The position numbers were made by a program, and so were the translations under genes. The notes beneath the pieces are model-generated. The model was not told the DNA's origin. It saw nothing but the letters and a program-made list of their open reading frames with translations, and made no database searches. A stretch of 64,000 nucleotides of DNA from Candidatus Omnitrophota bacterium (GTDB lineage: Bacteria > Omnitrophota > Gorgyraeia > B26-G9). How positions within the stretch are numbered: position 1 is the stretch's first letter; the number at the start of each line of letters is the position of its first letter. Below, piece after piece: positions 1-64,000 of this stretch. The DNA lies in contig JAZDHG010000031.1 in assembly GCA_043806135.1 (NCBI GenBank), forward strand, positions 1,110-65,109, given 5' to 3'.

Positions 1-942
1 GACGGCAGGACCATGGTTAGAATAGCCGGCAGAATGGTGGATTTGCGGGTATCGACGCTTCCGACAATATTCGGTGAGAGTGTTGTTATCCGAATCCTTG
101 ATAGGGCTAACGTGCAGTTATCACTTAATGAAATAGGATTTGAACCTGATACCAGAGAAAAAATAAGGGAATTGATTAAAAAGCCCTATGGCATAATCTT
201 GAGTACAGGTCCCACAGGTTGCGGAAAGACTACCACGCAATATTCTGCTTTAAGTGAAATCAATTCAATAGAAAAGAAGATCATTACCGTAGAGGATCCG
301 GTTGAATTTGACTTGCCCGGGCTGATCCAAGTTTCTGTACGCCCAAAAATAAACATGACTTTTCCTGTGGCGCTTCGCCATATTTTGCGTCAGGATCCTG
401 ACATTATTATGGTCGGAGAAATCCGTGATACGGAAACAGTACAAATGGCCATACATGCTTCTTTAACCGGACACCTTGTTTTCTCCACTTTGCATACCAA
501 TGATGCGCCCAGTGTTATTACCCGGCTTATTGATATGGGAGTGGAGCCTTTTTTGATCGCTTCTTCCATCGAGGCGATTTTAGCCCAGAGACTTGTTCGG
601 TGTATTTGCCATAAATGTAAACACGAATATACTCCGACGGAAGAATCCTTAAGGGACGCGGGTATAAGTGAAAATGAGCGCAAGGAAAAAAAATTCTACA
701 AGGGCCGAGGTTGTGAACAGTGTAATCATTCAGGATATAAAGGCCGTTCCGGAATATTTGAATTACTTATTCTTGATGAGGAAATAAGATCGCTTATTCT
801 GGATAAAGTGCCTATTGTCCGATTAAGAGAACAGGCGATAAAAAGCGGAATGCGTACTTTAAGAGAGGATGGATTGCTTAAAGTTTTTTCCGGGCTGATA
901 ACCTTAGATGAATTGGTTGCGATAACAACGGCGTATTTATAA
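1..942 (+). CDS. Type II secretion / type IV pilus assembly ATPase (GspE/PilB family), C-terminal part; 5' end lies outside the window
   Basis: The reading frame is open from nucleotide 1. There is a Walker A motif GPTGCGKTTT, and the conserved secretion-ATPase core runs VEDPVEF…GEIRD…FSTLHTN. A C-terminal tetracysteine CHKC…CEQC forms the zinc motif typical of GspE/PilB. Confidence 0.9.
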   Translation, partial: DGRTMVRIAGRMVDLRVSTLPTIFGESVVIRILDRANVQLSLNEIGFEPDTREKIRELIKKPYGIILSTGPTGCGKTTTQYSALSEINSIEKKIITVEDPVEFDLPGLIQVSVRPKINMTFPVALRHILRQDPDIIMVGEIRDTETVQMAIHASLTGHLVFSTLHTNDAPSVITRLIDMGVEPFLIASSIEAILAQRLVRCICHKCKHEYTPTEESLRDAGISENERKEKKFYKGRGCEQCNHSGYKGRSGIFELLILDEEIRSLILDKVPIVRLREQAIKSGMRTLREDGLLKVFSGLITLDELVAITTAYL

Positions 943-1185
943 CAAGTAAAAAGAATATTAGCTCATAGCTGATAGCTCATGTGAAAAGCAAAAGGCAACG
1001 GCAGCGATGCCCGTATCGGTTTAAAAGGCAGCGGTAACGGCTAGAAGCGGATAAGTTTTGTGGAAAATAGTTTTTTAAGCGAACAAAGAGATCGTTCGTC
1101 CCTCGTCTTAATGAGCGGAGCGAATGGTCATCCATCGTCCTTCGTTTTTAGATGCAATACGCAATACTAAAAAAGAGATTAATTT

Positions 1186-2439
1186 ATGAAAAAAGAACTG
1201 TTTAATTATACTGCGGTCGACAGAGAAGGAAAAGATCTAAACGGACAGGTAGAGGCCGTTAATCTTAATGACGCTCTGAGCCAGATACGCCAAATGGGTA
1301 TATTCCCGTCTCATGTTCTTGCCGCAGATGAGAGAGTTGAATCAAGCAATATTTTTTCAGCAGTAATTGGAAAATTAAATATTATAAAACGAGGCGTTGC
1401 TAAGTTTAAACCGGAAGACCGGGTTGTTTTTACCAGGCAGCTTGCGGTGCTTCTAAATGCCGGTTTACCGCTAGTAAGAGGACTTCAGACGATTAATAAG
1501 CAGATGCGGTTTGGAAGAATGAGGGTAATGCTTGATGATATTATTGATATGATTCAATCCGGAAAAACTTTCAGCGGGGCGCTTGCGTATTATCCGGATT
1601 CTTTTTCCCGGGTTTATATAAACGTGGTAAAATCAGGGGAGACCGGCGGTGCTCTGGATGAAGTTCTTAAGAGGCTGGCTGATTACCTTGAAAGAAATCA
1701 CAGGATTTCGCAGCGCATAAAAGCGGCCCTGATCTATCCTTGTCTTGTTTTGGTTGTTTCAATCGTTATACTCGGTTTTATAGTTGCTTTTGTAATACCG
1801 CGCTTTATGGAATTATTTCAGAATACAGGCATTGCCTTGCCTCTTTTGACCAGGTTGCTGCTCGCATTTAGTAATTTTTTAGTGGAACGGTGGTATTTGT
1901 TATTTGGAGCAATTGTTTTAATGTTTATAAGTTATAAGCTGCTTTTGCGCAATTATGTTTTTCGCTATTTTAATGATAAATTAATCCTGAATATTCCTGT
2001 TTTCGGGCTTTTGATCCAGAAAGTAACTGCGTCCAGTTTTGCCAGAACTCTGGCTACTCTCTTAGAAGGCGGAGTCCCGATCCTTAGGGCGCTTGAACTG
2101 ACAAAGCAGGTCAGCGGTAATGAGGTAATAGCTAAGGCGATTAACTCGGTTTATGATAGTGTCCGGGAGGGAGGTTTTATCTCAAAAGTGCTTGAGAGTA
2201 CTGAGGTTTTCCCCCAGTTGATGGTCAATATGATAGCTGTAGGAGAAGAAAGCGGGTCTTTAGATAAAATGCTCTCAAAAGTAGCCGATACATATGAAGA
2301 GGAAATCGAGATTACAGCCGGAACCCTGACATCCTTGCTTGAGCCTTTGCTTGTTATTGTCATGGGAGTTGTGGTTGGAGTTATAGTTCTTTCCATGTTC
2401 CTGCCGCTCATTACTTTAATAAACTCTCTGAGTGTCTGA
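1186..2439 (+). CDS. Type IV pilus / T2SS inner-membrane platform protein (PilC/GspF family)
   Basis: The 417-aa product has two GspF-type repeats and three transmembrane segments. It lies directly downstream of the PilB-like ATPase, and an RBS precedes the ATG. Confidence 0.85.
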   Translation: MKKELFNYTAVDREGKDLNGQVEAVNLNDALSQIRQMGIFPSHVLAADERVESSNIFSAVIGKLNIIKRGVAKFKPEDRVVFTRQLAVLLNAGLPLVRGLQTINKQMRFGRMRVMLDDIIDMIQSGKTFSGALAYYPDSFSRVYINVVKSGETGGALDEVLKRLADYLERNHRISQRIKAALIYPCLVLVVSIVILGFIVAFVIPRFMELFQNTGIALPLLTRLLLAFSNFLVERWYLLFGAIVLMFISYKLLLRNYVFRYFNDKLILNIPVFGLLIQKVTASSFARTLATLLEGGVPILRALELTKQVSGNEVIAKAINSVYDSVREGGFISKVLESTEVFPQLMVNMIAVGEESGSLDKMLSKVADTYEEEIEITAGTLTSLLEPLLVIVMGVVVGVIVLSMFLPLITLINSLSV

Positions 2440-2507
2440 AAAAAGTACAATTGTGTTTTCATGCTTTGAAACCATTTTATTAAATTCTTTGAATAAAATT
2501 AGAAGTA

Positions 2508-2538
2508 TTGACAAAGCTTTATAAATATGTTATATAAT
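2508..2538 (+). promoter_or_regulatory. Sigma70-like promoter upstream of the pilM-N gene (TTGACA, 17-19 nt spacer, TATATAAT)
   Basis: Read directly: ttgacaaagctttataaatatgttatataat. It sits in a 265-nt AT-rich gap before the ORF at 2706. Confidence 0.5.
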
Positions 2539-2705
2539 ATGTACATAAATAAGTTACGGCTTCCAGCAATTCCGAAGGATACAGGAACTTACCTTAAATG
2601 TCACCTTTTCAGGGAGGAAAGGGTGGGGCTAATATTTGGTTAATAATCATATTTAGTAGCTTACCAAAAAAAATCAACAGGGAATGTAATTAATCAGGGT
2701 AAATT

Positions 2706-4304
2706 ATGTCTGCAGTAAATAAAGATCTATTCCTAGGTGTTGATATCGGCGCGGGTGCGCTTAAGATCGTTCTTTTGACTAAAGAAAAGAACGGTACGAT
2801 GCGTTTATTAAAGGCTGTTTGCCAGGAATATGAGGAAAGTGCCTTAGAACTTAATCCGGAAGACCAGCTAGCCAAAGCTGCCTATTTTCTTAAAAAATTC
2901 CTGCGTAATGAAAAAGTATTACGCAATGTTAAAGTAGGTATATCCATCGCCGGACAATCTGCTTTTGTTCGTTTAGTGAAAATCCCTGTTACAGCACCAC
3001 AAAAATTACGCCAAATTGTTCTTTATGAAACCCAGCAGCAGATTCCTTTTCCGATCAAGGATGTTGTTTGGGATTTTCAGATCTACGACCGCGATAAAAA
3101 ACAATTAAGCATTCTGCTGGCTGCAGTAAAAAAGGAATTGATAAATTCAATTCTTAATGTTGCGAGCGAGTGCTCACTTAATGTGGAATTTATAGATGTG
3201 AGTAATCTGGCGCTTTATAACAGCCTGCAGTATTTTTACCGGGATTTAAAGGAAACCCTGATAATTGATTGCGGAGCAAAAACCACAAATGTAATCGTTG
3301 CTAATGCCGGAAAGATCTGGACAAGAAGCCTGCCTTTAGGAGGAGAAGACATAAATGACGCGCTTATGCGCGTTTTTAAAATAGACCGCAGACTGGCCGA
3401 AAAGATAAAAAAGGAAAAGGGCCAGGTTGTGATGCTTTACCATGAAAAAGGAAGTTTGGAAGCAGAACAGGATCATAAGATTGCCGAGGCAATTACCGGT
3501 GTACTCACGGACTTGATAAATGAAATTGTTAAAACGCTTAATTTTTACAAATCACAAAATGTTTCAGAAGTAAAATTTCGCAAGGTTATTTTATGCGGAG
3601 GATTGAGCAAGATCAAAAATATTGATAAGTTTTTTGAGAGCAGCCTTTCTGTGAATGTTGAAAAGATAGACTACTTTAGCTTTTTAAAGTTTGATCCTAA
3701 GATAGACATGCAGGTAAATGAATTTATCGGTCCGGCTATCGGTCTTGCTTTGCGCGGCAACGGTATGGTGCCTTTGAATGTTAATCTTTTGCCTGCCGAA
3801 CACCTGCAATACAAACGGATCAAAAAGAGAATTCCCTATGTGCTGGGATCATTTGGAATAATTTTTCTGATGTTATTCGGTTTCTTTTATGTCTCGCTTA
3901 ATAAGTATTATTTGTTTAAAAGTTATCTGAATAAATTACAGATGAAAACAGACTTGTTCGAAAATAGTGAAAAAACTATTAATGAAGCGGATAATCATAT
4001 CCGAGCATACAGGGAAAAAATACAAATTATGCGTAAAGCGCTGTCGGCTAAGCATGTATTGGTTTTTATGCTTGAAGATATTGCGTTGGCTATGACGGAT
4101 AAAATATGGATAAAGAGCCTTAATTTTGACTTTGAAAATAACTCGATATCTCTGGAGGGAATCAGTACTGATGACCTGGACAGTATCGGAGAATTTCAGC
4201 AAAAATTACAGAAGAATACAATGATTAAAAACGTTAAAATCGAAACAGTCGGTAAAACCGGAAATAATACGATGAGTTTTTCCATAAGCATTTCCCTTAA
4301 TTAG
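2706..4304 (+). CDS. PilM-PilN fusion protein (actin-like ATPase PilM N-terminal, single-TM PilN-like C-terminal region)
   Basis: The N-terminus LGVDIGAGALKIVLL is an ASKHA/PilM-type motif. A transmembrane helix IPYVLGSFGIIFLMLFGFFYV sits around aa 375, followed by a ~140-aa periplasmic tail. The position between pilC and the pilO-like gene fits. Confidence 0.7.
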   Translation: MSAVNKDLFLGVDIGAGALKIVLLTKEKNGTMRLLKAVCQEYEESALELNPEDQLAKAAYFLKKFLRNEKVLRNVKVGISIAGQSAFVRLVKIPVTAPQKLRQIVLYETQQQIPFPIKDVVWDFQIYDRDKKQLSILLAAVKKELINSILNVASECSLNVEFIDVSNLALYNSLQYFYRDLKETLIIDCGAKTTNVIVANAGKIWTRSLPLGGEDINDALMRVFKIDRRLAEKIKKEKGQVVMLYHEKGSLEAEQDHKIAEAITGVLTDLINEIVKTLNFYKSQNVSEVKFRKVILCGGLSKIKNIDKFFESSLSVNVEKIDYFSFLKFDPKIDMQVNEFIGPAIGLALRGNGMVPLNVNLLPAEHLQYKRIKKRIPYVLGSFGIIFLMLFGFFYVSLNKYYLFKSYLNKLQMKTDLFENSEKTINEADNHIRAYREKIQIMRKALSAKHVLVFMLEDIALAMTDKIWIKSLNFDFENNSISLEGISTDDLDSIGEFQQKLQKNTMIKNVKIETVGKTGNNTMSFSISISLN

Positions 4305-4322
4305 TTAAAGGCGGCTTTTAGA

Positions 4323-5078
4323 ATGGATGCAATGCTTGTTAAAAAATTAAAATCAGAAATTGAAATAGTGCTAATAATAACAGTGATATCTTTAGTATTG
4401 TTAGTTTCTCTGGTTTTTCTTTCCCGCCGCATTGCAGATTTCAATGAAAAAACAGCTTTACTCGAGGCCCAGATAAAAAAATATAGAAGAACCATAGGTG
4501 ATGATGTCGATGGCCTTATTAAATTGAAGGAAACTCTTAAAGCTGATCTGGAGCAAAACTATATAAAGCTGGAGCGTTCTTTGAGCAGAGCATATTTAAA
4601 AGATACTGTATCGGCTACGCCTTTATCTTTCAAGAAAATGCTTTTTGAAGTGCATGAGGAGATAATCGATAGGGCAAAACGCAATAATGTCATGTTGCCG
4701 CAGGAGTTAGGCTTTGAGGAATACAGGCTTAAAGTGCCGGATGTTTCTCTTGTCCCGGTCTTGACAAGTGAGTTATTTGTTTTAGAGGAGATCAGCCGCT
4801 TTTTGATAGAGAATAAGATATATGCCATAAGAAACATAAAACTGCCGCATAAAGTTTCATTGCTTAATAATAAGACGCAAAGCGCGGCTGATGTATCTTT
4901 TAAGTCTTTTTCCATGCAATTGTCCGTGGAAACGGATTTTACGCAGCTGAAGCGGTTCTTGCTGGATCTGGCAGGCAGCGATAAGACTTATGTTGTATGG
5001 AAGATAGATATAAAGAGAATAGATGACGCAAGTGATCGGCTGGTGGCAGAGATTAACCTTAAAAGCATAGAATTATAG
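4323..5078 (+). CDS. PilO-like pilus assembly protein (N-terminal TM plus coiled coil)
   Basis: The 251-aa product has one N-terminal transmembrane helix and then a coiled-coil region. It sits between the pilMN and secretin genes. The call rests on architecture and context only. Confidence 0.45.
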   Translation: MDAMLVKKLKSEIEIVLIITVISLVLLVSLVFLSRRIADFNEKTALLEAQIKKYRRTIGDDVDGLIKLKETLKADLEQNYIKLERSLSRAYLKDTVSATPLSFKKMLFEVHEEIIDRAKRNNVMLPQELGFEEYRLKVPDVSLVPVLTSELFVLEEISRFLIENKIYAIRNIKLPHKVSLLNNKTQSAADVSFKSFSMQLSVETDFTQLKRFLLDLAGSDKTYVVWKIDIKRIDDASDRLVAEINLKSIEL

Positions 5079-5085
5079 GATAATA

Positions 5086-5802
5086 ATGAAGGAAAAATAC
5101 GAAAATTTAGAAAAAGTTATATTTTTTGTTTTGCTATGCTTACTATTAGTTGCCATGCCTGTTTTACTTAAAAAAAGAGCCGCAAGCAATGATATCCTTG
5201 AAAAAAAGATTAAAAGTCTCTCGATAAATAATTCTGAGAGCGTCGAAACGGGAAATGAATACACTAATACCGAAAAATATTTAAGAGTCCAGGAGCAAGC
5301 AAACAGGACACTATCATCATTAACTTCAAAAAGAAATATTTTTTCTGAGCCTGTTTATAAGAAGAATGCCGAGATCGTGACTGGTGAGCATCAGGTTTTG
5401 CAGGTAAGTGAAATAGGTTTTAAACCTCTGGAGATTGAATACCGGGGTAAAGTTTTCTTTAAAGATGATAATGATATGGTAGCACAGGTAAATATTCTTA
5501 AGAAAAGCTATCTAGTAAAAAAGGGAACTAAATTTGCTTCTTACCAAGTCGATGAATTAAATGAAAAGTTTATTAAGTTGACGGATAAAAAAGGAGAAGT
5601 CATAAAAATAGAATACAGGCAGAAGGTTTACACAAATGAGCTGGTGGCAAAAATAAAAGAGCTTACCTCTGCCTATTCGGAAACAGTAAGTAAAAACGGC
5701 AGTTTTTTAGAGTATAAGGTGCTTGACATCGACGAAGATTCTGTGTTACTATCACATCAAGGACAGCATCTTAGATTAGAGAAAGGAATGGTATATAAAT
5801 GA
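5086..5802 (+). CDS. PilP-like protein (membrane-anchored, precedes secretin)
   Basis: The 238-aa product has an N-terminal hydrophobic anchor. Its stop overlaps the secretin gene start at 5799-5802, which suggests translational coupling. The call rests on context only. Confidence 0.35.
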   Translation: MKEKYENLEKVIFFVLLCLLLVAMPVLLKKRAASNDILEKKIKSLSINNSESVETGNEYTNTEKYLRVQEQANRTLSSLTSKRNIFSEPVYKKNAEIVTGEHQVLQVSEIGFKPLEIEYRGKVFFKDDNDMVAQVNILKKSYLVKKGTKFASYQVDELNEKFIKLTDKKGEVIKIEYRQKVYTNELVAKIKELTSAYSETVSKNGSFLEYKVLDIDEDSVLLSHQGQHLRLEKGMVYK

Positions 5803-7733
5803 AAAGAATTGTCCTGTGTTTTTCCCTCATATTAACTCTGTTATGTTTCCCAAAAAACGTGATTTCTCAGGAAAATATTACCGGTTCGGATCAGGATCAA
5901 GCTCTTGAGCTAGCGGGGCGTTTAGCAGAACTTAAAAGTTCCTCAAGCTCTCAGATGGATGATACATCTGCAGGGGATATTTCAGGCTTTGTAAACCGGG
6001 CTTATGAGGCATGGGATAATAATAACTTTGATAAGGCGATAGAATACTTTAAAAAAGCACAGATTATCGAACCCGGCAATAAGAAGCTCAATGATCTTGT
6101 TTACGATGTAGAACGTGAAAAAATGAGATACGAGGAGCAGAAAGTTGCGATAGCAAAAGAGATCATAAAGCAAAAAAGAATGCTTGAAATTGATAAAGCA
6201 GGTCTTATCAGTGAGCCGGAAACTACCAGGAGCAGCGCAAAGGTTAAGACAGACCAACGTGTAACTCTAAGAATGAAAGCTGCCAGCAAGAGAGTTAGTG
6301 TTGACTTTAATAACGCAGAGTTAAATAAAATCCTGGAATATCTTTCGCAGGTAAGTGATATTAATATTATTATGGATGAGGATGCTCTAGCCAGGTCCCC
6401 CCAGGTATCTATTATTCTTAAAAATGTAACTTTAATCCAAGCTCTGGAGTCGATTTTGCGAACCAAGGGGTTGAGTTACCGGTTTGAGGATGATTTTATA
6501 TGGGTTAGTTCAAAAGAAAATATTGCCAATGAGGCGTTGACTACGCGTGTTTATCATCTTTCCCAAGGTCTGGCAAGCTTTACCGCATTTACAACTTTTG
6601 ATACAGTGACCATTGAAGGATTAAGGGGGGATAACGAAATCGTTATGAGTGAAAATAAGGCGGAAGACAAAAATGAATCTTCGGGTTCTGGAGTACGTAC
6701 TTATGAGGGAGTAAAGGTAGGAGGGCCTAGCGGTGTTGCCGGAAACATAACGGTTACGATTGAAAATGTGCTAAAACAGTTTGTAGGATGGCCTGAAGGC
6801 AGCAGAATATTCTTAGATAAGCGTACAAGCAAATTGATTGTACGCAATACTCCGAGTAATCTGGCAATTCTTGAAGACGTTATCGAAGCGCTTGATGTAA
6901 ATCCGCCCCAGGTAATGATTGAAGCCAGATTTGTGGAAATCGGAGCAGATGACCTTTATTCGCTGGGGGTTAAAATGTCGGCTGAGGTAAGTGCAGAAGG
7001 AGCGACATCACCTACAACTTTTCCGTTCAATAAAAATCAGAATACAAAATATTCATCCGCGTTTCCTTCTCCGACTACGGACCAATTTGCTTTCGGTACC
7101 CTTAATTTTTCTCAATTTCAGGCTGTGCTCTCGGCGATAGAGCAGAATACAAATACAAATACTTTATCTTCTCCTAAAATAACGACGATCAGCGGACAAG
7201 AGGCGGTTATTAAAATAGTCAAAGAATACCGTTATCCGACTAAATACGAGATCGAAGTGATCCGGGTTGAGAATGCAGCAGGGGAAACAGTTACGCAGTC
7301 TTTCCCGGTTCCGGTTGAATTTAAGACAAGAGATATCGGTATAATTTTACGAGTTACACCTAATGTGGGAGCTGATGATAAAACAATAAATCTAACCCTT
7401 GTCCCTGAGGTCAGCGAATTTGATATAGACAAGGATATGTACAATTACGGAACAGAAGAGAGACCTTTTTTGCAGCCTTTTTTTAATACGCGCAACGCAA
7501 CTGCCAGTATCATAGTTAATAATAAAGACACTGTGGTTATGGGCGGATTAATGCGTGAGGAAGTTACAAAGGGTGTGGACCGGGTGCCTATTTTGGGACA
7601 CCTTCCGATCCTGGGTAATCTTTTCAGCCGAAAAGTTGATAATAAACAAAAAAGAAATCTTTTGATTTTTGTCACGGCTTCTATTATCGCGCCGACCGGT
7701 GAGACAGTAGAGAAAAAAGCGGATGCTTTATGA
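5799..7733 (+). CDS. Secretin (PilQ/GspD family) with N-terminal TPR-like region
   Basis: There is a signal peptide. The C-terminal secretin domain carries the hallmark VVMGGLMREEVTKGVDRVPILGHLPILGNLFS, and an N-domain motif LDVNPPQVMIEARFVEI is also present. Confidence 0.9.
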   Translation: MKRIVLCFSLILTLLCFPKNVISQENITGSDQDQALELAGRLAELKSSSSSQMDDTSAGDISGFVNRAYEAWDNNNFDKAIEYFKKAQIIEPGNKKLNDLVYDVEREKMRYEEQKVAIAKEIIKQKRMLEIDKAGLISEPETTRSSAKVKTDQRVTLRMKAASKRVSVDFNNAELNKILEYLSQVSDINIIMDEDALARSPQVSIILKNVTLIQALESILRTKGLSYRFEDDFIWVSSKENIANEALTTRVYHLSQGLASFTAFTTFDTVTIEGLRGDNEIVMSENKAEDKNESSGSGVRTYEGVKVGGPSGVAGNITVTIENVLKQFVGWPEGSRIFLDKRTSKLIVRNTPSNLAILEDVIEALDVNPPQVMIEARFVEIGADDLYSLGVKMSAEVSAEGATSPTTFPFNKNQNTKYSSAFPSPTTDQFAFGTLNFSQFQAVLSAIEQNTNTNTLSSPKITTISGQEAVIKIVKEYRYPTKYEIEVIRVENAAGETVTQSFPVPVEFKTRDIGIILRVTPNVGADDKTINLTLVPEVSEFDIDKDMYNYGTEERPFLQPFFNTRNATASIIVNNKDTVVMGGLMREEVTKGVDRVPILGHLPILGNLFSRKVDNKQKRNLLIFVTASIIAPTGETVEKKADAL

Positions 7734-7841
7734 TACTTGGGGGGAATAATTAATACAGGATAAATGTTGATTTACAGGTAGCCTAAACCGAACACTTCAG
7801 GGAGAGATCCACGCCAAAACTTAGAATCCTCAGAATCTATT

Positions 7842-10418
7842 ATGCAAAGAAAAAAACTATATCTTATTGACGGTAATTCTTACAGCTATCGGGCCTTTTA
7901 TGCGATCGCTGATTTGACCAATTCAAGCGGAAAGCCGACCGGAGCTGTTTTTGGATTTGTAAATATGCTCAATAAGCTGCGCAATGAAGGCAAGCCCGAT
8001 TATCTGGCGATCTGCTTTGATCTAAAGGGGCCGACATTGCGTCATGAGAAATTTCATGAGTATAAGGCGCACCGCAAGCCTATGCCCGATGATCTGCAGA
8101 TTCAAATGCCTATTATAAAAGAAGTTGTGGGAGCTTACGGTATCCCTGTTTTTCAATTGACCGGGTATGAGGCAGATGATATTATAGGGACACTTGCGGT
8201 TAGTTTTAAAGATAAGGTTGATGTTTTTATTGTCAGCGCTGATAAAGATATGTTGCAACTTGTTGATAAATATGTTAGTATTTATTCTCCGCAAAAAGAG
8301 GATGCAATCACTGATGAGAACAAAGTTTTTGAACGCTATGGTGTTAAGCCCAACCAAATTACTGACCTTTTAGCTTTAGCCGGTGACAGCTCAGATAATA
8401 TTCCAGGAGTTCCGGGCATAGGCCCGAAAACAGCTGCAGAATTAATCGGAGAGTTTGGAAGTTTAGAAAATATCTTAAAAAATACGCATAAGATCGAACA
8501 GAAAAAAAGGAAACAGCTGCTTGAAGAGTTTTCTGAACAGGCTCGAATGAGCAAAGAACTGGCAACCATTGTAAGGGACGTGCCGATAAAGGTAGATTTA
8601 AAAAGGCTTGAGGGCGCGGGAGAAGATAAAGAACTCTTAAAAAGGCTCTTTCGTGAACTTGAATTCAAGAATCTTTACAGAAATCTTCTCAAAGATGATC
8701 CTTCGGAAAATGCCGAATTAAAGGTTGAGATAATTGAAACTGCGAAAAAACTTGAATTATTTTCAAAAAAGCTTTGCAAGGAAAAAGAATTTTCTCTTGT
8801 AATACAAAAATCCGATGATAAAATCTCCAATACGCTAAAAAGCTTAGAAATAAGTTTTCATGAAAAAGATTTCATAAGGATCAATCTTAGTAAAAAATTA
8901 ACCATAGATGACTTAAAGAAATTTCTTAAGCCTGTTTTTAAAAAATCAGATATTTTAAAAATAGGCTATGATTTAAAAACAATATGTGTTCTGCTTGATG
9001 CTTGCGGCATTTATTTAGAAGAGCCGTTCTTTGATATAATGGTCGGGGCATATCTGCTTGAACCCGGCGGCGAAAAGAGTACAATATCTGATATTGCCGG
9101 ATTTTACCTGGGGCGTAATGTTGATCAGCGGCTTCAGGTTTGCGAACAGATATCTTTGCGGGATATTCTGCTTAAGGAGCTTAAAACAAAGAAATTACAG
9201 GAATTATTTTGGCGGGTAGAGATGCCGCTGATCAGGATACTGGCTTCAATGCAGAGAAATGGGATCCGTATCGATGAAAAATATCTTTTGAAGCTGGGAG
9301 AAGAGGTTGATAAGAACTTAAATACGCTTACAAACAAGATCTTTAGTATCAGCGGTTGTGAATTTAATATAAATTCTCCCAAGCAGTTAAGCGAGATCCT
9401 GTTCGAGCGGTTAAAGCTGCCGGTAATAAAAAAAGGAAAAAGCGGACCATCGACAGATGTTGATGTTTTAATGCAGCTTGCCGATAAACATGCACTTCCC
9501 GCGATGATCCTGGAGTATAGAGAACAGGCAAAATTGAAATCAACTTATATTACCGGTTTGCTTGAGCTGGTCAATGCGAAGACGCATAAAATACATACCA
9601 CTTTTAATCAAACGGCTACCGCAACCGGGCGCTTAAGCTCAAGTAATCCTAATCTGCAGAATATACCGATCAGGACCGAGGCCGGACGGCAGATAAGGGC
9701 AGCGTTTATAAGTGAAACTGAATCTTCGCAGCTTCTTTGCGCTGATTACTCGCAAATTGAGCTGCGGGTGCTGGCGCATCTATCTCGGGACAGCATTCTG
9801 ATAAAAGCGTTTAAAGAAAAGCGCGATATCCACACCTTTACCGCTTCCCTGGTTTTCGGCGTAGCGCAGGATAATGTTACTGAAAAGATGCGCAACATGG
9901 CAAAAAGAGTTAATTTCGGTATTATTTATGGAATGGGACCTTATGCTTTGGCCCGGGATATCGGGGTCAGCCACAAGCAGGCAAAAAAATTTATTGATGA
10001 GTATTTCAAACGTTATCCGCAAGTTACTGCTTATCTGAACGGTGAAATTAAAAAAGCACAGGACATGGGATATGTGACGACACTTTTTAACCGTCGGCGT
10101 TATATACCGCAAATTAACGCTAAAGATGCAATGCAGAGGAGTTTTGCCGAGAGAACAGCAATGAATACACCGATTCAGGGCTCGGCTGCGGACTTAATAA
10201 AGGCGGCAATGATCGCTATTTACCGGCAATTAAAAAAAGAGAACTTAAATACTAAAATGCTTTTGCAGGTTCATGATGAACTTGTATTTGATGTGCCGGA
10301 TAAAGAAATGAATGAGGTTAAAAAAATTGTTAAAGATAATATGGAAAATGTATTGGAACTGGATGTTCCGATAGAAGTTAGTTTTAAGGCCGGAAAGAAC
10401 TGGAGAGACATAAAATAA
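7842..10418 (+). CDS. polA: DNA polymerase I
   Basis: The 858-aa product starts with the 5'-nuclease N-terminus LYLIDGNSYSYRAFYA. A 3'-5' exonuclease-like middle domain follows, and the polymerase motifs are DYSQIELR, RRxxKxxNFGxxYG and QVHDELVF. Confidence 0.95.
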   Translation: MQRKKLYLIDGNSYSYRAFYAIADLTNSSGKPTGAVFGFVNMLNKLRNEGKPDYLAICFDLKGPTLRHEKFHEYKAHRKPMPDDLQIQMPIIKEVVGAYGIPVFQLTGYEADDIIGTLAVSFKDKVDVFIVSADKDMLQLVDKYVSIYSPQKEDAITDENKVFERYGVKPNQITDLLALAGDSSDNIPGVPGIGPKTAAELIGEFGSLENILKNTHKIEQKKRKQLLEEFSEQARMSKELATIVRDVPIKVDLKRLEGAGEDKELLKRLFRELEFKNLYRNLLKDDPSENAELKVEIIETAKKLELFSKKLCKEKEFSLVIQKSDDKISNTLKSLEISFHEKDFIRINLSKKLTIDDLKKFLKPVFKKSDILKIGYDLKTICVLLDACGIYLEEPFFDIMVGAYLLEPGGEKSTISDIAGFYLGRNVDQRLQVCEQISLRDILLKELKTKKLQELFWRVEMPLIRILASMQRNGIRIDEKYLLKLGEEVDKNLNTLTNKIFSISGCEFNINSPKQLSEILFERLKLPVIKKGKSGPSTDVDVLMQLADKHALPAMILEYREQAKLKSTYITGLLELVNAKTHKIHTTFNQTATATGRLSSSNPNLQNIPIRTEAGRQIRAAFISETESSQLLCADYSQIELRVLAHLSRDSILIKAFKEKRDIHTFTASLVFGVAQDNVTEKMRNMAKRVNFGIIYGMGPYALARDIGVSHKQAKKFIDEYFKRYPQVTAYLNGEIKKAQDMGYVTTLFNRRRYIPQINAKDAMQRSFAERTAMNTPIQGSAADLIKAAMIAIYRQLKKENLNTKMLLQVHDELVFDVPDKEMNEVKKIVKDNMENVLELDVPIEVSFKAGKNWRDIK

Positions 10419-10566
10419 AGACATCCTATAAAGAGAAAGCAGGAGGATGTCTTGATTACATAGATGAAAAAAGAGATGACAGTGATTAAGGAAAGAGATT
10501 CTTTTTATTTAGGTTGTAAAAATTTTTGTAATACAATACAGCCATCAAGGCAGAAGATTAATGGTT

Positions 10567-10610
10567 TAATCTTCGTAATCTATTGATAATCGTTGTAATC
10601 AGGTGTAATC
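10567..10610 (+). promoter_or_regulatory. Array of five (G)TAATC pentamers at ~10-bp phasing upstream of glgA
   Basis: TAATC starts at 10567, 10576, 10587, 10596 and 10606, giving spacings of 9, 11, 9 and 10 nt. The stretch reads cgtaatctattgataatcgttgtaatcaggtgtaatc. Confidence 0.5.
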
Positions 10611-10646
10611 CAGCTTATGTGTGAGGATTATACCGGGGGGAGAATA

Positions 10647-12050
10647 ATGAAAGTATTGTTTTGTAGTTCGGAGGTTGTGCCGTTTGCAAAAACAGGGGGG
10701 CTTGCGGATGTTGCAGGGACTCTGCCGCCGGCATTGGAAGCTGCCGGTGTGCAGATAAAGATTGTAATGCCGAGATACAAGTGTGTTGATGTTAAGAAAT
10801 TCAAGCTGAAAAAAATTGATGATGATACATTCTCAACTACGATCGGAAAGAATGTAGAGGTTTTGTTCCTTGAGAAAAAACGTTTTTTTGACAGAGACGG
10901 ATTGTATCAGCAAAATGGTCTGGATTATCCTGATAATCTGGACAGGTTTACTTATTACTGCCTGCAGACGCTTAATCTGATAAAGAAAATAAATTTTAAG
11001 CCTGATATTATTCACTGCAATGACTGGCAGACCGGGCTGATCCCGATTTATCTTAAAGAAACATTTAAAAGCGATCCGTTTTATAAAAACATAAAGATAG
11101 TTTTTACTATACATAATCTTGGATATCAGGGACTTTTCGCAAAAGAGGAATTTGCCATAACCGGATTGAGTAAAGAGCTGTTTTCAGTTAACGGGCTTGA
11201 ATTTTACGGTAAAATCAATCTGCTCAAAGGAGGTTTATTGTTTTCAGACCTCATTAGCACGGTAAGTCCGACTTACGCTAAGGAAATTCAAAGTGCTGAA
11301 TTCGGATGCGGGCTTGAAGGAGTTTTGCAGAAAAGAAAAAAGGATATTACCGGAATATTAAACGGTATAAATTATAATGAGTGGGATCCCATGAAAAATA
11401 AAACCCTGGTAAAGAATTATGGGCCTGATTCGATAGAAGGCAAATATGAAAATAAAGAGGACCTGCAAAAACTCGGCAAACTTAAGGTAGATAGGAAAAT
11501 CCCGCTTTTGGGAATAGTCACCAGGCTTGCGGACCAGAAGGGATTGGACATACTCGCAGAAGTAATCGAAGAGGTTGTGCAAATGCCGGTTCAGTTTATT
11601 TTGCTTGGTACGGGAGAGCTCCGTTATCATAAACTATTTGAAGTTATAGGGAATAAGTATAAGAACACATTGATTCATTTGAAATTCGATGCTACCCTTG
11701 CCTATAAGATTTATGCGGGCTCGGACATCTTTCTGATGCCTTCATATTATGAACCCTGCGGTCTCGGTCAGCTTATAAGCCTTAATTTTGGAACAATTCC
11801 TCTGGTGCGCAGGACAGGCGGACTTGCAGATACTGTGGAGGATTTTGATCCTTTTACTAAAAAAGGAAACGGGTTTGTGTTTTCCAATTATCAGGCAGGA
11901 GCCTTACTGGAGACGATCAAACGCTCTCTATGTGTTTATAATGATGCTAAGACTTGGAAGGAATTGATCACAAGAGCGATAAAAAGTGATTTTTCCTGGG
12001 AAAAATCAGCCAAAGATTATGTTAATCTATATAAAAGCCTTAAATCTTAG
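10647..12050 (+). CDS. glgA: Glycogen synthase (ADP-glucose type, GT5)
   Basis: MKVLFCSSEVVPFAKTGGLADV is the GlgA N-terminal KTGGL motif. An RBS GGGGGGAGAATA lies upstream of the ATG at 10647. The ORF-track start at 10617 is probably too early. Confidence 0.9.
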   Translation: MKVLFCSSEVVPFAKTGGLADVAGTLPPALEAAGVQIKIVMPRYKCVDVKKFKLKKIDDDTFSTTIGKNVEVLFLEKKRFFDRDGLYQQNGLDYPDNLDRFTYYCLQTLNLIKKINFKPDIIHCNDWQTGLIPIYLKETFKSDPFYKNIKIVFTIHNLGYQGLFAKEEFAITGLSKELFSVNGLEFYGKINLLKGGLLFSDLISTVSPTYAKEIQSAEFGCGLEGVLQKRKKDITGILNGINYNEWDPMKNKTLVKNYGPDSIEGKYENKEDLQKLGKLKVDRKIPLLGIVTRLADQKGLDILAEVIEEVVQMPVQFILLGTGELRYHKLFEVIGNKYKNTLIHLKFDATLAYKIYAGSDIFLMPSYYEPCGLGQLISLNFGTIPLVRRTGGLADTVEDFDPFTKKGNGFVFSNYQAGALLETIKRSLCVYNDAKTWKELITRAIKSDFSWEKSAKDYVNLYKSLKS

Positions 12051-12060
12051 GTAAAAAGTC

Positions 12061-12669
12061 ATGATTATAATCGGCCTTACAGGAGGACTCGCCAGCGGCA
12101 AGACTAGGATAGCGAGGATGTTTGCTGCTCTTGGAGCACAAGTGTTGGATGCAGACGCAATAGCGCATAGGGCACTTTTTAAAAATACGCATTGTTATAA
12201 GCAGGTTATCAGAAAGTTCGGAAGAAGTATCCTGAATACGGATGGTTCTATAAATAGGAAGAAGCTTGCGCGGCTTGCTTTCGTGAGTAATAAAAAACAA
12301 CAGCATCTATGCTCAATTTTACATCCGTGGGTTTTTACCTACATAAGAGAAAAAATAAAAAAAGCAGAAAAAAATAAAACAGCTAAAGCAATTGTTGTTG
12401 AAGCGGTATTGCTGATAGAATCAGGCCTTTACAAGGAAATGGATAAAATCCTGCTTGTAAGGTCTACGAGGGCACAGCAAATAGCCAGAGCTGCTTTAAA
12501 ACGCAAGATGACTTCAGTACAGGCAAAACAGAGAATGCGTTTTCAGCTGCTTTTTGTTCAAAAGAGTAAGTATGCTGATTATATTGTTGATAATCGAGGT
12601 GTGTTAAAAGATACAGAAAAAAAAGTAAAAAAAATATGGAAAGAAATTTTGTTGAGAAATGATTTGTAA
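12061..12669 (+). CDS. coaE: Dephospho-CoA kinase
   Basis: IIGLTGGLASGKT is the P-loop, and the product is 202 aa. Confidence 0.85.
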   Translation: MIIIGLTGGLASGKTRIARMFAALGAQVLDADAIAHRALFKNTHCYKQVIRKFGRSILNTDGSINRKKLARLAFVSNKKQQHLCSILHPWVFTYIREKIKKAEKNKTAKAIVVEAVLLIESGLYKEMDKILLVRSTRAQQIARAALKRKMTSVQAKQRMRFQLLFVQKSKYADYIVDNRGVLKDTEKKVKKIWKEILLRNDL

Positions 12670-12684
12670 AAGAAGGGGAGGAAT

Positions 12685-14082
12685 ATGAAACCAAAGCAGG
12701 AAAAAGTAAAACAGGTGAAAACCTCAAATAATAATAACAACAAGTTTTCCGCAGGCAGTAATGCCCACACCAGACCGGAGCAGTTTAATGAACGTCCGCC
12801 GCAAAAGCCTGAAGGGCATATGGATATCGGAGAACTGAAGGGGACCAGCGGTGCAAATCTTATTAAAATTGCCAAGGAGTTGAAGATAGCCGGAATAAGC
12901 GGCTCCAGAAAACAGGATTTGATATTTAAGATATTGCAGGCACAGGCGGAGAAAGCCGGAAATATGTTTGGCGAGGGGATATTGGAGGTGCTTCCTGACG
13001 GCTTCGGATTTCTGCGCTCGCCGAATTATAATTATTTGCCTTGTCCGGATGATATATATATTTCGCCATCTCAAATAAGAAAATTTGCTTTGAGGACAGG
13101 AGATACCGTTAGCGGCCAGATTCGGCCTCCGAAAGAGGGAGAGCGGTACTTTGCCCTGCTGAAAGTAGAGGCAGTTGATTTTGAAGCACCGGAGAAGGCA
13201 AAGGAAAAAATTCTTTTTGACAACCTGACGCCTCTTTATCCGGATGACCGTTTTATTCTGGAGACAAATCCGGAAGAGATTTCTACCAGGATCATGGATT
13301 TGCTGACCCCCATAGGCAAGGGGCAGCGCGGACTTATTGTCGCGCCTCCTTACAGCGGCAAAACAGTATTGCTGCAGAAGATCGCTAACAGCATAACTAC
13401 TAATAATGAGGATGTGATCCTTATCGTCCTGTTAATAGATGAGCGGCCTGAGGAAGTTACCGATATGCAGCGCTCAGTAAAAGGCGAGGTCATAAGCAGT
13501 ACTTTTGATGAGCCGCCTGAGCGTCACGTTCAAGTAGCGGAGATGGTTATTGAAAAGGCGAAGAGGCTTGTAGAGTGCGGTAGGGATGTAGTAGTATTGC
13601 TTGACAGTATTACCCGCCTGGCAAGAGCGCATAATACGGTTGTACCTCATTCGGGGAAAATATTATCAGGCGGAGTAGACTCAACAGCTTTGCAGAAGCC
13701 AAAGAGATTTTTCGGAGCGGCAAGGAACATAGAAGAAGGAGGATCGCTGACAATATTGGCGACTGCTCTTGTCGATACGGGTTCGCGAATGGATGAAGTT
13801 ATATTTGAAGAGTTTAAGGGAACCGGCAATATGGAATTACAGCTTGACCGCAATCTGTTCCAGCGCCGTATTTATCCGGCGATAGACATAAAGCGTTCAA
13901 ATACGCGTAAAGAAGAACTGCTGGTTAATCCCGATGAGCTAAAACTTATCTGGATACTGCGCAAGGCATTGAATGAACTGAGCTCTGTAGAGGCGATGGA
14001 GCTTCTTACCGGTAAACTAAAGAAAGTCAGCACGAACGCGGAATTTTTACTCAGCCTTGCTAAAAACGGACAAACCGGATAA
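12685..14082 (+). CDS. rho: Transcription termination factor Rho (with Asn-rich N-terminal insertion)
   Basis: The P-loop is [17 protein letters not shown]. The RNA-binding OB domain carries GFGFLRS, and the Q- and R-loop region is conserved. Confidence 0.95.
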
Positions 14083-14200
14083 AGTAATGGGAAAAGAGTA
14101 AACTTTTAAAAGCATAGTTGACTAATAGTTAATTGTTTGGTAAACTTTGAGGCTCGTAATTATATAGAAAATATTCCGCCAAAAGGCGGTCTCATAAAAT

Positions 14201-14287
14201 GCAGCGGGACAGGCGGGATTTAATTCGGCCATATTATTTACATCATTATATTCTGTAAATAATGGCCTCATTAAAGGAGGAGAAAAC
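14201..14287 (+). ncRNA. Conserved 5'-leader element, copy 1 (upstream of rpmE)
   Basis: The core GCGGGATTTAATTCG is followed by a 13-bp hairpin GGCCAT(AT)TATTTAC…GTAAATAATGGCC, then CTCATTAAAGGAGG and the ATG. The other copies are at 19325-19491 and 31820-31991. Confidence 0.45.
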
Positions 14288-14485
14288 ATGAAAGAGAAGA
14301 TCCATCCGGAGTATAAAAAAACTACAATAACCTGTGCTTGCGGAGAAGTAATGCAGATATCCAGCACAAGAGAAAATATCAGAGTTGAAATTTGTAGTAA
14401 TTGCCATCCTTTTTATACCGGAAAACAGAAACTCGTTGATACGGCCGGCCGTGTAGAACGTTTCAAAAAGAGATATGCAAGATAA
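14288..14485 (+). CDS. rpmE: 50S ribosomal protein L31
   Basis: MKEKIHPEY…CACG…[10 protein letters not shown] is the zinc-ribbon L31. Confidence 0.95.
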
Positions 14486-15563
14486 GCAGATACTCTTTAG
14501 CAAATTCAAGGGTTTTCAAAAACGTTTTCAGTTTTTAGAAAATCAGATGGTTGACCCCCAAGTAATAAAGGATGTTGCCCTTTATCGGAAAATGGCAAAA
14601 GAAAGGGCCGGCCTTTGCGAGCGAATCGAAAAATTCAAGGAGATGGAAAAACTTGAAAAAGAGATTGCTCGTCTTGAAGTCATAGTTCACGAAGCTCGAG
14701 AAGAAAAAGAATTTCTTGAGCTTGTCGACTCTGAACTTGAAGAGCTCAGGCAGAAGCATAAAGATGTATATAGTGAACTTGAGGAATTTCTCATCGAGCA
14801 GGATCCCCGTGACAGTAAGGATGTAATCGTCGAAATACGGGCTGGTACAGGCGGAGAAGAGGCGGCTCTTTTTGTCGCTGATCTTTACCGTATGTATACC
14901 CATTATGCTGATAAATTTGGATTTAATGTCGAGATAATAAATTCAAACCCCACACCTATCGGCGGTTTTAAAGAAATTATATTTTCCGTGGAAGGGATTG
15001 GTGCTTTCAGGCAATTTAAGTTTGAAAGCGGTGTTCACCGTGTGCAAAGAGTCCCCAGTACAGAGTCATCAGGCAGGATTCATACGTCGGCTGTAAGTGT
15101 AGCTGTTTTTCCGGAAGCAGAAGAGATGGAGATCAAGATCAATCCGGCTGATTTAAAAATAGATGTTTACCGTTCTACCGGATCAGGAGGCCAAAGCGTA
15201 AATACCACTGATTCAGCTGTAAGAATAACTCATTTGCCTACGGGTACCGTGGTTACCTGCCAGGACGAAAGGTCTCAGATAAAGAATAAAGTAAAGGCGT
15301 TTAAAGTACTGCGGGCACGGCTGCTTGATAAGGCACAAAGTGAAAAAGAATCAAAAATCAAACAAGAACGCCGTATGCAGATAGGGACAGGTGACAGGAG
15401 TGAAAAAATACGCACATATAACTTCCCTGACCGACGGGTAACAGATCACCGTGTAGGCGTTACACTTTATAAGATAGAGCAGATATTAGAAGGTGAATTA
15501 GGTGAATTGATATCACATCTGGCCGAGGCAGAGAAAAAACTAAAGCTTAGTAAGGCAGAATAA
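14475..15563 (+). CDS. prfA: Peptide chain release factor 1
   Basis: The GGQ motif is present in [25 protein letters not shown]. The protein has RF-1 length, and the RF1 methylase prmC lies downstream. Confidence 0.9.
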
Positions 15564-15596
15564 GCCGTGCAATGTTTATCCCGCATGCTTTGAAAA

Positions 15597-15668
15597 CCCC
15601 AGCTTTTAAGCTGGGGATGAAAGCAACTCTGCGGGATTCCGCTCAGAAACCCCGGGCTTTAGCCCGGG
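15597..15668 (+). terminator. Two tandem GC-rich stem-loops after prfA (CCCCAGC-ttttaa-GCTGGGG and CCCGGGCT-tt-AGCCCGGG), no clear U-tract
   Basis: The inverted repeats are read directly. They may be terminator hairpins or a small REP-like repeat. Confidence 0.35.
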
Positions 15669-15907
15669 TGAGCTTCATTTGTAAAAAGCACCTTATAAAA
15701 CCCAGAAATTACATTAGCTTGTGGTGAATAATATTAATCTTTTTGGTTGAAAGCAGTTATAAAAAGCCTCTATATGCCTCAGAGGGCATGCCTGCATTTT
15801 TTGTAACTGTTTCATCTCGAAAATCTTAACACTCTTCATCCGCAAACTAAGGCAAAATCCGGGTTAGAGGTGCATTTTTTTTAAGAAGGATAAATAGGAT
15901 AATATAT

Positions 15908-15958
15908 GGTTCTTTCTTGTTTAAGATGAACGAAAGAACCTGATTATACTGATTAAAA
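15908..15958 (-). repeat. 52-nt dispersed hairpin repeat, copy C (minus orientation)
   Basis: The reverse complement is ttttaatcagtataatcaggttctttcgttcatcttaaacaagaaagaacc. It matches the copies at 44944 and 54584. Confidence 0.6.
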
Positions 15959-16069
15959 GCCCGATTATATGGGGTATTCTTAATTTGTTTTAATAACTTG
16001 CAAATCATTAAGTTATAGAAAACTATTCAACTTAATTAAGAATGGCCCAAAAAATGCCATTTTCAGGAA

Positions 16070-16297
16070 ATGCCTATGGAAAAGCTGGTAGCAGTGGTTT
16101 TGATCGCGTGTACAATCTCATTGATCTTGGTTAGAGGCATATATGCGCAGCAAAAAGGCGGCAGCCGTGTTATATATGAAGAAAGCACAACTTTAAAAGA
16201 TGCAAAACACCGGTCTAAAATTCTATCTGAAATAGAGGCGCAAAATTCTCAGGGTGCGGATAATCCGGAACAAAAAAAATGCCGACAGATGACTTAA
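16070..16297 (+). CDS. Hypothetical secreted protein, N-terminal part (signal peptide); probably one gene with the following ORF, interrupted at an A8 run
   Basis: The product begins with the signal peptide MPMEKLVAVVLIACTISLILVRGIYAQQ. The ORF ends just after the homopolymer at 16275-16282. Confidence 0.35.
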   Translation: MPMEKLVAVVLIACTISLILVRGIYAQQKGGSRVIYEESTTLKDAKHRSKILSEIEAQNSQGADNPEQKKCRQMT

Positions 16298-16479
16298 TGG
16301 AAAAAATCATGCCTCTTGTAAAGAAGTTTTTAGGCAAAGATGCGGCTGCTTTACTTAATGCGTATAAAAAGGGAAATGGTGATAAACAGAAGCTTGTTCC
16401 TGATGGACAAACGGATGAAGTCAAGTTTAAGGAATTCTTTGATGAGCACCAGTGGAAGGGATTAAGACGTTCAAAATAG
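16279..16479 (+). CDS. Hypothetical protein, C-terminal part of the putative split gene
   Basis: The start ATG is formed by the last A of the A8 run. An A9 would fuse this in frame to the upstream ORF. Confidence 0.3.
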   Translation: MPTDDLMEKIMPLVKKFLGKDAAALLNAYKKGNGDKQKLVPDGQTDEVKFKEFFDEHQWKGLRRSK

Positions 16480-16722
16480 CTTATAGTGAATAGCTTAAAA
16501 TTAAGTAGCTTTTCGACTTTGCTCAGGGTCCCGTGTGGAATCGAGGGACGAAGGCGAAAAATAAGTTACGAATGTGCTATCCTGAAATAGGTTGACAGAA
16601 AATAATGACTAAGATGCTAACTATTTGCCAATGCTAATATATTCATGGGGATGAGGTTGGAAAAAGTGTCAACTATTTTAGGACAAGACAACAGAGGATA
16701 GCATTTAGCGATTAGGAAAAGT

Positions 16723-17622
16723 ATGTTGGATATAAAAACTGGTAAAGGTCATGATATTCGTTATGCGATGAAATTGGCAATCAATGAGCTTGAGCAGGCC
16801 CATATCGCCTGTGCGCGCAAAGAAGCAGAGCTGCTGCTGTCAAATCTTTTAGATTGCGAGTTTGCCGTGCTTTATTTATCGATGGATAAAATATTGGAAC
16901 CTCAGATGCTAAACAAGTTTAAAGATCTTATTCGCAAGAGATGCCGAGATGTGCCTCTGCAATATTTAATGCGGGAAACTTGCTTTTACGGACTGAAACT
17001 TCATGTGGAAGAAGGAGTTTTTATCCCAAGGCCTGAGACAGAGGTTTTGGTTGAAAGAATTATTGAGTTGGTTCAGAAAAATATAAGAAAACCTGTGCGT
17101 ATGCTGGAGTTATGTACCGGTTCAGGAAATATTTCTGTTGCATTGACAAAAAACCTGCAATATTGTAAAATTATGAGTTCAGATATCAGTCCGCAGGCTC
17201 TAGTTATTGCCCGGCAAAATGCCAGAAGACATGGTCTTGATAATAGGATAGAATTCGTACAAGGAGACTTATTCTCGGCGCTATCTGAGCTAAAAGACCT
17301 CAATGACAGGTTTGATATAATTATTGCGAATCCGCCTTATATTGCCCATCAAGAGCTTAAGAATCTACCTCAAGATGTAGGTCATGAGCCGCAGAATGCA
17401 CTTGATGGAGGCAAAGACGGTCTTATGTTTTACAAAAATATAATTTCAGGATGTACCCCTTATTTGAAAAATGGCGGATACATTGCTTTTGAATTTGGAG
17501 ATGAGCAGAGGCAAAGTATTGAGGAAATTATTTGTAACAGTCAGTTTTTTGAAAAGCCGTTTTTTTTCTCTGATTTGAATGGTATAGTAAGATTTGTAAT
17601 CGCGAGGCGCTTTTGTGGATAA
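16723..17622 (+). CDS. prmC: Release factor glutamine N5-methyltransferase (PrmC/HemK)
   Basis: NPPY is the substrate motif, seen in IIIANPPYI. The SAM fold is LELCTGSGNIS, and the gene is adjacent to prfA. Confidence 0.85.
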   Translation: MLDIKTGKGHDIRYAMKLAINELEQAHIACARKEAELLLSNLLDCEFAVLYLSMDKILEPQMLNKFKDLIRKRCRDVPLQYLMRETCFYGLKLHVEEGVFIPRPETEVLVERIIELVQKNIRKPVRMLELCTGSGNISVALTKNLQYCKIMSSDISPQALVIARQNARRHGLDNRIEFVQGDLFSALSELKDLNDRFDIIIANPPYIAHQELKNLPQDVGHEPQNALDGGKDGLMFYKNIISGCTPYLKNGGYIAFEFGDEQRQSIEEIICNSQFFEKPFFFSDLNGIVRFVIARRFCG

Positions 17623-18880
17623 AATTATTATCGAGGGCGGTGTCCCTTTAAGAGGGACGATTGAGATCAGCGGGGCAAAAAATGCCGCATTGCCTATTAT
17701 TGCCGCGACCTTGCTCACGGAAGAAAAATGCGTTATTAAGAATGTCCCGTCCTTGCGTGATGTTTTTACAATGATAAAAATTTTACGATCACTGGGTGTT
17801 AAGGCGCAAATGGACGGCGACAGGATTACGGTCGAGCCGAAAAAATATAAAAGCTATATTGCTGATTATAAGTTTGTAAGTACTATGAGAGCATCAATTT
17901 GTGTACTTGGTCCTCTTTTAGCAAAAAAGAAGCAGGCAAAGGTTTCTATGCCGGGCGGATGTGTTATCGGTCAAAGGCCTGTTGACCTGCATATAAAAGG
18001 TCTGCGCGCTTTAGGCGCCCGCATAAAAATAGAGCATGGTTATATTGTTGCAAGTGTAAAAAAACTGCAGGGCAATAATATATTTTTGGGCGGGGCCTAC
18101 GGCTCATCGGTTTTAGCGACATCGAATGTGTTAATGGCGGCAGTTTTAGCACGCGGCAGAACATTAATTGAAAACGCTGCCTGTGAGCCTGAGATCATTG
18201 ATCTGGCTAATTTTTTAATTAAGATGGGAGCAAAGATCAATGGGCAGGGAACACCCATCGTGGAAATTGAAGGGGTAAAGCGGCTAAATGGTGCAACCCA
18301 CAGCGTGATACCTGACAGGATAGAAACAGGAACGCATATTTTAGCGGCGGCAATTACCGGCGGAGAGTTGACTATAAAAAAAGCAAGGCTGGATCATTTA
18401 TCGGCGCTTATTGATAAGCTTTCTCAGATCGGTGTTAAGGTAACATCCGGTAATAATATGATACATGTTAAAAAGAAGACATCAGTTTTAAAATCCACGG
18501 ATATTACTACTTTGCCGTATCCTGGTTTTCCTACTGATATGCAGGCGCAAATGATGGCTCTTTTGTCAGTCAGTGAAGGTATAAGCGTTTTGACGGAAAA
18601 GATCTTCCCGGACAGGTTTATGCATGTTAGCGAATTGAACCGTATGGGAGCAAATATATTTTTGGAGGGGGCAAGCGCGATAGTTAAAGGGACAAAACGT
18701 CTTAGCGGAGCACCGGTTATGGCGTCAGATCTGCGGGCTTCAGCGGCACTTATCTTGGCAGGTCTTGTCGCTAAAGGAAAAACCGAAATATCGAGGATTT
18801 ATCACCTGGATAGAGGTTATGAAAGAATAGAAGAGAAGTTGATGAAAGTAGGAGCAAAAATAAAAAGAGTCAAAGAGTAG
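17615..18880 (+). CDS. murA: UDP-N-acetylglucosamine 1-carboxyvinyltransferase
   Basis: The 421-aa product has the EPSP/MurA fold. The active-site Cys region is VSMPGGCVIGQRPVDLH. Confidence 0.9.
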   Translation: MDKIIIEGGVPLRGTIEISGAKNAALPIIAATLLTEEKCVIKNVPSLRDVFTMIKILRSLGVKAQMDGDRITVEPKKYKSYIADYKFVSTMRASICVLGPLLAKKKQAKVSMPGGCVIGQRPVDLHIKGLRALGARIKIEHGYIVASVKKLQGNNIFLGGAYGSSVLATSNVLMAAVLARGRTLIENAACEPEIIDLANFLIKMGAKINGQGTPIVEIEGVKRLNGATHSVIPDRIETGTHILAAAITGGELTIKKARLDHLSALIDKLSQIGVKVTSGNNMIHVKKKTSVLKSTDITTLPYPGFPTDMQAQMMALLSVSEGISVLTEKIFPDRFMHVSELNRMGANIFLEGASAIVKGTKRLSGAPVMASDLRASAALILAGLVAKGKTEISRIYHLDRGYERIEEKLMKVGAKIKRVKE

Positions 18881-18989
18881 ACACGAATAAACACGAATTA
18901 CACACTAATTAATATAAATATATCGATGTAAACAAGTAATGTTTTAAATCAGTGGTTTTTGTGTTAGATTTGTGAGAATTTGTGTATTT

Positions 18990-19018
18990 CGCGAAGCGAA
19001 ATTAGAGGAGGTGAGTAC
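18990..19018 (+). promoter_or_regulatory. Phased TTTGTG hexamers (3x, 10-11 bp) upstream of rpsP
   Basis: Read directly: tttgtgttagatttgtgagaatttgtg. A direct repeat ACACGAAT x2 also occurs at 18885-18905. Confidence 0.3.
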
Positions 19019-19303
19019 GTGGCAGTTATTATCCGTTTAGCAAGACTTGGCGCAAAAAGGAAACCGCATCACAAAATTGTGGTAATTGAACAGCATAGAC
19101 CCAGAGATGGAAGGTTTATTGAAGAGATTGGATATTATGATCCTTCAAAAAATCCAGCTTTAGTAGAAGTTAAGGAAGACAGGGCAATGTATTGGATTAG
19201 TGTCGGGGCAAAACCAACACCTACAGTGAAAAGTATCTTTAAGAATAAAAAAATTCCGCTTAAAATAAAGCGAAGACAAGACTTAAAGAGCAAAGAGAAT
19301 TAA
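19019..19303 (+). CDS. rpsP: 30S ribosomal protein S16
   Basis: A GTG start follows the RBS GGAGGTGA, giving (M)AVIIRLARLGAKRKP… which is the S16 N-terminus. The ORF-track start at 18980 is too early. Confidence 0.85.
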   Translation: MAVIIRLARLGAKRKPHHKIVVIEQHRPRDGRFIEEIGYYDPSKNPALVEVKEDRAMYWISVGAKPTPTVKSIFKNKKIPLKIKRRQDLKSKEN

Positions 19304-19324
19304 GTCTGATATTGAGCTTTACCT

Positions 19325-19491
19325 CGCCCTCTGCGCGATGTGTAGAGGTTTAGATGGAGGAGGATGGTATTAATAGTAAAAAGTAGAACCTGGCCAGGGA
19401 ATAGATTAGAGAGCGGGATTCAATTCGCGTGTACAATTTAAAAAAAATATTATTTCATAAATTGTGCGCTCACGGGAAAAGGAGGTAAGTC
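19325..19491 (+). ncRNA. Conserved 5'-leader element, copy 2 (upstream of lipoprotein/trmD operon)
   Basis: It begins with CCCTCTGCGCGATGTGTAGAGG. The core CAGGGAATAGATTAGAGAGCGGGATTCAATTCGCG follows, then a hairpin GCGTGTACAATTT…AAATTGTGCGC, then GGAAAAGGAGG and the ATG. Confidence 0.45.
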
Positions 19492-19821
19492 ATGATCAGG
19501 GGCCTTGTATTTTTATTAGTTTCGGGTGTACTTTTTTCTGTATCAGGCTGTACAATGTCTGAAGTTATGGGGGTTCAAAAGGAAAAACCGGTACGCTATG
19601 AGTCAAAGCCGAATTTAAGTGCAAAGGAAAATCATGATTTAAAGACTTGGTTGAATGCTGCTGAAACGGCAGATGAGGTCGGGGATTATAAAATGGCAAT
19701 TCTTTATTATACAAAGATTATGAATTACTTCCCGGACACAAAAGAAGGCGGACTAGCACAAAAGCGCCTTAAAGAGATAAACGGAAAGCCTAGTTTAGCT
19801 GAAGGAAAAAAATCTTTATAA
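19492..19821 (+). CDS. Small lipoprotein with one TPR-like motif (occupies the usual rimM position)
   Basis: The signal peptide has a lipobox, LFSVSGC. The product is 109 aa. Confidence 0.6.
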   Translation: MIRGLVFLLVSGVLFSVSGCTMSEVMGVQKEKPVRYESKPNLSAKENHDLKTWLNAAETADEVGDYKMAILYYTKIMNYFPDTKEGGLAQKRLKEINGKPSLAEGKKSL

Positions 19822-19845
19822 CGTTTTAAAACAGTAAAAAGAAAT

Positions 19846-20520
19846 GTGCTTATGAGGATTGATGTTTTAACTTTATTTCCTGAGATGTTCAAATGTGTTT
19901 TAGGAGAATCAATCTTAAAGAGGGCCCAGGAAAAAAAGAAGGCACAGATTTTTATCTACAATCTGCGCGACTGGACGCATGATGCAAGGCGTACCGTGGA
20001 TGATAAACCATACGGCGGCGGTCCGGGAATGGTTATTAAACCGGAACCTGTGTTTGAGGCGTGTGATGAGCTTTGTAAAGAAAACACGCATGTTATTTTG
20101 CTTACACCGCAGGGGAAAAAATATAATCAGAAATTAGCCAAAAAAATACTCAAGTATGAACATGTTTTACTTATTTGCGGGCATTATGAAGGTTTTGATG
20201 AGCGCGTCCATTCACTTGCAGACGAGGAGATCTCGATAGGTGATTATGTTTTGACAGGCGGCGAAATACCGGCAATGGTCATTATTGATACTGTTGTGCG
20301 GCTTATTCCGGGAGTGCTCGGTGAAGTTTGTTCTCTCGACGATGAATCTTTCAATGACGGCCTTCTTGAGTATGCGCAGTATACCCGGCCTGCGATTTAT
20401 AGAAAAATGGAAGTTCCGGAGATATTATTATCCGGGGATCACAAAAGAATAGAAAAATGGCGTAAAACGGAATCTTTAAAAAGAACAAAAGCAAAGAGAA
20501 AAGATTTATTAAAAGATTGA
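19846..20520 (+). CDS. trmD: tRNA (guanine37-N1)-methyltransferase
   Basis: MRIDVLTLFPEMF is the TrmD N-terminus. The SPOUT knot region is GGEIPAMVIIDTVVRLIPGVLG. Confidence 0.95.
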   Translation: MLMRIDVLTLFPEMFKCVLGESILKRAQEKKKAQIFIYNLRDWTHDARRTVDDKPYGGGPGMVIKPEPVFEACDELCKENTHVILLTPQGKKYNQKLAKKILKYEHVLLICGHYEGFDERVHSLADEEISIGDYVLTGGEIPAMVIIDTVVRLIPGVLGEVCSLDDESFNDGLLEYAQYTRPAIYRKMEVPEILLSGDHKRIEKWRKTESLKRTKAKRKDLLKD

Positions 20521-20547
20521 TTAATGGTAGATCCCTTGCTTAAACAA

Positions 20548-20616
20548 AGGGGAAATTTTATTTTATAATTTCCCCTTAAGCTGCGGGATAAATTCTCCCG
20601 CCGAAGTGCGGCGGGA
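20548..20616 (+). terminator. Two stem-loops between trmD and rplS (AGGGGAAATT…AATTTCCCCT; TCCCGCCG-aagtg-CGGCGGGA)
   Basis: The inverted repeats are read directly. The second hairpin abuts the rplS RBS and may be an L19-leader-type structure. Confidence 0.4.
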
Positions 20617-20633
20617 TCATTAAGGAGGAAATA

Positions 20634-20990
20634 ATGGTAAAGAAGAAAAGCGATGAAACGAAAATAGCTAAGTTTGCGCCTGGCGATACCGTGAAAGTTC
20701 ATGTAAAGATCCAGGAAGAAGAAGGTAAAGTACGCATTCAGGTCTTTGAGGGAATAGTTATAAAAAAACGCGGCGGCGGAGCAGGCGAGACTTTCACCGT
20801 ACGCAGGTTGTCCTATGGTGAGGGAGTTGAGAGAATATTCCCTTTAAATTCACCGATCATTGATCGCATACAGGTTATACGTAAAGGTAAAGTACGCAGG
20901 GCAAGGCTATATTATTTAAGAGACAGAAAAGGTAAGAAGGCAAAGGTACTTGAGCAACAAGCGGAAGAGAAGCAAGAAGCCGAGGTATAA
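20634..20990 (+). CDS. rplS: 50S ribosomal protein L19
   Basis: [13 protein letters not shown]…[10 protein letters not shown]…[14 protein letters not shown] is the L19 signature. Confidence 0.95.
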
Positions 20991-20995
20991 ATCCT

Positions 20996-21604
20996 GTGTG
21001 GGAGATAGAACAGGGGATTCTTGATAAAGGAATTAATATTATTGCCGGTGTTGATGAAGCCGGCCGCGGACCTTGGGCAGGTCCTGTAGTAGCAGCTGCG
21101 GTAATTATCCCTGCAGGATATGCTTTTAAAGAAAAGATTGCGGATTCTAAGAAACTGTCTTTACTTAAACGAGAAAAAGCTTTTAAGGAAATAACGGAAA
21201 ACTGCGATTATGCAATTGCGGTTGTAAGCGAAAAAGATATCGATAGAGAAAATATTTTAAGAGCCAGCCTTAAGGCCATGGCCATGGCCTTAAGCCGGCT
21301 AAAACAGTGCCCGCAATGGGTATTAGTCGATGGGCCTTATAAACCACCGATTGAAAATAATTGTACCCCAATCATTGATGGTGATGCCAAAAGCCTTTCT
21401 ATAGCCAGTGCGTCAATTGTAGCTAAAGTCACCAGAGATAACCTGATGCTTGAATATGATAAGCAGTACCCTGTGTACGGGTTTGCCAGCCATAAAGGAT
21501 ACGGGACAAAAGCCCACAGACAGGCAATTTTACAGTTTGGACCGTGTCCGATTCACCGTAAATCATTCCAGCCGATTAAAGGAATCCTTCAAAAATCCGC
21601 ATAA
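20996..21604 (+). CDS. rnhB: Ribonuclease HII
   Basis: IAGVDEAGRGPWAGPVV is the active-site DEAGRG. The gene begins with a GTG start. Confidence 0.9.
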   Translation: MWEIEQGILDKGINIIAGVDEAGRGPWAGPVVAAAVIIPAGYAFKEKIADSKKLSLLKREKAFKEITENCDYAIAVVSEKDIDRENILRASLKAMAMALSRLKQCPQWVLVDGPYKPPIENNCTPIIDGDAKSLSIASASIVAKVTRDNLMLEYDKQYPVYGFASHKGYGTKAHRQAILQFGPCPIHRKSFQPIKGILQKSA

Positions 21605-21671
21605 TCTTCTATGAAATCTAAAATATTCACGAATTAGCTTATAACATGTTGTATATAAATATGTTATGAGT

Positions 21672-21700
21672 TTGCATAATATTTAAAAGCATGGTATACT
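21672..21700 (+). promoter_or_regulatory. Sigma70-like promoter (TTGCAT-17-TATACT) upstream of the RSH-like gene
   Basis: Read directly: ttgcataatatttaaaagcatggtatact. Confidence 0.5.
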
Positions 21701-21767
21701 TTAAAACTTTAAATGATTCGAAAATAGGCAATTTTTGTAAATAAAACTGGAAGATTTTTAAAAGAAA

Positions 21768-24650
21768 ATGAAAAAAAAATTTAAAACCGCACATTTTTTT
21801 AAAATTATTGCCCTGGTGATTTTTTGGGGGTGTATTTCAGTGCAGACTTCTCTAGCGCAGGGAAAAATCTTTGATAGCCAAAACCTGTCGCCAACTGTTA
21901 ATTTTGATGCACAGTCTTTTCTGGAGACATATAGACAAACTTATTCCAGTGTTGATATAGATTTGCAATACGCTTCAGTAAGTGCTGAGGCTGTACAAAA
22001 AACAAGGCAGGAATTTCTTGAAAAAGAAATAAGAACTAACCTTGAGAAAAATCCCAAATACTCGCAAAAAGACAAGAATCTCTTTGAGAAAGTCCTGGAA
22101 ATAATTAAAAAAGAATATGCGGACAAGAAGTTTCCTAGCCCCTCTAATGAATTTTATTTACATCATACTTTGGAAGCTGCTTATCACTTAAGTGAGTGGG
22201 GTGCGCCTGTTGAAGCAATTGCCGCCGCAGCAATGCATCGGCTTAATGAACATCAAGTAAGCGAATTGTTTAAGAATGAGCCGAGTAGAAAAGAATTTGC
22301 GGAGATTTCCACTCTTATGCATAAATTTCTTTTTATAACAGATTTTTATTATGCAACCATGCCTTTTGAAGGGGGAGCTCATGATATACAGAATTTTATG
22401 AATGCAATAATCCAGGTTTCTGCCAAAGACAGGGCTAAGGGTGAGGTTGAACCGGATTACCGCATAATGCTGCTTGTCTTTGCCGATAAACTTGCCTCGA
22501 TAAGTTTTGCCTCAGAAATGGACCGTAATGAACTGATAAAAGAAATTGAAGAGATGTATGCTCCGCTGGCGGAACGTTTGGGATATTATGAGATACGAAA
22601 ACAGCTGCTCAATGAATCTTTTCGGCTTTCCCGTAACGCTGAATATAATCATATCAGAAAAATATTTAAAGATTATTTTGGGAAAGAATATGAAGATATG
22701 CAGGATTATTTAAGTGAAATCGAGAGGATGATAAAAAACAAAATAATTGAAAACTACGGAGAGGTGGACAGCGCAACCTTAAAGGTCAGCGCTCGTGTAA
22801 AGGGATTGTATGAAATTGCCGAAAAATTGATAAAAGTCGGATCTATCGAAAATATGTCTGATATTTTAGGGATACGTATTGTCTGTGACTGTAAGCCGGA
22901 AATGCTTTATCAATATTCTGATTTAGTCAGAGAAAATCTGGGGAGATGGTTTGAAAAAGAGTATGATCAGCGTAAAAATGAAATGCCTACAAAACGTCCT
23001 CAGGGTGCGATATATATTGATCTAAAAAAAGAAGAGACGACAGACGCACTTACCTATGAAGTGCAGATTCTGACAAAACAGTTTCATGAAGGGCGAGAAC
23101 GTTCAAGAGCGCATTGGTCTTATAAATTGTCGAAAAAAACAGGCCAGAAATTTGACCAGACCGAGATGTATGCTCCTACAGGAGACCTTGAGAGTGATTT
23201 CAACCGAGTTTTTTACGAACTTTCAGATTGGGTTTTTGTTTTTGTTCAATCAAAAGGAAAAGGCGGTAGAATGTTTCTGCGCACAAAAAGACTTCCAAAA
23301 GGCGCTATAGTTGCAGACATTGCTGCTTTGCCTAACGTAGATTTGCTCAATACCGATTTTAGCGGAGCTAAACTCTATGACTGGCAGAAGAGCGTATTTT
23401 ATGAGCGCAGCTTACCCGGCGGTTCCTTACCATCAATAGATTATGTTTTACAGTCAGGAGATATTTTGGTTATAGAAAACAACGGACAAATTAAAAGCCC
23501 TCATTTACTGCGTCTTCGAGAAAAAGCAAAGACTTTAAGGGCGCAGATGATGATCAATCTAATGGAACTTGAAAAAGAACTTCCATCAAGCAGCCGTGAG
23601 AAATTCGTTTTTTCCGGTGAGACAAGCCTAAAACATAAACTAGAAGAAGCTGGTATTGCCTTTGAAAGGAACAGGGCTGTTCAGGCTTTCCTGGATTCAT
23701 TTGCGCATGCACAGGGGCTGCGTGACAGGGAAGAATTATATGTAGCTTTGACATACTGTTCTTGGAAAATGAGTATTAGTAAAATTATTGAAGAGGCTAA
23801 GCTTCAGGGGGAATCCTTACTTAAGAAAAAATTTCTTGAACAAGAAACGGATCTTGACGATTTTGTCCTCGGACAGATCGCACGAGGATTCGGAATTGAT
23901 TCCCGGGATATTTTTTTCCTGCATGTAGGTACCGGGCAGATTACAGACCGTGATCTAGAGTTGAAAATGTATAAAATCAATTTCAAGCCCGAGGGAATAT
24001 TAGATGTTCGTTTAAGTAAATTATTTCAATTTACAGTAACTATGCCGCGAGAAAAACTGTCTTCGCAGAAAATAAGAAAATTAGTGGATAATATTGAACA
24101 ATTACTTAATGATCAAGGGCTAAAGGACCCCCAAGAGAGAATAAAACTGCCGAAGCTTAAGCGGAAAAACGATGTCATTAAAATTGTGTTTTCAGCAAAA
24201 ACCAGAAATGAGATTAAAGCAGCCGAATTACAGAGAGATTTAATTAAATTGCTACGGGTCAAGGAAAGTGAAGTTGAGTTTGAAGAGTTTTATAACGGAA
24301 GAAAGCAAGCTAGCCAGTGGGCCATGGTACTGCAGTTTGCTCATTATGGACAGGAGACATCAGAACTTACGCAATATATTATGGATGAAATAAAAAGCTG
24401 GAGTCCGCTAAGTAGCCTGCTTAAATTTGATATTGAAGAAGAAATTACTGAAAATGGCATTAAGATAATTGAGGTGAGTGCAGTCATTGCTACTGATCTT
24501 GAGCACAGTTATATTGCCCAGAAGATAGCTGCACTAAAAAATAGTCATTCGATTAAGACAACAAGCGCGGATACCGTTTATTATCAGGCAGATGTTTTAA
24601 ATGCAATACATGCTACTGATCTTGTTTTGGCCATTGAGTCTTCCATTTAA
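21768..24650 (+). CDS. Long RelA/SpoT-homologue (RSH) protein with N-terminal signal/anchor segment and degenerate HD (hydrolase) motif
   Basis: The synthetase-domain motifs are SARVKGLYEI, DILGIRIV and YEVQILTKQFHE…RAHWSYK. A TGS-like segment runs FVFVQSKGKGGRMFLRTKRLPKGAIVADIA…GDILVIE, and a C-terminal regulatory region follows. The N-terminus is hydrophobic, MKKKFKTAHFFKIIALVIFWGCISVQTSLAQG. The HD position reads AAAAMHRLNEH, so no HD dyad is present. Confidence 0.7.
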   Translation: MKKKFKTAHFFKIIALVIFWGCISVQTSLAQGKIFDSQNLSPTVNFDAQSFLETYRQTYSSVDIDLQYASVSAEAVQKTRQEFLEKEIRTNLEKNPKYSQKDKNLFEKVLEIIKKEYADKKFPSPSNEFYLHHTLEAAYHLSEWGAPVEAIAAAAMHRLNEHQVSELFKNEPSRKEFAEISTLMHKFLFITDFYYATMPFEGGAHDIQNFMNAIIQVSAKDRAKGEVEPDYRIMLLVFADKLASISFASEMDRNELIKEIEEMYAPLAERLGYYEIRKQLLNESFRLSRNAEYNHIRKIFKDYFGKEYEDMQDYLSEIERMIKNKIIENYGEVDSATLKVSARVKGLYEIAEKLIKVGSIENMSDILGIRIVCDCKPEMLYQYSDLVRENLGRWFEKEYDQRKNEMPTKRPQGAIYIDLKKEETTDALTYEVQILTKQFHEGRERSRAHWSYKLSKKTGQKFDQTEMYAPTGDLESDFNRVFYELSDWVFVFVQSKGKGGRMFLRTKRLPKGAIVADIAALPNVDLLNTDFSGAKLYDWQKSVFYERSLPGGSLPSIDYVLQSGDILVIENNGQIKSPHLLRLREKAKTLRAQMMINLMELEKELPSSSREKFVFSGETSLKHKLEEAGIAFERNRAVQAFLDSFAHAQGLRDREELYVALTYCSWKMSISKIIEEAKLQGESLLKKKFLEQETDLDDFVLGQIARGFGIDSRDIFFLHVGTGQITDRDLELKMYKINFKPEGILDVRLSKLFQFTVTMPREKLSSQKIRKLVDNIEQLLNDQGLKDPQERIKLPKLKRKNDVIKIVFSAKTRNEIKAAELQRDLIKLLRVKESEVEFEEFYNGRKQASQWAMVLQFAHYGQETSELTQYIMDEIKSWSPLSSLLKFDIEEEITENGIKIIEVSAVIATDLEHSYIAQKIAALKNSHSIKTTSADTVYYQADVLNAIHATDLVLAIESSI

Positions 24651-24704
24651 TCCTGTTTTACTAATTTTTCAATAAAGTTCACTTTTAAAATTCTATATGT
24701 TATA

Positions 24705-25106
24705 ATGTTACATATGGAAAATAAAAATAAACAGTGGCCTAAGGAAAAGGCGGAAAAACACCTTAAAATCAGTGCGGCATTGATCATTGTTGGCGGGATT
24801 GCCGGACTGATCATGGCTATTGATGATTTTGTTACTTTAGGTACACGTGTAAGTACATTTATATTGCCCTACGCCTATAATATTACGGCTATTGCGGTAT
24901 CCTTATTTCAGATATCTCTTGGGATTGCCTGGCTTGAAAAAAAATTATGGAGTAGATACGCTGTTTTTGTTGTTATTGCCCTAAGGTTTATGTTCTCTTT
25001 TTATGATAATGCCGAGGCCTGGCAGGCAATAATTTTGTTAATTTACATATTATATGTGATTCCGTTCTCGAAAATAGGCGGATTATTTAAGAAAAAAGCG
25101 TATTGA
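24705..25106 (+). CDS. Hypothetical small integral membrane protein
   Basis: The 133-aa product has 3-4 predicted transmembrane helices. No recognised motif is present, and the start codon is uncertain. Confidence 0.5.
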   Translation: MLHMENKNKQWPKEKAEKHLKISAALIIVGGIAGLIMAIDDFVTLGTRVSTFILPYAYNITAIAVSLFQISLGIAWLEKKLWSRYAVFVVIALRFMFSFYDNAEAWQAIILLIYILYVIPFSKIGGLFKKKAY

Positions 25107-25158
25107 AGGGCATAAATGCTTTTCTTGACAAATATAAGCGCTTAAGGTACAATTTTAC

Positions 25159-25713
25159 ATGAATAAAGGAAAAATTAGAGACGAAATTCTTAAGCTCTTA
25201 AAAGAGCAAAGAGAGGAGTTAAGACAGAAAAAGAGTTTTCAGATTAAAAAAAAATTATTTTCACAAACTCTGTTTTTACAGTCAGATACAGTAATGTTTT
25301 ATATAGCAAAAAGAGAAGAAGTAGATACAACAGGTATGATTGAGGATGCGCTTAAATTAGGGAAAAAGGTGGTTGTTCCAATGATTTTGGAAAAAGAAAA
25401 AAAGATAATCCCTTCACAGCTTATAAATCCGAAAAAGGAGCTGGAAAAGGGTCTGTATGGGATCTATCAACCCAAAAAGCAGTTTATGAGAAAAGTATTG
25501 CTTAAAACCATTGATCTAGTTATTGTCCCAGGTGTGGCTTTTGACCGAACAGGAAATCGCTTGGGACGCGGGGGGGGACACTTTGATAGATTCCTGTCAA
25601 AATTCACAAGACGTAATGTGCCGATATTCGGCCTTGCGTTTAAAATCCAAATCTTGAACAAACTTCCTGTCTTGAAACACGATATCCCTGTCAATAAGCT
25701 GATCTTCGCCTAA
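25159..25713 (+). CDS. 5-formyltetrahydrofolate cyclo-ligase (MTHFS)
   Basis: VVPGVAFDRTGNRLGRGGGHFDRFL is the 5-FCL family signature. Confidence 0.8.
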   Translation: MNKGKIRDEILKLLKEQREELRQKKSFQIKKKLFSQTLFLQSDTVMFYIAKREEVDTTGMIEDALKLGKKVVVPMILEKEKKIIPSQLINPKKELEKGLYGIYQPKKQFMRKVLLKTIDLVIVPGVAFDRTGNRLGRGGGHFDRFLSKFTRRNVPIFGLAFKIQILNKLPVLKHDIPVNKLIFA

Positions 25714-25798
25714 ATTTTAGGCACAAACTGCTGTCTGCTTCTTACCTTTTGATTAATGTCACGGAGGAAGTGCAACTTAAGGAGGTGGAGATTAGACT

Positions 25799-27358
25799 AT
25801 GAATACTTTAAATATAATAATTGGAGTAACAAGTGCGGTAATCTTTTTTATATTGGGATATTTTTTTAGACTTTTCGGCGCGGCAAAGAAAGTGCAAAGT
25901 GCCGAAGAAAAAGCAAAAATAATCCTGGAGGAAGCAGAACGTCAGGTAATGGCTAAAAAGAAGGAAGCAATCCTGGAAGCCAAAGATCTTCTTTATAAAA
26001 CAAGAATTGAATTTGAAAAAGAATCCCAAGGCAGGCGCCAGGAGTTACTAAACATTGAACGCAGGCTGATCAGCAGAGAGGAAAACCTGGACAGAAAGGT
26101 CGACCTTTTAGAGAAAAAGGAAAGAGAAGTAAGCAATAAGGCAAAGGTTTTAAGCGACAAGGAAAAAGAAAACCAGGAAAGGCAAAATGAGCTTAACCAG
26201 CTGATTTTGGAAGAAAAAGAGCGTCTGCAGAAAGTCTCCGGACTTAGCAGCGAAGAAGCGAAAAAAATACTCCTAAAACATATGGAGGGCGAGATTAGAT
26301 ATGATGCTAATCTCATGATAAAAAGAATTGAGCAGGAAGCAAAGGATGTTGCTGATAAAAAAGCAAAGCAGATCATCAGCTTGGCAATTCAGCGCTGCGC
26401 GGCTGAGCATACCGTAGAATCAACAGTTAGCGTAGTTAGTCTGCCCAGTGATGATATGAAGGGAAGAATTATCGGGCGCGAAGGACGTAATATAAGATCT
26501 CTTGAAGTAGCAACAGGCGTGGATATTATTATTGATGATACTCCTGAGGCAGTAACCCTTTCTGGATTTGATCCGATTAAAAGAGAGATTGCCAGACTCT
26601 CACTGGAGCGTCTTATTGCAAACGGACGGATACACCCGGCCCGTATAGAAGAAGTTGTCGGCAAAATAAAAAAGGAAATGGACCAGAGCATAAAAGAAGA
26701 AGGAGAAAAAGCTTCTTTTGATGTCGGCGTGCAGAGGATACACCCGGCGATAATCAAACTTTTAGGCCGTTTAAAATATAGAACAAGCTATGGCCAGAAT
26801 GTGCTGCAGCACTCTAAAGAAGCGGCATTTATAATGGGATTGCTTGCCGGACAGCTTGAGCTTGATATTACACTGGCAAAAAGAATCGGTTTTTTCCATG
26901 ATCTGGGAAAAGCTGTGGACCATGAGCTGGAGGGAACACATGCGGCGATAGGGGCTGAGCTGGCAAGAAAATACGGCGAGAATCAGACCGTAGTGGATGC
27001 AATTGCGGCGCATCATGATGAAGCTGAGTCTAACTCCATTTATGGAATACTTGTACAAGCAGCTGATGCAATAAGCGCAACAAGACCTGGTGCTCGCCGG
27101 GAAACCCTGGAGATATATATTAAACGCCTTGAAAAACTGGAAGCAATTGCCGATTCATTCAAAGGCGTGGATAAGGCTTTTGCTATACAGGCCGGCCGTG
27201 AGATCAGGGTTATTGTTAATCCGGATAAGGTGGGGGACCAGGAAGCAACGATCCTTGCCAGGGATATTACCAAGAAGATCGAGAATGAACTTGAATACCC
27301 AGGTCAGGTAAAAGTAACAGTGATCCGGGAAAAGCGGATTGTTGAATTCGCAAAATAG
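25799..27358 (+). CDS. rny: Ribonuclease Y
   Basis: The product has an N-terminal transmembrane helix and coiled coil. The KH domain is [25 protein letters not shown], and an HD domain follows. The length is 519 aa. Confidence 0.9.
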
Positions 27359-27411
27359 ATTAGCTGATTTGCTCATGAGCTCATGAGCTGATGAGCTGAG
27401 GTTTTAAGCTT

Positions 27412-28200
27412 ATGAAGATATTAATGATCGGTGACATAGTAGGAGAGCCGGGAAGACGTGCGGTAAGTAAAGGCATTGCTTCTTTAAGGGAGCGCGAGCA
27501 AATAGATTTTGTGATCGCCAATGCGGAAAACTCTGCGGCTGGCTCAGGCATAACCGCTAAAATTTACAATGAACTTATCAGCTGCGGGGTTGATGTGCTT
27601 ACCTCAGGAGATCATGTTTTTAAGAAAAAGGAAATAGTCGAGATATTGAATTTCCACGAAAGATTGATCAGGCCGGCTAATTACCCGGATGAGGTTCCGG
27701 GCAGCGGATACGTTATAGTCCGGGCTTCCAACGGAGAAAAAGTAGGCGTGATCAATGTAAACGGCAGAGTTTTTATGGAGCCGCTGGATTGTCCTTTCCG
27801 TAAAGCGCAAGAGCTTATAAAAAAAATCAAACAGGAAACGCAGATTATAATTGTTGATATCCATGCAGAGGCAACCAGTGAAAAAGTTGCCATGGGATGG
27901 TATCTTAACGGCCAGGTAAGCGCTGTATTGGGAACGCATACCCATGTGCAAACTGCAGATGAGCGCATACTTCCCGAAGCTGACCATACAGCCTACATTA
28001 CGGATGTGGGCATGAGCGGTCCGATTGATTCGGTAATAGGCAGAAAAATTGAGCAGATACTTCCGAGATTCTTAAATCATATTCCAATGAGATTTGAAGT
28101 TGCCGATAAAAATGTGCAGCTGCAGGGAGTCCTTATGGAAGTAGACCCAGTGAGCGGGAAAGCGAAGTCGATTAAAAGAGTTAAGGAGAGCATTACTTAG
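27412..28200 (+). CDS. YmdB-family metallophosphoesterase (2',3'-cAMP phosphodiesterase-like), partner of rny
   Basis: MKILMIGDIVGEPGRRAV matches the N-terminus of the TIGR00282 family. The gene is adjacent to rny. Confidence 0.8.
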   Translation: MKILMIGDIVGEPGRRAVSKGIASLREREQIDFVIANAENSAAGSGITAKIYNELISCGVDVLTSGDHVFKKKEIVEILNFHERLIRPANYPDEVPGSGYVIVRASNGEKVGVINVNGRVFMEPLDCPFRKAQELIKKIKQETQIIIVDIHAEATSEKVAMGWYLNGQVSAVLGTHTHVQTADERILPEADHTAYITDVGMSGPIDSVIGRKIEQILPRFLNHIPMRFEVADKNVQLQGVLMEVDPVSGKAKSIKRVKESIT

Positions 28201-28360
28201 AGGGACACCCCGGCATATCTAAATGCTTTGCTGATTCTCAAAATATCCCACTTTTTCAAAAACTATTGAAAACTTATCTGTGCACTGTATAATAGTTTAT
28301 GCTATCCTTGTTTAAAAATTTCAAATCAAGGGACTGTTGCGAAACACAGTCCTACACAGA

Positions 28361-28450
28361 ATAACACAGATTAAAGACACGAGATTATCACAGATTATCG
28401 ATGAGCATTTTGTGATTATCAATGAAATATCTGCTATTATCTGTGCGTTT
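28361..28450 (+). promoter_or_regulatory. Array of CACAGA(TTA)/GATTATC repeats upstream of the V-ATPase operon
   Basis: The stretch reads cacagaataacacagattaaagacacgagattatcacagattatcgatgag…gtgattatcaatg…ctattatctgtg. Several copies sit at ~10-bp spacing. It contains the complement of the TAATCTGTG motif seen in the 52-nt repeat. Confidence 0.4.
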
Positions 28451-28539
28451 TTATTGTTTTGCAACAGAGCCATAAAATAACGTATGATGTTATAGAATTT
28501 ATTGATTATTAAACCCTGATTTTAAAAAAGAGGTGAAAA

Positions 28540-29166
28540 ATGTCGGATAAACTGGAAAAGCTTACTAAACAGATATATGAAGAGGGCGTAGGAAAGGCTA
28601 AAGAAGAGGCGGAAAATATTATTAAAGCGGCTGAGGCGGAAAAGAGAAAGATCCTGCGCGCAGCAAGAGTTGAGGCACAGGATATAGCCAATGTCGCCAA
28701 GAAAGATGCGGAGGAGCTTAAAAACAGGGTAGCTTCTGAGGTGCGTATGGCGAGCTCGCAGTCACTGGCCTTGCTAAGGCAGAAAATAACCGAACTTATA
28801 TGTGTAAAAGTATCCGAGTCTTCAGTTAATGGCTTATTCGATGATCCGGATTTTTTGAAAAATATGCTTGAAACTGTTATGAAGGAGTGGATGGCTAGCG
28901 GATGTCAAAGAGGCCAGGCCTTTTATATAACACTTCCCAAGAAGATGCAGGGAGAGATCCAGGATTATTTCCTGGAGAAGGGTAAAAAAGAGCTGGATAA
29001 TAAACTGGAGATCGAATTTGACGAAAAGATCAAAAGCGGCTTTGTGATCAGTCCTAAAGACGGCAGCTATAGGATCGGTTTTACAGAAGAAGATTTTAAG
29101 GCTCTTATAGAATATTTTTTGCGTCCGCATATAAAGAAATTTCTTTTTAAGGATGAAACTAAATAA
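28540..29166 (+). CDS. atpE: V/A-type ATPase subunit E
   Basis: The 208-aa product has a coiled-coil N-terminus and a globular C-terminus. It is the first gene of the E-x-A-B-D-I-K cluster. Confidence 0.75.
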   Translation: MSDKLEKLTKQIYEEGVGKAKEEAENIIKAAEAEKRKILRAARVEAQDIANVAKKDAEELKNRVASEVRMASSQSLALLRQKITELICVKVSESSVNGLFDDPDFLKNMLETVMKEWMASGCQRGQAFYITLPKKMQGEIQDYFLEKGKKELDNKLEIEFDEKIKSGFVISPKDGSYRIGFTEEDFKALIEYFLRPHIKKFLFKDETK

Positions 29167-29990
29167 TGAGTAGACAGTATTATTATCTTATTGCATCACT
29201 TGGGCAGTTGCGCCTTGATGATTATAAAGAGCCTTACCGCGTGGATGAGTTTGTTTCGGAACTTCATAAAAACCTTACACCTGTTCATAGCGGGTATGTG
29301 CGGGATATACTGCGTATCTATGATAATGCGCACATCGTCGACTGCATGCTGGAAAACCAGAAACCATGGTTATTATGCAAAGGCAACTGGACATTTGATG
29401 AGCTTAAGAAAAAAATGCCTTTTAATGAATACGATACGGATGCTTATATAGCTTGTTTTATGAAAGAGTTTAATAGGCTTAAACAAAATACCCAGAAAAT
29501 TTCAAGAGCTGATATCGAAAAAGTGATTTGGCATATTTTTTACTCTAAAATGGTAAATCATGATAACGCCTTTATCCGCCGTTACTTCTCTTTTGACCTG
29601 GAACTAAAGAATGTTCTGGCAAGTTTTAATAAGCGGAAATTTAGTCTTTCAGAGGATATCCTGATGCGTGTAAGCGATAGTGGAATAATGGACAAATTAA
29701 GTTCTTCAACGGCTAATGACTTTGGATTGTCCAAAGAGCTGGAGTATATCCCGGGATTACTAGATGCTTTTTTAAAGAAAGACAGCGTTAATATCGAAAA
29801 ATTTACAGACCAGCTGCGTTGGGACATGATCGACCAGATAAACTCGCTTGTGTATTTTCAGATCGATGTTTTGCTGGGATATCTTATTAAACTGATGCTT
29901 GTAGAGCGTTGGATTTCTCTTGATGAGGTTACAGGCAAAGAGAGTTTTCAAAAAATCATGGAGATTAAAACAGAAGAAGTATATCAGTAG
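29166..29990 (+). CDS. Hypothetical protein conserved in V-ATPase operons (position of the Chlamydia-type uncharacterised subunit; possible C/d analogue)
   Basis: The call rests on context only, between atpE and atpA. The 274-aa product is start-stop overlapped with atpE. Confidence 0.4.
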   Translation: MSRQYYYLIASLGQLRLDDYKEPYRVDEFVSELHKNLTPVHSGYVRDILRIYDNAHIVDCMLENQKPWLLCKGNWTFDELKKKMPFNEYDTDAYIACFMKEFNRLKQNTQKISRADIEKVIWHIFYSKMVNHDNAFIRRYFSFDLELKNVLASFNKRKFSLSEDILMRVSDSGIMDKLSSSTANDFGLSKELEYIPGLLDAFLKKDSVNIEKFTDQLRWDMIDQINSLVYFQIDVLLGYLIKLMLVERWISLDEVTGKESFQKIMEIKTEEVYQ

Positions 29991-30008
29991 AATATTTGTG
30001 GAGGAACC

Positions 30009-31766
30009 ATGGCGACAAAAGGAAGGGTTATTGCTGTTGTCTCTAATCTAGTAACAATAGAAGTGGACGGACCAGTCAGTCAAAATGAGATCTGCTATAT
30101 AGATTTAGACGGTATAAAACTTAAGGCAGAGGTAATTAAAATTAACGGAAACCGTGCCTCTGCACAGGTCTTTGAAAGTACGCGGGGACTTCGTTTCGGC
30201 TGTAGTGCAGAATTTACAGAGCATATGCTTGAGGTTGAACTCGGGCCCGGCCTTCTTTCGAAAAAATATGACGGCCTGCAAAATGATCTCGAAGCAATGA
30301 ACGGGGTATTTTTAAAAAGAGGAGAATTAACAGCGAGATTTTCTTATGAACAAAAATGGGATTTTGTTCCGATAGCCAAAGTGAACGATAGGGTTAAAGC
30401 AGGAGATTTCCTCGGCGAGGTCAATGAAAACTGGGTTAAACATAAAATTATGGTGCCTTTTGCTCTGGAAGGTCTATGGCAGATAGAATCAATTGCCAAA
30501 AAAGGCTCATATACGGTAAAAGATACCATTGCCGTGTTAAAGGACAAAGACGGAAAGAAACAGAATGTCAGCATGATGCAGCGCTGGCCGGTAAAAGTAC
30601 CGGTTCGTGCCTATGCGGATAAGCCGATAGCTTATAAATTGCTTCAGACAGGGGTAAGGCTTATTGACACGCTAAACCCTATAGTAGAAGGAGGTACAGG
30701 ATTTATTCCCGGACCTTTTGGTTGCGGCAAAACAGTTTTGCAGCATATTATTGCCGCTAATGCCCAGGTTGATATGGTAATTATCTGCGCTTGCGGAGAA
30801 AGAGCGAATGAGGTAGTGGAGATATTTAAGGAATATCCGGAGCTTGAAGATCCGTTTACCGGACGCAAACTTATTGAACGCACGATTATTATTTGCAATA
30901 CTTCCAATATGCCCGTAGCTGCACGAGAGGCCTCTGTTTATACAGCAATGACAATCGCCGAATATTACCGTCAGATGGGTTTAAAGATATTACTGCTTGC
31001 CGATTCTACATCCCGTTGGGCTCAGGCACTCAGAGAGATGTCCAACCGAATGGAAGAATTGCCGGGCCCGGACGCTTTCCCCATGGATTTGACGGCGATT
31101 GTGGCTAATTTTTATTCAAGAGCAGGCCTGGTTGAGCTCTCTAACGGACAGACAGGGTCGGTAACCTTTATCGGAACGGTTTCTCCTGCGGGAGGGAATT
31201 TTAAAGAGCCGGTGACCGAATCCACCAAGAAAGTAGCCCGTTGTTTTTATGCTCTTTCCCAGAAGCGCGCCGATAGCAAAAGATATCCTTCGATAGATAC
31301 AATAGAAAGTTATTCAAAATACCTTGAATATAAAGAAGTGCAGGAATACATGGCGGAAAATCTGGAACCGCATTGGATAGAAAAGATTTTGTACATACGC
31401 GATGTCTTGCTCAGGGGAAAAGAGTCATATGACCGGATAAATATTTTGGGCGATGACAGCGTGCCTGTTGAATATCACGAGCGTTACTGGAAATCTGAAC
31501 TGATTGACTTTGGATTTCTGCAGCAGGATGCTTTTGACGAGGTTGATAAGGCAACGCCTATGGATAGGCAAAAATACATGATGGATATTATATACAATAT
31601 ATGCAAAGCAGACTTCAAATTTGAAAATTTTGACGGAGTCGCTGATTACTTTAAAAAAATCATAAATTTAATAAAACAGATGAACTATTCTAAATTTCAG
31701 GAAGAAGAATTTAAGAAGTTTGAAGACGAACTGCAAAGTGTCTTGATGGAACGAAAGGTCAATTGA
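30009..31766 (+). CDS. atpA: V/A-type ATPase catalytic subunit A
   Basis: The Walker A motif is GPFGCGKTV. The product is 585 aa and has the non-homologous region typical of A subunits. Confidence 0.95.
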   Translation: MATKGRVIAVVSNLVTIEVDGPVSQNEICYIDLDGIKLKAEVIKINGNRASAQVFESTRGLRFGCSAEFTEHMLEVELGPGLLSKKYDGLQNDLEAMNGVFLKRGELTARFSYEQKWDFVPIAKVNDRVKAGDFLGEVNENWVKHKIMVPFALEGLWQIESIAKKGSYTVKDTIAVLKDKDGKKQNVSMMQRWPVKVPVRAYADKPIAYKLLQTGVRLIDTLNPIVEGGTGFIPGPFGCGKTVLQHIIAANAQVDMVIICACGERANEVVEIFKEYPELEDPFTGRKLIERTIIICNTSNMPVAAREASVYTAMTIAEYYRQMGLKILLLADSTSRWAQALREMSNRMEELPGPDAFPMDLTAIVANFYSRAGLVELSNGQTGSVTFIGTVSPAGGNFKEPVTESTKKVARCFYALSQKRADSKRYPSIDTIESYSKYLEYKEVQEYMAENLEPHWIEKILYIRDVLLRGKESYDRINILGDDSVPVEYHERYWKSELIDFGFLQQDAFDEVDKATPMDRQKYMMDIIYNICKADFKFENFDGVADYFKKIINLIKQMNYSKFQEEEFKKFEDELQSVLMERKVN

Positions 31767-31819
31767 TGACTGAACTTATGGAGCGTAAGAGGACATAAGT
31801 TCACAGTCAGAGAATGACC

Positions 31820-31991
31820 CAGCCCTCTGTGCAGATAGAGGAAAGATATTTAAAAAAGAAAGATAATAGCAATAACTAGCCCTCACAGGGTTGATCAGGG
31901 AATAGCTTAGAGGGCTGGATTTAATTCGCGCATATCATTTAACTTCACAATGTTCGCTAAATAATGCGCTCATTAAAGAAAGGAAAATATC
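31820..31991 (+). ncRNA. Conserved 5'-leader element, copy 3 (in the 225-nt spacer between atpA and atpB)
   Basis: It begins with CCCTCTGTGCAGATAGAGG. The core CAGGGAATAGCTTAGAGGGCTGGATTTAATTCGCG follows, then a hairpin GCGCATATCATTTA…TAAATAATGCGC, then CTCATTAAAGAAAGG and the ATG. Confidence 0.45.
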
Positions 31992-33368
31992 ATGAACCAG
32001 AAAACTCCGGCGTTTACAACTGTATATACAAAGATAGAGCAGATTACTAAAGCAACATGTTCTTTAAGGGCAGGCGGCGCATTTAATGAGGAAATGGCAC
32101 TTATTGACGGGCGGCCGGCTCAGGTTGTGAAAATACAGGGAGATTTGATCACATTACAGGTTTTCTCTGGAACCCAGGGGATCGGTACGGATGTTGATGT
32201 CGTGTTCTTGGGAGAACCGCCAACCCTTAAAGTAGGTCCGGATTTATCGGGAAGATTTTTTAGCGCATACGGTACGCCGATTGACGGAGGCCCTGAGTTG
32301 GAGGGAAAGAAGGTTCCGATCGGAGGTCCCAGTGTAAATCCGGTGCGCCGCAAACAGCCTTCAGAGCTTATTAGTACGGGGATTGCCGGTATTGATCTGA
32401 ACAATACCCTAGTGGGAGGACAGAAAATTCCCTTTTTTGCCAATCCGGATCAGCCCTTTAATCAGGTTATGGCTAATGTTGCTTTGCGTGCCGGAGCGGA
32501 CAGGATTATTTTAGGCGGTATGGGTTTATCCAATGACGATTATCTTTATTACCGGCGTATATTTGAAGACGCAGGTGTTTTGGAAAAGATAACCTGTTTT
32601 ATAAACACAACAGATGATCCGCCAGTCGAGCGTTTGCTGATCCCGGATATGGTCTTAACTGCGGCAGAATATTTTGCAGTTGAGAAAAAAGAAAAAGTTT
32701 TGGTCTTACTTACAGATATGACGCTTTTTTGTGATGCTTTGAGTATTGTCTCTAACCGTATGGATCAAATCCCGAGTAAAGACAGTATGCCTGGTTCTTT
32801 ATACAGTGATTTGGCGAAGATATATGAAAAAGCGGTTCAGTTTGAAGAAGGCTCGATCACTATTGTTGCGGTAACAACGCTGAGCGGAGAGGATATTACA
32901 CATGCAATCCCGGATAATACCGGATATATTACCGAAGGACAGCTTTTTTTGCGGCGCAATACGGATATTTCTAAAGTTATCGTTGATCCTTTCCGTAGTT
33001 TGTCTCGTTTGAAACAGCTGGTGATCGGCAAACGCACAAGAGAAGATCACCCCCAGGTTATGAATGCAGGTATCCGTTTGTATTCTGATGCCGCATACGC
33101 GAAAACAAAACAGGAGAACGGGTTTGACCTTACTGATTATGATGAACGGGCATTGAAATTCGCCTTTGATTACAGCAATGAACTCTTGGCCATTGATATT
33201 AATATTGATATAGATAAGATGATCAATACCGCCTGGAGGTTGCTGGCAAAATATTTTAGCAAAGATGAAATTGGCATTAAACAGGAGATGGTGGACAAAT
33301 ACTGGCCGAAAGAAGACGGAGAACAGGCTAGTAGCGAGAATAAATCGACAGACGGGAGAAAAAACTGA
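31992..33368 (+). CDS. atpB: V/A-type ATPase subunit B
   Basis: The 458-aa product has the F1/V1 alpha/beta fold without a canonical P-loop, which is the regulatory B subunit. Confidence 0.9.
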   Translation: MNQKTPAFTTVYTKIEQITKATCSLRAGGAFNEEMALIDGRPAQVVKIQGDLITLQVFSGTQGIGTDVDVVFLGEPPTLKVGPDLSGRFFSAYGTPIDGGPELEGKKVPIGGPSVNPVRRKQPSELISTGIAGIDLNNTLVGGQKIPFFANPDQPFNQVMANVALRAGADRIILGGMGLSNDDYLYYRRIFEDAGVLEKITCFINTTDDPPVERLLIPDMVLTAAEYFAVEKKEKVLVLLTDMTLFCDALSIVSNRMDQIPSKDSMPGSLYSDLAKIYEKAVQFEEGSITIVAVTTLSGEDITHAIPDNTGYITEGQLFLRRNTDISKVIVDPFRSLSRLKQLVIGKRTREDHPQVMNAGIRLYSDAAYAKTKQENGFDLTDYDERALKFAFDYSNELLAIDINIDIDKMINTAWRLLAKYFSKDEIGIKQEMVDKYWPKEDGEQASSENKSTDGRKN

Positions 33369-33511
33369 AGGACGAGAGACGATCGTTTGAGTTGTTCACT
33401 ATGATGAAAGACGAAAAGACGTAAAGCGAATTAAATTTGCGAGTTGCGCGTCAGCGAGTTTGCGTGTTGGAAAATAGAAAAACTGAGAAAATTTTTATAT
33501 TGATTTTTTGA

Positions 33512-33558
33512 AGTAACTTTTAGTAACCAATAGTAACTGTTTGTAACTGCTGGTAACC
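33512..33558 (+). promoter_or_regulatory. Five GTAAC pentamers at exact 10-bp period upstream of atpD
   Basis: Read directly: agtaacttttagtaaccaatagtaactgtttgtaactgctggtaacc. The 17-mer TAGTAACTGTTTGTAAC is shared with 58275. Confidence 0.5.
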
Positions 33559-33583
33559 GAAGAATAATAACTAGGGATGAAAC

Positions 33584-34177
33584 GTGTCGCAGATGCAATA
33601 TAACAAGACTTTTTTAATGCAGATCAATAAAGATCTGGAGATCAGACAAAACGCTTTGCCGGTCCTGCAAAGCAAGGAAGCTGCTTTGCGTGCGGAAACT
33701 CGTCGTATGCGCATTCAGATCAAAGAAATTGCTAAAAAAGTAGAGGCAAAAATACAGTCTCTAAAATCTGTGCAGCGGCTATGGAGCGAATTTCCGGATA
33801 TTATCCATGTTAAAAAAGTCAACTTTAAGACAAAAAAAATCGCCAGTATAAAAGTGGGTATTGTCGAAAGCATCGAATATGATATTGGTTCATTTGAATT
33901 GTTTGCGCATCCGGCATGGTTTATGAATGGACTGCATAGCATAAAGGAAGTATTAGGTCTAAAAATAGAAGTGTTCAATTTAGAGAAGGTTTTGGAAAGT
34001 GTTGAGTATGCACGCAGGAAGACAACACAAAAGGTAAATCTATATGAAAAAGTACAGATACCTTTTTTTGAAGAGGCAATGCGTAAGATAAAGAGGTTTT
34101 TGGAAGATGAGGAAAATCTGTCTAAATCTTCCCAAAAGGTAATAAAGAGAAGAATGGAAGAGGCTAGTATCGTATGA
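33584..34177 (+). CDS. atpD: V/A-type ATPase subunit D
   Basis: The 197-aa product is a coiled-coil central-stalk protein in the conserved position after B. The gene starts at a GTG, with an alternative ATG 9 nt downstream. Confidence 0.75.
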   Translation: MSQMQYNKTFLMQINKDLEIRQNALPVLQSKEAALRAETRRMRIQIKEIAKKVEAKIQSLKSVQRLWSEFPDIIHVKKVNFKTKKIASIKVGIVESIEYDIGSFELFAHPAWFMNGLHSIKEVLGLKIEVFNLEKVLESVEYARRKTTQKVNLYEKVQIPFFEEAMRKIKRFLEDEENLSKSSQKVIKRRMEEASIV

Positions 34178-35955
34178 TAACCCTGATGGAAAAAATCACA
34201 ATCTTGATATTTCACAAGGCTAAAGAGGATTTTTTGCATTCCTTGCAGGAACTCGGCGTTATACATATTTCTCAGGATATAAAAAAAGATTCGCATGAGG
34301 GATTGAAGGAAATAAGAAACAGAATAGACAGAGCGGATGCTTTCCTGAAGGCAGCAAAAAAATCATCATCTGCAGTCTCTTCTTCTGTCCGGGGTGAAGG
34401 ACAATCAGCCTTATCTGTTATTGGGGAGCATGAGAATATTCAGCAGATTATAAACGTTTCTCAGGATGAATTGGATAAGGTGGACAGGCAGATACGCAAT
34501 CTTGCTCCCTGGGGGGAATTCAGCCGGGAATCTATGGAAAAGGTCAGGCTTTCAGGATTGCGCTTACGTTTTTTTATAACTCCAGTAAAGAATTTCGACT
34601 TTTGCGGTGTTGATGAGAATATTTGTGCGTTCGAGATCTCCCGGGATAAAACATATGTGTATTTTGTCGTGTTTGAAAAGGAAGATGTAGTAAAACTTAA
34701 TTGTGATGAGTTTTTTTATCCGGATTTAGATCTGAAGACGTTGCAGAATAAAGCACAGGCAATAACAGAAACTATTAGGGAAAGCGAGAAAAAATTATCC
34801 GCTTTGTTCTCTCAGGGTTCAGCTATCGAAACTTACCTCAATGAGCAGAAAAGCGGCTTGAATTATGCAACGGTAAACAGTAACCTGACGAGTGCGGCTG
34901 AAGATACTATTTATATAATAAACGGATGGCTGCCTCAAGATTTAAAGTTAAAAGTACAGGCTTGGCTGGATGAAAAGGATATTTACTGCTATTTTTCCAA
35001 GCCAAATGTAGGAGAGGATGTCCCGATTTTACTAAAAAATAATCCCTTTGCAAAGTTGTTTGAACCGATTACAAAGATGTTCTCTTTGCCTAATTATACC
35101 GAATTTGACCTGACGGCTTTTTTTGCCCCGTTTTTTACATTATTTTTCGGTTTTTGCCTTGGAGATGCAGGGTATGGATTGATCATCCTCTTATTATGCG
35201 CAATATTCTGGAAAAAAGTCAGCCAGAATAAAAGACCCTTGTTGATATTAGGAGCGGTCTTTGGTGTTTCCACTTTTCTTTTCGGACTTATTTCAGGAAA
35301 TCTGTTCGGGGTGGAACTTGTAAAAATTGCGTTTATAAAGAATTTAGTATTGTTTAACCAGAACCAGCTCTTTTATCTTTCTCTAAAGATAGGGGTAGTT
35401 CAGATATTTTTCGGACTGTTTCTAAAAGCATTTAGTAAATTAAGACAATTCGGATTTACGGCAAGTCTTTCAAGCTGGGGATGGCTAATAATGCTAACCG
35501 GAGTTTTGCCGCTTGTTCTGGCTTTTCTTTCAGATGCGGCCGCACCTTTATGGGCCCTATGGACATCCTTTACAGGACTTACGCTTATAATGCTGTTTAA
35601 TGACTTAAAGGCTAATATTTTTATCAGGCTGGGCAAAGGATTATGGGAGCTTTATGGAGGGCTTAGCGGATTTTTGGGAGATGTTTTAAGTTATGTGCGG
35701 CTTTTTGCCCTGGGTTTGTCAGGTGCAGTACTAGGTCTTGTTGTCAATGAAATAGGCATGCAGTTTCGGGCTATACCATTCGTAGGATATTTTATAACGT
35801 TTGTTTTTTTGATCGTGGGCCATTCGGCTAATTTACTTCTAAGCGGTTTGTCCAGTTTTGTACATCCGCTGCGTCTTACATTTGTTGAGTTTTATAAAAA
35901 TGTCGGTTTTGAAGGCGGAGGAAAGGCATATAATCCATTTAAAAAAATAAATTGA
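34174..35955 (+). CDS. atpI: V/A-type ATPase subunit I (a-subunit, membrane)
   Basis: The 593-aa product has a cytoplasmic N-terminal half and a C-terminal half of about 7 transmembrane helices with a conserved Arg-containing helix. Confidence 0.85.
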   Translation: MITLMEKITILIFHKAKEDFLHSLQELGVIHISQDIKKDSHEGLKEIRNRIDRADAFLKAAKKSSSAVSSSVRGEGQSALSVIGEHENIQQIINVSQDELDKVDRQIRNLAPWGEFSRESMEKVRLSGLRLRFFITPVKNFDFCGVDENICAFEISRDKTYVYFVVFEKEDVVKLNCDEFFYPDLDLKTLQNKAQAITETIRESEKKLSALFSQGSAIETYLNEQKSGLNYATVNSNLTSAAEDTIYIINGWLPQDLKLKVQAWLDEKDIYCYFSKPNVGEDVPILLKNNPFAKLFEPITKMFSLPNYTEFDLTAFFAPFFTLFFGFCLGDAGYGLIILLLCAIFWKKVSQNKRPLLILGAVFGVSTFLFGLISGNLFGVELVKIAFIKNLVLFNQNQLFYLSLKIGVVQIFFGLFLKAFSKLRQFGFTASLSSWGWLIMLTGVLPLVLAFLSDAAAPLWALWTSFTGLTLIMLFNDLKANIFIRLGKGLWELYGGLSGFLGDVLSYVRLFALGLSGAVLGLVVNEIGMQFRAIPFVGYFITFVFLIVGHSANLLLSGLSSFVHPLRLTFVEFYKNVGFEGGGKAYNPFKKIN

Positions 35956-35998
35956 TATTTTATTACTGTTACAGTGAGTGCAAAGAAGCAAGTTTTAA

Positions 35999-36499
<501 letters not shown>

Positions 36500-36522
36500 T
36501 TTAAAAATATTGCTTTAAAAAA

Positions 36523-36550
36523 GGAGGATGGTTAACCATTCTCCTTTTTC
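36523..36550 (+). terminator. Rho-independent terminator after atpK (GGAGGATGG-ttaa-CCATTCTCC + TTTTTCT)
   Basis: A 9-bp stem with one G.U pair and a 4-nt loop is followed by a U-tract. Confidence 0.7.
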
Positions 36551-36584
36551 TGTACAAAAACATATTTTTTGCTATAATTTAAGC

Positions 36585-37301
36585 ATGTTCGAGCAGGGAA
36601 GAAAAAATACACAATATATCCGCAAGCAAATGAGCAGGGTGATCAAGGATTATTCCATGATCAATGAAGGCGACAGGATACTGATCGCTGTGTCCGGAGG
36701 AAAAGACAGTCTTTGTCTGCTGGAAATGCTTAGGGCCAGACAGAGTTTTTCACCGGTCAAATACGAAATTTCCCCGGTGCATTTTAATGAAGAAACAATA
36801 AATGCTCATATCCTTGAAAAATATCTTAAAAGCAACAATTATTCATACCGCATTGTAGGTCAGATAGAAAAACCAAGAAAAAAGCCGAGAAAAAGCCCCT
36901 GTTTTAACTGCAGCTGGGAACGCAGGAAAAGATTATTTCAAATAGCAGAGGAGCTAAAATGCAATAAGATCGCGCTTGCGCATCATATGGACGATATTAT
37001 TCAAACCACACTGCTGAATCTTTTTTTTATGGGTGAAATCAGCACGATGAGGCCTTATCAGGAGCTTTTCGGTGGGAAATGCCATATAATACGGCCGCTT
37101 GCTTATGTCCCGGAGAAGGCGCTTGCGGCATATTCTAAGGCAAGGAAATTTCCTAAAATGAAGGTTCAATGTCCCCATGGCAAAGACTCTGCGCGCAAGT
37201 TTATCTCGGATGAGATAAAAAGAATAGAAAAAAGATCTCCGGAGGTAAGGAAGAATGTATTCCGGTCATTGAAGAGGATCAGAAGCGATTATCTGCTTTA
37301 A
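36585..37301 (+). CDS. ttcA: tRNA 2-thiocytidine(32) synthetase TtcA-like PP-loop ATPase
   Basis: The PP-loop is LIAVSGGKDS, and there are two Cys pairs, CFNCSW and QCPHG. The ORF-track start at 36528 lies inside the upstream terminator, so 36585 (MFEQGRK…) was taken instead. Confidence 0.75.
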   Translation: MFEQGRKNTQYIRKQMSRVIKDYSMINEGDRILIAVSGGKDSLCLLEMLRARQSFSPVKYEISPVHFNEETINAHILEKYLKSNNYSYRIVGQIEKPRKKPRKSPCFNCSWERRKRLFQIAEELKCNKIALAHHMDDIIQTTLLNLFFMGEISTMRPYQELFGGKCHIIRPLAYVPEKALAAYSKARKFPKMKVQCPHGKDSARKFISDEIKRIEKRSPEVRKNVFRSLKRIRSDYLL

Positions 37302-37329
37302 ATAAGCTATTTATAAGGAAGGGGCAATT

Positions 37330-37812
37330 ATGGAAATTGACAGCGTAAGAATAGAAATTCCAAAAGAGGCTAATGTTATAGTCGGCCAAAGCCATTTTAT
37401 TAAAACAGTGGAGGATATTTATGAGGCAATGGTGGGCTCTGTTCCGGGTATAAAATTCGGGGTCGGGTTTTGCGAGGCCTCAGGCGCATGCCTGGTACGC
37501 TCTGAAGGTAATGACCGGGAATTAAAGGAACATGCTGAAAAGACTGCTCTTGAAATTGCTTGCGGACATTGTTTTGTTCTGTTTATCAGAGATGCCTTTC
37601 CTATAAATGTGATGAGAGCGCTCAAAAATGTTCCGGAAATATGCCGTATTTTCTGTGCTACGGCTAATCCGCTTGAAATACTTACTGCTGAAACCGTCCA
37701 GGGCAGAGGGATTATCGGGGTCATTGACGGCTGCAAGCCCAAGGGGATAGAGAAGACAAGCGATATTAAATGGCGTAAAGATCTGCTGCGGACCATAAAA
37801 TATAAGCTTTGA
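37330..37812 (+). CDS. PF04008-like (so-called adenosine-specific kinase family) protein
   Basis: The 160-aa product carries the motifs HFIKTVEDIYEA…PGIKFG…CEASG…GHCFVLF…NPLE. These match that family from memory. Confidence 0.5.
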   Translation: MEIDSVRIEIPKEANVIVGQSHFIKTVEDIYEAMVGSVPGIKFGVGFCEASGACLVRSEGNDRELKEHAEKTALEIACGHCFVLFIRDAFPINVMRALKNVPEICRIFCATANPLEILTAETVQGRGIIGVIDGCKPKGIEKTSDIKWRKDLLRTIKYKL

Positions 37813-37879
37813 TACTTTTTAATATAATTCATATTTGACAATTTATTTTTTAGGTGTATTCTAATAATTGAGGATATAT

Positions 37880-38217
37880 TATGCATTGTCCAAAGTTTAT
37901 TGATTTTACAAGGGAATGCCAGTATAAAATAGGATTTCTGCCTTTAGACACTCGCCACTTTTGCTCTACCCGCAAATACAAAAAAGTGCCCGTTTTATAT
38001 AGCCATTCATAATGTCGGATATTTTTGCAAATATCTTAAACTCTGTCCAGCCTTTGAGCATTTTAAAACGGAAAATTTCGATAAATTTGTGCAAATAGCA
38101 AACGAATACTGCCTTTCTGAAAAGAACAATGTGCGTTGTTCAAGATTTAAGCTAAGAACTGCAGGGAAAAATCCGCCTGCGAAATTAATGCCGGATGGAA
38201 GTGTTTTGGAAAAATAA
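37880..38217 (+). pseudogene. Cys-rich small ORF(s) with three CP(K/F/A)F-type repeats, split by a frameshift at an A6 run (about 37965); intact length would be ~112 aa
   Basis: Frame 1 reads MHCPKFIDFTRECQY…KKVPVLYSHS*. Removing one A from the A6 run continues it as …KKCPFYIAIHNVGYFCKYLKLCPAFEHF…GSVLEK*. Confidence 0.3.
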
Positions 38218-38244
38218 ACAGTTAGTTAAATATAAAGGAGGGAT

Positions 38245-38358
38245 ATGATGAGTTGGATATTGTTCGGTCAGATCGTCTTGTTGATGGTAATATATTCTTT
38301 TATTAAACAACTGGTTAAGTGTATGCATGATACAAAATGTAAAATCTGTAAAAAATAA
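38245..38358 (+). CDS. Small membrane peptide with C-terminal Cys-rich tail (37 aa)
   Basis: An RBS GGAGGG sits 5 nt before the ATG. The product is MMSWILFGQIVLLMVIYSFIKQLVKCMHDTKCKICKK. Confidence 0.3.
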   Translation: MMSWILFGQIVLLMVIYSFIKQLVKCMHDTKCKICKK

Positions 38359-38389
38359 TTTAAAAGGGAAATCGAACGTCTTTCGCATC

Positions 38390-38600
38390 TTCCGCTAGCC
38401 CTTGTAAAACAGCTCAGAACTAGAACAAGTTCAGTCCAGAGCTGCATAGTACCGATCTATGATTTGGTTCTATGCAGGGCCGTGCTCAGATGTCTCACTC
38501 CCTAAGGGGAAACCCTTATGGCGTGAGCCACGTTGTGGCAACGCCACTCACGTGGTTTTCCCCTTCCCTATCTAAAGACGATAAGCTTTCTGAGTGCTTG
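38390..38600. ncRNA. GC-rich highly structured segment of unknown class (nested inverted repeats), adjacent to tRNA-Glu
   Basis: Three hairpins are visible. The first is CTGCATAG…CTATGCAG. The second is GGGGAAACCC…CGTGAGCCACG. The third is GTGGCAACGCCAC, nested within CACGTGGTTTTCCCC. No long ORF is present, and GC content is much higher than in flanking DNA. Confidence 0.3.
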
Positions 38601-38738
38601 GGATTAATTTGATAACGAATTTATATTCACACTATTCCATAAATTCTATCTCATTATTAATATTCCTCTTTTGGTTCGAACCCCAGGAAGAGCTATCAGA
38701 AAATAAAAAGGCCACTCTATCGAGTGGCTTTTTATAGT

Positions 38739-38816
38739 TGGTACCCCCAAGGGGATTCGAACCCCTGTTTTATGGCTGAGAACCACATGTCCTGGACCGG
38801 GCTAGACGATGAGGGC
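38739..38816 (-). tRNA. tRNA-Glu (anticodon CUC), with encoded CCA
   Basis: The reverse complement is GCCCTCATCGTCTAGCCCGGTCCAGGACATGTGGTTCTCAGCCATAAAACAGGGGTTCGAATCCCCTTGGGGGTACCA. This is collinear with E. coli tRNA-Glu (TCGTCTAG…CAGGAC…GGGGTTCGAATCCCC). The anticodon loop TTCTCAG gives CTC. Confidence 0.85.
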
Positions 38817-38958
38817 AAAAGTTTATGCTTTGGAAATTATATCATAATTTATTTTAAAGTCAATGCTTCTATGTCATTCTATGTAACATTTTGAGCAATG
38901 CTGAATATGTTACTGAATAGGTTACATTGGTTATAAATACTTCCTCCTAAGGCGAATA

Positions 38959-39072
38959 TTAAAAATTCCGCCACTCCCGCGCTGTGATCAATCCCTTGTC
39001 CGGCGTTATTCCAAAGATCGCAAATACAATTGCCAGCAGCAGGTCCATAATTCCGCTGACAATATTGACCAT
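38959..39072 (-). CDS. Possible 37-aa small membrane peptide
   Basis: An AGGA sits 6 nt before the ATG. The product is MVNIVSGIMDLLLAIVFAIFGITPDKGLITAREWRNF. No other support was found. Confidence 0.15.
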   Translation of the reverse strand: MVNIVSGIMDLLLAIVFAIFGITPDKGLITAREWRNF

Positions 39073-39179
39073 GGTGTCCTAACGAAATTACGCAAGAGAA
39101 TGCCTTTGTTTTAAAACAGTAAATAATTTTGGTATAGGCATATTGTTACTTTTATTAAAAAAATGGATTGCTGTTAATG

Positions 39180-39260
39180 CTCAGTAATTAGGTAACGTTT
39201 TTGGGTTATAGTTACGATGCCGTTTCGTTTTTCGGTTACGGTAATTGTAAAAACAAAAAT
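39180..39260 (+). promoter_or_regulatory. GTAA(C/T)/GTTAC-rich array upstream of the DUF2079 gene
   Basis: Read directly: cagtaattaggtaacgtttttgggttatagttacgatgccgtttcgtttttcggttacggtaattgtaaaa. Confidence 0.3.
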
Positions 39261-39475
39261 ATTTAATAAGTCCTCTGTTGACATGCTAAATATTTTTGAA
39301 GAACTTAACCATAGCCGAAAGACGATACGGGGTTCGTTACCTTTGCCGTTATCGAACTATTGAGCTAGTACACCTGGTTTTTTTAATATTTGGCAAAAGT
39401 TTCTTTATATTATAGTTTTAGACTTTTTACTTTTTCCTTCGTAATCTTTATCTTAGATGCTATAATACTGCTCAA

Positions 39476-41410
39476 ATGGTCAAAAATCATATGGAAAAGA
39501 CAGTAAAAAAAATAAACTATACCTATATTGTCTGGGCCTTAATATCTTTTTTTATATTAATTTTAAGTTTCATTAGTTTCCGCCGCTATTATTGTTTTGA
39601 TTATATCGATATGGATCTGGCGGCTTATAACCAGATCATTTGGAATATTGTCCACGGATCATGTTACAGTTCTATGCTTGGGGTGAATTTCCTGGGCCAT
39701 CATGCGCATTTTATCCTTTTTCTATTTGCACCGCTTTATTTTTTCTTTCAAACCCCGCTTTTTTTGCTTTTTATGCAGATTGTATTTCTCGCTATATGCG
39801 CATATCCGATCTTTATGATCGCCTCAAAAGAGCTTGATCAGGGATTGGCCCTATCTCTTGTAATTGCGTATCTGCTTTATCCGGCGATGGGCTATACAGC
39901 TCTTTATGAATTCCATGTGCCGGTTTTTGCAACTGCTTTTTTAACCTTTATGCTTTATTATTTCATAAAGCAGGATTTCAGGTTATTTGCTTTGTTTCTG
40001 AGCCTTAGTCTGCTTACTCAAGAGAATATTCCGCTGGTGATCATTCCTTTCGGCATATTCGCTTTTTTAAAGAAGAGGAGTATGAAATGGTGGCTTTTGC
40101 CTGCACTTGGAGGAAGCATCTGGTTTATAGCGGTTGTCGGTCAGGTAATGCCTTATTTTAATAAGAATACCGTTCAGTTCGTGACTATTTATGGTCATAT
40201 GGGGAATTCTTTACCTGAGATAATAGGTTTTATCATCAGCCGGCCTTTGACGGTGATTAAAATGATGCTGAGCGCTCAGAAAGTAAAATTCCTTTTCCAG
40301 CTGTTTGCACCGCTTTGTTTTTTTCCTTTGTTAGATACCCATATATTGATCAGCGGATTACTCTTTGTCCAGCATTTACTTTCCTCAAGGGCGCCGGAAT
40401 ATATGATTGAGTACCATTATGACGCGGAAATACTGCCGTTTATTTTTGTTTCTACTGTTTACGGCATTAAGAGATTTATGAATTGGCCGCTAATAAAACG
40501 CTATCTTCGTCCTTCTGTCATTTGCGCGCTGATACTTGCTGTGAGCATTACCTGTGCTGTCAGTTTTGGGCCTTTCATTGAAATCGCTGTTAATAAATAT
40601 AAGACAACAAAGGATGTTTGGGATCTGCAAAAAGAGCGTTTTCTTTCCATGATCCCAGATGATGCGAGCATCGTGGCAACATTTGAGTTTTTGCCCATGT
40701 TATCACAAAGAAAACAACTTTATTCCTTTCATCATGTGGTTCACGGATTTTATACGCTTTCCCGGGTGCCTTACCGCCTGCCGCAGGGTGTTGAGTATGC
40801 ATTGCTTGATGTTAATGATCCTATTGGTGTTAATGTTTTTTACAAAAGAGGAAGATCTGAATCCAATATCGCTGATTTTTTAAATTTAAATAATTGGGGC
40901 ATAGTAGAAATGCTGGATAATATTGTATTATTAAAAAATGAATATAAGAGCGATAAGAAATTCTTCCGGATACTGAAAGAGCCGCCGGTTATTGCGCAGG
41001 GATTAAATGCGCTTATAGGGACCGATATATCCTTTCTCGGATATGATATCGATAAAGAAATACAGATCAAAGGCGGCAGGAGCATTGGCGTAAAATTCTT
41101 CTGGAAAACATTAAAAAAAATAGAAACTGATTACAGAATGATCATAGAGATAAATGATGCAAAAGACAAGCTGCGTTATCAGACAATAAGGCCGTTGTGT
41201 TATCGCATATTGCCTTCTTATATGTGGGCGCAAAACGTAGTTATAGAGGAAAATTACAGGTTGTTTATACCTGAGGATTTAGAAAAAGAAAAATTCACGG
41301 TCAGTATGAAAATAATTGACGCAGGCACAGAGGATGTTGTTCCGATATTATTGAAAAATAATAGAGGACAGCCGATCAGCCTGGAAACACTGGTGATTTT
41401 AAAGAAATAA
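39476..41410 (+). CDS. DUF2079-like polytopic membrane protein (putative GT-C type glycosyltransferase)
   Basis: The N-terminal ~350 aa has more than 10 transmembrane helices. The motif YCFDYIDMDLAAYNQIIWNI…FLGHHAHFILFLFAPLYF is typical of the family. The C-terminal half is soluble. Confidence 0.55.
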   Translation: MVKNHMEKTVKKINYTYIVWALISFFILILSFISFRRYYCFDYIDMDLAAYNQIIWNIVHGSCYSSMLGVNFLGHHAHFILFLFAPLYFFFQTPLFLLFMQIVFLAICAYPIFMIASKELDQGLALSLVIAYLLYPAMGYTALYEFHVPVFATAFLTFMLYYFIKQDFRLFALFLSLSLLTQENIPLVIIPFGIFAFLKKRSMKWWLLPALGGSIWFIAVVGQVMPYFNKNTVQFVTIYGHMGNSLPEIIGFIISRPLTVIKMMLSAQKVKFLFQLFAPLCFFPLLDTHILISGLLFVQHLLSSRAPEYMIEYHYDAEILPFIFVSTVYGIKRFMNWPLIKRYLRPSVICALILAVSITCAVSFGPFIEIAVNKYKTTKDVWDLQKERFLSMIPDDASIVATFEFLPMLSQRKQLYSFHHVVHGFYTLSRVPYRLPQGVEYALLDVNDPIGVNVFYKRGRSESNIADFLNLNNWGIVEMLDNIVLLKNEYKSDKKFFRILKEPPVIAQGLNALIGTDISFLGYDIDKEIQIKGGRSIGVKFFWKTLKKIETDYRMIIEINDAKDKLRYQTIRPLCYRILPSYMWAQNVVIEENYRLFIPEDLEKEKFTVSMKIIDAGTEDVVPILLKNNRGQPISLETLVILKK

Positions 41411-41419
41411 AAGAGTAGA

Positions 41420-43108
41420 TTGCTTATGAGAGAAGTAAAATGTAATTTATGCGGTTCAAACCATAATGTTGTTGTTTACCGCTCTGCGCAGAAAACTGGA
41501 ACAGCGGCTCCTGAGGCCTATTTGATAACGGAGAAGGTATTGATCCCGCCTGAGAAAATACTTAAATGTGTGACTTGCGGTCTTGTGTTTGTTCCATCAG
41601 GCGAGAGCTCGCAGATAATAATCAGGCAGTATAGGGAAATGGTTGATGCGGGTTATATAGAAGAGGAGACGGGTAGAAGAAAAACAGCATGCCTGGTTTT
41701 AAAAAAGCTGCAAAGATATCAAAAAAAAGGCAAATTATTACTGGATGTCGGATGCAGTACGGGTTTTTTTCTCGATGAGGCAAAGAAAAAAGGGTGGCAG
41801 GTGCAGGGAGTGGAACTCTCGCAATGGGCGGCCAGTATTGCCCGGGAAAAATTTTCTATAGATGTCATAAATTCTACTTTAAAGCAGGCAAAATTGCCTG
41901 CTAATTCTTACGATCTGATCGTCTTACACGACACTATCGAGCATGTGCTTAATCCCAGGGAAATGCTTATAGAAATAAGAAGGATATTAAAACCGGACGG
42001 CGTAGTTTATATCAATACCCCGGATATCCAGAGTTTGGCAAGCCGGGTTTTGAAAGCCAGGTGGTGGGGTATTAACAGACATCATCTGTTTTATTTTTCC
42101 CGGAAAACATTGAACAGGCTGCTTGAAGCAGCCGGCTTTAAAAGTATCCGCTGGGGACTCTATGCCAGAAGTTTTACTTTAAAGTATTGGCTGGAAAGAG
42201 CAAAACCTTACAGCAGGAGCATATATAATATTTTGCAATTCCTTTGCCGGATCAGCGGTCTTGATAAAAAATTCCTTACGATAAATTTCAGGGACCAGAT
42301 AGAGGTATTTGCGGTTAAACGCCGTGCCCTTGAATACCTCAGCGAACTTGAAACAAAATCTGTCTGTACTTCCGAAAAAGATATGAAAACAATAGTTGTT
42401 CTGCCTGCATATAACGCTTCCAGAACACTTAAGGCAACATATGATGATATACCCAAGGATCTGGTGGATGAGATCATTCTCGTTGATGACGCCAGTGAGG
42501 ATAATACTGTTGAAATAGCCAGGGAATTGGGGATAACCGTCTTTGTTCATAAAACAAATAAAGGCTATGGGGCTAATCAGAAAACCTGTTATGAAAAAGC
42601 CCTGGAACACGGGGCTGATATAATAGTAATGGTGCATCCTGACTATCAATATGACCCTTGCGTGGTTGAGGATATGATCGCTCCGATCAGGAACGGCCGG
42701 GCTGATGCTGTTTTCGGCTCCCGTATGCTTAAAGGCGGTGCTCTGCTGGGCGGGATGCCGTTATGGAAACATAATGTAAATATACTGCTGAGTGCGCTTG
42801 CTAATGTTGTGCTCAGAACTTATCTTAGCGAATATCATTCCGGGTTTCGGGCTTACAGCGCGCAGTTCCTTAAAAGCATTAAATTTAAATGCAACTCGGA
42901 TGACTTTGTCTTTGATTTTGAGATCATTACCCAGGCGGTTGCAAACTATTGTAAAATAGAGGAGATTCCGATCCGTACCCGTTATTTTGATGAGGCATCA
43001 AGCATAAAACTTTTTCCTAGCATTTTTTACGGAATGGGGATTTTAAATACACTGCTTAAATTTATTCTGCATAGAAATTATTTGATAAGGTTCAAGCAGT
43101 TTGAATGA
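41420..43108 (+). CDS. Fusion protein: Zn-ribbon + class I SAM-dependent methyltransferase (N-terminal) and family-2 glycosyltransferase (C-terminal)
   Basis: The zinc ribbon is CNLCGS…CVTCGL. The methyltransferase motif I is LLDVGCSTGFFLDEA. The GT2 domain shows VVLPAYNASRTL…IILVDDASEDNT and a DxD/ED region. Confidence 0.75.
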   Translation: MLMREVKCNLCGSNHNVVVYRSAQKTGTAAPEAYLITEKVLIPPEKILKCVTCGLVFVPSGESSQIIIRQYREMVDAGYIEEETGRRKTACLVLKKLQRYQKKGKLLLDVGCSTGFFLDEAKKKGWQVQGVELSQWAASIAREKFSIDVINSTLKQAKLPANSYDLIVLHDTIEHVLNPREMLIEIRRILKPDGVVYINTPDIQSLASRVLKARWWGINRHHLFYFSRKTLNRLLEAAGFKSIRWGLYARSFTLKYWLERAKPYSRSIYNILQFLCRISGLDKKFLTINFRDQIEVFAVKRRALEYLSELETKSVCTSEKDMKTIVVLPAYNASRTLKATYDDIPKDLVDEIILVDDASEDNTVEIARELGITVFVHKTNKGYGANQKTCYEKALEHGADIIVMVHPDYQYDPCVVEDMIAPIRNGRADAVFGSRMLKGGALLGGMPLWKHNVNILLSALANVVLRTYLSEYHSGFRAYSAQFLKSIKFKCNSDDFVFDFEIITQAVANYCKIEEIPIRTRYFDEASSIKLFPSIFYGMGILNTLLKFILHRNYLIRFKQFE

Positions 43109-43206
43109 ATGTAGGGTTATTTGGTCCATGGACATAAAATTGCGTATTGACTATTATTTATAATTTGTGATATTATTTGTATAAAATCATAGCAAAGGAG
43201 GGTAAT

Positions 43207-43623
43207 ATGTTTTTAGAAGGATTGCTTAAAAGAAAAGGGATTTTAATGTTGATGCTTGCAATTGCAATGCTTTGCGGAATTTCTCCGGCAAATGTGATTG
43301 CTATGCCGGTTGATTCACAAATCGCTGTAAGCTCCAGTCAGCAGGCTATGCATATACAAAAGATCCAAAGCTTTCTGAATAAATCCCTGGTTCAGAACAG
43401 ACTGGCAAAACTGGGCTTAAGCAAAGAATCGGCAATGCAGTATGTATCAACTATGGATGAGGCTCAGCTGGCGAAATTATCAGAAAAGGTCGATAGTATT
43501 GACAAGGCTTCCGATAGCGGCATGGTTTTACTGCTGGTAATCTTGCTTATTGTACTGTTCGTGCTTTACTTTACCGATTATAAGGTCAAACTGGAACCTC
43601 GCCGTAATAAGAAGAGTAAATAG
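43207..43623 (+). CDS. Small secreted protein with C-terminal TM anchor and basic tail
   Basis: An RBS AAAGGAGGG precedes the ATG at 43207. The signal peptide is LMLMLAIAMLCGISPANVIA. The C-terminus is MVLLLVILLIVLFVLYF followed by RRNKKSK. Confidence 0.6.
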   Translation: MFLEGLLKRKGILMLMLAIAMLCGISPANVIAMPVDSQIAVSSSQQAMHIQKIQSFLNKSLVQNRLAKLGLSKESAMQYVSTMDEAQLAKLSEKVDSIDKASDSGMVLLLVILLIVLFVLYFTDYKVKLEPRRNKKSK

Positions 43624-43736
43624 GTTCACGGAAAAATACAGTTTTATCGTCTTTAATCTGTGAAATCTTGGCTCTAATCTCTGGAATCAGGGTCTGATGA
43701 GTTTTTCAGCAGACCCTAAATAACGATAGATTTTAA

Positions 43737-44825
43737 TTGATTGTGATTATAAAAAAATATATAAGAAATTGCTCAATTTTAGCAATGATTGTCTTTTTAA
43801 ACGCTGGTTGTTTATCAACCAGCGTTTCTTTTCTCGAGCTCCAGATAAAGGAAAATCCTGCATCCGGTATTATTCTTGATGTGCCTTTTGTGGAACAAAA
43901 AAAAGAATTCTGCGGTCCGGCTGCGCTCTCCAGTGTATTTGCTTTTTGGAAAAGGCCTGTAACCCAGGATAAAATCGCCGAAGATATTTTTAAGCCGGAA
44001 CTCTGCGGGGTTTTAAATATTGATCTTGAAAAGTATGCAAGAGATTTCGGTTTTTGGGCCAAAGGCTATGAGACGGATTTTGAGGATCTAAAAAGTCAGC
44101 TGCTTAAAGGCATTCCGGTTATTGTAATGGAAAAGCTGCACCCGTTTATTTTAAACCGCAATCATTATACAGTGATTACCGGTTTTTCGGATAAACACAA
44201 GGCTATTATTGAACACACCGGTTCCCGGGAATCGGTGGTCAGGTCTTACCAAGGGTTTAAGCGCAACTGGTATGCCGGTGGCGCCTGGATGCTCAAAGTA
44301 ATGCCTTTTGATAAAGTAGGAGATATCTCAAGCAAGGAAGAAAATATTGAGCTGGGCACTGTGCTTGAAAAACATGGTTTTTTCGATGAGTCTTTGAAAA
44401 GATATAATGCCGCGTTAAAACTGGACACGGAAAGTAATATAGCGTTGTTCAATATAGGCAATATTCGTATGCGCCTTAAGGATTGGAAACAGGCAGAATT
44501 GGCTTACCAGCAATCTATCGCTCTCAATAAAACTTTTTCCGATGCTTATAATAATCTGGCCTATTTATATTTGCAAACAGGCAAATACAGCCTGGCACAT
44601 GAATATATAGATAAAGCCCTGAGCTTTAATTCAACCAGGAAGTTTTATTACCTGGATACTAAAGCACAGATATTTCTAGCCCAAAGAAAGGTTTCAGAGG
44701 CATTGTGTTTCATCAAACAGGCTAAGCTTAATCAGCAAAATGTTCCGGAACAGATTATTGTGGACTTTAATAAATTCTGGATCGAAAAGATTCCCGCAAC
44801 CCGGGACTTTTTGATCGGCGAATAA
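43737..44825 (+). CDS. C39-like cysteine peptidase domain (Peptidase_C39_2-type) fused to TPR repeats; lipoprotein-type signal
   Basis: The lipobox is LNAGC. The catalytic-Cys context is KEFCGPAALSSVFAFW, and a His lies in NHYTVITGF. The C-terminus has 4-5 TPR repeats. Confidence 0.65.
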   Translation: MIVIIKKYIRNCSILAMIVFLNAGCLSTSVSFLELQIKENPASGIILDVPFVEQKKEFCGPAALSSVFAFWKRPVTQDKIAEDIFKPELCGVLNIDLEKYARDFGFWAKGYETDFEDLKSQLLKGIPVIVMEKLHPFILNRNHYTVITGFSDKHKAIIEHTGSRESVVRSYQGFKRNWYAGGAWMLKVMPFDKVGDISSKEENIELGTVLEKHGFFDESLKRYNAALKLDTESNIALFNIGNIRMRLKDWKQAELAYQQSIALNKTFSDAYNNLAYLYLQTGKYSLAHEYIDKALSFNSTRKFYYLDTKAQIFLAQRKVSEALCFIKQAKLNQQNVPEQIIVDFNKFWIEKIPATRDFLIGE

Positions 44826-44943
44826 TCGCTAACCGGCTTTAAAAACGGGCTATTCTTTTTTAGGGTGGAAGAATTTTTGTAAGATAGTAAGAATGAAGAG
44901 GCTAGATAGAAACAATAATGGACAACGAATCTGTGTAATCCTG

Positions 44944-44994
44944 TTTTAATCTGTGAAATCAGGTTCTTGCTGTTATTCTAAACAAGAAAGAACC
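44944..44994 (+). repeat. 52-nt dispersed hairpin repeat, copy A (upstream of purB)
   Basis: Read directly: ttttaatctgtgaaatcaggttcttgctgttattctaaacaagaaagaacc. The stem is GGTTCTT/AAGAACC with a variable loop. The flank cgaatctgtgtaatcctg at 44927-44943 is also shared with copy B. Confidence 0.6.
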
Positions 44995-45090
44995 AAAAAA
45001 CCCGCCCAAAACCGGATTATAAAAGGTTTGACGTAACCTGAATAATTTGATATTATTAAGTATTCCTGAACTATATAGAGAGGTGGAACT

Positions 45091-46383
45091 ATGATTGAAC
45101 GCTATACCCGCCAAAAAATGGGTCAAATCTGGGAAGAACAGGCAAGATGGCAGAAAATGCTTGATGTTGAGATTGCGGTTTGTGAAGCCTGGGCACAATT
45201 AGGCAAGATACCTAAATTATCACTGGAGCGGATAAAAAAGCGCGCTAAGTTTGATCTTAAGCGTATAAAAGAAATTGAGAAAGAAACAAAACATGACATT
45301 ATTTCCTTTCTTACCAGTGTTGCGGAAAATGTAGGGGAGGATTCGCGCTTTATCCATATGGGTCTGACGTCTAATGATATTATTGACACAGGAGCAGCAT
45401 TACAGCTCAAAGACACCTCGGATATCCTTATCGAAGATATGAATTTGCTTCTGAAAGTATTGAAAAAAAAGGCAAAAAAATATAAATATACAGCGATTGC
45501 AGGGCGTTCTCATAATGTGCATGCCGAACCGACTACCTTTGGCCTGAAGATGGCACTCTGGTATGAAGAAACAAGGCGTAATCTTAAAAGACTTTATGAT
45601 GCAAAGGAAAGTGTTTGTGTGGGCAAGCTTTCAGGCGCTGTCGGCACATACTCCAATATTGACCCCAGAGTGGAGAAGGTCGTGCTTAAGAAATTAAAAC
45701 TAGGACTTGAACCGGTAGCCTCTCAGATCGTTCAGCGTGATCGCCATGCGCAATACTTAACGACGCTGGCAATTATCGGATCGAGTCTGGAAAAATTTAC
45801 TACAGAAATCAGAAATCTGCAGCATACAGAAATACTTGAGGTTGAAGAGTTTTTCTCCAAAGGGCAAAAAGGATCATCGGCAATGCCGCATAAACGCAAT
45901 CCCATAACTTGTGAACGCATATCGGGATTAGCCCGTGTCTTGCGCGGAAATTCCCTGGCGGCAATGGAGAATATATCACTTTGGCATGAGAGGGATATCT
46001 CGCATTCTTCTGTTGAGAGGATAATTCTGCCTGATTCCACGATCCTGCTTGATTATATGCTTAGTCTTTCTGTTGAGCTTATAGATAAGCTGATCGTGTA
46101 TCCTGAAAATATGTTAAATAATTTGAATAAAACAAAAGGACTCATATTTTCGCAGAGGGTTTTAATCGCTCTTGTGGAAAAAGGACTTACCCGGGAGCAG
46201 GCCTACGATATTGTTCAGAGGAATGCTCTGAAAGTCTGGAAGGAAAACGCTGATTTCAAGACATTGCTTTTTAATGACAGCAGTCTTGAGAATGTGCTCT
46301 CTTCAAAAGAAATCGAAAGATGTTTTGATCTGAAATATGTATTGAGAAATATTGAGGTTATTTTTAAGCGAGTAAATATCTAA
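45091..46383 (+). CDS. purB: Adenylosuccinate lyase
   Basis: The lyase-1 family signature is GSSAMPHKRNP. The 430-aa length is typical of PurB. Confidence 0.9.
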   Translation: MIERYTRQKMGQIWEEQARWQKMLDVEIAVCEAWAQLGKIPKLSLERIKKRAKFDLKRIKEIEKETKHDIISFLTSVAENVGEDSRFIHMGLTSNDIIDTGAALQLKDTSDILIEDMNLLLKVLKKKAKKYKYTAIAGRSHNVHAEPTTFGLKMALWYEETRRNLKRLYDAKESVCVGKLSGAVGTYSNIDPRVEKVVLKKLKLGLEPVASQIVQRDRHAQYLTTLAIIGSSLEKFTTEIRNLQHTEILEVEEFFSKGQKGSSAMPHKRNPITCERISGLARVLRGNSLAAMENISLWHERDISHSSVERIILPDSTILLDYMLSLSVELIDKLIVYPENMLNNLNKTKGLIFSQRVLIALVEKGLTREQAYDIVQRNALKVWKENADFKTLLFNDSSLENVLSSKEIERCFDLKYVLRNIEVIFKRVNI

Positions 46384-46413
46384 ATCCTGAAATTATGGTA
46401 ATAATTTAAAAAT

Positions 46414-49332
46414 ATGTTTTGGAGAATAGAAGTAAAAAATAAATCTTCCGTAAAAGATCCCGTCGGAGAAGCGATCAAACGTGATATTATCGATCTCGGC
46501 ATCAATAGCGTCCAAGACGTTAAAATGGTGCAGATTTATATCATCGAGGGAAAGTTTTCCAAAGGGCAAATCAAGAAAATCGCTGATGAGCTGCTGGCTG
46601 ACCTTATCATCCAGAGCAGCCGCTGCGGCCGGTTGGAAGATAAAAAATTTTCCAGTGTTTCTAAAAAAGATGAGTATGTTATTGAGATCGCCTATAATCC
46701 GGGAGTTATGGACCCCTGGCAGGAAAGTACCCGTAAAGGGATAATGGATTTAGGCATTAGGGATGTCGCAGATGTTACTACCGGCCGCCAGTACATAATT
46801 TCAGGTAAACTCAGTAAGTCACAAATCAGCCTGATCAGCGAAAAACTGCTGTATAACAAAATTATTCAGCATGTAGTACAGATCAGGAATTTAAAAAAAA
46901 CTCTAGAGGCACATAAAGATATAAATTATGAGTTTAAAAAAGTAGAAGTGGATTTGCTGGGCAGCTCGGATAAACAGCTTATGCAAATAAGCAAACAATG
47001 GTGTCTTTCCTTAACCTTAGAGGAAATGCTGGCCATTAAAAAATATTTTACTCACCTTTTACGAAATCCCACTGATTGCGAACTGGAAACTCTTGCGCAG
47101 ACCTGGTCAGAGCATTGTGTACATAAAACAATGCGTGGTGTTATTGATTATACCGATAATTCAAAGGAGGGAAAAGGTAAATCCCGAAAAATCAAAAATC
47201 TGCTTAAAACCACAATTATGAATGCCACTAAAAAACTGAATAAATCTTGGTGCGTATCGGTTTTTAAGGATAATGCCGGTATTATAAATTTTGATAAGGA
47301 TTATGATATTTGCTTTAAAGTTGAAACGCATAACCATCCTTCCGCGCTTGATCCTTACGGCGGAGCCGGTACCGGAATTGGCGGTGTGATCCGCGATGTT
47401 CTTGGGGTAGGCCTTGGCGCAAAACCGATATTAAATACCGATGTGTTTTGTTTCGGAATGCCTGATATGAAAACTGAAGCTGTTCCTCAGGGAGTACTGC
47501 ACCCGAAAAGAATAATGAAAGGGGTTGTGGCCGGGGTTAGGGACTATGGAAACAGGATGGGGATCCCGACATCGAACGGAGCGGTTATTTTTGATGAAAG
47601 ATATCTTGGCAATCCTCTTGTATATTGCGGCACAGTAGGTATTATGCCCAAGAGATTTGCTTTCAAAAAAACAAATCCGGGAGAATATATTGTTGCTTTT
47701 GGTGGAAGAACCGGCCGTGACGGTATTCACGGGGCGACATTCTCTTCTATAGAACTTACCCACGAATCTGAGGAGATATCAAGCGGAGCAGTTCAGATCG
47801 GCAATCCGATAACGGAAAAGAAAGTTCTGGATACTCTGCTGCAGGCGCGTGACGAAAAACTTTATACAGCTGTTACAGATTGCGGTGCAGGCGGGTTTTC
47901 CAGCGCGGTCGGGGAGATGGGGGCCCAAACAGGAGCGCGGGTTGATCTGGACAAGGCATTATTGAAGTACAAGGGTTTAAGCTATACGGAGATCTGGATA
48001 TCGGAAGCACAGGAGCGCATGGTTGTATCTGTTCCCCGGAAAAAACTGAAGCGCCTGCTTGAACTTTTTGAAAAAGAAAATGTGGAAGCGGCTGTGATCG
48101 GCGAATTTACAGACACGAAAAAACTGGAGATTTTCTCAAACGGAGTTTGTGTCTGCAACCTGGATATGAAATTCCTGCATGAAGGGGTGCCTGATTCTGC
48201 AAGAAAAGCTCTCTGGCAGCCTCCGGTTATTAAGGAAAGTAAACGGGAATGTATAAAAAATCTTAACAAGGAATTATTAAAAGTTCTGGGTGATTTGAAT
48301 ATATGCTCAAAAGAGTGGATTATCCGCCAGTATGACCATGAAGTGCAGGGAATGAGTGTTTTAAAACCATTGTCCGGAGCCGAAAACGACGGGCCTCAGG
48401 ATGCGGCAGTGATAAAACCTCTGGCTGATTCTAATAGAGGGATTGCAATTGCTTGCGGAATCAACTCCCGTTACTCTGATATTGATCCTTACTGGATGGC
48501 TGCTTCGTGCGTTGATGAGGCACTGCGGCAGATAATAAGTGTAGGAGGAGATCTAAAACAGATAGCGGTGCTGGATAATTTTAGCTGGGCAAATACCGCG
48601 AGACCCAAGGTGCTGGGTGAACTAGTGCGTGCATGTCTGGGTGCACAGGACGCTTCTTTGGCTTACGGGGTACCGTTCATCTCAGGTAAAGACAGCTTGA
48701 ATAATGAGTATAATATCGGGAAAAAAACAATTTCTATCCCATCTACACTTTTAATCTCTGCCATGGGGGTAATTGATGATGTGGAAAAAGTAGTATCAAG
48801 CGATTTAAAAGTTTCTGGCAATCTTATCTATTGTATCGGCACGACTGCAAATGAAATGGGCGGAAGCAGTTATTTTGCAATGAATAATTACACCAGCGGT
48901 AATGTGCCTAAGGTTGATTTTAAAAGAAACCGTATGACTTTCGAGCAGTTAAGTGAGTGCGTCAATAAAGGACTTATACGTTCATGCCATGATATATCCG
49001 ATGGAGGCTTAGGGGTAACACTGGCTGAAATGGCTTTCTCAGGGAATGTGGGTATGAATGTGTCTCTCTCAAAGGTTAAGCACAGGATCAGTAAAAATGA
49101 GCTGAGAGACGATATAATTTTATTTTCAGAATCAAACGGCCGTTTCGTCGTGGAGATCGAAAAAAATAAAAAGAAGGAATTTGAAGGGATGATGGAAGGA
49201 GTTCCTTTGTCCTGCATTGGACACACAATACAGGAAGAGAGGCTCACTGTGGCTGGTATTGATGATTCTATAGTAATAAACTGCGACTTGTCTTGCTTGA
49301 AGCAAGCATGGCAGAGTCCTTTGAAATGGTAA
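46414..49332 (+). CDS. purL: FGAM synthase: tandem PurS-PurS domains fused to PurL (synthetase subunit)
   Basis: There are two ~80-aa PurS-like repeats: MFWRIEVKNK…VQIYIIEGKF and EYVIEIAYNPGVMDP…RQYIISGKL. The PurL small-type body follows, with HNHPSALDPYGGAGTGIGGVIRD and a duplicated AIRS fold. Confidence 0.85.
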   Translation: MFWRIEVKNKSSVKDPVGEAIKRDIIDLGINSVQDVKMVQIYIIEGKFSKGQIKKIADELLADLIIQSSRCGRLEDKKFSSVSKKDEYVIEIAYNPGVMDPWQESTRKGIMDLGIRDVADVTTGRQYIISGKLSKSQISLISEKLLYNKIIQHVVQIRNLKKTLEAHKDINYEFKKVEVDLLGSSDKQLMQISKQWCLSLTLEEMLAIKKYFTHLLRNPTDCELETLAQTWSEHCVHKTMRGVIDYTDNSKEGKGKSRKIKNLLKTTIMNATKKLNKSWCVSVFKDNAGIINFDKDYDICFKVETHNHPSALDPYGGAGTGIGGVIRDVLGVGLGAKPILNTDVFCFGMPDMKTEAVPQGVLHPKRIMKGVVAGVRDYGNRMGIPTSNGAVIFDERYLGNPLVYCGTVGIMPKRFAFKKTNPGEYIVAFGGRTGRDGIHGATFSSIELTHESEEISSGAVQIGNPITEKKVLDTLLQARDEKLYTAVTDCGAGGFSSAVGEMGAQTGARVDLDKALLKYKGLSYTEIWISEAQERMVVSVPRKKLKRLLELFEKENVEAAVIGEFTDTKKLEIFSNGVCVCNLDMKFLHEGVPDSARKALWQPPVIKESKRECIKNLNKELLKVLGDLNICSKEWIIRQYDHEVQGMSVLKPLSGAENDGPQDAAVIKPLADSNRGIAIACGINSRYSDIDPYWMAASCVDEALRQIISVGGDLKQIAVLDNFSWANTARPKVLGELVRACLGAQDASLAYGVPFISGKDSLNNEYNIGKKTISIPSTLLISAMGVIDDVEKVVSSDLKVSGNLIYCIGTTANEMGGSSYFAMNNYTSGNVPKVDFKRNRMTFEQLSECVNKGLIRSCHDISDGGLGVTLAEMAFSGNVGMNVSLSKVKHRISKNELRDDIILFSESNGRFVVEIEKNKKKEFEGMMEGVPLSCIGHTIQEERLTVAGIDDSIVINCDLSCLKQAWQSPLKW

Positions 49333-49376
49333 AGTTTTATAGACTATAACCCTAAGAATACAAAATTTAAAAACAA

Positions 49377-51311
49377 GTGAATATTAACGCTTTTATCCCA
49401 TTCATGTTAGGCTTGTTCACCCTGAGTTCAGGGGCCTATATTTTAATTAAAGTCAAAAGATCGTATCTTAGCCGTCCGTATTTCATCTCTTCACTGGTGA
49501 TATCTTTTTATCTCTTTATGCATTTCGGCCTGGTGCAGTTTGCCGGGAATGACAGGGTATTTTTACCGTGGCTGAAGGTGTGTTTGGGCGCTATAAGTTT
49601 TGTTGCTCCTGCTTTAATAAATCTGCTCTTATCTATGCGCAGGTTAAAAACAGGATTGATCAAAGTGATCTTGTTTATCTCTTGCGTGCTTTCGCTTTTG
49701 GTTTTTTATTTTCTGTTGCATGATTATAAATTGGAGGTAAATACATTTGCCTGGGGCAGTACTCTGAGTGTAAGTAATAGCGCTTATTTTCTCTTCTTTA
49801 TAAATATAGTTTTGTTCCTGCCTTTGGCTGTTACTATCTTTTTGGTGCAAAAGTCATCAATGGATACATCTATACTTGCTAAAAGACAGATCAGTTTTAT
49901 TGTTTTGAGTGTTTGCGTCATCTGCTTTGCATTAGGAATAAACTTTTTAGCAGGCTTCGGACTAAATGTCTATCTTTTCGGCTCCCCATTACTTTGTGCC
50001 GCTTTTATTTTCATGTCTTATTCTATTACGCGTTATAGGTCATTAGAGCTGGACTTGATTGTCAATAAAACAATATTGTCATTAATGTTTATCGGTCCCT
50101 TGCTTGTTTGGCATATTCTGATAAGCGCTTTTTTTCTGGAAATGCTCGGCTATTTGTTCGCAACAACTTTTTCACTGCTCCTGGTGGTTTCCATGGTCCT
50201 TTTTACGCCGTATAAGAAATTAGTAGAAAAATCAGTGGAAAGGCTTATATACCGGGGTAAGTATGACTATCAAAAAGTATTAAGCGAGCTCTGTCAAGGG
50301 CTTAATGCGATACTTGATTTTGATCAGCTGTTTGACCGTATTATTCATATTGTTGTTCAGACTCTTGATGTGGAAGAGATGGCGATTTTTTTAAAAGATG
50401 ATACGGCTAATATATTCTGTTTGAAGGCAAGCTACGGCATTGATCAAGATCTGCACAAAGACTTTACCTTGATTCTGGATGAGGCTATAGTCAAAAGGAT
50501 GAAAAAAGAAGCAAAAATACTGCTCAAAGAGGAACTGCGCCAGTTTGAGGATATTGAAACCGTTGAACAGGAATTCAAAACGATATCAATTTTGAGAGCA
50601 GAGTTGGTCTCGCCCTTGTTTTTTAGAGATCATCTTCTTGGTTTTATTGTTCTCAGCCGAAAAAAAACCGGAAATATTTATAACCAGGGAGATATTGATG
50701 TTCTGAATACATTTGCTCTTGAAGCGGCCAAGGCGATTGAACATGTCAGGCTGTACAGTGAAGCAATCGTCGATAATACTACCAAGGTATTTAATCAGAA
50801 CTATTTTCTTATGCGTTTAAGAGAAGAAATAGCCCGCTCAAAGCGGTATGGACACCCGATATCCTTAATGTTCCTTGATGTGGATACTTCCGGTGAACCG
50901 CAGTTTAAAGTTGATCCCCAGATGCAGGAATTATTGCTTAAGGGATTGGGATTGCTTTTAAAAACTAAGGTGAGGAACGTTGATATCCTGGCCCTTTATA
51001 AAAAACAGCAATTTGCGATTATTCTGCCGGAAACGGCCCAGTCTAAAAAAGGTAATGAGAAAGAAAAATTAAATCAGCATTATAAGGATACAATGCTTGT
51101 GGCGGAGCGTTTATGTAAAAGCGTTGAGGATTTTAAAAATGAATATAAAGGGAAGACGATAAACGTGAATTTTAATATGGGTGCGGCTTGTTTTGACGGT
51201 GCTAATAAGCTGCTTACAGAAGAGACGTTTATAAATTACGCTCAAAAGGCGCTGGCAAGTTCGAGAGAAGAAGGAACTAATAGAATAGTTTGTTTTAGTG
51301 AGGAGAAATGA
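49377..51311 (+). CDS. Membrane protein: N-terminal multi-TM domain + GAF domain + degenerate GGDEF domain (KKQQF in place of GGDEF, RxxD I-site retained)
   Basis: About 8 transmembrane helices span aa 1-270. A GAF-like region follows. The GGDEF fold shows …RYGHPISLMFLDVD… and …RNVDILALYKKQQFAIILPET, with RNVD five residues upstream of the degenerate motif. Confidence 0.65.
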   Translation: MNINAFIPFMLGLFTLSSGAYILIKVKRSYLSRPYFISSLVISFYLFMHFGLVQFAGNDRVFLPWLKVCLGAISFVAPALINLLLSMRRLKTGLIKVILFISCVLSLLVFYFLLHDYKLEVNTFAWGSTLSVSNSAYFLFFINIVLFLPLAVTIFLVQKSSMDTSILAKRQISFIVLSVCVICFALGINFLAGFGLNVYLFGSPLLCAAFIFMSYSITRYRSLELDLIVNKTILSLMFIGPLLVWHILISAFFLEMLGYLFATTFSLLLVVSMVLFTPYKKLVEKSVERLIYRGKYDYQKVLSELCQGLNAILDFDQLFDRIIHIVVQTLDVEEMAIFLKDDTANIFCLKASYGIDQDLHKDFTLILDEAIVKRMKKEAKILLKEELRQFEDIETVEQEFKTISILRAELVSPLFFRDHLLGFIVLSRKKTGNIYNQGDIDVLNTFALEAAKAIEHVRLYSEAIVDNTTKVFNQNYFLMRLREEIARSKRYGHPISLMFLDVDTSGEPQFKVDPQMQELLLKGLGLLLKTKVRNVDILALYKKQQFAIILPETAQSKKGNEKEKLNQHYKDTMLVAERLCKSVEDFKNEYKGKTINVNFNMGAACFDGANKLLTEETFINYAQKALASSREEGTNRIVCFSEEK

Positions 51312-52162
51312 GCAATATTAAAGTTTTAATATTAAGGACTGCGGGAACTAACTGTGACCAGGAAACCAAAGTGGCTTTTGAACTGCTTAAGGCGCGAGTG
51401 AAAATGGTCCATGTAAATGAGCTCATTAAAGGCAGAGATAGGATCTGTAATTATCAAATAGTTGCAATTCCTGGCGGGTTTACTTACGGGGATGATATTG
51501 CCGCCGGAAGGATACTTGCCAATGAGCTGAAAATGAAACTGAAGGAAGAACTGGAACTTTTTCTTAATAAGAACGGAATGATGATAGGTATCTGCAACGG
51601 TTTTCAGGTTCTGGTCAAAACGGGAATATTGCCCGGAAACAGAGACTGGCGGCAAAAAGTTACGCTTACCTCTAATGATTCTGGTAAATTTGAAGACAGG
51701 TGGGTGTATCTTAAAAAACCAGTAACCAGACCCCTCGAAAATTTACCTTTGGTAAATATTCGAGCTGGAGTCCCCGCAAGGGGAAGACCAAAAATAAAAG
51801 ATATATGCGTTTGGACAAAAGGAATGGATGAAATTATTTATCTTCCGGTTGCTCACGGTGAAGGTAAATTTGTCCCGGAATCAAAGGAAATTTTAGAACA
51901 GATAAAAAATGAGGGGCAGGTAGTCTTTGAATATTGCAATAAGAAAGGTAAAATGCCGTTCTACCCGGATAATCCTAATGGGTCTGCTGAACATATCGCA
52001 GGCATTTGCGACAAAACAGGCAGGATATTCGGGCTGATGCCTCACCCGGAGCGCTGTGTTTTTAAAACCCAGCATCCGCGCTGGACAAGAGAAAAGTTCA
52101 GCGGAATTCCTGACGGATTAAAGATATTTAAAAACGCCATGGAGTTTTTAGAAAAAGCATGA
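51308..52162 (+). CDS. purQ: FGAM synthase glutamine amidotransferase subunit (long form)
   Basis: The class-I GATase nucleophile is GICNGFQVL, and an HPE triad element is present. The product is 284 aa. Confidence 0.85.
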   Translation: MSNIKVLILRTAGTNCDQETKVAFELLKARVKMVHVNELIKGRDRICNYQIVAIPGGFTYGDDIAAGRILANELKMKLKEELELFLNKNGMMIGICNGFQVLVKTGILPGNRDWRQKVTLTSNDSGKFEDRWVYLKKPVTRPLENLPLVNIRAGVPARGRPKIKDICVWTKGMDEIIYLPVAHGEGKFVPESKEILEQIKNEGQVVFEYCNKKGKMPFYPDNPNGSAEHIAGICDKTGRIFGLMPHPERCVFKTQHPRWTREKFSGIPDGLKIFKNAMEFLEKA

Positions 52163-52260
52163 AAACAGTAATAAGGGTTAAGCTGTAAGGATTCAGATTT
52201 TTATGGTTTTTTTATATTTTTAGCTTAGCACTTATCACTTATAACTATTATGGAGGAAAG

Positions 52261-53277
52261 ATGCCAAGAGGATTAACTTATAAAAAAGCCGGAGTAGATA
52301 TCGAGGAGGCAAACAAGTTTGTTAAGGATATCCAGAGCCTTGTAAAAAAAACAAAAAGACCGGAAGTACTTAATAATATCGGCGGTTTCGGCGGTTGTTT
52401 TGAACTGAAAAAGGCTCAGTATAAAAACCCTGTGCTTGTTTCCAGTACCGACGGAGTTGGGACAAAGATCAAGGTGGCTATGCTTGCAGGCAGGCATGAC
52501 ACCGTGGGTATTGATCTTGTGGCCATGAATGTTAACGATATTCTAGCCATGGGAGCGCAGCCTTTATTTTTCCTCGACTATATTGCTACGGGAAAGTTAA
52601 ATAGAAAAAAAATGGTGGATATTGTGCGTGGTGTTTCCCGGGGATGTTCTGATGCCGGGTGTGCTCTTATCGGGGGAGAAACCGCGGAAATGCCGGCGAT
52701 TTATAAAAAAAATGAATATGATCTGGCTGGATTTTGCGTAGGCGTTGTAGAGAAGAACAAGATTATTACTGGTTCTGGAATTAGATCCCAAGATGTGCTG
52801 CTGGGGCTGGCTTCAAGCGGACTGCATTCAAACGGGTTTTCTCTGGTGCATAAGGTTTTCACGAACAGTGAGATAAAAAGAAAAGCAAAAGAGCTGCTGG
52901 TCCCGACCAAGATTTATGTCAAGGAAGTACTATCGATCTTAAAGCACTTTGATGTACGCGGTATTGCGCATATTACGGGAGGCGCATTTTATGAAAAACT
53001 AATGAAAATTTTCCCTAAAGGCTCATCTGTTGTTATTAAAAAGGGGAGCTGGCCGGTGCCGGCAATATTTAAAACTATCCAAAAAAAAGCAGAAATAAAA
53101 GAAGCGGAAATGTACCGTACTTTCAATATGGGTATCGGGATGGTGCTTGTAACCAGCCAAGACCAGGCCAAGAAGATTCAGATCCATTTGCGCCGTTTTA
53201 AACTTAAGTCCTGGATTATCGGGCAGGTTTCCATATCTCGAGGCCGCTCAGGTATTAAATTTACAGGAGAAGATTAA
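52261..53277 (+). CDS. purM: Phosphoribosylformylglycinamidine cyclo-ligase (AIR synthetase)
   Basis: The PurM N-terminal motif is GGFGGCFEL…VSSTDGVGTK. Confidence 0.9.
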   Translation: MPRGLTYKKAGVDIEEANKFVKDIQSLVKKTKRPEVLNNIGGFGGCFELKKAQYKNPVLVSSTDGVGTKIKVAMLAGRHDTVGIDLVAMNVNDILAMGAQPLFFLDYIATGKLNRKKMVDIVRGVSRGCSDAGCALIGGETAEMPAIYKKNEYDLAGFCVGVVEKNKIITGSGIRSQDVLLGLASSGLHSNGFSLVHKVFTNSEIKRKAKELLVPTKIYVKEVLSILKHFDVRGIAHITGGAFYEKLMKIFPKGSSVVIKKGSWPVPAIFKTIQKKAEIKEAEMYRTFNMGIGMVLVTSQDQAKKIQIHLRRFKLKSWIIGQVSISRGRSGIKFTGED

Positions 53278-53278
53278 T

Positions 53279-54562
53279 ATGAAAGTTCTGGTCATAGGCT
53301 CAGGAGGACGCGAACATGCACTTGTCTGGAAAATCGCACAGTCTCCTTTGGTAGAGAAAATTTATTGTGCCCCGGGTAATGGAGGCATTGAAGATATTGC
53401 CGAGTGCCTTGATATAGCTGCAGATGATATTAACGCTTTGCTTAATTTTGCCATTCGGGGAAAAATTGACATTACTGTTGTCGGTCCGGAAGCCCCGCTT
53501 GCTGCGGGCATTGTTGACCTGTTTGAAAATAAGGGTTTGAAAATATTCGGTCCAAGTAAACTTGCCAGCCGGTTGGAATCAAGTAAGGTATTTGCAAAGA
53601 ATATAATGAAAAAATATAATATTCCTACCGCGGGTTTTGAAGAATTTACAAATTACGAAGATGCTCTTAGCTTTGTAAAAGATGTCAAGAGACCTTTAGT
53701 GATAAAAGCAGACGGCCTATGTGCCGGTAAGGGAGTTTTTGTCTGTGCAACGATAGAGGAACAGGAGCAGGCCATAAACTCTATATTAAAAGATAAGACT
53801 TTTGGCGATTCCGGCGGCAGGATAATTATTGAAGAATGTCTTGTCGGTCAGGAGGCTTCTATCATTGTTATTAGTGACGGCGATAATGTAATAACCATGG
53901 CCTCTTCTCAAGATCATAAGCGCATATTTGACGAAGATTTGGGGCCTAATACCGGAGGTATGGGGGCTTATTCCCCTGCGCCTGTAGTTACGAAAGAAGT
54001 TTTAAAATTCATAAAGGAAAGAATAATAATGCCGACAATAAAGGGGATGAAATCTGAGGGTACTCCTTTCAGCGGGGTTTTATATGCAGGCGTTATGATA
54101 ACCGAAAATGGACCTAAGGTCCTTGAATTTAATGTGCGTTTCGGTGATCCGGAAACACAGGCAATCCTGCCCAGGCTAAAAAGTGATCTGCTGGAATTGA
54201 TCTTAAAATCCGTTGATAAGAAATTAGGAAGACATACTCTGGATTGGGACACAAAAAACTGTGTTTGCGTTGTTGTCGCCTCAAGGGGCTATCCTGGAAA
54301 ATATGAAAAAGGAAAACTTATCAAAGGCTTAAGTGATGTTAATTTCCCTAAGGAGGGAATTGTGTTTCATGCCGGGACAAAAAAGCAGAATGGTAAAATT
54401 TTAACCAGCGGAGGAAGGGTGCTTGGGGTAACCTCAATGGGAAATGATATAAAATCAGCGATTGATAACACCTATGCGGTACTCGATAAGATAAGCTTTG
54501 AGGGCATGTTTTTCCGCAGGGATATCGGACAAAAAGCACTGAAAAAAGTTTTTTCTAACTAA
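53279..54562 (+). CDS. purD: Phosphoribosylamine-glycine ligase
   Basis: MKVLVIGSGGREHALVWK is the GARS N-terminus. The product has an ATP-grasp fold. Confidence 0.9.
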   Translation: MKVLVIGSGGREHALVWKIAQSPLVEKIYCAPGNGGIEDIAECLDIAADDINALLNFAIRGKIDITVVGPEAPLAAGIVDLFENKGLKIFGPSKLASRLESSKVFAKNIMKKYNIPTAGFEEFTNYEDALSFVKDVKRPLVIKADGLCAGKGVFVCATIEEQEQAINSILKDKTFGDSGGRIIIEECLVGQEASIIVISDGDNVITMASSQDHKRIFDEDLGPNTGGMGAYSPAPVVTKEVLKFIKERIIMPTIKGMKSEGTPFSGVLYAGVMITENGPKVLEFNVRFGDPETQAILPRLKSDLLELILKSVDKKLGRHTLDWDTKNCVCVVVASRGYPGKYEKGKLIKGLSDVNFPKEGIVFHAGTKKQNGKILTSGGRVLGVTSMGNDIKSAIDNTYAVLDKISFEGMFFRRDIGQKALKKVFSN

Positions 54563-54583
54563 TAGTATATCAGTGTAAGCTGG

Positions 54584-54635
54584 TTTTTAATCGGTGAAAT
54601 CAGGTTCTTTTATTCCATTTAAACAAGAAAGAACC
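54584..54635 (+). repeat. 52-nt dispersed hairpin repeat, copy B (immediately upstream of purE RBS)
   Basis: Read directly: tttttaatcggtgaaatcaggttcttttattccatttaaacaagaaagaacc. The upstream flank cagtgtaagctgg at 54571 is also shared with copy A. Confidence 0.6.
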
Positions 54636-54662
54636 TTAAAGTTAAGGAGGATATCAGAAATT

Positions 54663-55151
54663 ATGGTAAAGAATATAAAAGTTGCAATAATGATGGGAAG
54701 TAAATTCGATCTGGATACAGTGCAGGAAACAATAAATGTGTTAAAAGAGCTCAATGTGTCTCATGAAGTAAAGGTTCTTTCTGCGCACCGCACGCCGAAG
54801 GATGTTGTTGTCTATGTAGAAGGGCTTTCGAAAAGGGGAACACAGGTTGTAATCGCTGCAGCCGGCATGGCGGCTGCTTTGGCCGGGACTGTTGCTGCAC
54901 ATACTGTTTTGCCGGTTATCGGTATCCCTATAGAAACAAGCACGCTTAAAGGGCTTGACAGCCTGCTTTCCACCGTTCAAATGCCAAAAGGAATTCCTGT
55001 TGCCTGTATGGCTATCGGAAAGCATGGGGCGCAGAATGCGGCGATCCTTGCCTGTCAGATCCTGGCATTGCAGGATGATAAGCTGCGTAAAAAAATGCTT
55101 AAGTTTAAGGAGAAAATGGCAAAGGCCATAAGAAAAATAAAGATCAGTTAA
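54663..55151 (+). CDS. purE: N5-carboxyaminoimidazole ribonucleotide mutase
   Basis: VAIMMGSKFDL is the PurE N-terminal motif, and AAGMAAALAGTVAAHTVLPVIGIP is also present. An RBS AAGGAGGA precedes the ATG at 54663. The ORF-track start at 54594 would read through the repeat. Confidence 0.9.
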   Translation: MVKNIKVAIMMGSKFDLDTVQETINVLKELNVSHEVKVLSAHRTPKDVVVYVEGLSKRGTQVVIAAAGMAAALAGTVAAHTVLPVIGIPIETSTLKGLDSLLSTVQMPKGIPVACMAIGKHGAQNAAILACQILALQDDKLRKKMLKFKEKMAKAIRKIKIS

Positions 55152-55153
55152 AC

Positions 55154-56209
55154 ATGAAAGATACAAAGATATTCAAGATAAACTCTGAAAATCCCGACAT
55201 AGATAAGATAAAAGAGGCGGCATTAATATTAAAAACAGGCGGGCTGGTGGCTTTTCCGACAGAAACAGTTTATGGATTGGCTGCTTTGCCTTATGATATA
55301 GCTGTGGAAAAACTGCGTTATATAAAAAATAGATATGAAGTGAAGCAATTTTCCTTTTGTATCCACAGCATTGAACAGGCCGAACATCTTGCAGGGTATA
55401 TCTCACCCTTTGCCTATAAGCTTATGAATAAATTCTGGCCGGGACCGCTGACATTGGTATTGGATAACCGGCAGGGAGAAACTGTGGGATTGAGAATCCC
55501 GGATCATCCGGTAGCACTGCTATTTTTAAAAGAAATCGGCGAGCCTGTTTTTGCTCCGTCTGCCAATTTTGCCGGGGAAAAAGCCCCGGTTAATGCTCAG
55601 GAGGTATTAAAGGCTTTAGATAAAAAAATTGATGCTTTGATTGATTCAGGAGAGTCAAAGGTTAAGGTCTCTTCTACGGTATGTAAGGTTACTGATGATA
55701 GTTTTGAGATACTCAGGCCGGGGGCGATAACTAAGGCCATGATCGAGCAGGTTTTAAAAATGAAAGAAGTGCTTTTTGTCTGTACGGGAAACAGCTGCCG
55801 CAGCGCAATGGCTGAGGGACTGATGAAAAAAATAGTTAAAGGCTCTGTAAATATCCATATCAGCTCAGCCGGGGTGGCCGCATATGAGGGAATGCCGGCC
55901 TCACAGGAAGCTATTCTTGTTATGCAAAAATTAGGCGTAGATATATCCGAGCATAAAGCAAGGAGAGTAACTGATGAGATGCTGAAGCAGGCGGATTTTA
56001 TCCTGGTTATGGAGCAGGGGCATACACAGTATATCTTGAAGCAACGAAGCGAATTAAGCAAAAGGGTTTTTCTTTTAAAAGAGTTCTCTGTAGATCAGTC
56101 CGGAGGGCTGTCGATCGGGGATCCGATAGGCATGAGTATTGGTTTTTATGAAAAGGTGGCTGATGAATTGCAGAAATCAATAGAAGGGCTGGTGGCAAAA
56201 ATAAAATGA
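55154..56209 (+). CDS. Fusion: threonylcarbamoyl-AMP synthase TsaC/YrdC domain + low-molecular-weight phosphotyrosine/arginine phosphatase (YwlE-like)
   Basis: The N-terminal YrdC fold shows LKTGGLVAFPTETVYGLAA. The C-terminal LMW-PTP P-loop is VLFVCTGNSCRSAMAEG. Confidence 0.8.
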   Translation: MKDTKIFKINSENPDIDKIKEAALILKTGGLVAFPTETVYGLAALPYDIAVEKLRYIKNRYEVKQFSFCIHSIEQAEHLAGYISPFAYKLMNKFWPGPLTLVLDNRQGETVGLRIPDHPVALLFLKEIGEPVFAPSANFAGEKAPVNAQEVLKALDKKIDALIDSGESKVKVSSTVCKVTDDSFEILRPGAITKAMIEQVLKMKEVLFVCTGNSCRSAMAEGLMKKIVKGSVNIHISSAGVAAYEGMPASQEAILVMQKLGVDISEHKARRVTDEMLKQADFILVMEQGHTQYILKQRSELSKRVFLLKEFSVDQSGGLSIGDPIGMSIGFYEKVADELQKSIEGLVAKIK

Positions 56210-56634
56210 AAATAGCTATGGGAAGTGATCATAGAGGGATTGACCTTAAAAAGTCTTTGATTTTATATCTTCAAAAAAACGGACATCAGGTTGAAGATTT
56301 CGGCGCCTATAGCACGGAATCCTGTGACTATCCTCAAATCGCTTTAAAAGTCGCTCGCGCGGTAGCGAAAAAAAAAGTGGAAAGGGGAATACTTATCTGC
56401 GGCAGCGGGCTGGGTATGACCATGGCCGCCGGCACGGTAAGAGGAGTAAGAGCGGCAAACTGCCTTAACCTTTCACTCGCTCGGTTTTCGCGTGAACATA
56501 ATGATGCGAATGTTTTGGTTATCGGGGCAATGTATGTGGGAGGAAATTTGGCTAAAAGGATAGCAGGCAAATGGTTGAAAACCTCTTTTTTAGGCGGCAG
56601 ACATGAACGCCGAGTAAAAATGTTTTCTAAGTGA
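56206..56634 (+). CDS. rpiB: Ribose-5-phosphate isomerase B
   Basis: MKIAMGSDHRGIDLK…ICGSGLGMTMAAG is the RpiB/LacAB family signature. Confidence 0.85.
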   Translation: MKIAMGSDHRGIDLKKSLILYLQKNGHQVEDFGAYSTESCDYPQIALKVARAVAKKKVERGILICGSGLGMTMAAGTVRGVRAANCLNLSLARFSREHNDANVLVIGAMYVGGNLAKRIAGKWLKTSFLGGRHERRVKMFSK

Positions 56635-56638
56635 GATT

Positions 56639-56876
56639 ACAACTTACGGAACGAAGTGAACGTAAGTTGTAAAATCGAACTTATCCCGAACCTGATGAGT
56701 AAAAATTTAGTATAAATTTTTGCGAAAGTTTTAGAGGTTCGGGGAAAGTGAATATAAAGTTATAATACGGAACGAAGTGAACGTAAGTTGTAAAATCGAA
56801 CTTATCCCGAACCTATGAGTAAAAAATAAAAAAATTTTTACGAAAGTATTAAAAGGGCGGGAATAACGGAGCAGGA
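56639..56876 (+). repeat. Tandem direct repeat, 2 x ~119 nt, upstream of glyA; each unit has internal stem-loops and a CUGAUGAG-stem-CGAAA-like core (intact only in unit 1)
   Basis: Unit 1 spans 56639-56757 and unit 2 spans 56758-56876. They share the ~58-nt core tacggaacgaagtgaacgtaagttgtaaaatcgaacttatcccgaacct(g)atgagtaaaaa…cgaaag. Confidence 0.6.
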
Positions 56877-56963
56877 AATCTTGTAATAAATTTGGATATG
56901 GCCTAAAGGCCTATAATTTATGCCGGGCATAAATTATCTACTCATTGAGGAGGAAAATAATAA

Positions 56964-58202
56964 ATGAGTGAGTTAAAAAAAACTGATATTGCAATATATA
57001 ACGCGATTAAAAAAGAATTAAAAAGACAGAGAGAGCATATAGAATTAATTGCCAGTGAGAATTTTACCTCACGCGCGGTTATGGAAGCGCAGAGTTCTGT
57101 TCTTACCAATAAATATGCCGAAGGATATCCGGGAGCCCGCTGGTACGGAGGCTGTGAACATGTTGACGTTGCCGAACAATTGGCGATCGATAGGGCAAAG
57201 GAGATATTTCAGGCCGAGCACGCAAATGTTCAGCCGCATTCAGGAGCTCAGGCGAATATGGCCGTGTTTATGAGCTGTCTTAAAGCAGGGGATAAAGTGC
57301 TTGCCTTGGATCTTGCCTGCGGAGGACATCTGTCGCATGGCCATCCTAAAAATTTTTCCGGTTTATTTTATGACGTAAAATTTTACCAGGTTAATCGCCG
57401 GACTGAACAGCTTGATTATGATGAAATTTCCTCTTTAGCAAAGAAACACAAACCCCGGCTTATTCTTGCCGGCGCTTCTGCGTATCCGAGATTTATCGAT
57501 TTTAAAAAATTCCGTAAAATTTGCGATAGCGTCGGAGCATATCTGATGGTCGATATGGCGCACATTGCCGGGCTTGTTGCCGCAGGCGTGCATCCCTCTC
57601 CTGTGCCTTATGCTGAGTTTGTAACGACCACAACGCACAAAACACTGCGCGGACCAAGAGGAGGCTTGATACTTTGCCGCAAGGAATTTGCCAAGAGTAT
57701 TGATTTAAATGTTTTTCCGGGTACTCAAGGCGGACCGCTTATGCATGTTATTGCTGCTAAGGCGGTGGCTTTGAAAGAAGCTTTAATGCCTGGTTTCAAA
57801 AAGTACCAGATACAAGTAGCTTCGAACGCAAAAGAACTGGCTGGTGCATTAAAGAAAAGAGGATTCCGTATTGTCGCCGGTGGCACGGATACGCATTTAA
57901 TGCTTGTCGACTTAACAAACAGAGATATCACAGGAAAAGAAGCGCAAATAGCTTTAGGTGAAGTGAATGTTACGATCAATAAAAATCTTATTCCTTTTGA
58001 TAAAAAATCGCCGTTTTTGACCAGCGGTATAAGATTGGGAACTCCGGCTGTGACTACAAGAGGAATGAAGGAAAAACAAATGCATGTTATTGCTGACATT
58101 ATTGATCAAATTCTACAAAAAGATCAGACTATTACAAAGGAAAAACAGCGTGAAATGAAAAGCCACGTGCGGCTTTTAACGCAAAAGTTTCCCTTATATT
58201 GA
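56964..58202 (+). CDS. glyA: Serine hydroxymethyltransferase
   Basis: The PLP-Lys region is [15 protein letters not shown]. The product is 412 aa. Confidence 0.95.
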
Positions 58203-58207
58203 AAAAC

Positions 58208-58307
58208 AGTTACTAAGGGTTACTAAAAAGTTAATAAAGGTTATAATGATTAAAGGTTTTTTAGTTTTGGAGTAACTGATAGTAACTGTTTGTAACCAAT
58301 GGTAACA
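58208..58307 (+). promoter_or_regulatory. GTTAC array (4x, 10-bp period) followed by GTAAC array (4x, 10-bp period) upstream of the dCMP deaminase gene
   Basis: The first array reads cagttactaagggttactaaaaagttaataaaggttataa. The second reads agtaactgatagtaactgtttgtaaccaatggtaaca. Confidence 0.5.
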
Positions 58308-58320
58308 GGATTAAAATATT

Positions 58321-58797
58321 ATGAGCGAAAAAATTCTAAATAAAAAAATTAAACGGCCAAGCTGGGATAAATATTTTTTAAGCATAGCTGAATTAGTTGC
58401 GGAACGTTCAACTTGTTTGCGCAGACAGGTAGGGGCGGTAATTGTAAAGGATAAAAGGATTTTGACTACCGGATATAATGGAGCTCCCTCTGGTTTGGAT
58501 CACTGTGATAAAACCGGGTGTCTGCGTGAGAAGATGAATGTCCCTTCAGGACAAAGGCATGAACTTTGCCGGGCACTGCATGCGGAAATGAATGCAATAC
58601 TTCAGGCAGCACAATATGGGATAAGCTTGGGTGGAAGTATAATTTACTGTACTAACCAGCCTTGTATTATCTGCGCAAAAATGATCATAAATGCCGGGAT
58701 AAAGCGGATTGTTGTCCTTTCCAGCTATCCGGATGAATTTGCCAGGCAGTTTTTAAAAGAAGCTGATATAGAGGTAGTTGTAGCCGAAAACAAATGA
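58321..58797 (+). CDS. dCMP / cytidine-deoxycytidylate deaminase family protein
   Basis: The zinc ligands are HAEMNAI and PCIICAKMI, the CDA fold motifs. Confidence 0.85.
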
Positions 58798-58969
58798 TAT
58801 ATTAAGCTTTTGGGTGAATCAAAGAGAAAAGCTGTCAATAAATCAGAAATAATCCTATTTTTAACTAAAATTAATCATTGACATTACACTATATATAGTA
58901 TATTATCATTTTACAGATACAACATAGTGTGCATCTATTGAGTTTAAACTAATCAGGGGTAAAACGTAT

Positions 58970-59431
58970 ATGAAATGTCCTTTTTGTGCTAATATCGAAG
59001 ATAAAGTAGTAGATTCAAGAATTTCCTCAGAAGGAGATACCATCCGCAGACGCCGCGAGTGTTTGAAATGCCAGCGCAGATTTACTACATATGAGTATAT
59101 TGAAAAAACAACGCTGATGATTATTAAAAAAGACGGACGCCGCGAACCGTTTGACCGAAATAAAATTCTATCTGGTTTTTTGCGGGCATGTGAAAAACGT
59201 CCGGTTAGCATGGAGACAATAGAAGAGGTTGTTGATTCTATTGAAAGATCATTGCAGAAAAATTATGACAAGGAGGTGGTAAGTTCAGATATAGGAGAAC
59301 TTGTTATGAATCGCTTGCACGGTATTGATGAGGTTGCTTATGTAAGATTCGCTTCTGTTTACCGGCAATTCAAAGATATAAATCAGTTTTTAGGAGAGTT
59401 AAAGGATTTGTTGAATAAGAGGAGGGAATAG
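58970..59431 (+). CDS. nrdR: Transcriptional repressor NrdR
   Basis: The zinc ribbon is MKCPFCAN…[16 protein letters not shown], and an ATP-cone follows. Confidence 0.95.
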
Positions 59432-59434
59432 GAG

Positions 59435-61864
59435 ATGTTGGCAAAAGAAAAGATTGATTCCAGGGAAGGACAAGGACTTAAAAGTATTCAAAAAAGAGAC
59501 GGCCGGGTTGTTGTTTTCGATAAAACTAAAATAAGCAATGCAATTTTTAAAGCAGCTCAGTCGGTAGGGGGAGAAGATAAACTTCTTGCAGATGAGCTGG
59601 CAAACGCAGTTGTTTTGTTCCTGGAGAAGGAATACAAGGATAATGCTCCTGGTATCGAACAAATTCAGGATATTGTGGAAAAAGTGCTGATCGAAACCGG
59701 ACATGCTAAAACAGCAAAGGCCTATATACTTTATCGCGATAAGAGATCTAAAATCAGAACCAGCCTCAAAGTAAGAAAAAGAGTCAAAAGCCGCTCAAAT
59801 TCCACAGATCTTGCTCTTATGGTCACTCCATCTGCTAAAGATGATGTTTTGACCTGGGATAAAGGGAGGATCGCTCTTGCCTTGCAGAAAGAAGCTGGTA
59901 TCAGTGAAGACATAGCTATGGATGTAGCATCCTCCGTTGAGAAAAAAGTGTTTAACTCCGGGATGACCCAGATCTCAACATCTTTAATCCGCGAGCTGGT
60001 TGATAATGAGCTTTTTGACCGCGGTCTTGATAAAACGCTCTCTAAACAGACCTTGATCGGTATGCCGGCGTATGATTTAGATCAGCTGTTTTTTTCAAAA
60101 AGCTGTGAAAATTCTAATATCTCGGCCAATAATCCGGAAGCGGTTAATCTCTCCATTGCAGAAACGGTATTAAAACAGTATATTCTGCAGAATGTTTTCT
60201 CTGACGATGTGGCTAATGCTCATCTGCATGGAAGAATCCATATTCATGATTTAGGGTATCCAAGGGCATACTGCGGATCGCATTCTCTGGAATATATCAA
60301 AAAATACGGACTTGAATTAGGGAATCTTTTTACTGCCAGCGGTCCGGCAAAATACGCAAGAACACTTACCGGGCACCTTAATACATTTCTAGCCTCTCTT
60401 CAGGCCTATTACGCGGGAGCATTAGGAATAGGCTATGTCAATATTATGTATGCGCCATATCTTGAAGATATGTCTGAAAAAGAGATGAAGCAGGAAGCAC
60501 AATACCTGATTTTCTCTGCCTCACAAAATGCTTTTTCGCGCGGTTCTCAAAGCCTGTTTATTGATTTTAATGTCCATACAGGCGTGCCCGGATACCTGAA
60601 AAACATTCCGGCGATAGGGCCAAATGGTAAATATACGGGAAAGACGTACGGAGATTATGAGGATACGGCTATAAGATTTGCCAAAGCTATGCTTGATGTG
60701 TGGCGCGACGGAGATAGGGACGGTCGTGTGTTTGCGTTCCCGAAATGCGATCTTCATATCGGTGATGATACATTTAATGATCCCAGACAGCTGGAATTGC
60801 TCAAGTATGCATGCCTTATTGCCAGTGAAAACGGCACGACATATTTTGTTTTTGACCGCGGCGATGAAGCGATATTGTCACAATGCTGCCGTTTGCGGCA
60901 GAAGATCGATGATAAATATATGATCGAGCATCCTGAGAGTATGAGATTCTGCGGTTTTCAGAATATAACCATCAACCTGCCGCAGGCTGCGTACCGGGCA
61001 GGTAAAAATAATATGGATGGTTTGTTAAAAGAAATCGAAGGGGCGATGGACATTGCTGTAAAAGCACATCTTCAAAAAAAAGATTTTATTGCTAAGCTCA
61101 TGAGTGAGCCTGGCAAGCCTATGTGGGAAGTAGGAAAGCCGGCCAAGGACGGTCGGCCCTATATAGACCTTGAGAAAGCGACTTATATTATCGGTCTGAT
61201 CGGGCTTAATGAGTGTTTACAGTTTTTGACCGGATATGAGCTTCATGAATCAGAAGAAATATTCAAAACAGGCTTGAAGGTTATATCGTTCATGAACTAC
61301 AAGACAAGAGAATATGCCAAAAAGTATAACCTTAAGTTCTCTCTCGAAGAATCACCGGCAGAATCTGCCTGCCGTCGCCTGCCGAAAGTGGATATGCGGC
61401 AGTTCCCGGAAGCGGCTAATGTAATCAAAGGAGATCTTGATACAGACCAGTATTATTACACAAACAGTATTCACTTTAGAGCTGACGCGCCGATTGATCT
61501 GATTACAAGAATACAGAAGCAAAGCAAATTCCATACCATGATCGAATCAGGCGCTATTATCCATGCTTTTGTGGGAGAACAGAAACCGTCAATGGAATCA
61601 ATCCTCAATCTAGTAGAAAAAACATTTTCTCAGACTCAGACAGCACAGCTTACTATTTCCCCTGAGTTCACCTATTGTAATACCTGCCGTCAAACAGACC
61701 GAGGTATTGAGGAAAAATGCGGATCATGTTCTTCACTTGACGTTTACAGTGTAACAAGAATTGTGGGATACTTTAGCCGGGTTAACAACTGGAATCCATC
61801 AAAACTTGCAGAATTAGCTGACCGGCAGGCCGGCGATTATGCAGTAAAGGAAGAGAATAAATAA
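59435..61864 (+). CDS. nrdD: Anaerobic ribonucleoside-triphosphate reductase (class III)
   Basis: The 809-aa product has an N-terminal ATP-cone. The C-terminal zinc motif is CNTC…CGSC, and the glycyl-radical motif is TRIVGYFS. Confidence 0.9.
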   Translation: MLAKEKIDSREGQGLKSIQKRDGRVVVFDKTKISNAIFKAAQSVGGEDKLLADELANAVVLFLEKEYKDNAPGIEQIQDIVEKVLIETGHAKTAKAYILYRDKRSKIRTSLKVRKRVKSRSNSTDLALMVTPSAKDDVLTWDKGRIALALQKEAGISEDIAMDVASSVEKKVFNSGMTQISTSLIRELVDNELFDRGLDKTLSKQTLIGMPAYDLDQLFFSKSCENSNISANNPEAVNLSIAETVLKQYILQNVFSDDVANAHLHGRIHIHDLGYPRAYCGSHSLEYIKKYGLELGNLFTASGPAKYARTLTGHLNTFLASLQAYYAGALGIGYVNIMYAPYLEDMSEKEMKQEAQYLIFSASQNAFSRGSQSLFIDFNVHTGVPGYLKNIPAIGPNGKYTGKTYGDYEDTAIRFAKAMLDVWRDGDRDGRVFAFPKCDLHIGDDTFNDPRQLELLKYACLIASENGTTYFVFDRGDEAILSQCCRLRQKIDDKYMIEHPESMRFCGFQNITINLPQAAYRAGKNNMDGLLKEIEGAMDIAVKAHLQKKDFIAKLMSEPGKPMWEVGKPAKDGRPYIDLEKATYIIGLIGLNECLQFLTGYELHESEEIFKTGLKVISFMNYKTREYAKKYNLKFSLEESPAESACRRLPKVDMRQFPEAANVIKGDLDTDQYYYTNSIHFRADAPIDLITRIQKQSKFHTMIESGAIIHAFVGEQKPSMESILNLVEKTFSQTQTAQLTISPEFTYCNTCRQTDRGIEEKCGSCSSLDVYSVTRIVGYFSRVNNWNPSKLAELADRQAGDYAVKEENK

Positions 61865-62130
61865 TGAAAATAAAAATTTTCGGCAAAGAAGGCTGTGCCA
61901 AATGCCAGACGACAAAAAATAAATTCAAGCATTTTATCACTAAATTGGAAGTCGATGAGAAAGTAACGCTTGATTACCATGATATGGAGTCTATAGACGG
62001 CAGGGCTGAAGGGGCTTATAACGATGTCCTGCAGATCCCGACGACAATTATCGAAAAGAACGGAGAGGTTATTGCCCGCTGGGAAGGCGAGATCGCCTCA
62101 GATGAAATTAAAGCGCATCTAGTACAATAA
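61864..62130 (+). CDS. Glutaredoxin/NrdH-like small redoxin (CxxC)
   Basis: The 88-aa product has KIFGKEGCAKCQ. It sits between nrdD and nrdG. Confidence 0.6.
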   Translation: MKIKIFGKEGCAKCQTTKNKFKHFITKLEVDEKVTLDYHDMESIDGRAEGAYNDVLQIPTTIIEKNGEVIARWEGEIASDEIKAHLVQ

Positions 62131-62148
62131 GATTTGCAATAAACACCC

Positions 62149-62193
62149 GAGAAGACAGGCCGCAGATTATAATGCCTGTCTTCTTGGTATTTT
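62149..62193 (+). terminator. Stem-loop GAAGACAGGC…GCCTGTCTTC followed by a T-rich stretch, after the redoxin gene
   Basis: A 10-bp perfect stem has a 13-nt loop and is followed by TTGGTATTTTA. Confidence 0.5.
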
Positions 62194-62207
62194 AACCGGG
62201 CTTTCTG

Positions 62208-62927
62208 ATGAACAAAGAAATTATGTATCCGATCAAAGGTTTTAATCCTCATACATTCCTCGACTGGGAGGGCAAGATTGCCAGCGTTATCTATCTTCCC
62301 GGATGCAATTTTAGATGTCCTTTTTGTCACTCGAGCGCTCTTGTAACTGCCCCTGAATCACTTACTACTGTTGATTATGAATATATAAAAAGGTTTTTCC
62401 GTGAAAAACGCGGATGGATGGACGGAGTTATAATCGGAGGGGGAGAACCGACATTATATGAAAATCTTCCCGCGCTCCTGAGGGATATTAAAAATGAAGG
62501 GTTATTAACGAAATTGGATACCAACGGGACCAATACAGCGGTATTAAAAAAACTGATAGATGAAAAACTGCTCGATTACGTTGCCATGGATATAAAAGCT
62601 CCTCTTGATACACAGATGTATTCAAGTATAACTGCCAGTGATGCTGATGTGGTTACGATCAAACAAAGCATTGATTTGCTTATGAGTGCAGATATTGATT
62701 ATGAGTTTCGGACCACCGTAGTGCCAGGTTTTCTTCAGCGAAAAGATATCCTGAGCATTGCTCAAACAATAAAAGGTGCTAAAAGATATGTGCTGCAGCA
62801 ATTTTCTCCCAAGGATACACTGGAAAACAGTATGGCCCAAGTAAAACCGTATTCTGCAGATGTTTTAAAACAATTTGTCCAGCTGGCAAATGAATTTGTA
62901 AAAAACTGTTCTGTACGGGGTATATAG
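62208..62927 (+). CDS. nrdG: Anaerobic ribonucleotide reductase activating protein (radical SAM)
   Basis: The radical-SAM motif is CNFRCPFCHS, which is CxxxCxxC. The product is 239 aa. Confidence 0.85.
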   Translation: MNKEIMYPIKGFNPHTFLDWEGKIASVIYLPGCNFRCPFCHSSALVTAPESLTTVDYEYIKRFFREKRGWMDGVIIGGGEPTLYENLPALLRDIKNEGLLTKLDTNGTNTAVLKKLIDEKLLDYVAMDIKAPLDTQMYSSITASDADVVTIKQSIDLLMSADIDYEFRTTVVPGFLQRKDILSIAQTIKGAKRYVLQQFSPKDTLENSMAQVKPYSADVLKQFVQLANEFVKNCSVRGI

Positions 62928-62937
62928 ATAAACATAG

Positions 62938-62963
62938 GGTGTAGGGATTAGGGTGTAGGGGGT
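62938..62963 (+). other. Canonical G-quadruplex-forming motif GGGtgtaGGGattaGGGtgtaGGGGG, with a partially complementary C-rich tract at 62983-63004
   Basis: Four G3+ tracts are separated by 4-nt loops, read directly. The C-rich partner is cccgtcccccaaaccctatccc. Confidence 0.5.
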
Positions 62964-63004
62964 AAAAAAATAAAAATCAACTCCCGTCCCCCAAACCCTA
63001 TCCC

Positions 63005-63877
63005 TTGAATTTGGGGGATATATTGCAAAAAGAAGCCGCATATTACGAGAAGCAAAAATCAGGCAAGGTGCAATGTTTATTATGCCCTAAGAACTGTATT
63101 ATAGCCTGCGGGAAGCAAGGTTTCTGCCGCGCGCGCAAAAACATAGACGGGACTCTCTATAGTCTTGTTTTTGGCAAAACCACTGGGTTGGCTGTTGACC
63201 CTATCGAAAAAAAACCTTTATATCATTTTCATCCGGAAGAATTCATACTCTCTCTAGGGACGCGGGGCTGTAATTTAGCTTGTGTTTTCTGTCAGAACTG
63301 GAGGATTTCCCAAAATCCCAATGCGTATCTTGAAGATATTACAAAAGAGGAAATTGTTGCAGAGGCTATCCGCCGCAAGACTTTTGGCATTGCCTACACA
63401 TATAATGAGCCGTTTATCTGGTATGAGTTTGTAAGAGAAACAGCTATGCTGGCGAAGGGGAAAGGACTGGAAAACGTGCTGGTTACGAATGGATATGTGA
63501 ACCCTGAACCGCTTGAAGAGCTGTTGCCGTTTATCGGAGCAATGAACATTGATTTAAAGGCCATGGACGATCAATTTTACCGCTCAACATGCAAAGCGAC
63601 TTTGGATCCAGTGCTCAATACCATAAAAAGGGCAAAACAAAGTACGCATGTAGAATTGACTAATCTTATTATCCCGACACTCAACGACTCAAATGTTCAA
63701 ATAGAAAAATTAACAGAATGGGTTTTTAATAACACCGGCGCGGATACACCGCTTCACTTATCACGCTATTTCCCTTGTTACGAACTGAATCTGCCGCCGA
63801 CACCGGTAGAGACATTGCTGCGCGCAAAAGTGATCGCCGAAAAAAAATTAAAATATGTTTATCTGGGAAATGTTTAA
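63005..63877 (+). CDS. Radical SAM protein of the AmmeMemoRadiSam type (AmrS-like)
   Basis: The N-terminal Cys cluster is QCLLCPKNCIIACGKQGFCRARKN. The radical-SAM motif is CNLACVFCQNW. Confidence 0.65.
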   Translation: MNLGDILQKEAAYYEKQKSGKVQCLLCPKNCIIACGKQGFCRARKNIDGTLYSLVFGKTTGLAVDPIEKKPLYHFHPEEFILSLGTRGCNLACVFCQNWRISQNPNAYLEDITKEEIVAEAIRRKTFGIAYTYNEPFIWYEFVRETAMLAKGKGLENVLVTNGYVNPEPLEELLPFIGAMNIDLKAMDDQFYRSTCKATLDPVLNTIKRAKQSTHVELTNLIIPTLNDSNVQIEKLTEWVFNNTGADTPLHLSRYFPCYELNLPPTPVETLLRAKVIAEKKLKYVYLGNV

Positions 63878-63896
63878 TCCAAATTTTTAATAAATA

Positions 63897-64000
63897 TGGA
63901 AAAAAAATCAGGCGTAGTAACTACAGAAGATAAACAGAAAATATATTTTGATCATTACCAGGACGGCCATGATAAAGTTGCGGTTATTGCGCACGGCTTT
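63897..64000 (+). CDS. Alpha/beta hydrolase-fold protein, N-terminal fragment (runs off window)
   Basis: Only 34 aa are visible, MEKKSGVV…IYFDHYQDGHDKVAVIAHGF. The HGF motif before the oxyanion region suggests the fold. Confidence 0.35.

Follow-up and report, generated by a model that had tools for sequence, protein, structure and literature searches.

REP, BIME and REPIN sequences are imperfect palindromes that recur as modules in transcribed extragenic space, form mosaic clusters, undergo compensatory changes in their stems and persist for long periods within a lineage; in BIMEs and REPINs, an inverted palindromic pair encloses a spacer that varies in sequence and always forms a hairpin (PMC3116915, PMC3337134). 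ERIC/IRU and Correia (CREE/NEMIS) elements are intergenic units of 100–200 nt with inverted ends, co-transcribed with the flanking genes as long stem-loops and polymorphic for insertion between strains. Known members alter the stability of the mRNA or its processing by RNase E or RNase III, and in some cases they provide promoters (PMC2229807, PMC2649163, PMC10969869). The intergenic element described here shares the listed features of REP, BIME and REPIN sequences, and also the unit length, inverted ends, insertion polymorphism and, as we infer, co-transcription of ERIC and Correia elements.

REPs are also reported to stabilise upstream mRNA segments, and 5′ stabiliser or processing hairpins are found in the ompA and aprE leaders, at the RNase III sites of phage T7 and in the malE–malF REP. 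The element resembles these hairpins in placing a stable stem immediately before an accessible SD or immediately behind a stop codon, and in occurring between cistrons and at highly expressed genes. MIRUs, reportedly described by Supply et al. in 1997, are said to be intergenic repeats in operons whose ends overlap the upstream stop codon and the downstream start region, and our element is likewise a within-operon repeat with ends at a stop codon and a start region. The Omnitrophota are uncultured, we know of nothing on the control of their gene expression, and a literature search found no paper linking them with intergenic repeats. We class the element as a new family of a known kind, in a phylum with none described.

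The segment at 14201–14287 belongs, as its R module, to a modular intergenic repeat family of Candidatus Omnitrophota whose units form hairpins. The window, that is, the whole stretch of 64,000 nucleotides that was analysed, was assigned to this taxon by proteins that match those of an NCBI MAG exactly. The preliminary description reported three + strand segments with a common core, a hairpin, a purine-rich SD and an ATG, and these were present as described. The core, GGATTYAATTCG, begins at 14216, 19416 and 31917, always on the + strand and 72–76 nt upstream of the respective start codons at 14288, 19492 and 31992. The copies can be aligned from the core to the ATG, and were recovered as repeat families D5, D8 and D9. 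The 24-nt pattern GGATTYAATTCG-N8-ATTT has three exact matches in the window, which are these three copies only. The 13-mer core alone, with up to two mismatches, was found 6 times against 4.7 expected, which is not above chance, and the significance therefore comes from the longer common architecture.

Copy 1 lies between rho and rpmE-prfA, copy 2 between rpsP and a 109-aa ORF followed by trmD-rplS (Pfam context), and copy 3 between the genes for V-ATPase A and V-ATPase B-D, where the atpA–atpB gap is 225 nt, as previously stated. The corresponding R modules, all on the + strand, span 14211–14284 (covariance model match of 81 bits, E = 1e-15), 19411–19486 (55.5 bits; before the 109-aa ORF, which is lipoprotein-like) and 31912–31986 (77.3 bits; before the atpB ATG). 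In copy 1 the lower part of the hairpin consists of TTTAAT/ATTAAA, a TC/TC internal loop, GGCCAT/ATGGCC and a 2-nt bulge, above which TTATTTAC pairs with GTAAATAA; the hairpin is followed by GGAGG and then by the rpmE ATG. The basal helix of copy 2 is degraded (TTCAAT vs CGGGAA). The hairpin had been placed about 6 nt past the core, which was wrong: its first paired base is the G of TTCG, and TTYAAT within the core also pairs with ATTRAA just 5′ of the SD (UA 45, CG 17).

One genome per species was scanned with GGATTYAATTCG-N8-ATTT-N14-24-AAAT, which returned about 27 true copies together with chance matches; the true copies were nearly all in Candidatus Omnitrophota MAGs, often several per MAG. 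A stricter pattern matched 45 metagenome contigs and had no match in the viral contigs of IMG/VR, on which ground a phage origin was rejected. A covariance model, R1, was built and then used for further searches. The R structure comprises TTYAAT/ATTRAA, a 2×2 loop of TC/TC, 6 bp, a 2-nt bulge and 8 bp. Over 29 copies, 94% of the cells in this drawn structure were paired, compared with 29–44% in slid controls, and seven pairs were double-changed (0 of 500 shuffles). RNAalifold gave the same structure independently, with nine compensatory pairs; it places the bulge at a conserved TA, and the next Y pairs with R (UA 21, CG 7).

The further copies that the preliminary description had proposed to look for in related genomes were found: 77 distinct, high-scoring copies were drawn from other Candidatus Omnitrophota genomes and metagenomes. 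In the alignment of these copies (A6), which was fitted to the covariance model and in which several columns are invariant by construction because the strict search patterns demanded them, 94% of cells at the 20 R pairs were paired (34–42% in slid controls), with 198 double-change cells and 10 double-changed pairs (again 0 of 500 shuffles). Maintenance of the stem by compensatory change, proposed from the three original copies, was therefore borne out in both samples. The basal Y-R pair, which the search patterns did not fix, joins a base of the core to a base 3 nt 5′ of the SD. The R consensus of about 75 nt reads GGATTYAATTCG-stem-AATTTAC-loop-GTAAATT-stem-CTCATTRAA, followed directly by GGAGG and an ATG, and the last helix ends 0–1 nt from the SD. 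Strong conservation across many species is seen in the foot, at the stem top and in part of the loop.

The full unit begins at one gene's stop codon, ends at the SD of the gene behind it, and consists of an L module, a middle with at least one hairpin whose sequence is different at every locus, and the R module. L has a consensus of about 70 nt, T[TC]AA[AG]TGA[AG]G-stem-ACTTAYG-loop-CRTAAGT-stem-CTGAATTTATCC, and is the DNA mirror image of R, yet a separate subtype; the outer ends of the unit, T[TC]AA[AG]TGA.. and ..TCAYTRAA, are inverted. In 28 copies of the L hairpin, 93% of cells at its 18 pairs were paired and 14 pairs were double-changed (0 of 500 shuffles). An inverted module was present within 300 nt upstream in 30 of 78 R modules, and at other loci the second, inverted copy usually lies 0–100 nt upstream of R. 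The searches gave 116 distinct matches in 72 sequences, nearly all between ORFs. An ORF start followed within −8 to +25 nt at 61 of the 78 R-type matches, 54 of these with an SD, and in most of the lower-scoring inverted (L) matches the first bases include the stop codon of a sense-strand gene that lies upstream. Other arrangements were lone modules, tandem R-R, R-like followed by L, mosaics, R-type sites after an opposite-strand terminator and modules abutting tRNA genes.

A REPIN doublet is near-identical and forms one long hairpin, whereas the two modules of the Omnitrophota unit fold separately and are no more alike at the same locus (identity 0.63) than L and R of different loci (0.61). 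Similarly, ERIC and Correia elements form one end-to-end stem, unlike the independently folding modules found here, whose outer bounds are a stop codon and an SD. A long-range L-R duplex, or a four-way cloverleaf made from the 3′ end of L and the 5′ end of R, was rejected: L and R of a locus are not specifically similar, and in R copies with TTCAAT the partner G sits in the downstream ATTGAA, not in L. The internal loop is a conserved GA/GA in L and the complementary TC/TC in R, which is most simply explained by DNA-level recognition or common descent rather than by one RNA motif. A K-turn in L was also dismissed, because the tandem GA/GA loop lacks the 3-nt bulge.

In nearly every L module an ATG or GTG overlaps the stop codon or stands immediately behind it (TAAATG, TAAGTG, TGATG), and the conserved TGA follows after 43–50 nt. 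The small ORF that begins at this conserved ATG/GTG runs for 3 to more than 20 codons and has internal stops, and the R loop holds the reverse complement of its sequence (MKPKLMEQSEHK..). A small leader peptide in L, or a MIRU-like coding repeat, was rejected, since neither length nor frame is conserved. MIRUs are tandem direct repeats with small in-frame ORFs; the Omnitrophota units, by contrast, are hairpins. In sequence L083, the HPF protein reads through the L module.

When the window was searched with R1, all filters off, about 10 modules were found in 6 spacers; at ~70 nt, the module is longer than a classical REP (20–40 nt). The R at rpmE is solitary, and three composites span 19257–19486 (composite 2), 31750–31986 (composite 3) and 56619–56958 (composite 4), with all their parts on the + strand. 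In composite 2 the L module at 19257–19329 is degenerate (an inverted match of only 12.3 bits, which is weak); its GACTTAA..TTAAGTC hairpin extends over the rpsP 3′ end (stop codon at 19303), and the module can be aligned with the L family. It is followed at 19330–19410 by the central variable segment, with a CCCTCTG..AGAGG hairpin and CAGGGAATAGATTAGAGAGC. In composite 3, L occupies 31750–31825 (inverted match of 26 bits, E = 0.0018) and begins on the atpA stop codon, the TGA at 31764–31766 within TCAATTGATGAC; its hairpin, GACTGAACTTATG..CATAAGTTCACAGTC, has a predicted folding energy of −25 kcal/mol (z = −3.4). The central segment at 31826–31911 contains AGCCCTCTG..AGAGG and TAGCCCTC..GAGGGCT. 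The likeness of these two central segments (family D8; 47 nt, 83% identical), with a common CCCTCTG..AGAGG and CAGGGAATAGNTTAGAGRGC, had been noticed before and was confirmed; the pieces are the variable central part of the larger composite element.

Composite 4 is built of an L, a second L that is a partial duplicate, and a degenerate R in front of glyA. The first L, at 56619–56691, gave an inverted match of 50.8 bits (E = 5.6e-9; fold z = −3.9) and begins at the stop codon of rpiB (56206–56634), with the hairpin ATTACAACTTACG..CGTAAGTTGTAAAAT. The partial second L at 56755–56814 has a weak match at 56755–56800. A 49-nt exact repeat (D7), at 56645–56693 and again from 56766, with a period of 121 nt, shows local duplication. 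The degenerate R at 56895–56958 (15.3 bits; glyA ATG at 56964) has a small hairpin, GGCCTAAAGGCC, in place of its 5′ arm, and then TATAATTTATG..CATAAATTAT and CTCATTGAGGAGG; the same type of remodelling is found in sequence L167. A variant composite lies in the trmD–rplS spacer at 20521–20633 (+), with a model match of 19.9 bits at 20581–20632; it reads GATCCCTTGCTTAA-hairpin-TTAAGCTGCGGGATAAATTC, a GC-rich hairpin, TCATTAAGGAGG and the rplS ATG, and its upstream piece is also present in L083 and L173. A weak R-like orphan at 38595–38667 (+; 21.5 bits, E = 0.018) has no gene behind it and sits in a long non-coding stretch before a tRNA-Glu. The copies in the window are 72–86% identical over their best stretches, within-genome likeness is ~60–86% overall, and copies of the same MAG differ in both stems and loops. 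The near-identical within-genome copies expected of a MITE are thus not seen, and the copies are much more divergent than those of ERIC or Correia elements; in further contrast to the latter, the family has no TA target duplication and no defined TIR.

Eighteen of the 59 proteins encoded downstream of R modules were chaperonins, ribosomal proteins, EF-G, IF-3, HPF, RpoB, HU or ACP. R modules precede the genes for GroEL (2), GroES (3), RpoB, HU, ACP (2), an EF-G-like GTPase, IF-3 and HPF, and those for the ribosomal proteins L25, L31 (2), L19, S16 and S7. Other genes behind R encode MetK, Pgk, GlyA, IlvC, IlvE, PurF, V-ATPase B and several lipoproteins, and one R module abuts the 5′ end of a tRNA. 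Gene classes of the translation and chaperone type make up, by our own estimate, a few percent of a bacterial genome, and on this basis the bias of R towards highly expressed genes looks strong. It could reflect insertion site or tolerance and not benefit. Together with the attachment of L to stop codons and of R to the SD, this enrichment 5′ of highly expressed genes sets the family apart from REPs and REPINs. The element had been proposed as a specific leader of rpmE, the lipoprotein/trmD operon and atpB. That proposal does not hold, since R precedes dozens of unrelated genes and the same module type occurs inverted after stop codons, in tandem, in mosaics and beside tRNA genes.

Orthologous sites lead to the same conclusion about a dedicated leader. 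At the atpA/atpB junction of five relatives (AtpB 82–87% identical), the genes either overlap (ATGA, ..GTATCATGA..) or are separated by an 11-nt gap, with no element, and copy 3 is therefore a lineage-specific insertion. In a 93%-identical relative the gap is 132 nt, against 225 nt in the window, and holds a remodelled version with R only. The ancestral GAAAGGAAAGTATCATGA of the empty sites, made up of the atpA end, SD and ATG, recurs directly to the right of the copy 3 R as GAAAGGAAAATATCATGA, indicating that the SD at atpB was not brought by the element, and a recoded copy, GAACGAAAGGTCAATTGA, is preserved in atpA on the left side of L. Copy 3 is consequently flanked by an imperfect direct duplication of ~11 nt (GAACGAAAGGT and GAAAGGAAAAT, vs a single GAAAGGAAAGT in the empty site), although selection on the atpA C-terminus and on the atpB SD could mimic a target duplication here. 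The synteny around rho/rpmE is conserved (coaE-rho-rpmE-prfA-prmC-aroA), and the rpmE R occurs in the window as well as in L173 (PrfA 86% identical; 50 bits) and L175 (74%; 31 bits), two relatives whose stems are nearly alike and differ from that of the window. It is absent from L174 (PrfA 85%), L176 (71%) and L177 (68%), that is, from three of five relatives. Related genomes thus differ by gain, loss and remodelling of modules, through insertion and local duplication, and the element is dispensable at orthologous sites.

Searches against known classes agreed with the earlier statement that no known leader motif is recognisable, in that no Rfam family matches. With Rfam 15, only a tRNA in the window reached its gathering score, and for composite 3 at E ≤ 10 only chance-level eukaryotic families appeared. 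A tRNA-like or T-box core was rejected, as neither ARAGORN nor Rfam finds anything there, and an integron attC site was rejected because housekeeping genes in conserved synteny flank the element. Sense-strand intrinsic termination was discarded as well: the three spacers have no + strand terminator-like site, and for the P1 hairpin with ATTTAATT as a terminator there are no sense-strand sites and many P1 stems are A+T-rich.

Whether the hairpins act in RNA or in DNA was judged from evidence that points both ways. An RNA role is favoured by the orientation that L and R keep towards stop codon and SD, by the 5′ UTR location of copy 1, by the lack of promoters and sense-strand terminators in the spacers of copies 2 and 3 and the free SD in their folds, and by the gene bias. 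A sigma-70-like promoter, TTGACT-17-TAAACT with TG before the second hexamer, lies at 14118–14146 (+), about 65 nt upstream of copy 1, and is conserved in the relative L173; the copy 1 R would therefore lie within an rpmE 5′ UTR of ~135 nt. The sense-strand leader placement of the preliminary description is upheld by this promoter and by the location of R directly 5′ of the SD. The spacers of copies 2 and 3 have no promoter-like and no sense-strand terminator-like site, and the SD is unpaired in their predicted folds. DNA-level constraint, on the other hand, is favoured by the wobble counts and by the complementary GA/GA and TC/TC loops. G-U outnumbered A-C by 20 to 12 in R (8 U-G become C-G in the RNAalifold register) and by 16 to 9 in L, giving no clear signal that would single out a sense strand for either module. 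Of the earlier claim of a selected RNA structure, the selected hairpin stands on the covariation, and its assignment to RNA rather than DNA is not clearly supported by these counts.

A purely DNA-level origin, with a selfish or neutral repeat of the REP/RAYT or MITE type whose hairpins are recognised on single-stranded DNA by a transposase or other DNA enzyme, would need no RNA function, and the gene-boundary placement would then reflect target preference and tolerance only. It would account for the occurrence of the same module in both orientations and in mosaics, for the presence/absence polymorphism and quick remodelling at orthologous sites, for the imperfect duplication around copy 3, and for wobble pairs without strand bias and the complementary loops; REPIN spacers, too, are sequence-variable and always hairpin-forming (PMC3337134). 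It sits less well with the fixed polarity to translation signals, the strong enrichment before highly expressed genes, a within-genome divergence that shows no recent burst, and the lack of special similarity between L and R of one locus. The rpmE copy, moreover, persists across lineages with only 74% PrfA identity, and no transposase (RAYT, IS) was found among the ~55 genes of the window, which is a weak test. We regard this explanation as somewhat unlikely. A promoter cassette is improbable. In that case TAYNAT in the 5′ arm of R would be a −10 element, GGATTYAATTCG perhaps a contact for a factor or sigma, and the start would fall in the hairpin loop, a proposal that draws on the good conservation of TAYNAT (an A at the second position in 69 of 77 copies; variants TATAAT, TACAAT and TATGAT), on the location of R before highly expressed genes and before one tRNA, and on the promoters known to be created by Correia elements (PMC2649163). 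An acceptable −35 at 16–18 nt is found, however, in only 11–15 of 78 R modules, no + strand promoter was predicted inside copies 1–3, copy 1 already has its canonical promoter 65 nt upstream, and in each of the three helix segments the 5′ strand covaries with bases past the putative start, which a promoter does not need.

The explanation put forward in the preliminary description, a dedicated lineage-specific cis-regulatory RNA (a thermosensor, a riboswitch-like element or a site for a regulatory protein) that switches translation, is compatible with the covarying hairpin, with the proximity of its last helix to the SD and with the conservation of foot, stem top and part of the loop across many species. 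A tentative lead is the resemblance of GCTCATTAA to the NusB/NusE boxA, GCTCTTTAA; the bases of GCTCATTAA are paired in the R model. Against such a switch, the downstream genes have no common physiology besides high expression, many inverted copies have no gene behind them, orthologous genes can do without the element and no Rfam family matches. In the folds predicted for copies 2 and 3 the SD is free, with no conserved alternative pairing that would mask it, which speaks against a thermosensor or a riboswitch-like switch. A dedicated regulatory RNA is thus quite unlikely.

We favour, at even balance, the reading that the element consists of hairpins at gene boundaries, transcribed together with the adjacent genes, by which segments of mRNA are protected or insulated. 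In such a scheme L, as a stable hairpin directly after the upstream stop codon, would form a 3′ cap against 3′–5′ exonucleases, and R, as a stable hairpin directly before an unpaired SD, would form a 5′ cap against 5′-end-dependent decay and might in addition keep upstream sequence away from the ribosome-binding site. If the variable middle were cleaved, or if transcription began there, two segments would result, each capped by a protective hairpin. RNase Y and YmdB are both encoded in the window, and their presence fits a 5′-end-dependent decay that such hairpins could block. A protective role would explain the preferential retention at highly expressed genes. Known stabiliser hairpins are single and gene-specific, whereas the Omnitrophota family is reused at dozens of genes in many species; processing here would be part of the proposed scheme. 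More tentatively, Candidatus Omnitrophota may have in L-spacer-R a common, domesticated cassette for operon punctuation, with factor-guided cutting in its middle. A nuclease or RNA-binding factor would recognise the conserved foot, bulged A and stem top of each module, leaving an upstream mRNA capped by L and a downstream mRNA headed by R at a free SD, and this would set high, uncoupled expression of translation, chaperone and energy genes.

The analysis describes the anatomy, and supplies a covariance model, of a repeat family found at the boundaries of the most highly expressed Omnitrophota genes, and accounts for odd gaps in otherwise tight operons, such as that between atpA and atpB. The family is usable as a lineage marker, and annotators should beware of spurious small ORFs and C-terminal extensions that arise from the modules. 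If the hairpins do stabilise or insulate mRNA, they would constitute a natural, portable 5′-UTR/3′-UTR cassette, and a dispersed repeat would have been domesticated with a fixed polarity towards translation signals. Should the cassette with factor-guided cutting also prove true, the Omnitrophota would possess a phylum-wide, sequence-defined segmentation of mRNA that was spread by insertion.

Modules of the repeat family were found within coding sequence as well as beside tRNA genes. In L083, another sequence carrying repeat modules, the gene for a ribosome hibernation factor (S30AE/HPF, 4543–4878) has no stop codon ahead of the L module, the inverted hairpin otherwise placed on the upstream stop codon. 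Its reading frame runs through the module, and the C-terminus gains ..MKPKLEEGNELESVD. Because the frame stays open, the repeat can, as judged from the sequence, be translated as a protein tail, like the Rickettsia palindromic elements, which are known to be translated as part of proteins. R-type modules adjoin tRNA genes in two further module-bearing sequences, L044 (5535–5608, minus strand) and L137 (3660–3739, plus strand); one stops 0–3 nt short of the mature tRNA 5′ end, and the other lies flush against the 3′ end of an opposite-strand tRNA.

A separate leader of ~75 nt precedes both purB (45091) and purE. The two plus-strand copies (44924–44999 and 54565–54640) have a common sequence with the layout ATCnGTGTAAnC..TTTTAATCnGTGAAATCAGGTTCTT-loop-AAACAAGAAAGAACC, and a partial copy is present at 37004–37042 of the window. 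The purE copy is followed by AAGGAGG and then an ATG near 54650, and the listed GTG start of purE at 54594 is therefore probably wrong. The leader had no match in Rfam at E ≤ 1, and may be a regulatory element of purine genes.

Coding potential was low across 1.66 kb of the window (37812–39476). Within this stretch lie a short ORF region rich in Cys, a segment that is G+C-rich and strongly self-complementary (38380–38590), an orphan R-like module (38595–38667), a two-way terminator-like hairpin (38708–38735) and a minus-strand tRNA-Glu(CTC) gene (38739–38816). A search of the stretch against Rfam matched tRNA as the sole family, and it could be home to an undescribed small RNA. Scattered GTAAC-type repeats (38890–39260) also lie here, one of three areas of the window with (A)GTAAC or GGTAAC direct repeats in arrays of period ~10–11 nt. 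The others are 5′ of atpD (33512–33569) and 5′ of the dCMP-deaminase/nrdR genes (58195–58318). These arrays look like clustered sites for a putative DNA-binding protein.

When AtpB was compared with the protein database, P0001 (642 aa) and P0002 (635 aa) outscored the exact 458-aa match; these are probably gene calls from close relatives in which the atpB ORF has been extended upstream or fused. Finally, the genes for RNase Y and YmdB are adjacent in the window (25799–28200), as they are in Firmicutes, which suggests mRNA decay of the RNase Y type in this Omnitrophota genome.

Follow-up and report, generated by a model that had tools for sequence, protein, structure and literature searches.

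A divergent long RelA/SpoT homologue with a conserved predicted Sec signal peptide and a degenerate hydrolase site in Candidatus Omnitrophota

The locus and the overall architecture of the protein

A complete open reading frame at 21768..24650 (+) of the window, by which we mean the whole 64-kb stretch of DNA analysed here, encodes a divergent long RelA/SpoT homologue (RSH) of 960 aa, with the coordinates and length given in the original prediction; as codon -3 is an in-frame stop, upstream extension is impossible. The protein is laid out as a predicted Sec-type signal peptide, an extension of ~90 aa, a pseudo-HD domain, a synthetase (SYNTH) domain, a TGS-like domain, a helical region and tandem ACT-like domains. 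Its recognition as an atypical long RSH was borne out by Pfam HD_4 (residues 121-272, 34.3 bits against a cutoff of 27.2) and RelA_SpoT (PF04607, residues 343-456, 38.4 bits against 27), by PDB sequence matches, the best of which is RelA (5iqr), and by full-length Foldseek matches, headed by full-length SpoT (7qpr), ribosome-bound RelA (5iqr) and B. subtilis Rel (6yxa). The fold aligns with full-length SpoT and RelA over ~850 columns, and target-normalised TM-scores of 0.6-0.69 were obtained with structures of Rel N-terminal domains. Among the NCBIfam models, TIGR00691 (spoT_relA) scored 90.1 bits, below its curated cutoff of 499.2, and the gammaproteobacterial/betaproteobacterial RelA equivalog NF008124 and the SpoT model NF008303 scored 49.6 and 34 bits, below cutoffs of 728 and 947. 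Identity to canonical bifunctional Rel/SpoT is only 20-25%. Residue states were read from an alignment of 22 sequences including 15 canonical Rel, and from a position table of 179 proteins.

The orthologs sit in the same housekeeping slot, in the order RNase HII, RSH, small membrane protein, 5-FTHF ligase and RNase Y. The downstream neighbour at 24705..25106 (+), a 133-aa multi-pass membrane protein to which Pfam assigns no family, holds the same position in the orthologous loci L081 and L082, where it is 78% and 53% identical. The RSH gene is the fastest-evolving member of this conserved neighbourhood (38% identity, against 53-90%); as evolution of such a degree is common among exported or interaction proteins, we count it in favour of export. 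The window also encodes a secretin and carries T2SS/T4P genes, which points to a diderm envelope. No antitoxin or immunity gene arrangement was found at the locus, where synteny is with housekeeping genes and the RSH gene has its own promoter. A phmmer search with 15 canonical Rel sequences against the six-frame ORFs of the 64-kb window retrieved neither a second RSH nor a small alarmone hydrolase, and none was found in the flanks of the loci L001, L002 and L081. That another enzyme must degrade (p)ppGpp, as originally argued, follows only if the enzyme acts in the cytoplasm of its producer. Such an enzyme would be a synthetase-only, RelA-like stringent factor whose N-terminus serves either as an inner-membrane tether or, via export, as a gate on activity, with a separate hydrolase elsewhere in the genome. 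ATP and GTP, the substrates, are cytoplasmic, and the gene belongs to the core set and keeps a fixed position among genes of translation and RNA metabolism, while the empty search for a hydrolase in the window and the ortholog flanks speaks, if weakly, against this arrangement, which on all the evidence given here and below we consider a serious but unlikely alternative.

Start codon, signal peptide and N-terminal extension

A promoter-like element recovered by consensus scan, consisting of TTTGCA, an 18-nt spacer and a TG-extended TATACT, lies at 21671..21700 (+), ~70 nt 5' of the ATG, and its TTGCA and TGGTATACTTT blocks are invariant among the window, L001 and L081. The ATG at 21768 is itself invariant in four loci, the first 30 codons contain neither indels nor stops, and start codon, promoter and signal peptide are preserved among orthologs as distant as 38% identity. 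We looked for a mis-called start, in which case the product would be an ordinary, if divergent, cytoplasmic Rel without a signal peptide and the original prediction would fall. The Shine-Dalgarno match 5' of the ATG is weak, and a database fragment (P0083) has been called from codon 25. However, the invariant ATG with a conserved 5' UTR and promoter upstream, the persistence of the signal properties down to ~31% identity and the position of the next in-frame ATG only at codon 156, inside the HD domain, leave this explanation with hardly any probability.

Residues 1-30 (21768..21857, +) form a predicted Sec-type signal peptide with the expected three-part structure, namely an n-region MKKKFKTAHFFK (+5), an h-region IIALVIFWGCISV (13 aa) and a c-region QTSLA with a small-x-small site, and cleavage is predicted before Q31, between QTSLA and QG. 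It is similar to the N-termini of the secretin and lipoproteins encoded in the window, it is the only hydrophobic segment of the protein, and it is kept in the homologs P0001, P0003-6, P0031 and P0032, from 70% down to ~31% identity. The call was made by heuristics with controls: none of 72 canonical Rel N-termini passed our crude test, as against 30 of 76 members of the divergent radiation described below, which argues that the feature is not a chance property of RSH N-termini. The ~30-aa signal-peptide-like segment noted originally thus held up as a conserved predicted Sec signal peptide. As for the wording "membrane-anchored or exported", the second term fared better than the first, since an export signal that is cleaved fits better than an anchor with the short h-region (10-13 aa), the conserved S-[F/L]-A site and the strong positive charge of the n-region. 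A Tat signal was rejected for lack of a twin arginine, and so was a lipoprotein reading of FWGC, whose lipobox is non-canonical and whose Cys is not conserved. A terminator-like hairpin at 21811-21829, within the coding region of the signal peptide, was taken as a chance match.

The same features bear on a stringent factor held in the cytoplasm or at the inner membrane. The h-region does not have the length needed for a stable transmembrane helix and is followed by a conserved signal peptidase I-type site, and the distribution of charge, +3 to +6 in the n-region and ~0 in the stretch that follows the h-region, should by the positive-inside rule leave the bulk of the protein outside. In three close loci a GTG occurs at codon 25, with a G-rich stretch before it, and this internal start could give rise to a cytoplasmic isoform in the closest relatives, in line with a cytoplasmic role; the L082 ortholog, however, is devoid of it. 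Were the protein a cytoplasmic factor, (p)ppGpp would be made only while it awaits translocation, when Sec is compromised, or by such a signal-less isoform.

The N-terminal extension (residues 31-120; 21858..22127, +) was delimited by alignments, a structure model and motif statistics. It carries a conserved N/T-L-S-P motif at residues 39-42, and an L[SAR]P motif is found in 30 of 76 members of the radiation versus 2 of 72 canonical Rel. Model confidence is low as far as helix 73-94, and the last helix of the extension (100-117) is the counterpart of the first helix of canonical HD domains.

Catalytic and regulatory domains

The HD domain (residues 121-272; 22128..22583, +) was defined by Pfam HD_4, alignment to canonical Rel and the 179-protein table. 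H133, H157 and D240 are kept, and three of the four metal ligands are retained, while the metal-binding Asp of the dyad has given way to R158, E161-H162 stands in place of the ED diad, and LHNM has become LASI (A243-S244) with loss of the HN of DxLHN. The His-Arg state of the dyad (M-H157-R158-L) occurs in all close homologs, with Lys instead in the 31% homolog, and no alignment that we made contained an intact dyad displaced by an insertion. The degenerate hydrolase motif of the original prediction is therefore real and extends beyond the dyad, and the H...HD...ED...D..N pattern of bifunctional Rel/SpoT is not found in the 960-aa protein. Judged by these motif states, the domain is a putative pseudo-enzyme with a dead hydrolase.

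The SYNTH domain (residues 336-456; 22773..23135, +), a nucleotide pyrophosphokinase domain, was assigned by Pfam RelA_SpoT, invariant columns, the position table and PDB and fold matches. R343, K345, K353, D365, G368, R370, E431, Q433, H449, Y452 and K453 are invariant with respect to canonical Rel in the 22-sequence alignment; R343, K345, D365, R370, E431 and Q433 we take to be the equivalents of R241, K243, D264, R269, E323 and Q325 of RelSeq. Of the synthetase motifs named at the outset, DILGIRIV, EVQILT and AHWSYK are present, while the supposed GRVK is really ARVKGLYEI, its first residue being Ala. The core catalytic residues are intact in the alignment with 15 canonical Rel, in agreement with a synthetase-only enzyme; since every core ATP/Mg2+ residue is kept, the domain is probably still capable of pyrophosphate transfer from ATP to a purine nucleotide, yielding (p)ppGpp and/or (p)ppApp. 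Changes are seen in the acceptor (G-)loop (TKRPQGAIYIDLK), where GYQSxH has become GAIYID in the protein's own subclade, and the Arg of EVQIRT is Leu here and is replaced across the whole radiation, so that activity or specificity may differ or be lost.

If both catalytic domains were inactive, the protein could be an exported pseudo-enzyme that serves as a nucleotide- or ligand-binding protein, scaffold or sensor in the periplasm or at the surface. The destroyed HD dyad, the GAIYID loop and the replaced Arg all point this way, as do the variability of R370 among more distant members of the radiation (position table), the fast sequence evolution and a periplasm without an obvious ATP supply. 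Nevertheless, the core SYNTH residues are invariant across the family as well as in canonical enzymes, a pattern that speaks for selection on catalysis, sequence conservation within the protein is highest in its pseudo-HD and SYNTH domains, and a Tyr or Phe is still there two residues downstream in the acceptor loop; a wholly inactive protein thus appears improbable to us. The altered loop could also mean a different acceptor, either adenine nucleotides only, as for (p)ppApp synthetases like Tas1/Apk1, or the tRNA 3' end, as for CapRel/FaRel2, in which case the protein would be a delivered toxin. Related modules do occur in the giant multi-enzyme, probably exported proteins of the putatively predatory Omnitrophota (bioRxiv 10.1101/2023.11.21.568195), and CapRel was recovered as a weak fold match (rank 34). 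But the similarity to Rel, SpoT and RelA is far stronger than to toxSAS, a canonical G-[Y/F]-x-[S/A]-x-H loop persists in the subclades nearer the base of the radiation, and the locus is not arranged like one with an antitoxin or immunity gene, and we regard such a toxin as very improbable.

The TGS-like segment and C-terminal regulatory region claimed originally found support in alignment and fold, while Pfam TGS and Pfam ACT gave no match in the 960-aa protein. A search for homologs with the C-terminal 390 aa alone returned no match, not even the 65%-identical orthologs, which looks like an index quirk, and the C-terminal assignment was therefore made by structure. The TGS-like beta-grasp domain with insertions (residues 485-572; 23220..23483, +) shares invariant F492, P510, D517, A519 and G533 with canonical TGS, is crossed by the full-length fold alignment to SpoT and RelA, and is devoid of the 'IH' histidine, which contacts the tRNA CCA end in canonical enzymes. 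It is followed by an AH-like helical region (residues 573-740; 23484..23987, +), supported by modelled secondary structure and weak RelA_AH matches in orthologs, in which the motifs TLRAQ and GxGQI are conserved. A Cys-rich zinc-finger (RIS) domain was not found, the mature protein containing only 3 Cys and no CC motif. Structure models and Foldseek identified two successive ACT-like domains of beta-alpha-beta-beta-alpha-beta topology (residues 741-926; 23988..24545, +), whose best matches are tandem-ACT proteins, namely 2nyi (E 7e-6), GcvR (1u8s), aspartokinase regulatory domains and SerB2. The remainder (residues 927-960 and stop codon; 24546..24650, +) comprises a helix and a conserved tail ending in AIESSI-COOH; a [STAN][AS][IAV] tail occurs in 18 of 93 radiation members versus none of 78 canonical Rel, with 0.006 expected from composition. 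The loss of the TGS histidine and zinc finger, with a tandem ACT pair instead, suggests that a small ligand, and not the starved ribosome, controls the enzyme. For a stringent factor of the producer's cytoplasm these findings cut both ways, as the full regulatory architecture is retained while the parts for ribosome and tRNA sensing are lost.

The Omnitrophota radiation and comparison with known systems

The Omnitrophota, a PVC-allied lineage, comprise ultra-small bacteria with a putatively predatory or host-dependent way of life. An exhaustive profile search placed the gene within a radiation of Candidatus Omnitrophota in which hydrolase-dead RSH modules form ~60 clusters; many of the modules lie inside multi-enzyme proteins of 2,000-8,000 aa. 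This membership was missed by the original prediction, and the modules are presently annotated 'HD domain-containing protein' or 'hypothetical protein'. The genomic contexts of the homologs P0038 and P0049 were uninformative. No relA/spoT KOs were found in the supplements of the Omnitrophota genomics paper, the main texts of three Omnitrophota papers nowhere mention ppGpp, SpoT or the stringent response, and the 2011 RSH census recorded the PVC superphylum as without RSHs. The group of signal-peptide-bearing, hydrolase-dead long RSH proteins in Omnitrophota is previously undescribed.

The reading that we favour, as an evenly balanced call made from sequence features, is that of a Sec-exported, synthetase-only long-RSH enzyme resembling alarmone synthetases and acting outside the cytoplasm of its producer. 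The pyrophosphokinase would be made with a cleavable signal peptide and leave the cytoplasm of a diderm cell for the periplasm, possibly beyond. Its pseudo-hydrolase would not break alarmones down, its SYNTH domain would make (p)ppGpp and/or (p)ppApp in the periplasm, in the surroundings of the cell or, once delivered, within a host or prey cell, rather than in the producer's stringent response, and the tandem ACT pair would sense a small ligand in place of the ribosome-sensing parts. We know of no available periplasmic ATP and GTP, so that an exported kinase would be left without an obvious substrate, the same puzzle as for the known exported alarmone synthetases (EAS). The large regulatory C-terminal half and the housekeeping neighbours look more like a physiological regulator than an effector. 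RelV of V. cholerae is reportedly a contributor to cellular ppGpp. As RelV carries a signal peptide according to the EAS survey (PMC12691689), we count it for synthesis in the producer's cytoplasm.

More broadly, and with considerable reserve, we speculate that Omnitrophota turned long RelA/SpoT into exported effectors, ranging from the 960-aa core-genome protein to modules of secreted giants, which would make alarmones outside the producer or inside host or prey cells to stop growth and would share a pair of sorting signals not recognised before. The proposed pair comprises a signal peptide followed by the L-S/A/R-P motif, and a C-terminal tail ending in S/A-A/I/V; the partners in the giant proteins are phosphoglycerate kinase, phosphoglycerate mutase and HAD domains. 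If true, a stringent-response enzyme would, instead of sensing stress inside the cell, serve as a weapon or as a signal between cells. Alarmone synthesis was long held strictly cytoplasmic; here a complete long RSH, regulatory domains included, can sit behind a predicted secretion signal as a conserved core gene of an Omnitrophota clade. The locus provides an independent, phylogenetically distant test case for the role of exported alarmone synthetases, a candidate factor for interaction with hosts in a phylum that has not been cultured and may live by predation or parasitism, and an entry point to the ~60 clusters of unannotated modules, some in giant proteins of almost entirely unknown function, and it bears on whether PVC-allied bacteria possess a conventional stringent response.

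With bifunctional Rel/SpoT (RelSeq 1vj7, T. thermophilus Rel 6s2t, A. baumannii SpoT 7qpr), which give the best sequence and fold matches, the protein shares the order of HD, SYNTH, TGS-like, helical and ACT-type C-terminal parts and the synthetase catalytic residues, whereas it is without the HD Asp, the ED diad, the Asn, the zinc finger and the TGS histidine and adds a second ACT and a 120-aa N-terminus including the Sec signal peptide. Canonical long RSHs are cytoplasmic and ribosome-associated. E. coli-type RelA likewise combines, in a long RSH, an HD domain that is inactive with a SYNTH domain that looks active, but the 960-aa protein keeps three of four metal ligands, has lost ribosome/tRNA sensing and has a signal peptide; since its NF008124 score shows that it is no RelA ortholog, the hydrolase would have been lost independently. 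The plant and algal RSH1-3 and CRSH are also long RSHs with an N-terminal targeting peptide to another compartment, in their case a chloroplast transit peptide into a stroma that contains ATP, GTP and ribosomes, unlike the bacterial periplasm, and the targeting signal is of a different type. For targeting of the plant RSHs, TargetP has been cited (Atkinson et al. 2011, PMC3153485). Tas1/Apk1 (T6SS) and the toxSAS enzymes (FaRel, CapRel) are hydrolase-free RSH synthetases outside the producer's own physiology, and related modules occur in giant proteins; the 960-aa protein, however, has a long-RSH architecture with weak CapRel fold likeness, no PAAR, Rhs, LXG or MuF delivery domain and no immunity or antitoxin gene.

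Close parallels are SaEAS (Streptomyces) and VpEAS/RelV (Vibrio), which Ahmad et al. (mBio 2025, PMC12691689) describe as Sec-exported SAS enzymes and active alarmone synthetases. An exported synthetase, of which a long-RSH form was called unusual in the original prediction, is thus already known in SAS form, whereas the long-RSH version is absent from that survey, from which multidomain RSHs were deliberately excluded; Omnitrophota is not among the phyla named in the parts of it considered here. In both, a Sec signal peptide at the N-terminus precedes SYNTH, an immunity gene next door is lacking, and the source of a substrate outside the cytoplasm poses the same question, but a known EAS is either a small SAS protein with a single domain or a SYNTH domain joined to a T3/T6/T7SS or MuF delivery domain, while the 960-aa protein is a whole long RSH encoded by a fixed-position core gene. 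An export signal on a SYNTH-containing protein, the defining feature of EAS, was found here by the heuristic test with controls, conservation and the start codon, and by this analogy the 960-aa protein would be the long-RSH counterpart of EAS.

Identity, leader and start codon of the RSH

The divergent long RSH of the window is encoded by a complete ORF at 21768..24650 on the plus strand (960 aa), exactly as in the original prediction. The ORF cannot be extended in the 5' direction, as an in-frame stop lies three codons before the ATG, and no further in-frame ATG occurs before codon 156, which falls within the HD domain. Pfam found RelA_SpoT (residues 343-456, 38.4 bits) and HD_4 (residues 121-272, 34.3 bits) in the protein, both just over the gathering score, and no other domain. 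The general spoT_relA model of NCBIfam gave 90 bits (cutoff 499), and the RelA and SpoT equivalogs gave 50 (cutoff 728) and 34 (cutoff 947), respectively. The top sequence matches among solved structures were E. coli RelA and several Rel N-terminal domains (E 1e-10 to 1e-6). Taken together, these scores identify a true but very divergent RSH, composed of a predicted signal peptide (residues 1-30), an extension (31-120), pseudo-HD (121-272), SYNTH (336-456) and TGS-like (485-572) domains, a helical region (573-740), an ACT-ACT pair (741-926), and a terminal helix with tail (927-960).

A signal-peptide-like N-terminus had been predicted, and residues 1-30 indeed form a three-part leader, with an n-region (MKKKFKTAHFFK) of net charge +5, an uncharged hydrophobic h-region of 13 residues, and a polar c-region terminating in S-L-A ahead of Q31. 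No second segment of comparable hydrophobicity occurs anywhere in the protein. The leader recurs in the full-length close relatives, the P0002 gene call being truncated, and also in P0031 (38% identical), P0032, and P0006 (31% identical); n-regions carry +2 to +6, cores are 10-13 residues long, and the site is S-[F/L]-A or A-F-A. A crude rule-based signal-peptide test was passed by 0 of 72 N-termini of canonical Rel (ordinary cytoplasmic long RSH enzymes) versus 30 of 76 from the divergent group, and by 15 of the 18 full-length members scoring >200 bits. Rules and conservation thus argue well for a Sec signal peptide, and the near-zero net charge after the core, read with the positive-inside rule, would place the protein body outside. 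The secretin and two lipoproteins of the window, which are known to be exported, have leaders much like that of the RSH. The secretin and the T2SS/T4P components encoded in the window indicate a diderm cell, in which the periplasm would be the default destination of an exported RSH. These components lie in a type IV pilus/type II secretion-like cluster (13-7733, plus strand) with a T2SSE ATPase, a T2SSF platform protein, and a PilM-PilN fusion; the secretin and two unannotated proteins are also found there. Similar systems adjoin Omnitrophota giant genes (West-Roberts et al.).

The assigned start codon is sound. Four loci share the ATG without change, no indels interrupt the alignment of the first 30 codons, and a promoter with a TG-extended -10 (TTGCA...TGGTATACT; 21671-21700, plus strand) is conserved 5' of the ATG, as are further 5'-UTR blocks. 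One caveat is that codon 25 is a GTG with a G-rich stretch before it; the three closest loci share this GTG, and the ortholog in the related genome L082 lacks it. A mis-called start is effectively excluded by the conserved ATG and promoter. The main rival reading, which we consider rather unlikely, is that the RSH acts in the producer's cytoplasm, whether as a RelA-like synthetase that is tethered to the membrane or gated by export, or as an isoform translated from an internal start; it would need a hydrolase elsewhere in the genome. As a separate observation, the first 45 residues of the 116-aa fragment P0083 match the window protein from codon 25, the fragment being called at its GTG. The match implies that the same or a near-identical strain is represented in public data only by this fragment, the full-length protein not being on record.

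Catalytic and regulatory domains

Residue states were read from an alignment of the window protein, its relatives, and 15 canonical Rel (22 sequences), in which we take H53, H77, D144, D78, E81-D82, and N148 of the reference enzyme RelSeq to correspond to the sites named here. The Mn2+ ligands H53, H77, and D144 are kept as H133, H157, and D240. The Asp of the HD dyad (D78) is replaced by Arg in the window protein and by Lys in the distant relative P0006; the dyad position thus reads H157-R158, bearing out the degenerate hydrolase dyad originally predicted. The E81-D82 diad has become E161-H162 (or N/R), and LHNM, which includes the catalytic N148, has become LASI. HD-dyad mutants are the standard hydrolase-dead Rel variants, and with this dyad altered the HD domain is very probably inactive.

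The synthetase motifs of the original prediction were found as ARVKGLYEI, DILGIRIV, EVQILT, and AHWSYK. R343, K345, Y348, K353, D365, R370, E431, Q433, H449, Y452, and K453 are invariant in all 22 aligned sequences, consistent with a competent synthetase; that the protein is an exported pseudo-enzyme seems unlikely. The acceptor ("G") loop reads QGAIYIDLK in place of GYQSxH, and Leu or Met stands where EVQIRT has its Arg. By the most economical alignment, the stacking Tyr (Y416; Phe in P0032) is retained after a two-residue insertion. It is improbable that the enzyme uses another acceptor substrate, as a (p)ppApp- or tRNA-directed toxin would. The linker from SYNTH to the TGS-like region (residues 457-484; 23136-23219) carries the motif [K/E]-T-G-Q-x-F-D (signature TGQKFD) and is the best-conserved stretch of the protein, at 82-89% in close relatives; the motif is found throughout the divergent group and is absent in canonical Rel.

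A TGS-like segment and a C-terminal regulatory region had also been predicted, and alignment and fold support both. The region after SYNTH aligns with the TGS domain, with insertions and with F492, P510, D517, A519, and G533 invariant, and it lacks the "IH" histidine, which in RelA touches the tRNA CCA end. The protein has no Cys-rich zinc-finger domain, with three cysteines in its mature form. Its AlphaFold2 model (mean pLDDT 68; catalytic half mostly 70-90) best matched full-length SpoT (7qpr, E 4e-16, ~850 aligned columns), with ribosome-bound RelA and B. subtilis Rel also among the best matches. A separate model of residues 573-960 (pLDDT 73) shows the helical region followed by two beta-alpha-beta-beta-alpha-beta units, and its best matches are all tandem-ACT proteins, namely 2nyi (E 7e-6), GcvR, aspartokinase regulatory domains, and SerB2.

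A radiation of RSH modules in Omnitrophota

A word-indexed search with the window protein returned five close relatives only. When 1.84 billion cluster representatives were searched exhaustively with a profile, 63 clusters reached E <= 1e-30, all of which outscore canonical Rel, and proteins with the canonical states (HHDEDDHN / RKDGR / EQRH) start only at ~130 bits in the ranking. Every profile match was mapped onto the window protein numbering for site-by-site comparison. Across the radiation, most members retain both His and the distal Asp at the HD site, and the HD Asp is replaced by R, K, N, S, H, T, and others; in SYNTH the R-K-D-G and E-Q-x-H residues are retained and L, M, I, or F takes the place of the EVQIRT Arg. 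All members with a source name are Candidatus Omnitrophota, and their records bear the names "hypothetical protein" or "HD domain-containing protein". A subclade of ~700 aa (P0006, P0033, P0036-38, P0041) stops after the helical region and has no ACT pair.

Many of the RSH modules are internal to very large proteins (P0035, 5,805 aa; P0058, 4,619 aa; P0070, 7,967 aa; P0098, 4,971 aa; P0116, 7,848 aa), whose database names follow other embedded enzyme domains, namely phosphoglycerate kinase, HAD hydrolase, or phosphoglycerate mutase. Modules with a dead HD and a live SYNTH by residue state occur in 2,000-8,000-aa proteins including P0035, P0058, P0070/P0190, P0098, P0116, P0111, P0089, and P0104. 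One such module, in a relative's locus (L002:2-3079), is followed at the sequence level by a P-loop (GxxxxGKT) motif.

Two terminal motifs recur within the radiation. An L-S/A/R-P motif, 5-15 residues past the predicted cleavage site, occurs soon after the signal peptide in 30/76 radiation members versus 2/72 canonical Rel. The window copy is N-L-S-P (residues 39-42; 21882-21893), with equivalents in P0001-5, P0031, P0032, P0040, P0044-46, P0048, P0049, and P0051 and an "ALRP" form in P0006, P0033, P0037, P0038, and P0041. The C-terminal tail [STAN][AS][IAV] (...ESSI in the window protein; 24630-24647) was found in 18/93 radiation members versus 0/78 canonical Rel, at an expectation of 0.006 from composition. 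Carriers include P0003, P0004, P0031, P0036-38, P0041, P0045, P0046, P0048, P0050, P0056, P0098, and P0111, and no other window protein ends so. Both motifs also occur where the RSH module sits hundreds of residues from either end. A sorting signal or degron is a possible role for them, and the tail may alternatively be a PDZ or tail-specific-protease ligand.

The RSH gene is part of a co-directional series of housekeeping genes, with rho, L31, prfA, prmC, murA-like, S16, trmD, L19, and rnhB before it and, after it, genes for a 133-aa membrane protein, then 5-FTHF cyclo-ligase, RNase Y, YmdB, and the V-type ATPase. Since the loci of P0001 (70% identical) and P0031 (38% identical) keep exactly this gene order, the RSH gene is a core gene passed on by vertical descent and belongs neither to a toxin-antitoxin system nor to a mobile element. 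The RSH is the fastest-evolving gene of its neighbourhood, with 70% identity to the related genome L081 versus 78-94% for neighbours, and 38% to L082 versus 53-90%. Pseudo-HD, SYNTH, the TGS-like region, and the 457-484 linker are its most conserved parts; conservation is lowest in the second ACT domain and at both termini. The multi-pass 133-aa membrane protein (24705-25106, plus strand) directly follows the RSH gene in all three syntenic loci, is 78% identical in L081 and 53% in L082, matches no Pfam family, and has its own promoter-like site at 24678-24706. Further downstream lie a complete V/A-type ATPase operon (28540-36499, plus strand) and then an adenosine-specific kinase family protein (PF04008; 37330-37812, plus strand) adjoining a PP-loop ATPase. 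Long ORFs of the window are nearly all on the plus strand, and GC skew falls to ~0 in the 38-40 kb bin (region 38000-39400) around a minus-strand tRNA (38742-38816), the sole Rfam match in the window.

Relation to exported alarmone synthetases

The Atkinson et al. 2011 survey (PMC3153485) recorded not a single RSH from the PVC superphylum, and long RSHs with a signal peptide or membrane anchor are mentioned neither there nor in the 2020 update. Three Omnitrophota genomics papers, two of them on giant proteins, say nothing of RelA/SpoT, ppGpp, or the stringent response, and the two on giant proteins name no RSH domains. Within the searchable literature, both a long-RSH-type protein with a signal peptide and the Omnitrophota radiation are undescribed. 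Ahmad et al. 2025 (PMC12691689) demonstrated both export and alarmone synthesis for small SAS-type enzymes that carry Sec signal peptides, namely SaEAS and VpEAS/RelV, which are toxic if retained in the cytoplasm. SaEAS has a low Km for ATP, a property that would suit an enzyme acting outside the cytoplasm.

We give about an even chance to the reading that the window protein is a long-RSH derivative that would leave the producer's cytoplasm by Sec export, hydrolase-dead and synthetase-competent, with a ligand-binding-type ACT pair standing in for lost ribosome-sensing elements, and that it would work outside that cytoplasm, as the EAS (exported alarmone synthetase) enzymes do, but with a long-RSH build. 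Homology, architecture, motif states, conservation, synteny, and the radiation itself are demonstrated, and export, activity, substrate, and site of action are inferred. The lack of an obvious periplasmic ATP source counts against this exported-enzyme reading; it counts equally against the experimentally validated EAS enzymes. The original observation is confirmed, and the earlier view of an unusual exported or anchored synthetase-only RSH was largely right, although it needs updating now that exported alarmone synthetases are a known category. Within that category the window protein differs from EAS enzymes in architecture, being a long RSH, and in phylogenetic origin; it would thus add an architectural and phylogenetic variant to the exported alarmone synthetases, as part of a sizeable unannotated family.

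Follow-up and report, generated by a model that had tools for sequence, protein, structure and literature searches.

Helically Phased GTAAC Arrays in an Omnitrophota Genome as Candidate Arms of an Intergenic Repeat Family Related to PF05635 Cassettes

Introduction

The intervening sequences (IVSs) of 23S rRNA genes have terminal inverted repeats, form long stems, and are excised by RNase III. The PF05635 protein family was discovered inside these rRNA elements, and since then, to our knowledge, no function has become known for it beyond that of Avd, a nucleic-acid-binding pentamer that serves as accessory protein of diversity-generating retroelements and for which we know of no sequence-specific repeat target. 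The matching of repeats to protein subunits is illustrated by TRAP, which binds triplets in single-stranded RNA, one repeat per ring subunit. On DNA, both repeat sets of parC from plasmid R1 share one orientation. Each of them consists of five short repeats placed 11 bp apart, the two sets flank an unbound center, and the repeats are bound cooperatively by the oligomerizing ParR (PMC2241845).

Here we describe arrays of the pentamer GTAAC, repeated at a period of 10 bp in intergenic spacers of an Omnitrophota genome, and compare them with these systems. We hold it plausible, at about an even chance, that the arrays are the arms of an intergenic repeat family of Omnitrophota and allied uncultivated bacteria, the full-length form of which brackets a PF05635 gene. 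In the best-supported reading, the window, that is, the whole 64-kb stretch of DNA that was analyzed, would hold two ORF-less members of this family, a two-arm element at 58209–58306 and a solo arm at 33513–33557. Since neither a PF05635 gene nor a remnant of one was found in the 64-kb window, membership is argued from arm homology and architecture only, and on these grounds the family identity is proposed with moderate confidence.

Phased Arrays in the Window

The window contains type IV pilus genes, polA, glgA, rho, prfA, purine genes, a V-ATPase operon (28540–36499, + strand), glyA, dcd, and nrdR-nrdD-nrdG, among others, and all of its ORFs treated as protein-coding are carried on the + strand. 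The motif GTAAC-N5-GTAAC was matched eight times, against 0.03 matches expected from dinucleotide-preserving shuffles of the window, and none of 100 shuffles reached eight. No further four-unit phased GTAAC stretch with at least 16 of 20 matching positions was found elsewhere in the 64 kb, nor in 20 shuffles. Phased identical 5-mers of any kind were present in 4 of the 29 intergenic regions, as against 0.12 regions expected; the coding sequence of the window, 56.6 kb, had none. The arrays are real and highly non-random, and chance is excluded.

The first array lies in the 215-bp atpB-atpD spacer (33369–33583), where the five GTAAC copies at an exact 10-bp period reported in the initial annotation were confirmed at 33513, 33523, 33533, 33543, and 33553 of the + strand. 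This solo arm (33513–33557) has the spacers TTTTA, CAATA, TGTTT, and TGCTG, is not accompanied by a partner GTTAC arm, and was found to recur unchanged in the Logan contigs L001 and L002. It ends 26 nt before GTG 33584 and 35 nt before ATG 33593 of the V-ATPase subunit D gene. The start of atpD is itself ambiguous, the longest ORF running from GTG 33584 (197 aa) and the NCBI-derived 194-aa product implying ATG 33593. The fold of the solo arm has a z-score of only −0.75, so it cannot form a hairpin, yet its units are perfectly intact. In three congeneric MAGs, the atpB-atpD junction is array-free and measures 30–48 bp, as opposed to 215 bp in the window; outside the array, no similarity was found for the spacer. 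These short junctions mark the spacer of the window as an insertion-like polymorphism of the V-ATPase operon.

The second locus, between glyA and dcd, holds a two-arm element. Its left (5′) arm (58209–58244) starts 6 nt past the glyA stop codon (58200–58202) and reads GTTAC, GTTAC, GTTAA, and GTTAT on the + strand, i.e., GTAAC-type on the − strand; an A/T-rich center (58245–58271) follows; and the right (3′) arm (58272–58306, + strand) ends 14 nt before ATG 58321 of the dCMP deaminase gene (dcd). The four GTAAC copies described for the right arm stand at 58272, 58282, 58292, and 58302, exactly 10 bp apart. As to the four GTTAC copies attributed to 58208–58250, GTTAC was present at 58209 and 58219, but the units at 58230 and 58240 are GTTAA and GTTAT, and one step measures 11 bp. 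RNA corresponding to 58203–58320 is predicted to form a hairpin with a folding energy of −28.3 kcal/mol (z −3.97). The sequence reported to be common to both loci was recovered as an 18-mer, ATAGTAACTGTTTGTAAC. The spacer positions of the arrays at 33513 and 58272 are 60% identical; Tandem Repeats Finder (TRF) gave matches of 74–87% on the window arrays.

A third phased locus had been claimed at 39180–39260, some 220–290 nt upstream of the DUF2079 gene. This stretch is rich in pentamers, with 5 per 500 bp where the mean is 0.63, but its spacing is irregular and shows no helical phasing. The earlier description thus needs partial correction at the second locus and does not hold at the third. 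The surrounding region is unusual in itself: 1.66 kb (37813–39475) contain no + strand ORF of at least 80 aa, and a − strand ORF (37419–37886) overlaps the first 74 bases. The region includes tRNA-Glu(CTC) (38739–38816, − strand), the only − strand gene recognized in the window, its sole Rfam match is sub-threshold (Phe_leader, E 0.03), and the equivalent place in relatives is taken up by a YgbA_NO gene and small ORFs.

Both GTAAC arrays are overlapped by predicted σ70-like consensus matches of equal geometry, TTGTAA-N16-AATAAT at 33541–33568 (+ strand), with its –35 hexamer in the penultimate array unit, and TTGTAA-N16-TAAAAT at 58290–58317 (+ strand). Across 169 arms outside the window, no –10 element was found at a fixed distance from the arm, and the predictions at the two window loci are therefore weak evidence; the match common to both probably reflects their common descent.

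Other repeats were observed in the window. An array of five (G/T/A)TAATC units (10563–10610), missed earlier, has spacings of 9, 11, 9, and 10 bp and ends 6 nt before the ATG (10617) of glgA (glycogen synthase), downstream of polA; it accounts for one of the four intergenic regions with phased identical 5-mers. Another motif family, ACACAGA(A/T)TA or ACACGAAT(T)A together with the reverse complement TAATCTGTG, recurs at a 10–11-bp period at 28354–28450, 18881–18911, and 44931–44960, upstream of the V-ATPase operon, rpsP (S16), and purB. The rpiB-glyA spacer is filled by a 121-bp tandem duplication (56645–56888; 2.0 copies, 81% identical), and an 8-bp repeat, GATGAGCT, occurs five times at 27358–27399 between rny (RNase Y) and ymdB. 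Two relatives, L122 and L124, carry between ymdB and the V-ATPase operon genes for a DHODB_Fe-S_bind protein and a GltD-like oxidoreductase, a pair missing from the window (around 28200–28540) and from L123.

A Divergent Two-Arm Element in Other Genomes

When one genome per species (596 Gb in all) was scanned for four GTAAC spaced 10 bp apart, at least 119 stretches were found, against about one expected by chance (2 × 5.96e11/4^20). Many of these matches are 10-bp microsatellites with identical spacers, not related to the element. Variable spacers were found in 49 of the 127 arrays scored among the matches listed, window included, and these arrays came mostly from Omnitrophota, Planctomycetota/Brocadiia, and unclassified MAGs; many of them were accompanied by a second arm. 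Moreover, a metagenome scan for GTTACx2-N10-40-GTAACx3 yielded at least 120 loci. Our literature search on GTAAC repeats and on Omnitrophota promoters or repeats found no description of such elements.

The element has the layout [GTTAC N5]n, a center of 5–40 bp, and [GTAAC N5]n, and its arms are divergent throughout. In a set of arrays not selected for having two arms, among the matches listed, the partner GTTAC arm lay 5′ in 18 cases, only 3′ in none, and on both sides in one. No phase constraint was detected across the centers of 5–40 bp. Arms of three, four, five, and six units were counted 53, 18, 64, and 7 times among the matches listed, so that the mode is five, with a sharp fall at six. 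Internal units were exact in 87% of cases among the matches listed, AAC being the most conserved part, and position 3 of the pentamer varied least (altered in 5 of 692 internal units). The spacers are G-poor, T-rich, and variable, and the innermost unit of an arm is often GCAAC or GTTGC. No other abundant pentamer phased at an exact 10-bp period was found in the examined loci, except for overlaps with GTAAC.

Within one genome, the arms follow a genome-specific unit consensus, and their spacer identity is 0.42–0.75 (six genomes), compared with 0.45 between genomes. With only 42–75% spacer identity within a genome, the arm copies are not recent duplicates of one master. In one higher-G+C lineage, the JAEAMG/CAZOYW MAGs (L126, L158, L105, and L053), the center carries a conserved motif, approximately GATAACACGCTGGCG, which other lineages do not have. 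In the Ga0126336 metagenome (L140, L141, L143, L159, and L203), satellite-like clusters were observed in which many GTTAC and GTAAC arms alternate over several hundred bp, with arms of up to 11 units and the spacers ACAGT and AGGGT.

Cassettes Bracketing a PF05635 Gene

In three Omnitrophota-type loci (L077, L043, and L255–263), the space between the arms is occupied by a gene of the PF05635 family (23S rRNA-IVS protein/four-helix-bundle). The cassette consists of five GTTAC-type units, a short spacer, the PF05635 ORF, and four to five GTAAC-type units; its 5′ arm ends 5–12 nt before the start codon, its 3′ arm begins at the stop codon, and in the full-length element the gene measures about 400 nt. 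The polarity of the arms around the ORF is identical to that of the ORF-less elements, which look like derivatives of the PF05635 cassette; such an origin would explain their fixed polarity.

L077, L043, and L255 are orthologous versions of a single locus, in genomes that have diverged deeply: identity is 54–58% for the upstream radical-SAM/SPASM gene and 66–73% for the PF05635 proteins. The five-unit arms were kept, the 5′ arm in all three loci and the 3′ arm in L077 and L043 (four to five units in L255). When the arms, read manually, were compared between L077 and L043, 48 of 50 pentamer positions were identical, as against 16 of 40 spacer positions. In L255, both arms changed together, to GTTAA and TTAAC. 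An unrelated A+T-rich genome (L193) has a PF05635 gene between complete two-arm elements, so that the link between the family and PF05635 in Omnitrophota was seen at two independent loci only, the orthologue set and L193. A fifth PF05635-like ORF (L152) has no arms nearby.

The association extends to plasmids of Cyanobacteriota, Gemmatimonadota, and Bacteroidota, on which 9–10 of 14 PF05635 genes are flanked by inverted tandem-unit arrays made of 7–8-nt units, purine-rich upstream and pyrimidine-rich downstream; around one of the remaining genes the arrays run in direct orientation, and around three they are weak or missing. Inverted tandem-unit arms with this purine-rich 5′ and pyrimidine-rich 3′ composition, as would be expected of an IVS-like member, were also found at 58209–58306 of the window. 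Several of the plasmid PF05635 genes are wedged between neighboring genes. On four cyanobacterial plasmids (L264, L265, L266, and L273), most of them with inverted heptamer arrays, the sites lie between the genes for RNR alpha and beta (opposite strand), a toxin ABC transporter and a secretion protein, cas6 and cas4, and cas10 and cmr3. No PF05635 relative was confirmed in viral contigs, and our literature search found no description of PF05635 together with tandem repeats.

Neighboring Genes and Distribution Among Relatives

The initial annotation had placed the arrays in promoter regions and had asked whether the associated genes form a coherent regulon. The elements are about 95% intergenic (8 of 180 inside a crude ORF call, among the matches listed), and where both neighbors were called, 69 of 86 lie between co-directional genes, 9 between divergent, and 8 between convergent ones, at 9–30 nt from each neighbor. 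The two arms are equally strong irrespective of gene orientation, and solo five-unit arms occur in either orientation to the downstream gene (sense at 33513 of the window, antisense in L077). The arrays are thus not promoter-specific modules, most of them occupying very short spacers between co-directional genes with an arm strength independent of orientation.

In about 100 loci among the matches listed, the neighbors were unrelated housekeeping genes, such as those for S10, GroEL, L31, S1, Adk, Ndk, GAPDH, enolase, DapA/B, KdsA, MutM, and V-ATPase E, identities that, except for those scanned with Pfam, were read off N-terminal sequences. A conserved gene association was considered and rejected, as orthologue pairs (DapA, MutM, a metallophosphoesterase, and V-ATPase E) were found at chance expectation. 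With unrelated neighbors and common orthologues at chance level, a coherent regulon was not supported.

Among relatives, the elements are patchy. When the orthologous junctions were inspected in seven other Omnitrophota genomes, no intact array and one decayed copy were found. The array-free gaps measure 25–48 bp in three close relatives, which are congeneric MAGs with 82–91% protein identity (GCA_054039915.1, GCA_022013205.1, and GCA_054040495.1), and 6–136 bp in four more distant genomes. At the glyA-dcd junction, the second close relative has a gap of 25 bp that includes one GTTAC, and that of the third includes none; a homologous element in decay was recognized there in L246 (GTTAC, GTTAA, and ATTAC in one arm; GGAAC, GTAAA, and GTAAC in the other). 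In the four more distant Omnitrophota genomes, 82 kb around the V-ATPase operon contained no arrays. The empty sites and the decayed L246 copy indicate that the elements are not only patchy but able to decay.

Comparison With Described Systems and Alternative Explanations

The closest likeness is with 23S rRNA IVSs that carry a PF05635 ("S23p") ORF. In both cases, a small PF05635 gene lies inside inverted repeats with a predicted long stem, presence is patchy among relatives, shorter ORF-less versions exist, and the insertion is into transcribed DNA. The elements described here differ in that they occupy intergenic spacers of protein-coding operons rather than rRNA, that their arms are made of five helically phased 10-bp units of which only the pentamer is conserved, and that ORF-less copies and solo arms are dispersed, with RNase III cleavage only putative. 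Sets of five short repeats about one helical turn apart around a central segment are shared with parC/ParR, from which the elements differ by inverted arms, many chromosomal copies, and the absence of parM/parR genes. A repeat count with free spacers that would equal a subunit count recalls TRAP and, putatively, Avd, although TRAP is unrelated in fold.

The site of EbfC/YbaB is GTnAC, which is palindromic with n free (PMC2665219). GTAAC matches it, but recognition of this kind is not supported, given that position 3 is the least variable of the pentamer and that the arms are strictly polar. No homologue of MraZ or YbaB was found in the examined loci, a weak negative result because the query sequences were approximate.

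It could be supposed that the element acts purely as RNA, its long hairpins serving as RNase III sites, mRNA stabilizers, or terminators, and that no protein reads the pentamers. In fact, the ORF-less elements fold with z-scores of −4 to −6.5, the 5′ and 3′ arms of the L077 and L043 cassette RNAs are predicted to pair into a stem that surrounds the ORF, and in other phyla the two arms of a PF05635 gene are complementary to each other whatever their sequence. The joint change of both L255 arms from GTTAC/GTAAC to GTTAA/TTAAC points the same way, and the excision of rRNA IVSs by RNase III offers an established precedent. A hairpin, however, requires neither an exact 10-nt period nor a five-unit mode, and pairing would not account for pentamers far better conserved than spacers (48/50 vs 16/40) or for solo arms that remain intact, such as that at 33513. 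Register-specific complementarity between the spacers of the two arms was not detected (3.15 observed vs 3.24 under the null), and this register-independent pairing gives no covariation proof of the stem; no Rfam family matched the arrays or spacers at the gathering threshold. We regard an element acting only at the RNA level as rather unlikely.

That the arrays are a decaying selfish repeat of the MITE or REPIN kind, devoid of present host function, with arms that would be subterminal transposase-binding repeats, appears improbable to us. Short intergenic repeats within operons, inverted doublets, and patchiness are features of REP/BIME/REPIN and of cyanobacterial STRR, and the PF05635 genes on cyanobacterial plasmids are flanked by heptamer arrays that we take to be STRR. 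The palindromic intergenic placement, the filled and empty sites among close relatives, the decayed copy in L246, the genome-specific unit consensus, and the center motif conserved in one lineage all fit such a repeat. Unlike in these families, however, only a pentamer within each 10-bp unit is conserved here, and copies within a genome are not near-identical. Membership in the REP/REPIN or MITE class was rejected on the spacer identity of 0.42–0.75 and on the lack, within 2.5 kb of 165 loci, of a RAYT-like gene or any recurrent transposase-like family or regulator; no target-site duplication was found at the elements either. Moreover, pentamers and unit number are conserved at the orthologous locus, where the neighboring gene is only 54–58% identical, which implies long-term selection and argues against a selfish repeat in decay.

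The initial annotation had favored operators of OmpR/PhoB-type or similar regulators, bound head-to-tail by oligomers and defining a regulon that would include atpD, dcd, and the DUF2079 gene, which we now consider quite improbable. The CpxR box is GTAAA-N5-GTAAA, and the head-to-tail pentamer or hexamer repeats with a 10–11-bp period that are typical of OmpR/PhoB sites are present in the arrays. Same-orientation half-sites of 5–6 bp at 10–11 bp are likewise found in the WalR/VicR site TGTWAH-N5-TGTWAH, whose half-site is fitted by TGTAAC (PMC4168254). Both arrays also overlap the same σ70-like prediction just upstream of start codons. Nevertheless, no coherent gene set emerged, the DUF2079 stretch is not phased, the arrays are missing from the orthologous junctions of seven relatives, and a Pfam scan of 45 window ORFs gave NrdR as the only regulator. 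The modal arm of five units is odd, and the second arm is always divergent, even where it faces the 3′ end of the upstream gene, a fixed layout unlike that of dimer-based sites. The orientation to the downstream gene is not fixed, and the arms bracket a PF05635 gene instead of forming paired dimer sites in a regulon. The suggestion of iterons fared no better, with no rep gene, many chromosomal copies, several of them per contig, and only three array matches in 2.9 million viral contigs.

Finally, intrinsically curved DNA, microsatellite slippage, or chance can be dismissed as highly improbable, for although the 10-bp period is near the helical repeat and the genome scan also matched many true microsatellites of 10 bp, in which the spacers are identical, the curvature predicted for the window arrays (22–29 degrees per 60 bp in a wedge model with approximate parameters) is at the background level of 26.5 ± 13.5 and far from the 116 of phased A-tracts, the spacers differ between units, so that the window arrays are not microsatellites, and chance is excluded by the shuffles.

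Proposed Mechanism

The reading that we prefer, arrays as arms of a family with PF05635 cassettes as its full-length form, admits two candidate partners of the arms, an oligomeric protein and an IVS-like RNA stem putatively cut by RNase III. The general idea of an oligomeric reader, already put forward in the initial annotation, gains from the same-orientation phased units (87% exact), the constrained AAC, the free spacers, and the five-unit mode, whereas the specific readings then attached to it did not hold. Each unit would be read by one subunit of an oligomer, and such unit-by-unit reading would explain why the pentamer is conserved and the spacers are free, why the period is exact and five the commonest number of units, and how solo arms can stay intact.

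The most economical candidate reader would be the PF05635 protein encoded by the cassette itself. This family is reported to resemble Avd, PDB 4DWL, and PDB 2GSC (PMC10053308). Among solved structures, the only one matched by a cassette protein was 2GSC, which has five chains, and it is for this reason that the PF05635 protein is put forward as putative reader. Pairing the five chains with the five units is numerology at this stage, and it counts against the model that a small ring cannot follow a straight duplex for 50 bp.

In RNA, the transcribed arms may pair into a long stem that encloses the center or the ORF. Oligomer reading and an IVS-like stem are non-exclusive, and both fit the data. 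For the operons concerned, the likely effect would be transcript processing or uncoupling at the junction rather than control of a dedicated regulon. More tentatively, it is possible that stand-alone PF05635 proteins are in general oligomers that recognize tandem-unit arrays, one unit per subunit, in which case the cassette would be self-contained and the scattered arms would be extra docking or processing sites.

Implications

If this last proposal is true, the reading of arrays by an oligomer would cover the Omnitrophota GTAAC arrays and possibly the cyanobacterial heptamer arrays, and it would amount to a new class of protein-plus-repeat element that spans phyla. As regards annotation, arrays of this kind should not be mistaken for operators of a regulon but understood as marks of insertion-like elements. 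Such elements split operons, in the window the V-ATPase operon and the glyA-dcd-nrd cluster, within which they may create RNA-processing or protein-docking sites. If the link to PF05635 holds, this abundant family of unknown function would gain a concrete and testable target, and the intergenic repeats of Omnitrophota, perhaps together with the cyanobacterial heptamer arrays, would be parts of one system.

Follow-up and report, generated by a model that had tools for sequence, protein, structure and literature searches.

Two purine genes, purB and purE, lie within a 64,000-nt stretch of DNA (the window, by which we mean the whole stretch analysed), and each is preceded by a copy of the same short hairpin repeat, raising the question of whether this repeat controls the two genes or belongs to a dispersed element that reached them by other means. 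An earlier note on this DNA described a 52-nt unit with three dispersed copies, initially entertained a purine-responsive riboswitch, and then favoured a small dispersed element such as a REP/MITE-like repeat, an sRNA family or a shared protein-binding module.

The three copies are real: the core AATCAGGTTCTT-N11-AAACAAGAAAGAACC has exactly three matches in the window and none in 100 shuffles, and an identical 38-nt core is common to all three copies, where none would be expected by chance. These core matches are:

15908-15945, minus strand, exact match to the core pattern
44957-44994, plus strand, exact match to the core pattern
54598-54635, plus strand, exact match to the core pattern

The stem GGTTCTT/AAGAACC is kept in all three copies (three such inverted repeats found vs. 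0.01 expected), and in most copies it reaches 8-9 bp, as GGTTCTTT(C)/(G)AAAGAACC, around a 15-nt loop. Folded as single-stranded DNA, the hairpin has modest energies of -5 to -7.3 kcal/mol and z-scores from -1.0 to -4.4. The TAATCnGTG motif, said to recur in other intergenic regions, does so: allowing at most one mismatch, AATCnGTGnAATC occurs 8 times in the window vs. 1.5 expected, and no shuffle reached 8.

We then took a census of the core by scanning one representative genome per species with the pattern CAGGTTCTT-N8-14-ACAAGAAAGAACC. Besides the window, this identified 33 sites in 32 loci (L001-L032) from 11 MAGs, 9 of them labelled Candidatus Omnitrophota and 2 Planctomycetota/Planctomycetia, with all carriers being MAGs and with up to 9 core loci per MAG. 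Several of these loci are at contig ends, where repeats are often found. Because the scan used an exact pattern, part of the uniformity seen in the right-end core is a product of the search itself. The full element is considerably longer than the hairpin, at about 160-235 nt with sharp ends GGGTCATTCTT...GAAAGAACC; in long-flank alignments, conservation begins abruptly at GGGTCATTCTTAATTAAG and ceases abruptly at ...AAACAAGAAAGAACC, with flanks that are unrelated between copies. Element lengths across copies range from 139 to 335 nt with no ORF, and no reading frame is kept because copies vary by 1-nt loop indels.

In its anatomy the element is a large imperfect palindrome. Its terminal inverted repeats are about 23 bp long and imperfect (left GGGTCATTCTTAATTAAGTTGAA; right, as reverse complement, GGTTCTTTCTTGTTTAAGTTGAA), and are found in 14 of 14 aligned copies, with the two end consensuses matching at about 19 of 23 positions and the ends of the L010 copy at 20 of 23 aligned positions (plus gaps). 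Within a single copy, the inverted-repeat alignment is not significant alone (score 23 vs. a shuffle maximum of 27), and co-variation of the left end with the right-end "loop" across subfamilies also falls short of significance, its value being attained in 857 of 5000 permutations. Each tip also folds back on the element: the left tip pairs with an internal copy of itself (GGGTCATTCTTAATT with AATTAAGAATGCCCC), while the pairing of the right tip (GGTTCTTTC with GAAAGAACC) is the hairpin of the earlier note. Inside the tips lie subterminal 13-bp repeats—two GATTACAnnGATT on the left and two AATCnnTGTAATC on the right—and the TAATCnGTG motif is these same subterminal repeats.

Seen against this anatomy, the 52-nt unit had the wrong boundaries: it consists of the right terminal-inverted-repeat region and two subterminal repeats of the longer element, and, in copies A and C, takes in no more than their right-hand third. 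The hairpin is not the unit either, as an nhmmer profile of full-length copies from other genomes, which we used to place the window copies, extends them as follows:

44847-44994, plus strand, copy A: 148-nt short variant (profile positions 1-202, E 3.8e-20)
54554-54635, plus strand, copy B: 5'-truncated remnant (profile positions 122-202, E 3.3e-16)
16048-15908, minus strand, copy C: 141-nt short variant (profile aligning as 16048-15970 and 15969-15908)

Copy A runs from left end GGGCTATTCTT to right end ...AAACAAGAAAGAACC and lacks both left-arm GATTACA repeats, with its right-arm 13-bp repeats at 44928-44940 and 44948-44960 and its terminal hairpin at 44962-44994. The 8-mers on either side of it, TTAAAAAC at 44839-44846 and AAAAAACC at 44995-45002, match at 5 of 8 positions and are a decayed duplication. 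Copy C has its left end GGGCCATTCTT at 16048 and its right end at 15908, flanking 8-mers that match at only 3 of 8 positions, and an internal deletion that is the same as in L024, L015 and L026 from another genome. Copy B starts within the last purD codons (stop at 54560-54562), retains two 13-bp repeats and the terminal hairpin, and ends 28 nt 5' of the purE ATG (54664).

These placements also alter how several smaller features are read. The upstream flank reported as shared by copies A and B (c.gtgtaa.c.tg) is present, but it is a further 13-bp subterminal repeat, AATCnGTGTAATC. Likewise, the stem is conserved as had been described, but the "variable loop" within it sits in the right terminal inverted repeat, and its reverse complement resembles the left end. 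The prfA-prmC gap around copy C, which had been called gene-free, contains a 75-aa ORF at 16070-16297 (plus strand), 22 nt past the left end of the copy; the N-terminus of this ORF is signal-peptide-like (MPMEKLVAVVLIACTISLILVRG...).

The sequences that immediately flank the element indicate how it spreads. Among 21 copies with both ends and enough flank, we found target-site duplications of exactly 8 bp, identical in 10 copies and matching at 7 or more of 8 positions in 14. Nine different shifts of one flank left no copy at 7 of 8 or better, and re-pairing the flanks at random in 2000 trials produced 0.56 such copies on average and never more than 4. By length, exact duplications of 8 bp are found in 10 copies and those of 5, 6, 7, 9, 10 or 11 bp in 0-1 copies each. 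The duplicated 8-mers are 91% A+T; exact examples, in which the 8 bases before GGG equal the 8 after ACC, include ATTATTAA, ATATTTTT, TAACTTAT, AAAATTGA, AAAAGATG and TTAATAAT.

Deletion variants carry these duplications as well. The 141-nt variant seen as copy C in the window is also present at L024—a non-orthologous locus, not prfA/prmC—with the perfect duplication AAAAATAT, and more generally variants without the left GATTACA repeats (141 nt) or without one right repeat (173 nt) are still duplication-flanked, so that the terminal ~25 bp probably suffice for mobility; the interior of the element may be a passenger. At L016, which is syntenic with the window (prmC, a murA-like gene, rpsP and trmD, at 36-66% protein identity), a full element flanked by ATATTTTT lies right after the stop codon of the murA-like gene, and the window is without an intact copy there. 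The near-complete copies in the window have decayed duplications (5 of 8 and 3 of 8), and we therefore infer their own mobility from their relatives.

We additionally looked at the window region orthologous to the filled L016 site, the intergenic stretch 18881-18979. It contains GAATTACACACTAATTAATATAAATATATCGATGTAAAC, which by eye is like the MITE centre GATTACAGAGATTAATTTATATTAGTATATCAGTGTAATC, and drew no nhmmer report at E ≤ 1; it may be a decayed old insertion.

Together, the inverted repeats, the 8-bp duplications and the dispersal make it very probable that the repeat forms the right-hand end of a MITE, a non-autonomous DNA transposon carried by genomes of Candidatus Omnitrophota, from one of which the window almost certainly derives, and they bear out the MITE half of the "REP/MITE-like repeat" proposed earlier, leaving the sRNA family and the shared protein-binding module without support. 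The refuting case named there, that the copies might be remnants of an IS terminal inverted repeat, comes near to the result: copy B is a 5'-truncated right end, and the 52 nt noticed in copies A and C form the right-hand part of a longer element, but no parental IS was found. As a mechanism, we propose that a transposase encoded elsewhere in the genome would act in trans, binding the element ends, cutting the target with an 8-bp stagger and inserting the element, with A+T-rich intergenic DNA as the likely target.

The GATTACA-type interior of this MITE is shared far more widely than its ends. A metagenome scan for two GATTACAnnGAT units returned at least 120 loci, and internal AATCnGTGnAATC/GATTACA repeats are common to many other short palindromic metagenome elements. 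Among the matches listed, most loci that match the MITE profile do so only in the central ~90-nt GATTACA/TGTAATC palindrome and have other terminal hairpins, the commonest type being an element of about 152 nt with the layout GAGAGCTCTGAAAAA...GATTACA x2...TGTAATC x2...TTTTTCAGAAATCTC. This type and two further relatives in the window are:

L034, L052, L059, L097, L099, L120, L129, L140 and others: ~152-nt palindromic family with 5-bp duplications
10451-10616 of the window, matched by nhmmer on both strands (E 4e-5 and 3e-4): related element
43653-43716 of the window, plus strand, from profile match and sequence: related right-end-like fragment

The ~152-nt family and the Omnitrophota MITE have the central repeats in common but differ in their terminal hairpins and in duplication length (5 vs. 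8 bp); since only the central repeats are shared, the central module may have had a history of its own, apart from that of the ends. The related element at 10451-10616 consists of GATTACA/GATGACA repeats, a segment (ATTCTTTTTATTTAGGTTG) similar to the left end of the MITE and, last, three (T)GTAATC repeats, with no GGTTCTTTC hairpin. In the gap that contains it (10419-10616, between ORFs 7842-10418 and 10617-12050), another hairpin, AAGACATCCT...AGGATGTCTT, precedes the GATTACA/GATGACA repeats, and 10419-10616 as a whole is a rearranged or nested relative of the MITE. The fragment at 43653-43716 has two AATCnnTGnAATC repeats, AGG and then a terminal hairpin GGGTCTG-N13-CAGACCC with loop TTTTTCAG. 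The same layout recurs at about 2139-2180 of L004 (hairpin GGCCGGCTG...CAGCCCC, again with a TTTTTCAG loop), and this hairpin type is also found in the metagenome family with 5-bp duplications; the window and L004 segments look like the right-end fragment of another subfamily in two distant genomes. Both 43653-43716 and 10451-10616 belong to this wider GATTACA/TGTAATC group.

A protein-coding relative also emerged from the metagenome data. At 6 loci among the matches listed, repeat pairs 370-520 nt apart enclose a 122-aa ORF encoding a GxxExxY protein (TIGR04256, E 8e-37; PF13366, Pfam PDDEXK_3), with two GATTACAnnGATT upstream, two AATCnnTGTAATC downstream and an ATG that overlaps the second repeat. 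GxxExxY genes within such repeats are located at:

L105, 61-493
L057, 213-673
L035, 8854-9291
L148, 858-1297
L066, 1378-1969
L079
L197-L212

Loci picked by protein similarity alone have the same flanks, with the gene squeezed into the rpsK-rpsD or the pstB-phoU interval, and in such conserved operons the GxxExxY genes resemble selfish insertions. GxxExxY genes on plasmids (L153-L160, from Bacteroidota, Spirochaetota and Fusobacteriota) have other, lineage-specific short repeats, 3 of the 8 having nothing obvious. These flanks may be inverted, such as ACACAGAGA x2 in Bernardetia and CACAGAGGA x3 in Bacteroides finegoldii, or direct, such as those of ~65 nt in Prevotella and of ~45 nt, containing AATCnGTGAAAAT, in a Fusobacteria plasmid. 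A full-text literature search for the family name returned nothing on GxxExxY function. We also observed the same GC-rich mini-hairpin, CCTGCCTGCCG(G)CAGGCAGG, inside a GATTACA repeat both in the MITE copy at L008 (3806-4038) and upstream of the GxxExxY gene at L207/L211, which suggests shared ancestry or a further nested mini-element.

To return to purB and purE, the placement of copies across genomes bears directly on whether the element regulates its neighbours. All 36 of 36 copies are intergenic and both orientations occur: 21 run in the same direction as the downstream gene, 13 have their right end facing the 3' end of an opposite-strand gene, and the other 2 have no downstream gene within the locus examined. 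The 18 genes identified downstream of copies in other genomes comprise no purine gene; among them are trmD, rsmD, glgP, glycogen synthase, htrA, ftsW, lipB, hycI, an ECF sigma factor and a TonB receptor. Copy A does lie just 5' of purB, as stated previously, and ends 96 nt before its ATG, but it is upstream of a promoter-like site. This sigma-70-like purB promoter (TTGACG-17-TATTAT, 45028-45056), which we judged good, has its -35 box 33 nt past copy A, so that copy A is probably absent from the purB mRNA. Copy B does lie 5' of purE, between purD (recognized by GARS domains in the upstream ORF) and purE.

A cis-regulatory RNA controlling purB and purE, such as a riboswitch of purine, ZTP or PRPP type or a leader, would account for why two of the three window copies are sense-oriented 5' of purine genes, with copy B ending 9 nt before the purE ribosome-binding site. 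Yet this reading is contradicted, with copy C and 12 others facing the 3' end of an opposite-strand gene, with copy A sitting upstream of the purB promoter-like site, and with no purine-related gene among the 18 found downstream in other genomes. Rfam likewise offered no match: at gathering thresholds, the window and 16 loci yielded only a tRNA-Glu and an FMN riboswitch (at L003), and at E ≤ 10, copy A and one full-length copy returned only noise (the best being STnc410, at 16 bits vs. a cut-off of 50), so the Rfam check advised in the earlier note ended with no family match, purine, ZTP and PRPP models included. Nor does the folding of the element behave like that of a conserved RNA, as RNAalifold on 14 full-length copies predicted 19 pairs with 0 compensatory changes; it is sequence identity that maintains the stems, which is what protein-recognised DNA would show. 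Target-site duplications, moreover, point to insertion and argue against vertical conservation. We thus hold regulation of purB and purE by such an RNA to be extremely improbable, the earlier note was right to drop the purine riboswitch in favour of a dispersed small element, and the purB and purE copies owe their place to chance, as insertions or remnants within A+T-rich intergenic DNA, and are not purine regulators. A PurR/PurBox-like operator, suggested by the GAAC cores of the stem, was rejected as the copies are unrelated to purine genes. The FMN riboswitch at L003 (7158-7305, plus strand; RF00050, 100.6 bits) lies on the strand opposite to the local MITE copy, ~77 nt off its right end. 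Equally hard to sustain is a DNA module kept for host function, with transcription factor or nucleoid protein sites on the AATCnGTGnAATC repeats: the right-arm 13-bp repeats start 9-12 bp apart and span about two helical turns, and the motif is enriched in intergenic DNA of the window, but neighbouring genes have no common regulon, copies occur in both orientations with many at gene 3' ends, and the duplications and truncated copies point to insertion and decay, which leaves this explanation, too, with next to no probability.

Slightly less remote, though still very unlikely, is an independently transcribed sRNA family or a guide-RNA-like scaffold (omega-RNA/crRNA-like), in which a scaffold of ~200 nt would be followed by a variable 3' "guide". 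Such a scaffold would fit the sharp 3' conservation boundary followed by unrelated sequence, the A+T-rich -10-like boxes directly 5' of GGG in many copies, and an RNA fold z-score of -4.45 for a single copy. The boxes, however, are the 8-bp target duplications and are present 3' as well, for which reason we also rejected a reading of the -10-like box 5' of each copy as a promoter and transcript start. In addition to the absence of compensatory changes, no TnpB, IscB, Cas-like or other recurrent protein gene adjoins the copies, and deletion variants lose one strand of the predicted central helix while their duplications remain. IS200/IS605-type elements make no duplication, insert 3' of a fixed 4-5-nt target and have tnpA or tnpB nearby; an IS200/IS605-type PATE or omega-RNA locus was accordingly discarded, as here duplications are present, the left flanks are variable A+T-rich 8-mers and the neighbours are housekeeping genes. 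The GxxExxY cassettes raise a different alternative, namely that the element is REP/REPIN-like and was spread by a domesticated nuclease—with the GxxExxY PD-(D/E)XK protein as the candidate—instead of by a DDE transposase. This proposal draws on the 6 metagenome loci, among the matches listed, with a GxxExxY ORF between inverted repeat pairs, on the loci chosen by protein similarity with the same flanks (e.g., rpsK-[gene]-rpsD and pstB-[gene]-phoU), and on the great excess of ORF-less over ORF-bearing palindromes among the matches listed, a ratio like that of REPINs to RAYT genes. Against it, mobility of the REPIN/RAYT (HUH) kind leaves no target duplication, whereas duplications here are exactly 8 bp, lie outside the terminal hairpins and away from the GATTACA repeats, and persist in variants without half of these repeats. 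The ORF-bearing cassettes, for their part, have neither terminal hairpins nor duplications, and neither the window nor any of the 32 genome loci L001-L032 contains a GxxExxY gene. For these last reasons we set the GxxExxY link apart from the mechanism that moves the MITE, regard it as a side finding, and consider spread by this nuclease improbable, if less so than the RNA and host-function readings.

A separate idea concerns the repeats rather than the mobility of the MITE. The AATCnGTGnAATC/GATTACAnnGATT repeats could be cognate DNA/RNA sites of the GxxExxY nuclease, with the many ORF-less GATTACA palindromes of uncultivated bacteria, the MITE core included, as derivatives or targets of a selfish nuclease-gene cassette; we put this forward as speculative and, on balance, unlikely. 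If true, it would describe a system of the REPIN/RAYT kind that uses another enzyme fold and here rides on a transposon with its own ends. In either case, the shared repeats provide a concrete handle on a widespread protein family that has no known function and whose genes sit in conserved operons.

With the MITE as the preferred explanation, we searched for an autonomous partner that would encode the transposase. Among ~200 loci (~1.3 Mb), no transposase gene was bounded by these ends, and searches for end motifs paired 0.4-8 kb apart, for ORFs of at least 250 aa between inverted repeats and for multi-copy proteins gave no autonomous element. Candidates rejected in this search were an amidohydrolase gene, dxs between two palindromes, and a transposase-like ORF at L113 with different long inverted repeats. 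The last of these (914-2197, minus strand; 428 aa, with long inverted repeats TTTCCTGTGTTAGCAAAGTAATTATGTCCCC...) lies on a metagenome contig that also has a GATTACA repeat pair, and looks like an unrelated insertion sequence. The full element had no blastn match in plasmids and phages, and the right-end pattern had none in IMG/VR. An exact search with the purB protein of the window likewise returned no recorded entry. The GATTACA pattern did occur in IMG/VR, on 36 contigs, and the two inspected hold phage genes with intergenic repeats and no transposon ends. A full-text literature search for MITEs or insertion sequences in Omnitrophota returned nothing relevant, and the family is undescribed, although ordinary in kind.

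For the annotation of the window, these results remove a tempting false lead, as there is no purine riboswitch or sRNA before purB or purE, and they account for at least three odd intergenic stretches, which are copies or remnants of a transposon. For the phylum Omnitrophota, whose members are known almost solely from MAGs, they also document a family of mobile elements, one whose repeats break assemblies there, with several copies at contig ends.

Comparison with known systems places the MITE among several partial likenesses. Its 13-bp subterminal repeats are the two-plus-two inverted repeats of the GxxExxY cassettes (TIGR04256/Pfam PDDEXK_3), although the window elements, unlike the cassettes, have no ORF and carry extra terminal hairpins and target duplications. 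With REP, BIME and REPIN sequences it shares a dispersed, palindromic, intergenic arrangement of inverted short units, and the parallel with RAYT extends to a small nuclease gene (here GxxExxY) between the same inverted units and to ORF-less copies being far commoner among the matches listed. REPINs, which rely on HUH (Y1) enzymes for their movement, make no target duplication, whereas here duplications of 8 bp (or 5 bp) are found, the associated gene has a PD-(D/E)XK fold, and no RAYT-like or other recurrent gene was found beside MITE copies. Closer in kind are bacterial MITEs such as Correia, RUP and Nezha, which are likewise short, non-coding and intergenic, with inverted-repeat ends, fixed-length duplications, hairpin potential and deletion subfamilies. 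Correia and RUP elements duplicate TA; the present MITE differs from all three in its own ends, its 8-bp duplication and its host phylum, as well as in its modular ends, with terminal hairpins added to a central palindrome, the latter being common to other element families.

The ISL3 family offers the nearest match. ISArsp7 (ISL3) has 24-bp inverted repeats (IRL GGCTCTTCGCGGTTGGTGGTGAAT) and an 8-bp direct repeat (PMC6305408), and a Microcystis aeruginosa MITE with GGCTCTTCG ends and 8-nt direct repeats has been attributed to ISL3 transposases (PMC11448079). Our MITE and the ISL3 family have in common the 8-bp target duplication, inverted repeats of about 24 bp, a GGxTCxT start and a ...TGAA(T/C) end, with the MITE ends reading GGGTCAT and GGTTCTT and ISL3 ends GGCTCTT. 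By hand count, the right repeat GGTTCTTTCTTGTTTAAGTTGAAC, at the GGTTCTT end, matches the ISArsp7 IRL at 14 of 24 positions, and the GGGTCAT end matches this IRL at 12 of 24, which is a resemblance and no proof. Among the ~200 loci, no ISL3 (DDE_Tnp_ISL3) transposase gene bounded by the MITE ends turned up. The MITE differs from ISL3 elements in that each of its tips folds back on an internal copy of itself; the GATTACA-type subterminal repeats of its interior may be a further difference. Given the 8-bp duplication and the GGxTCxT ends, ISL3 appears, from these end sequences, to be the closest known signature, and we offer it as a lead rather than an assignment.
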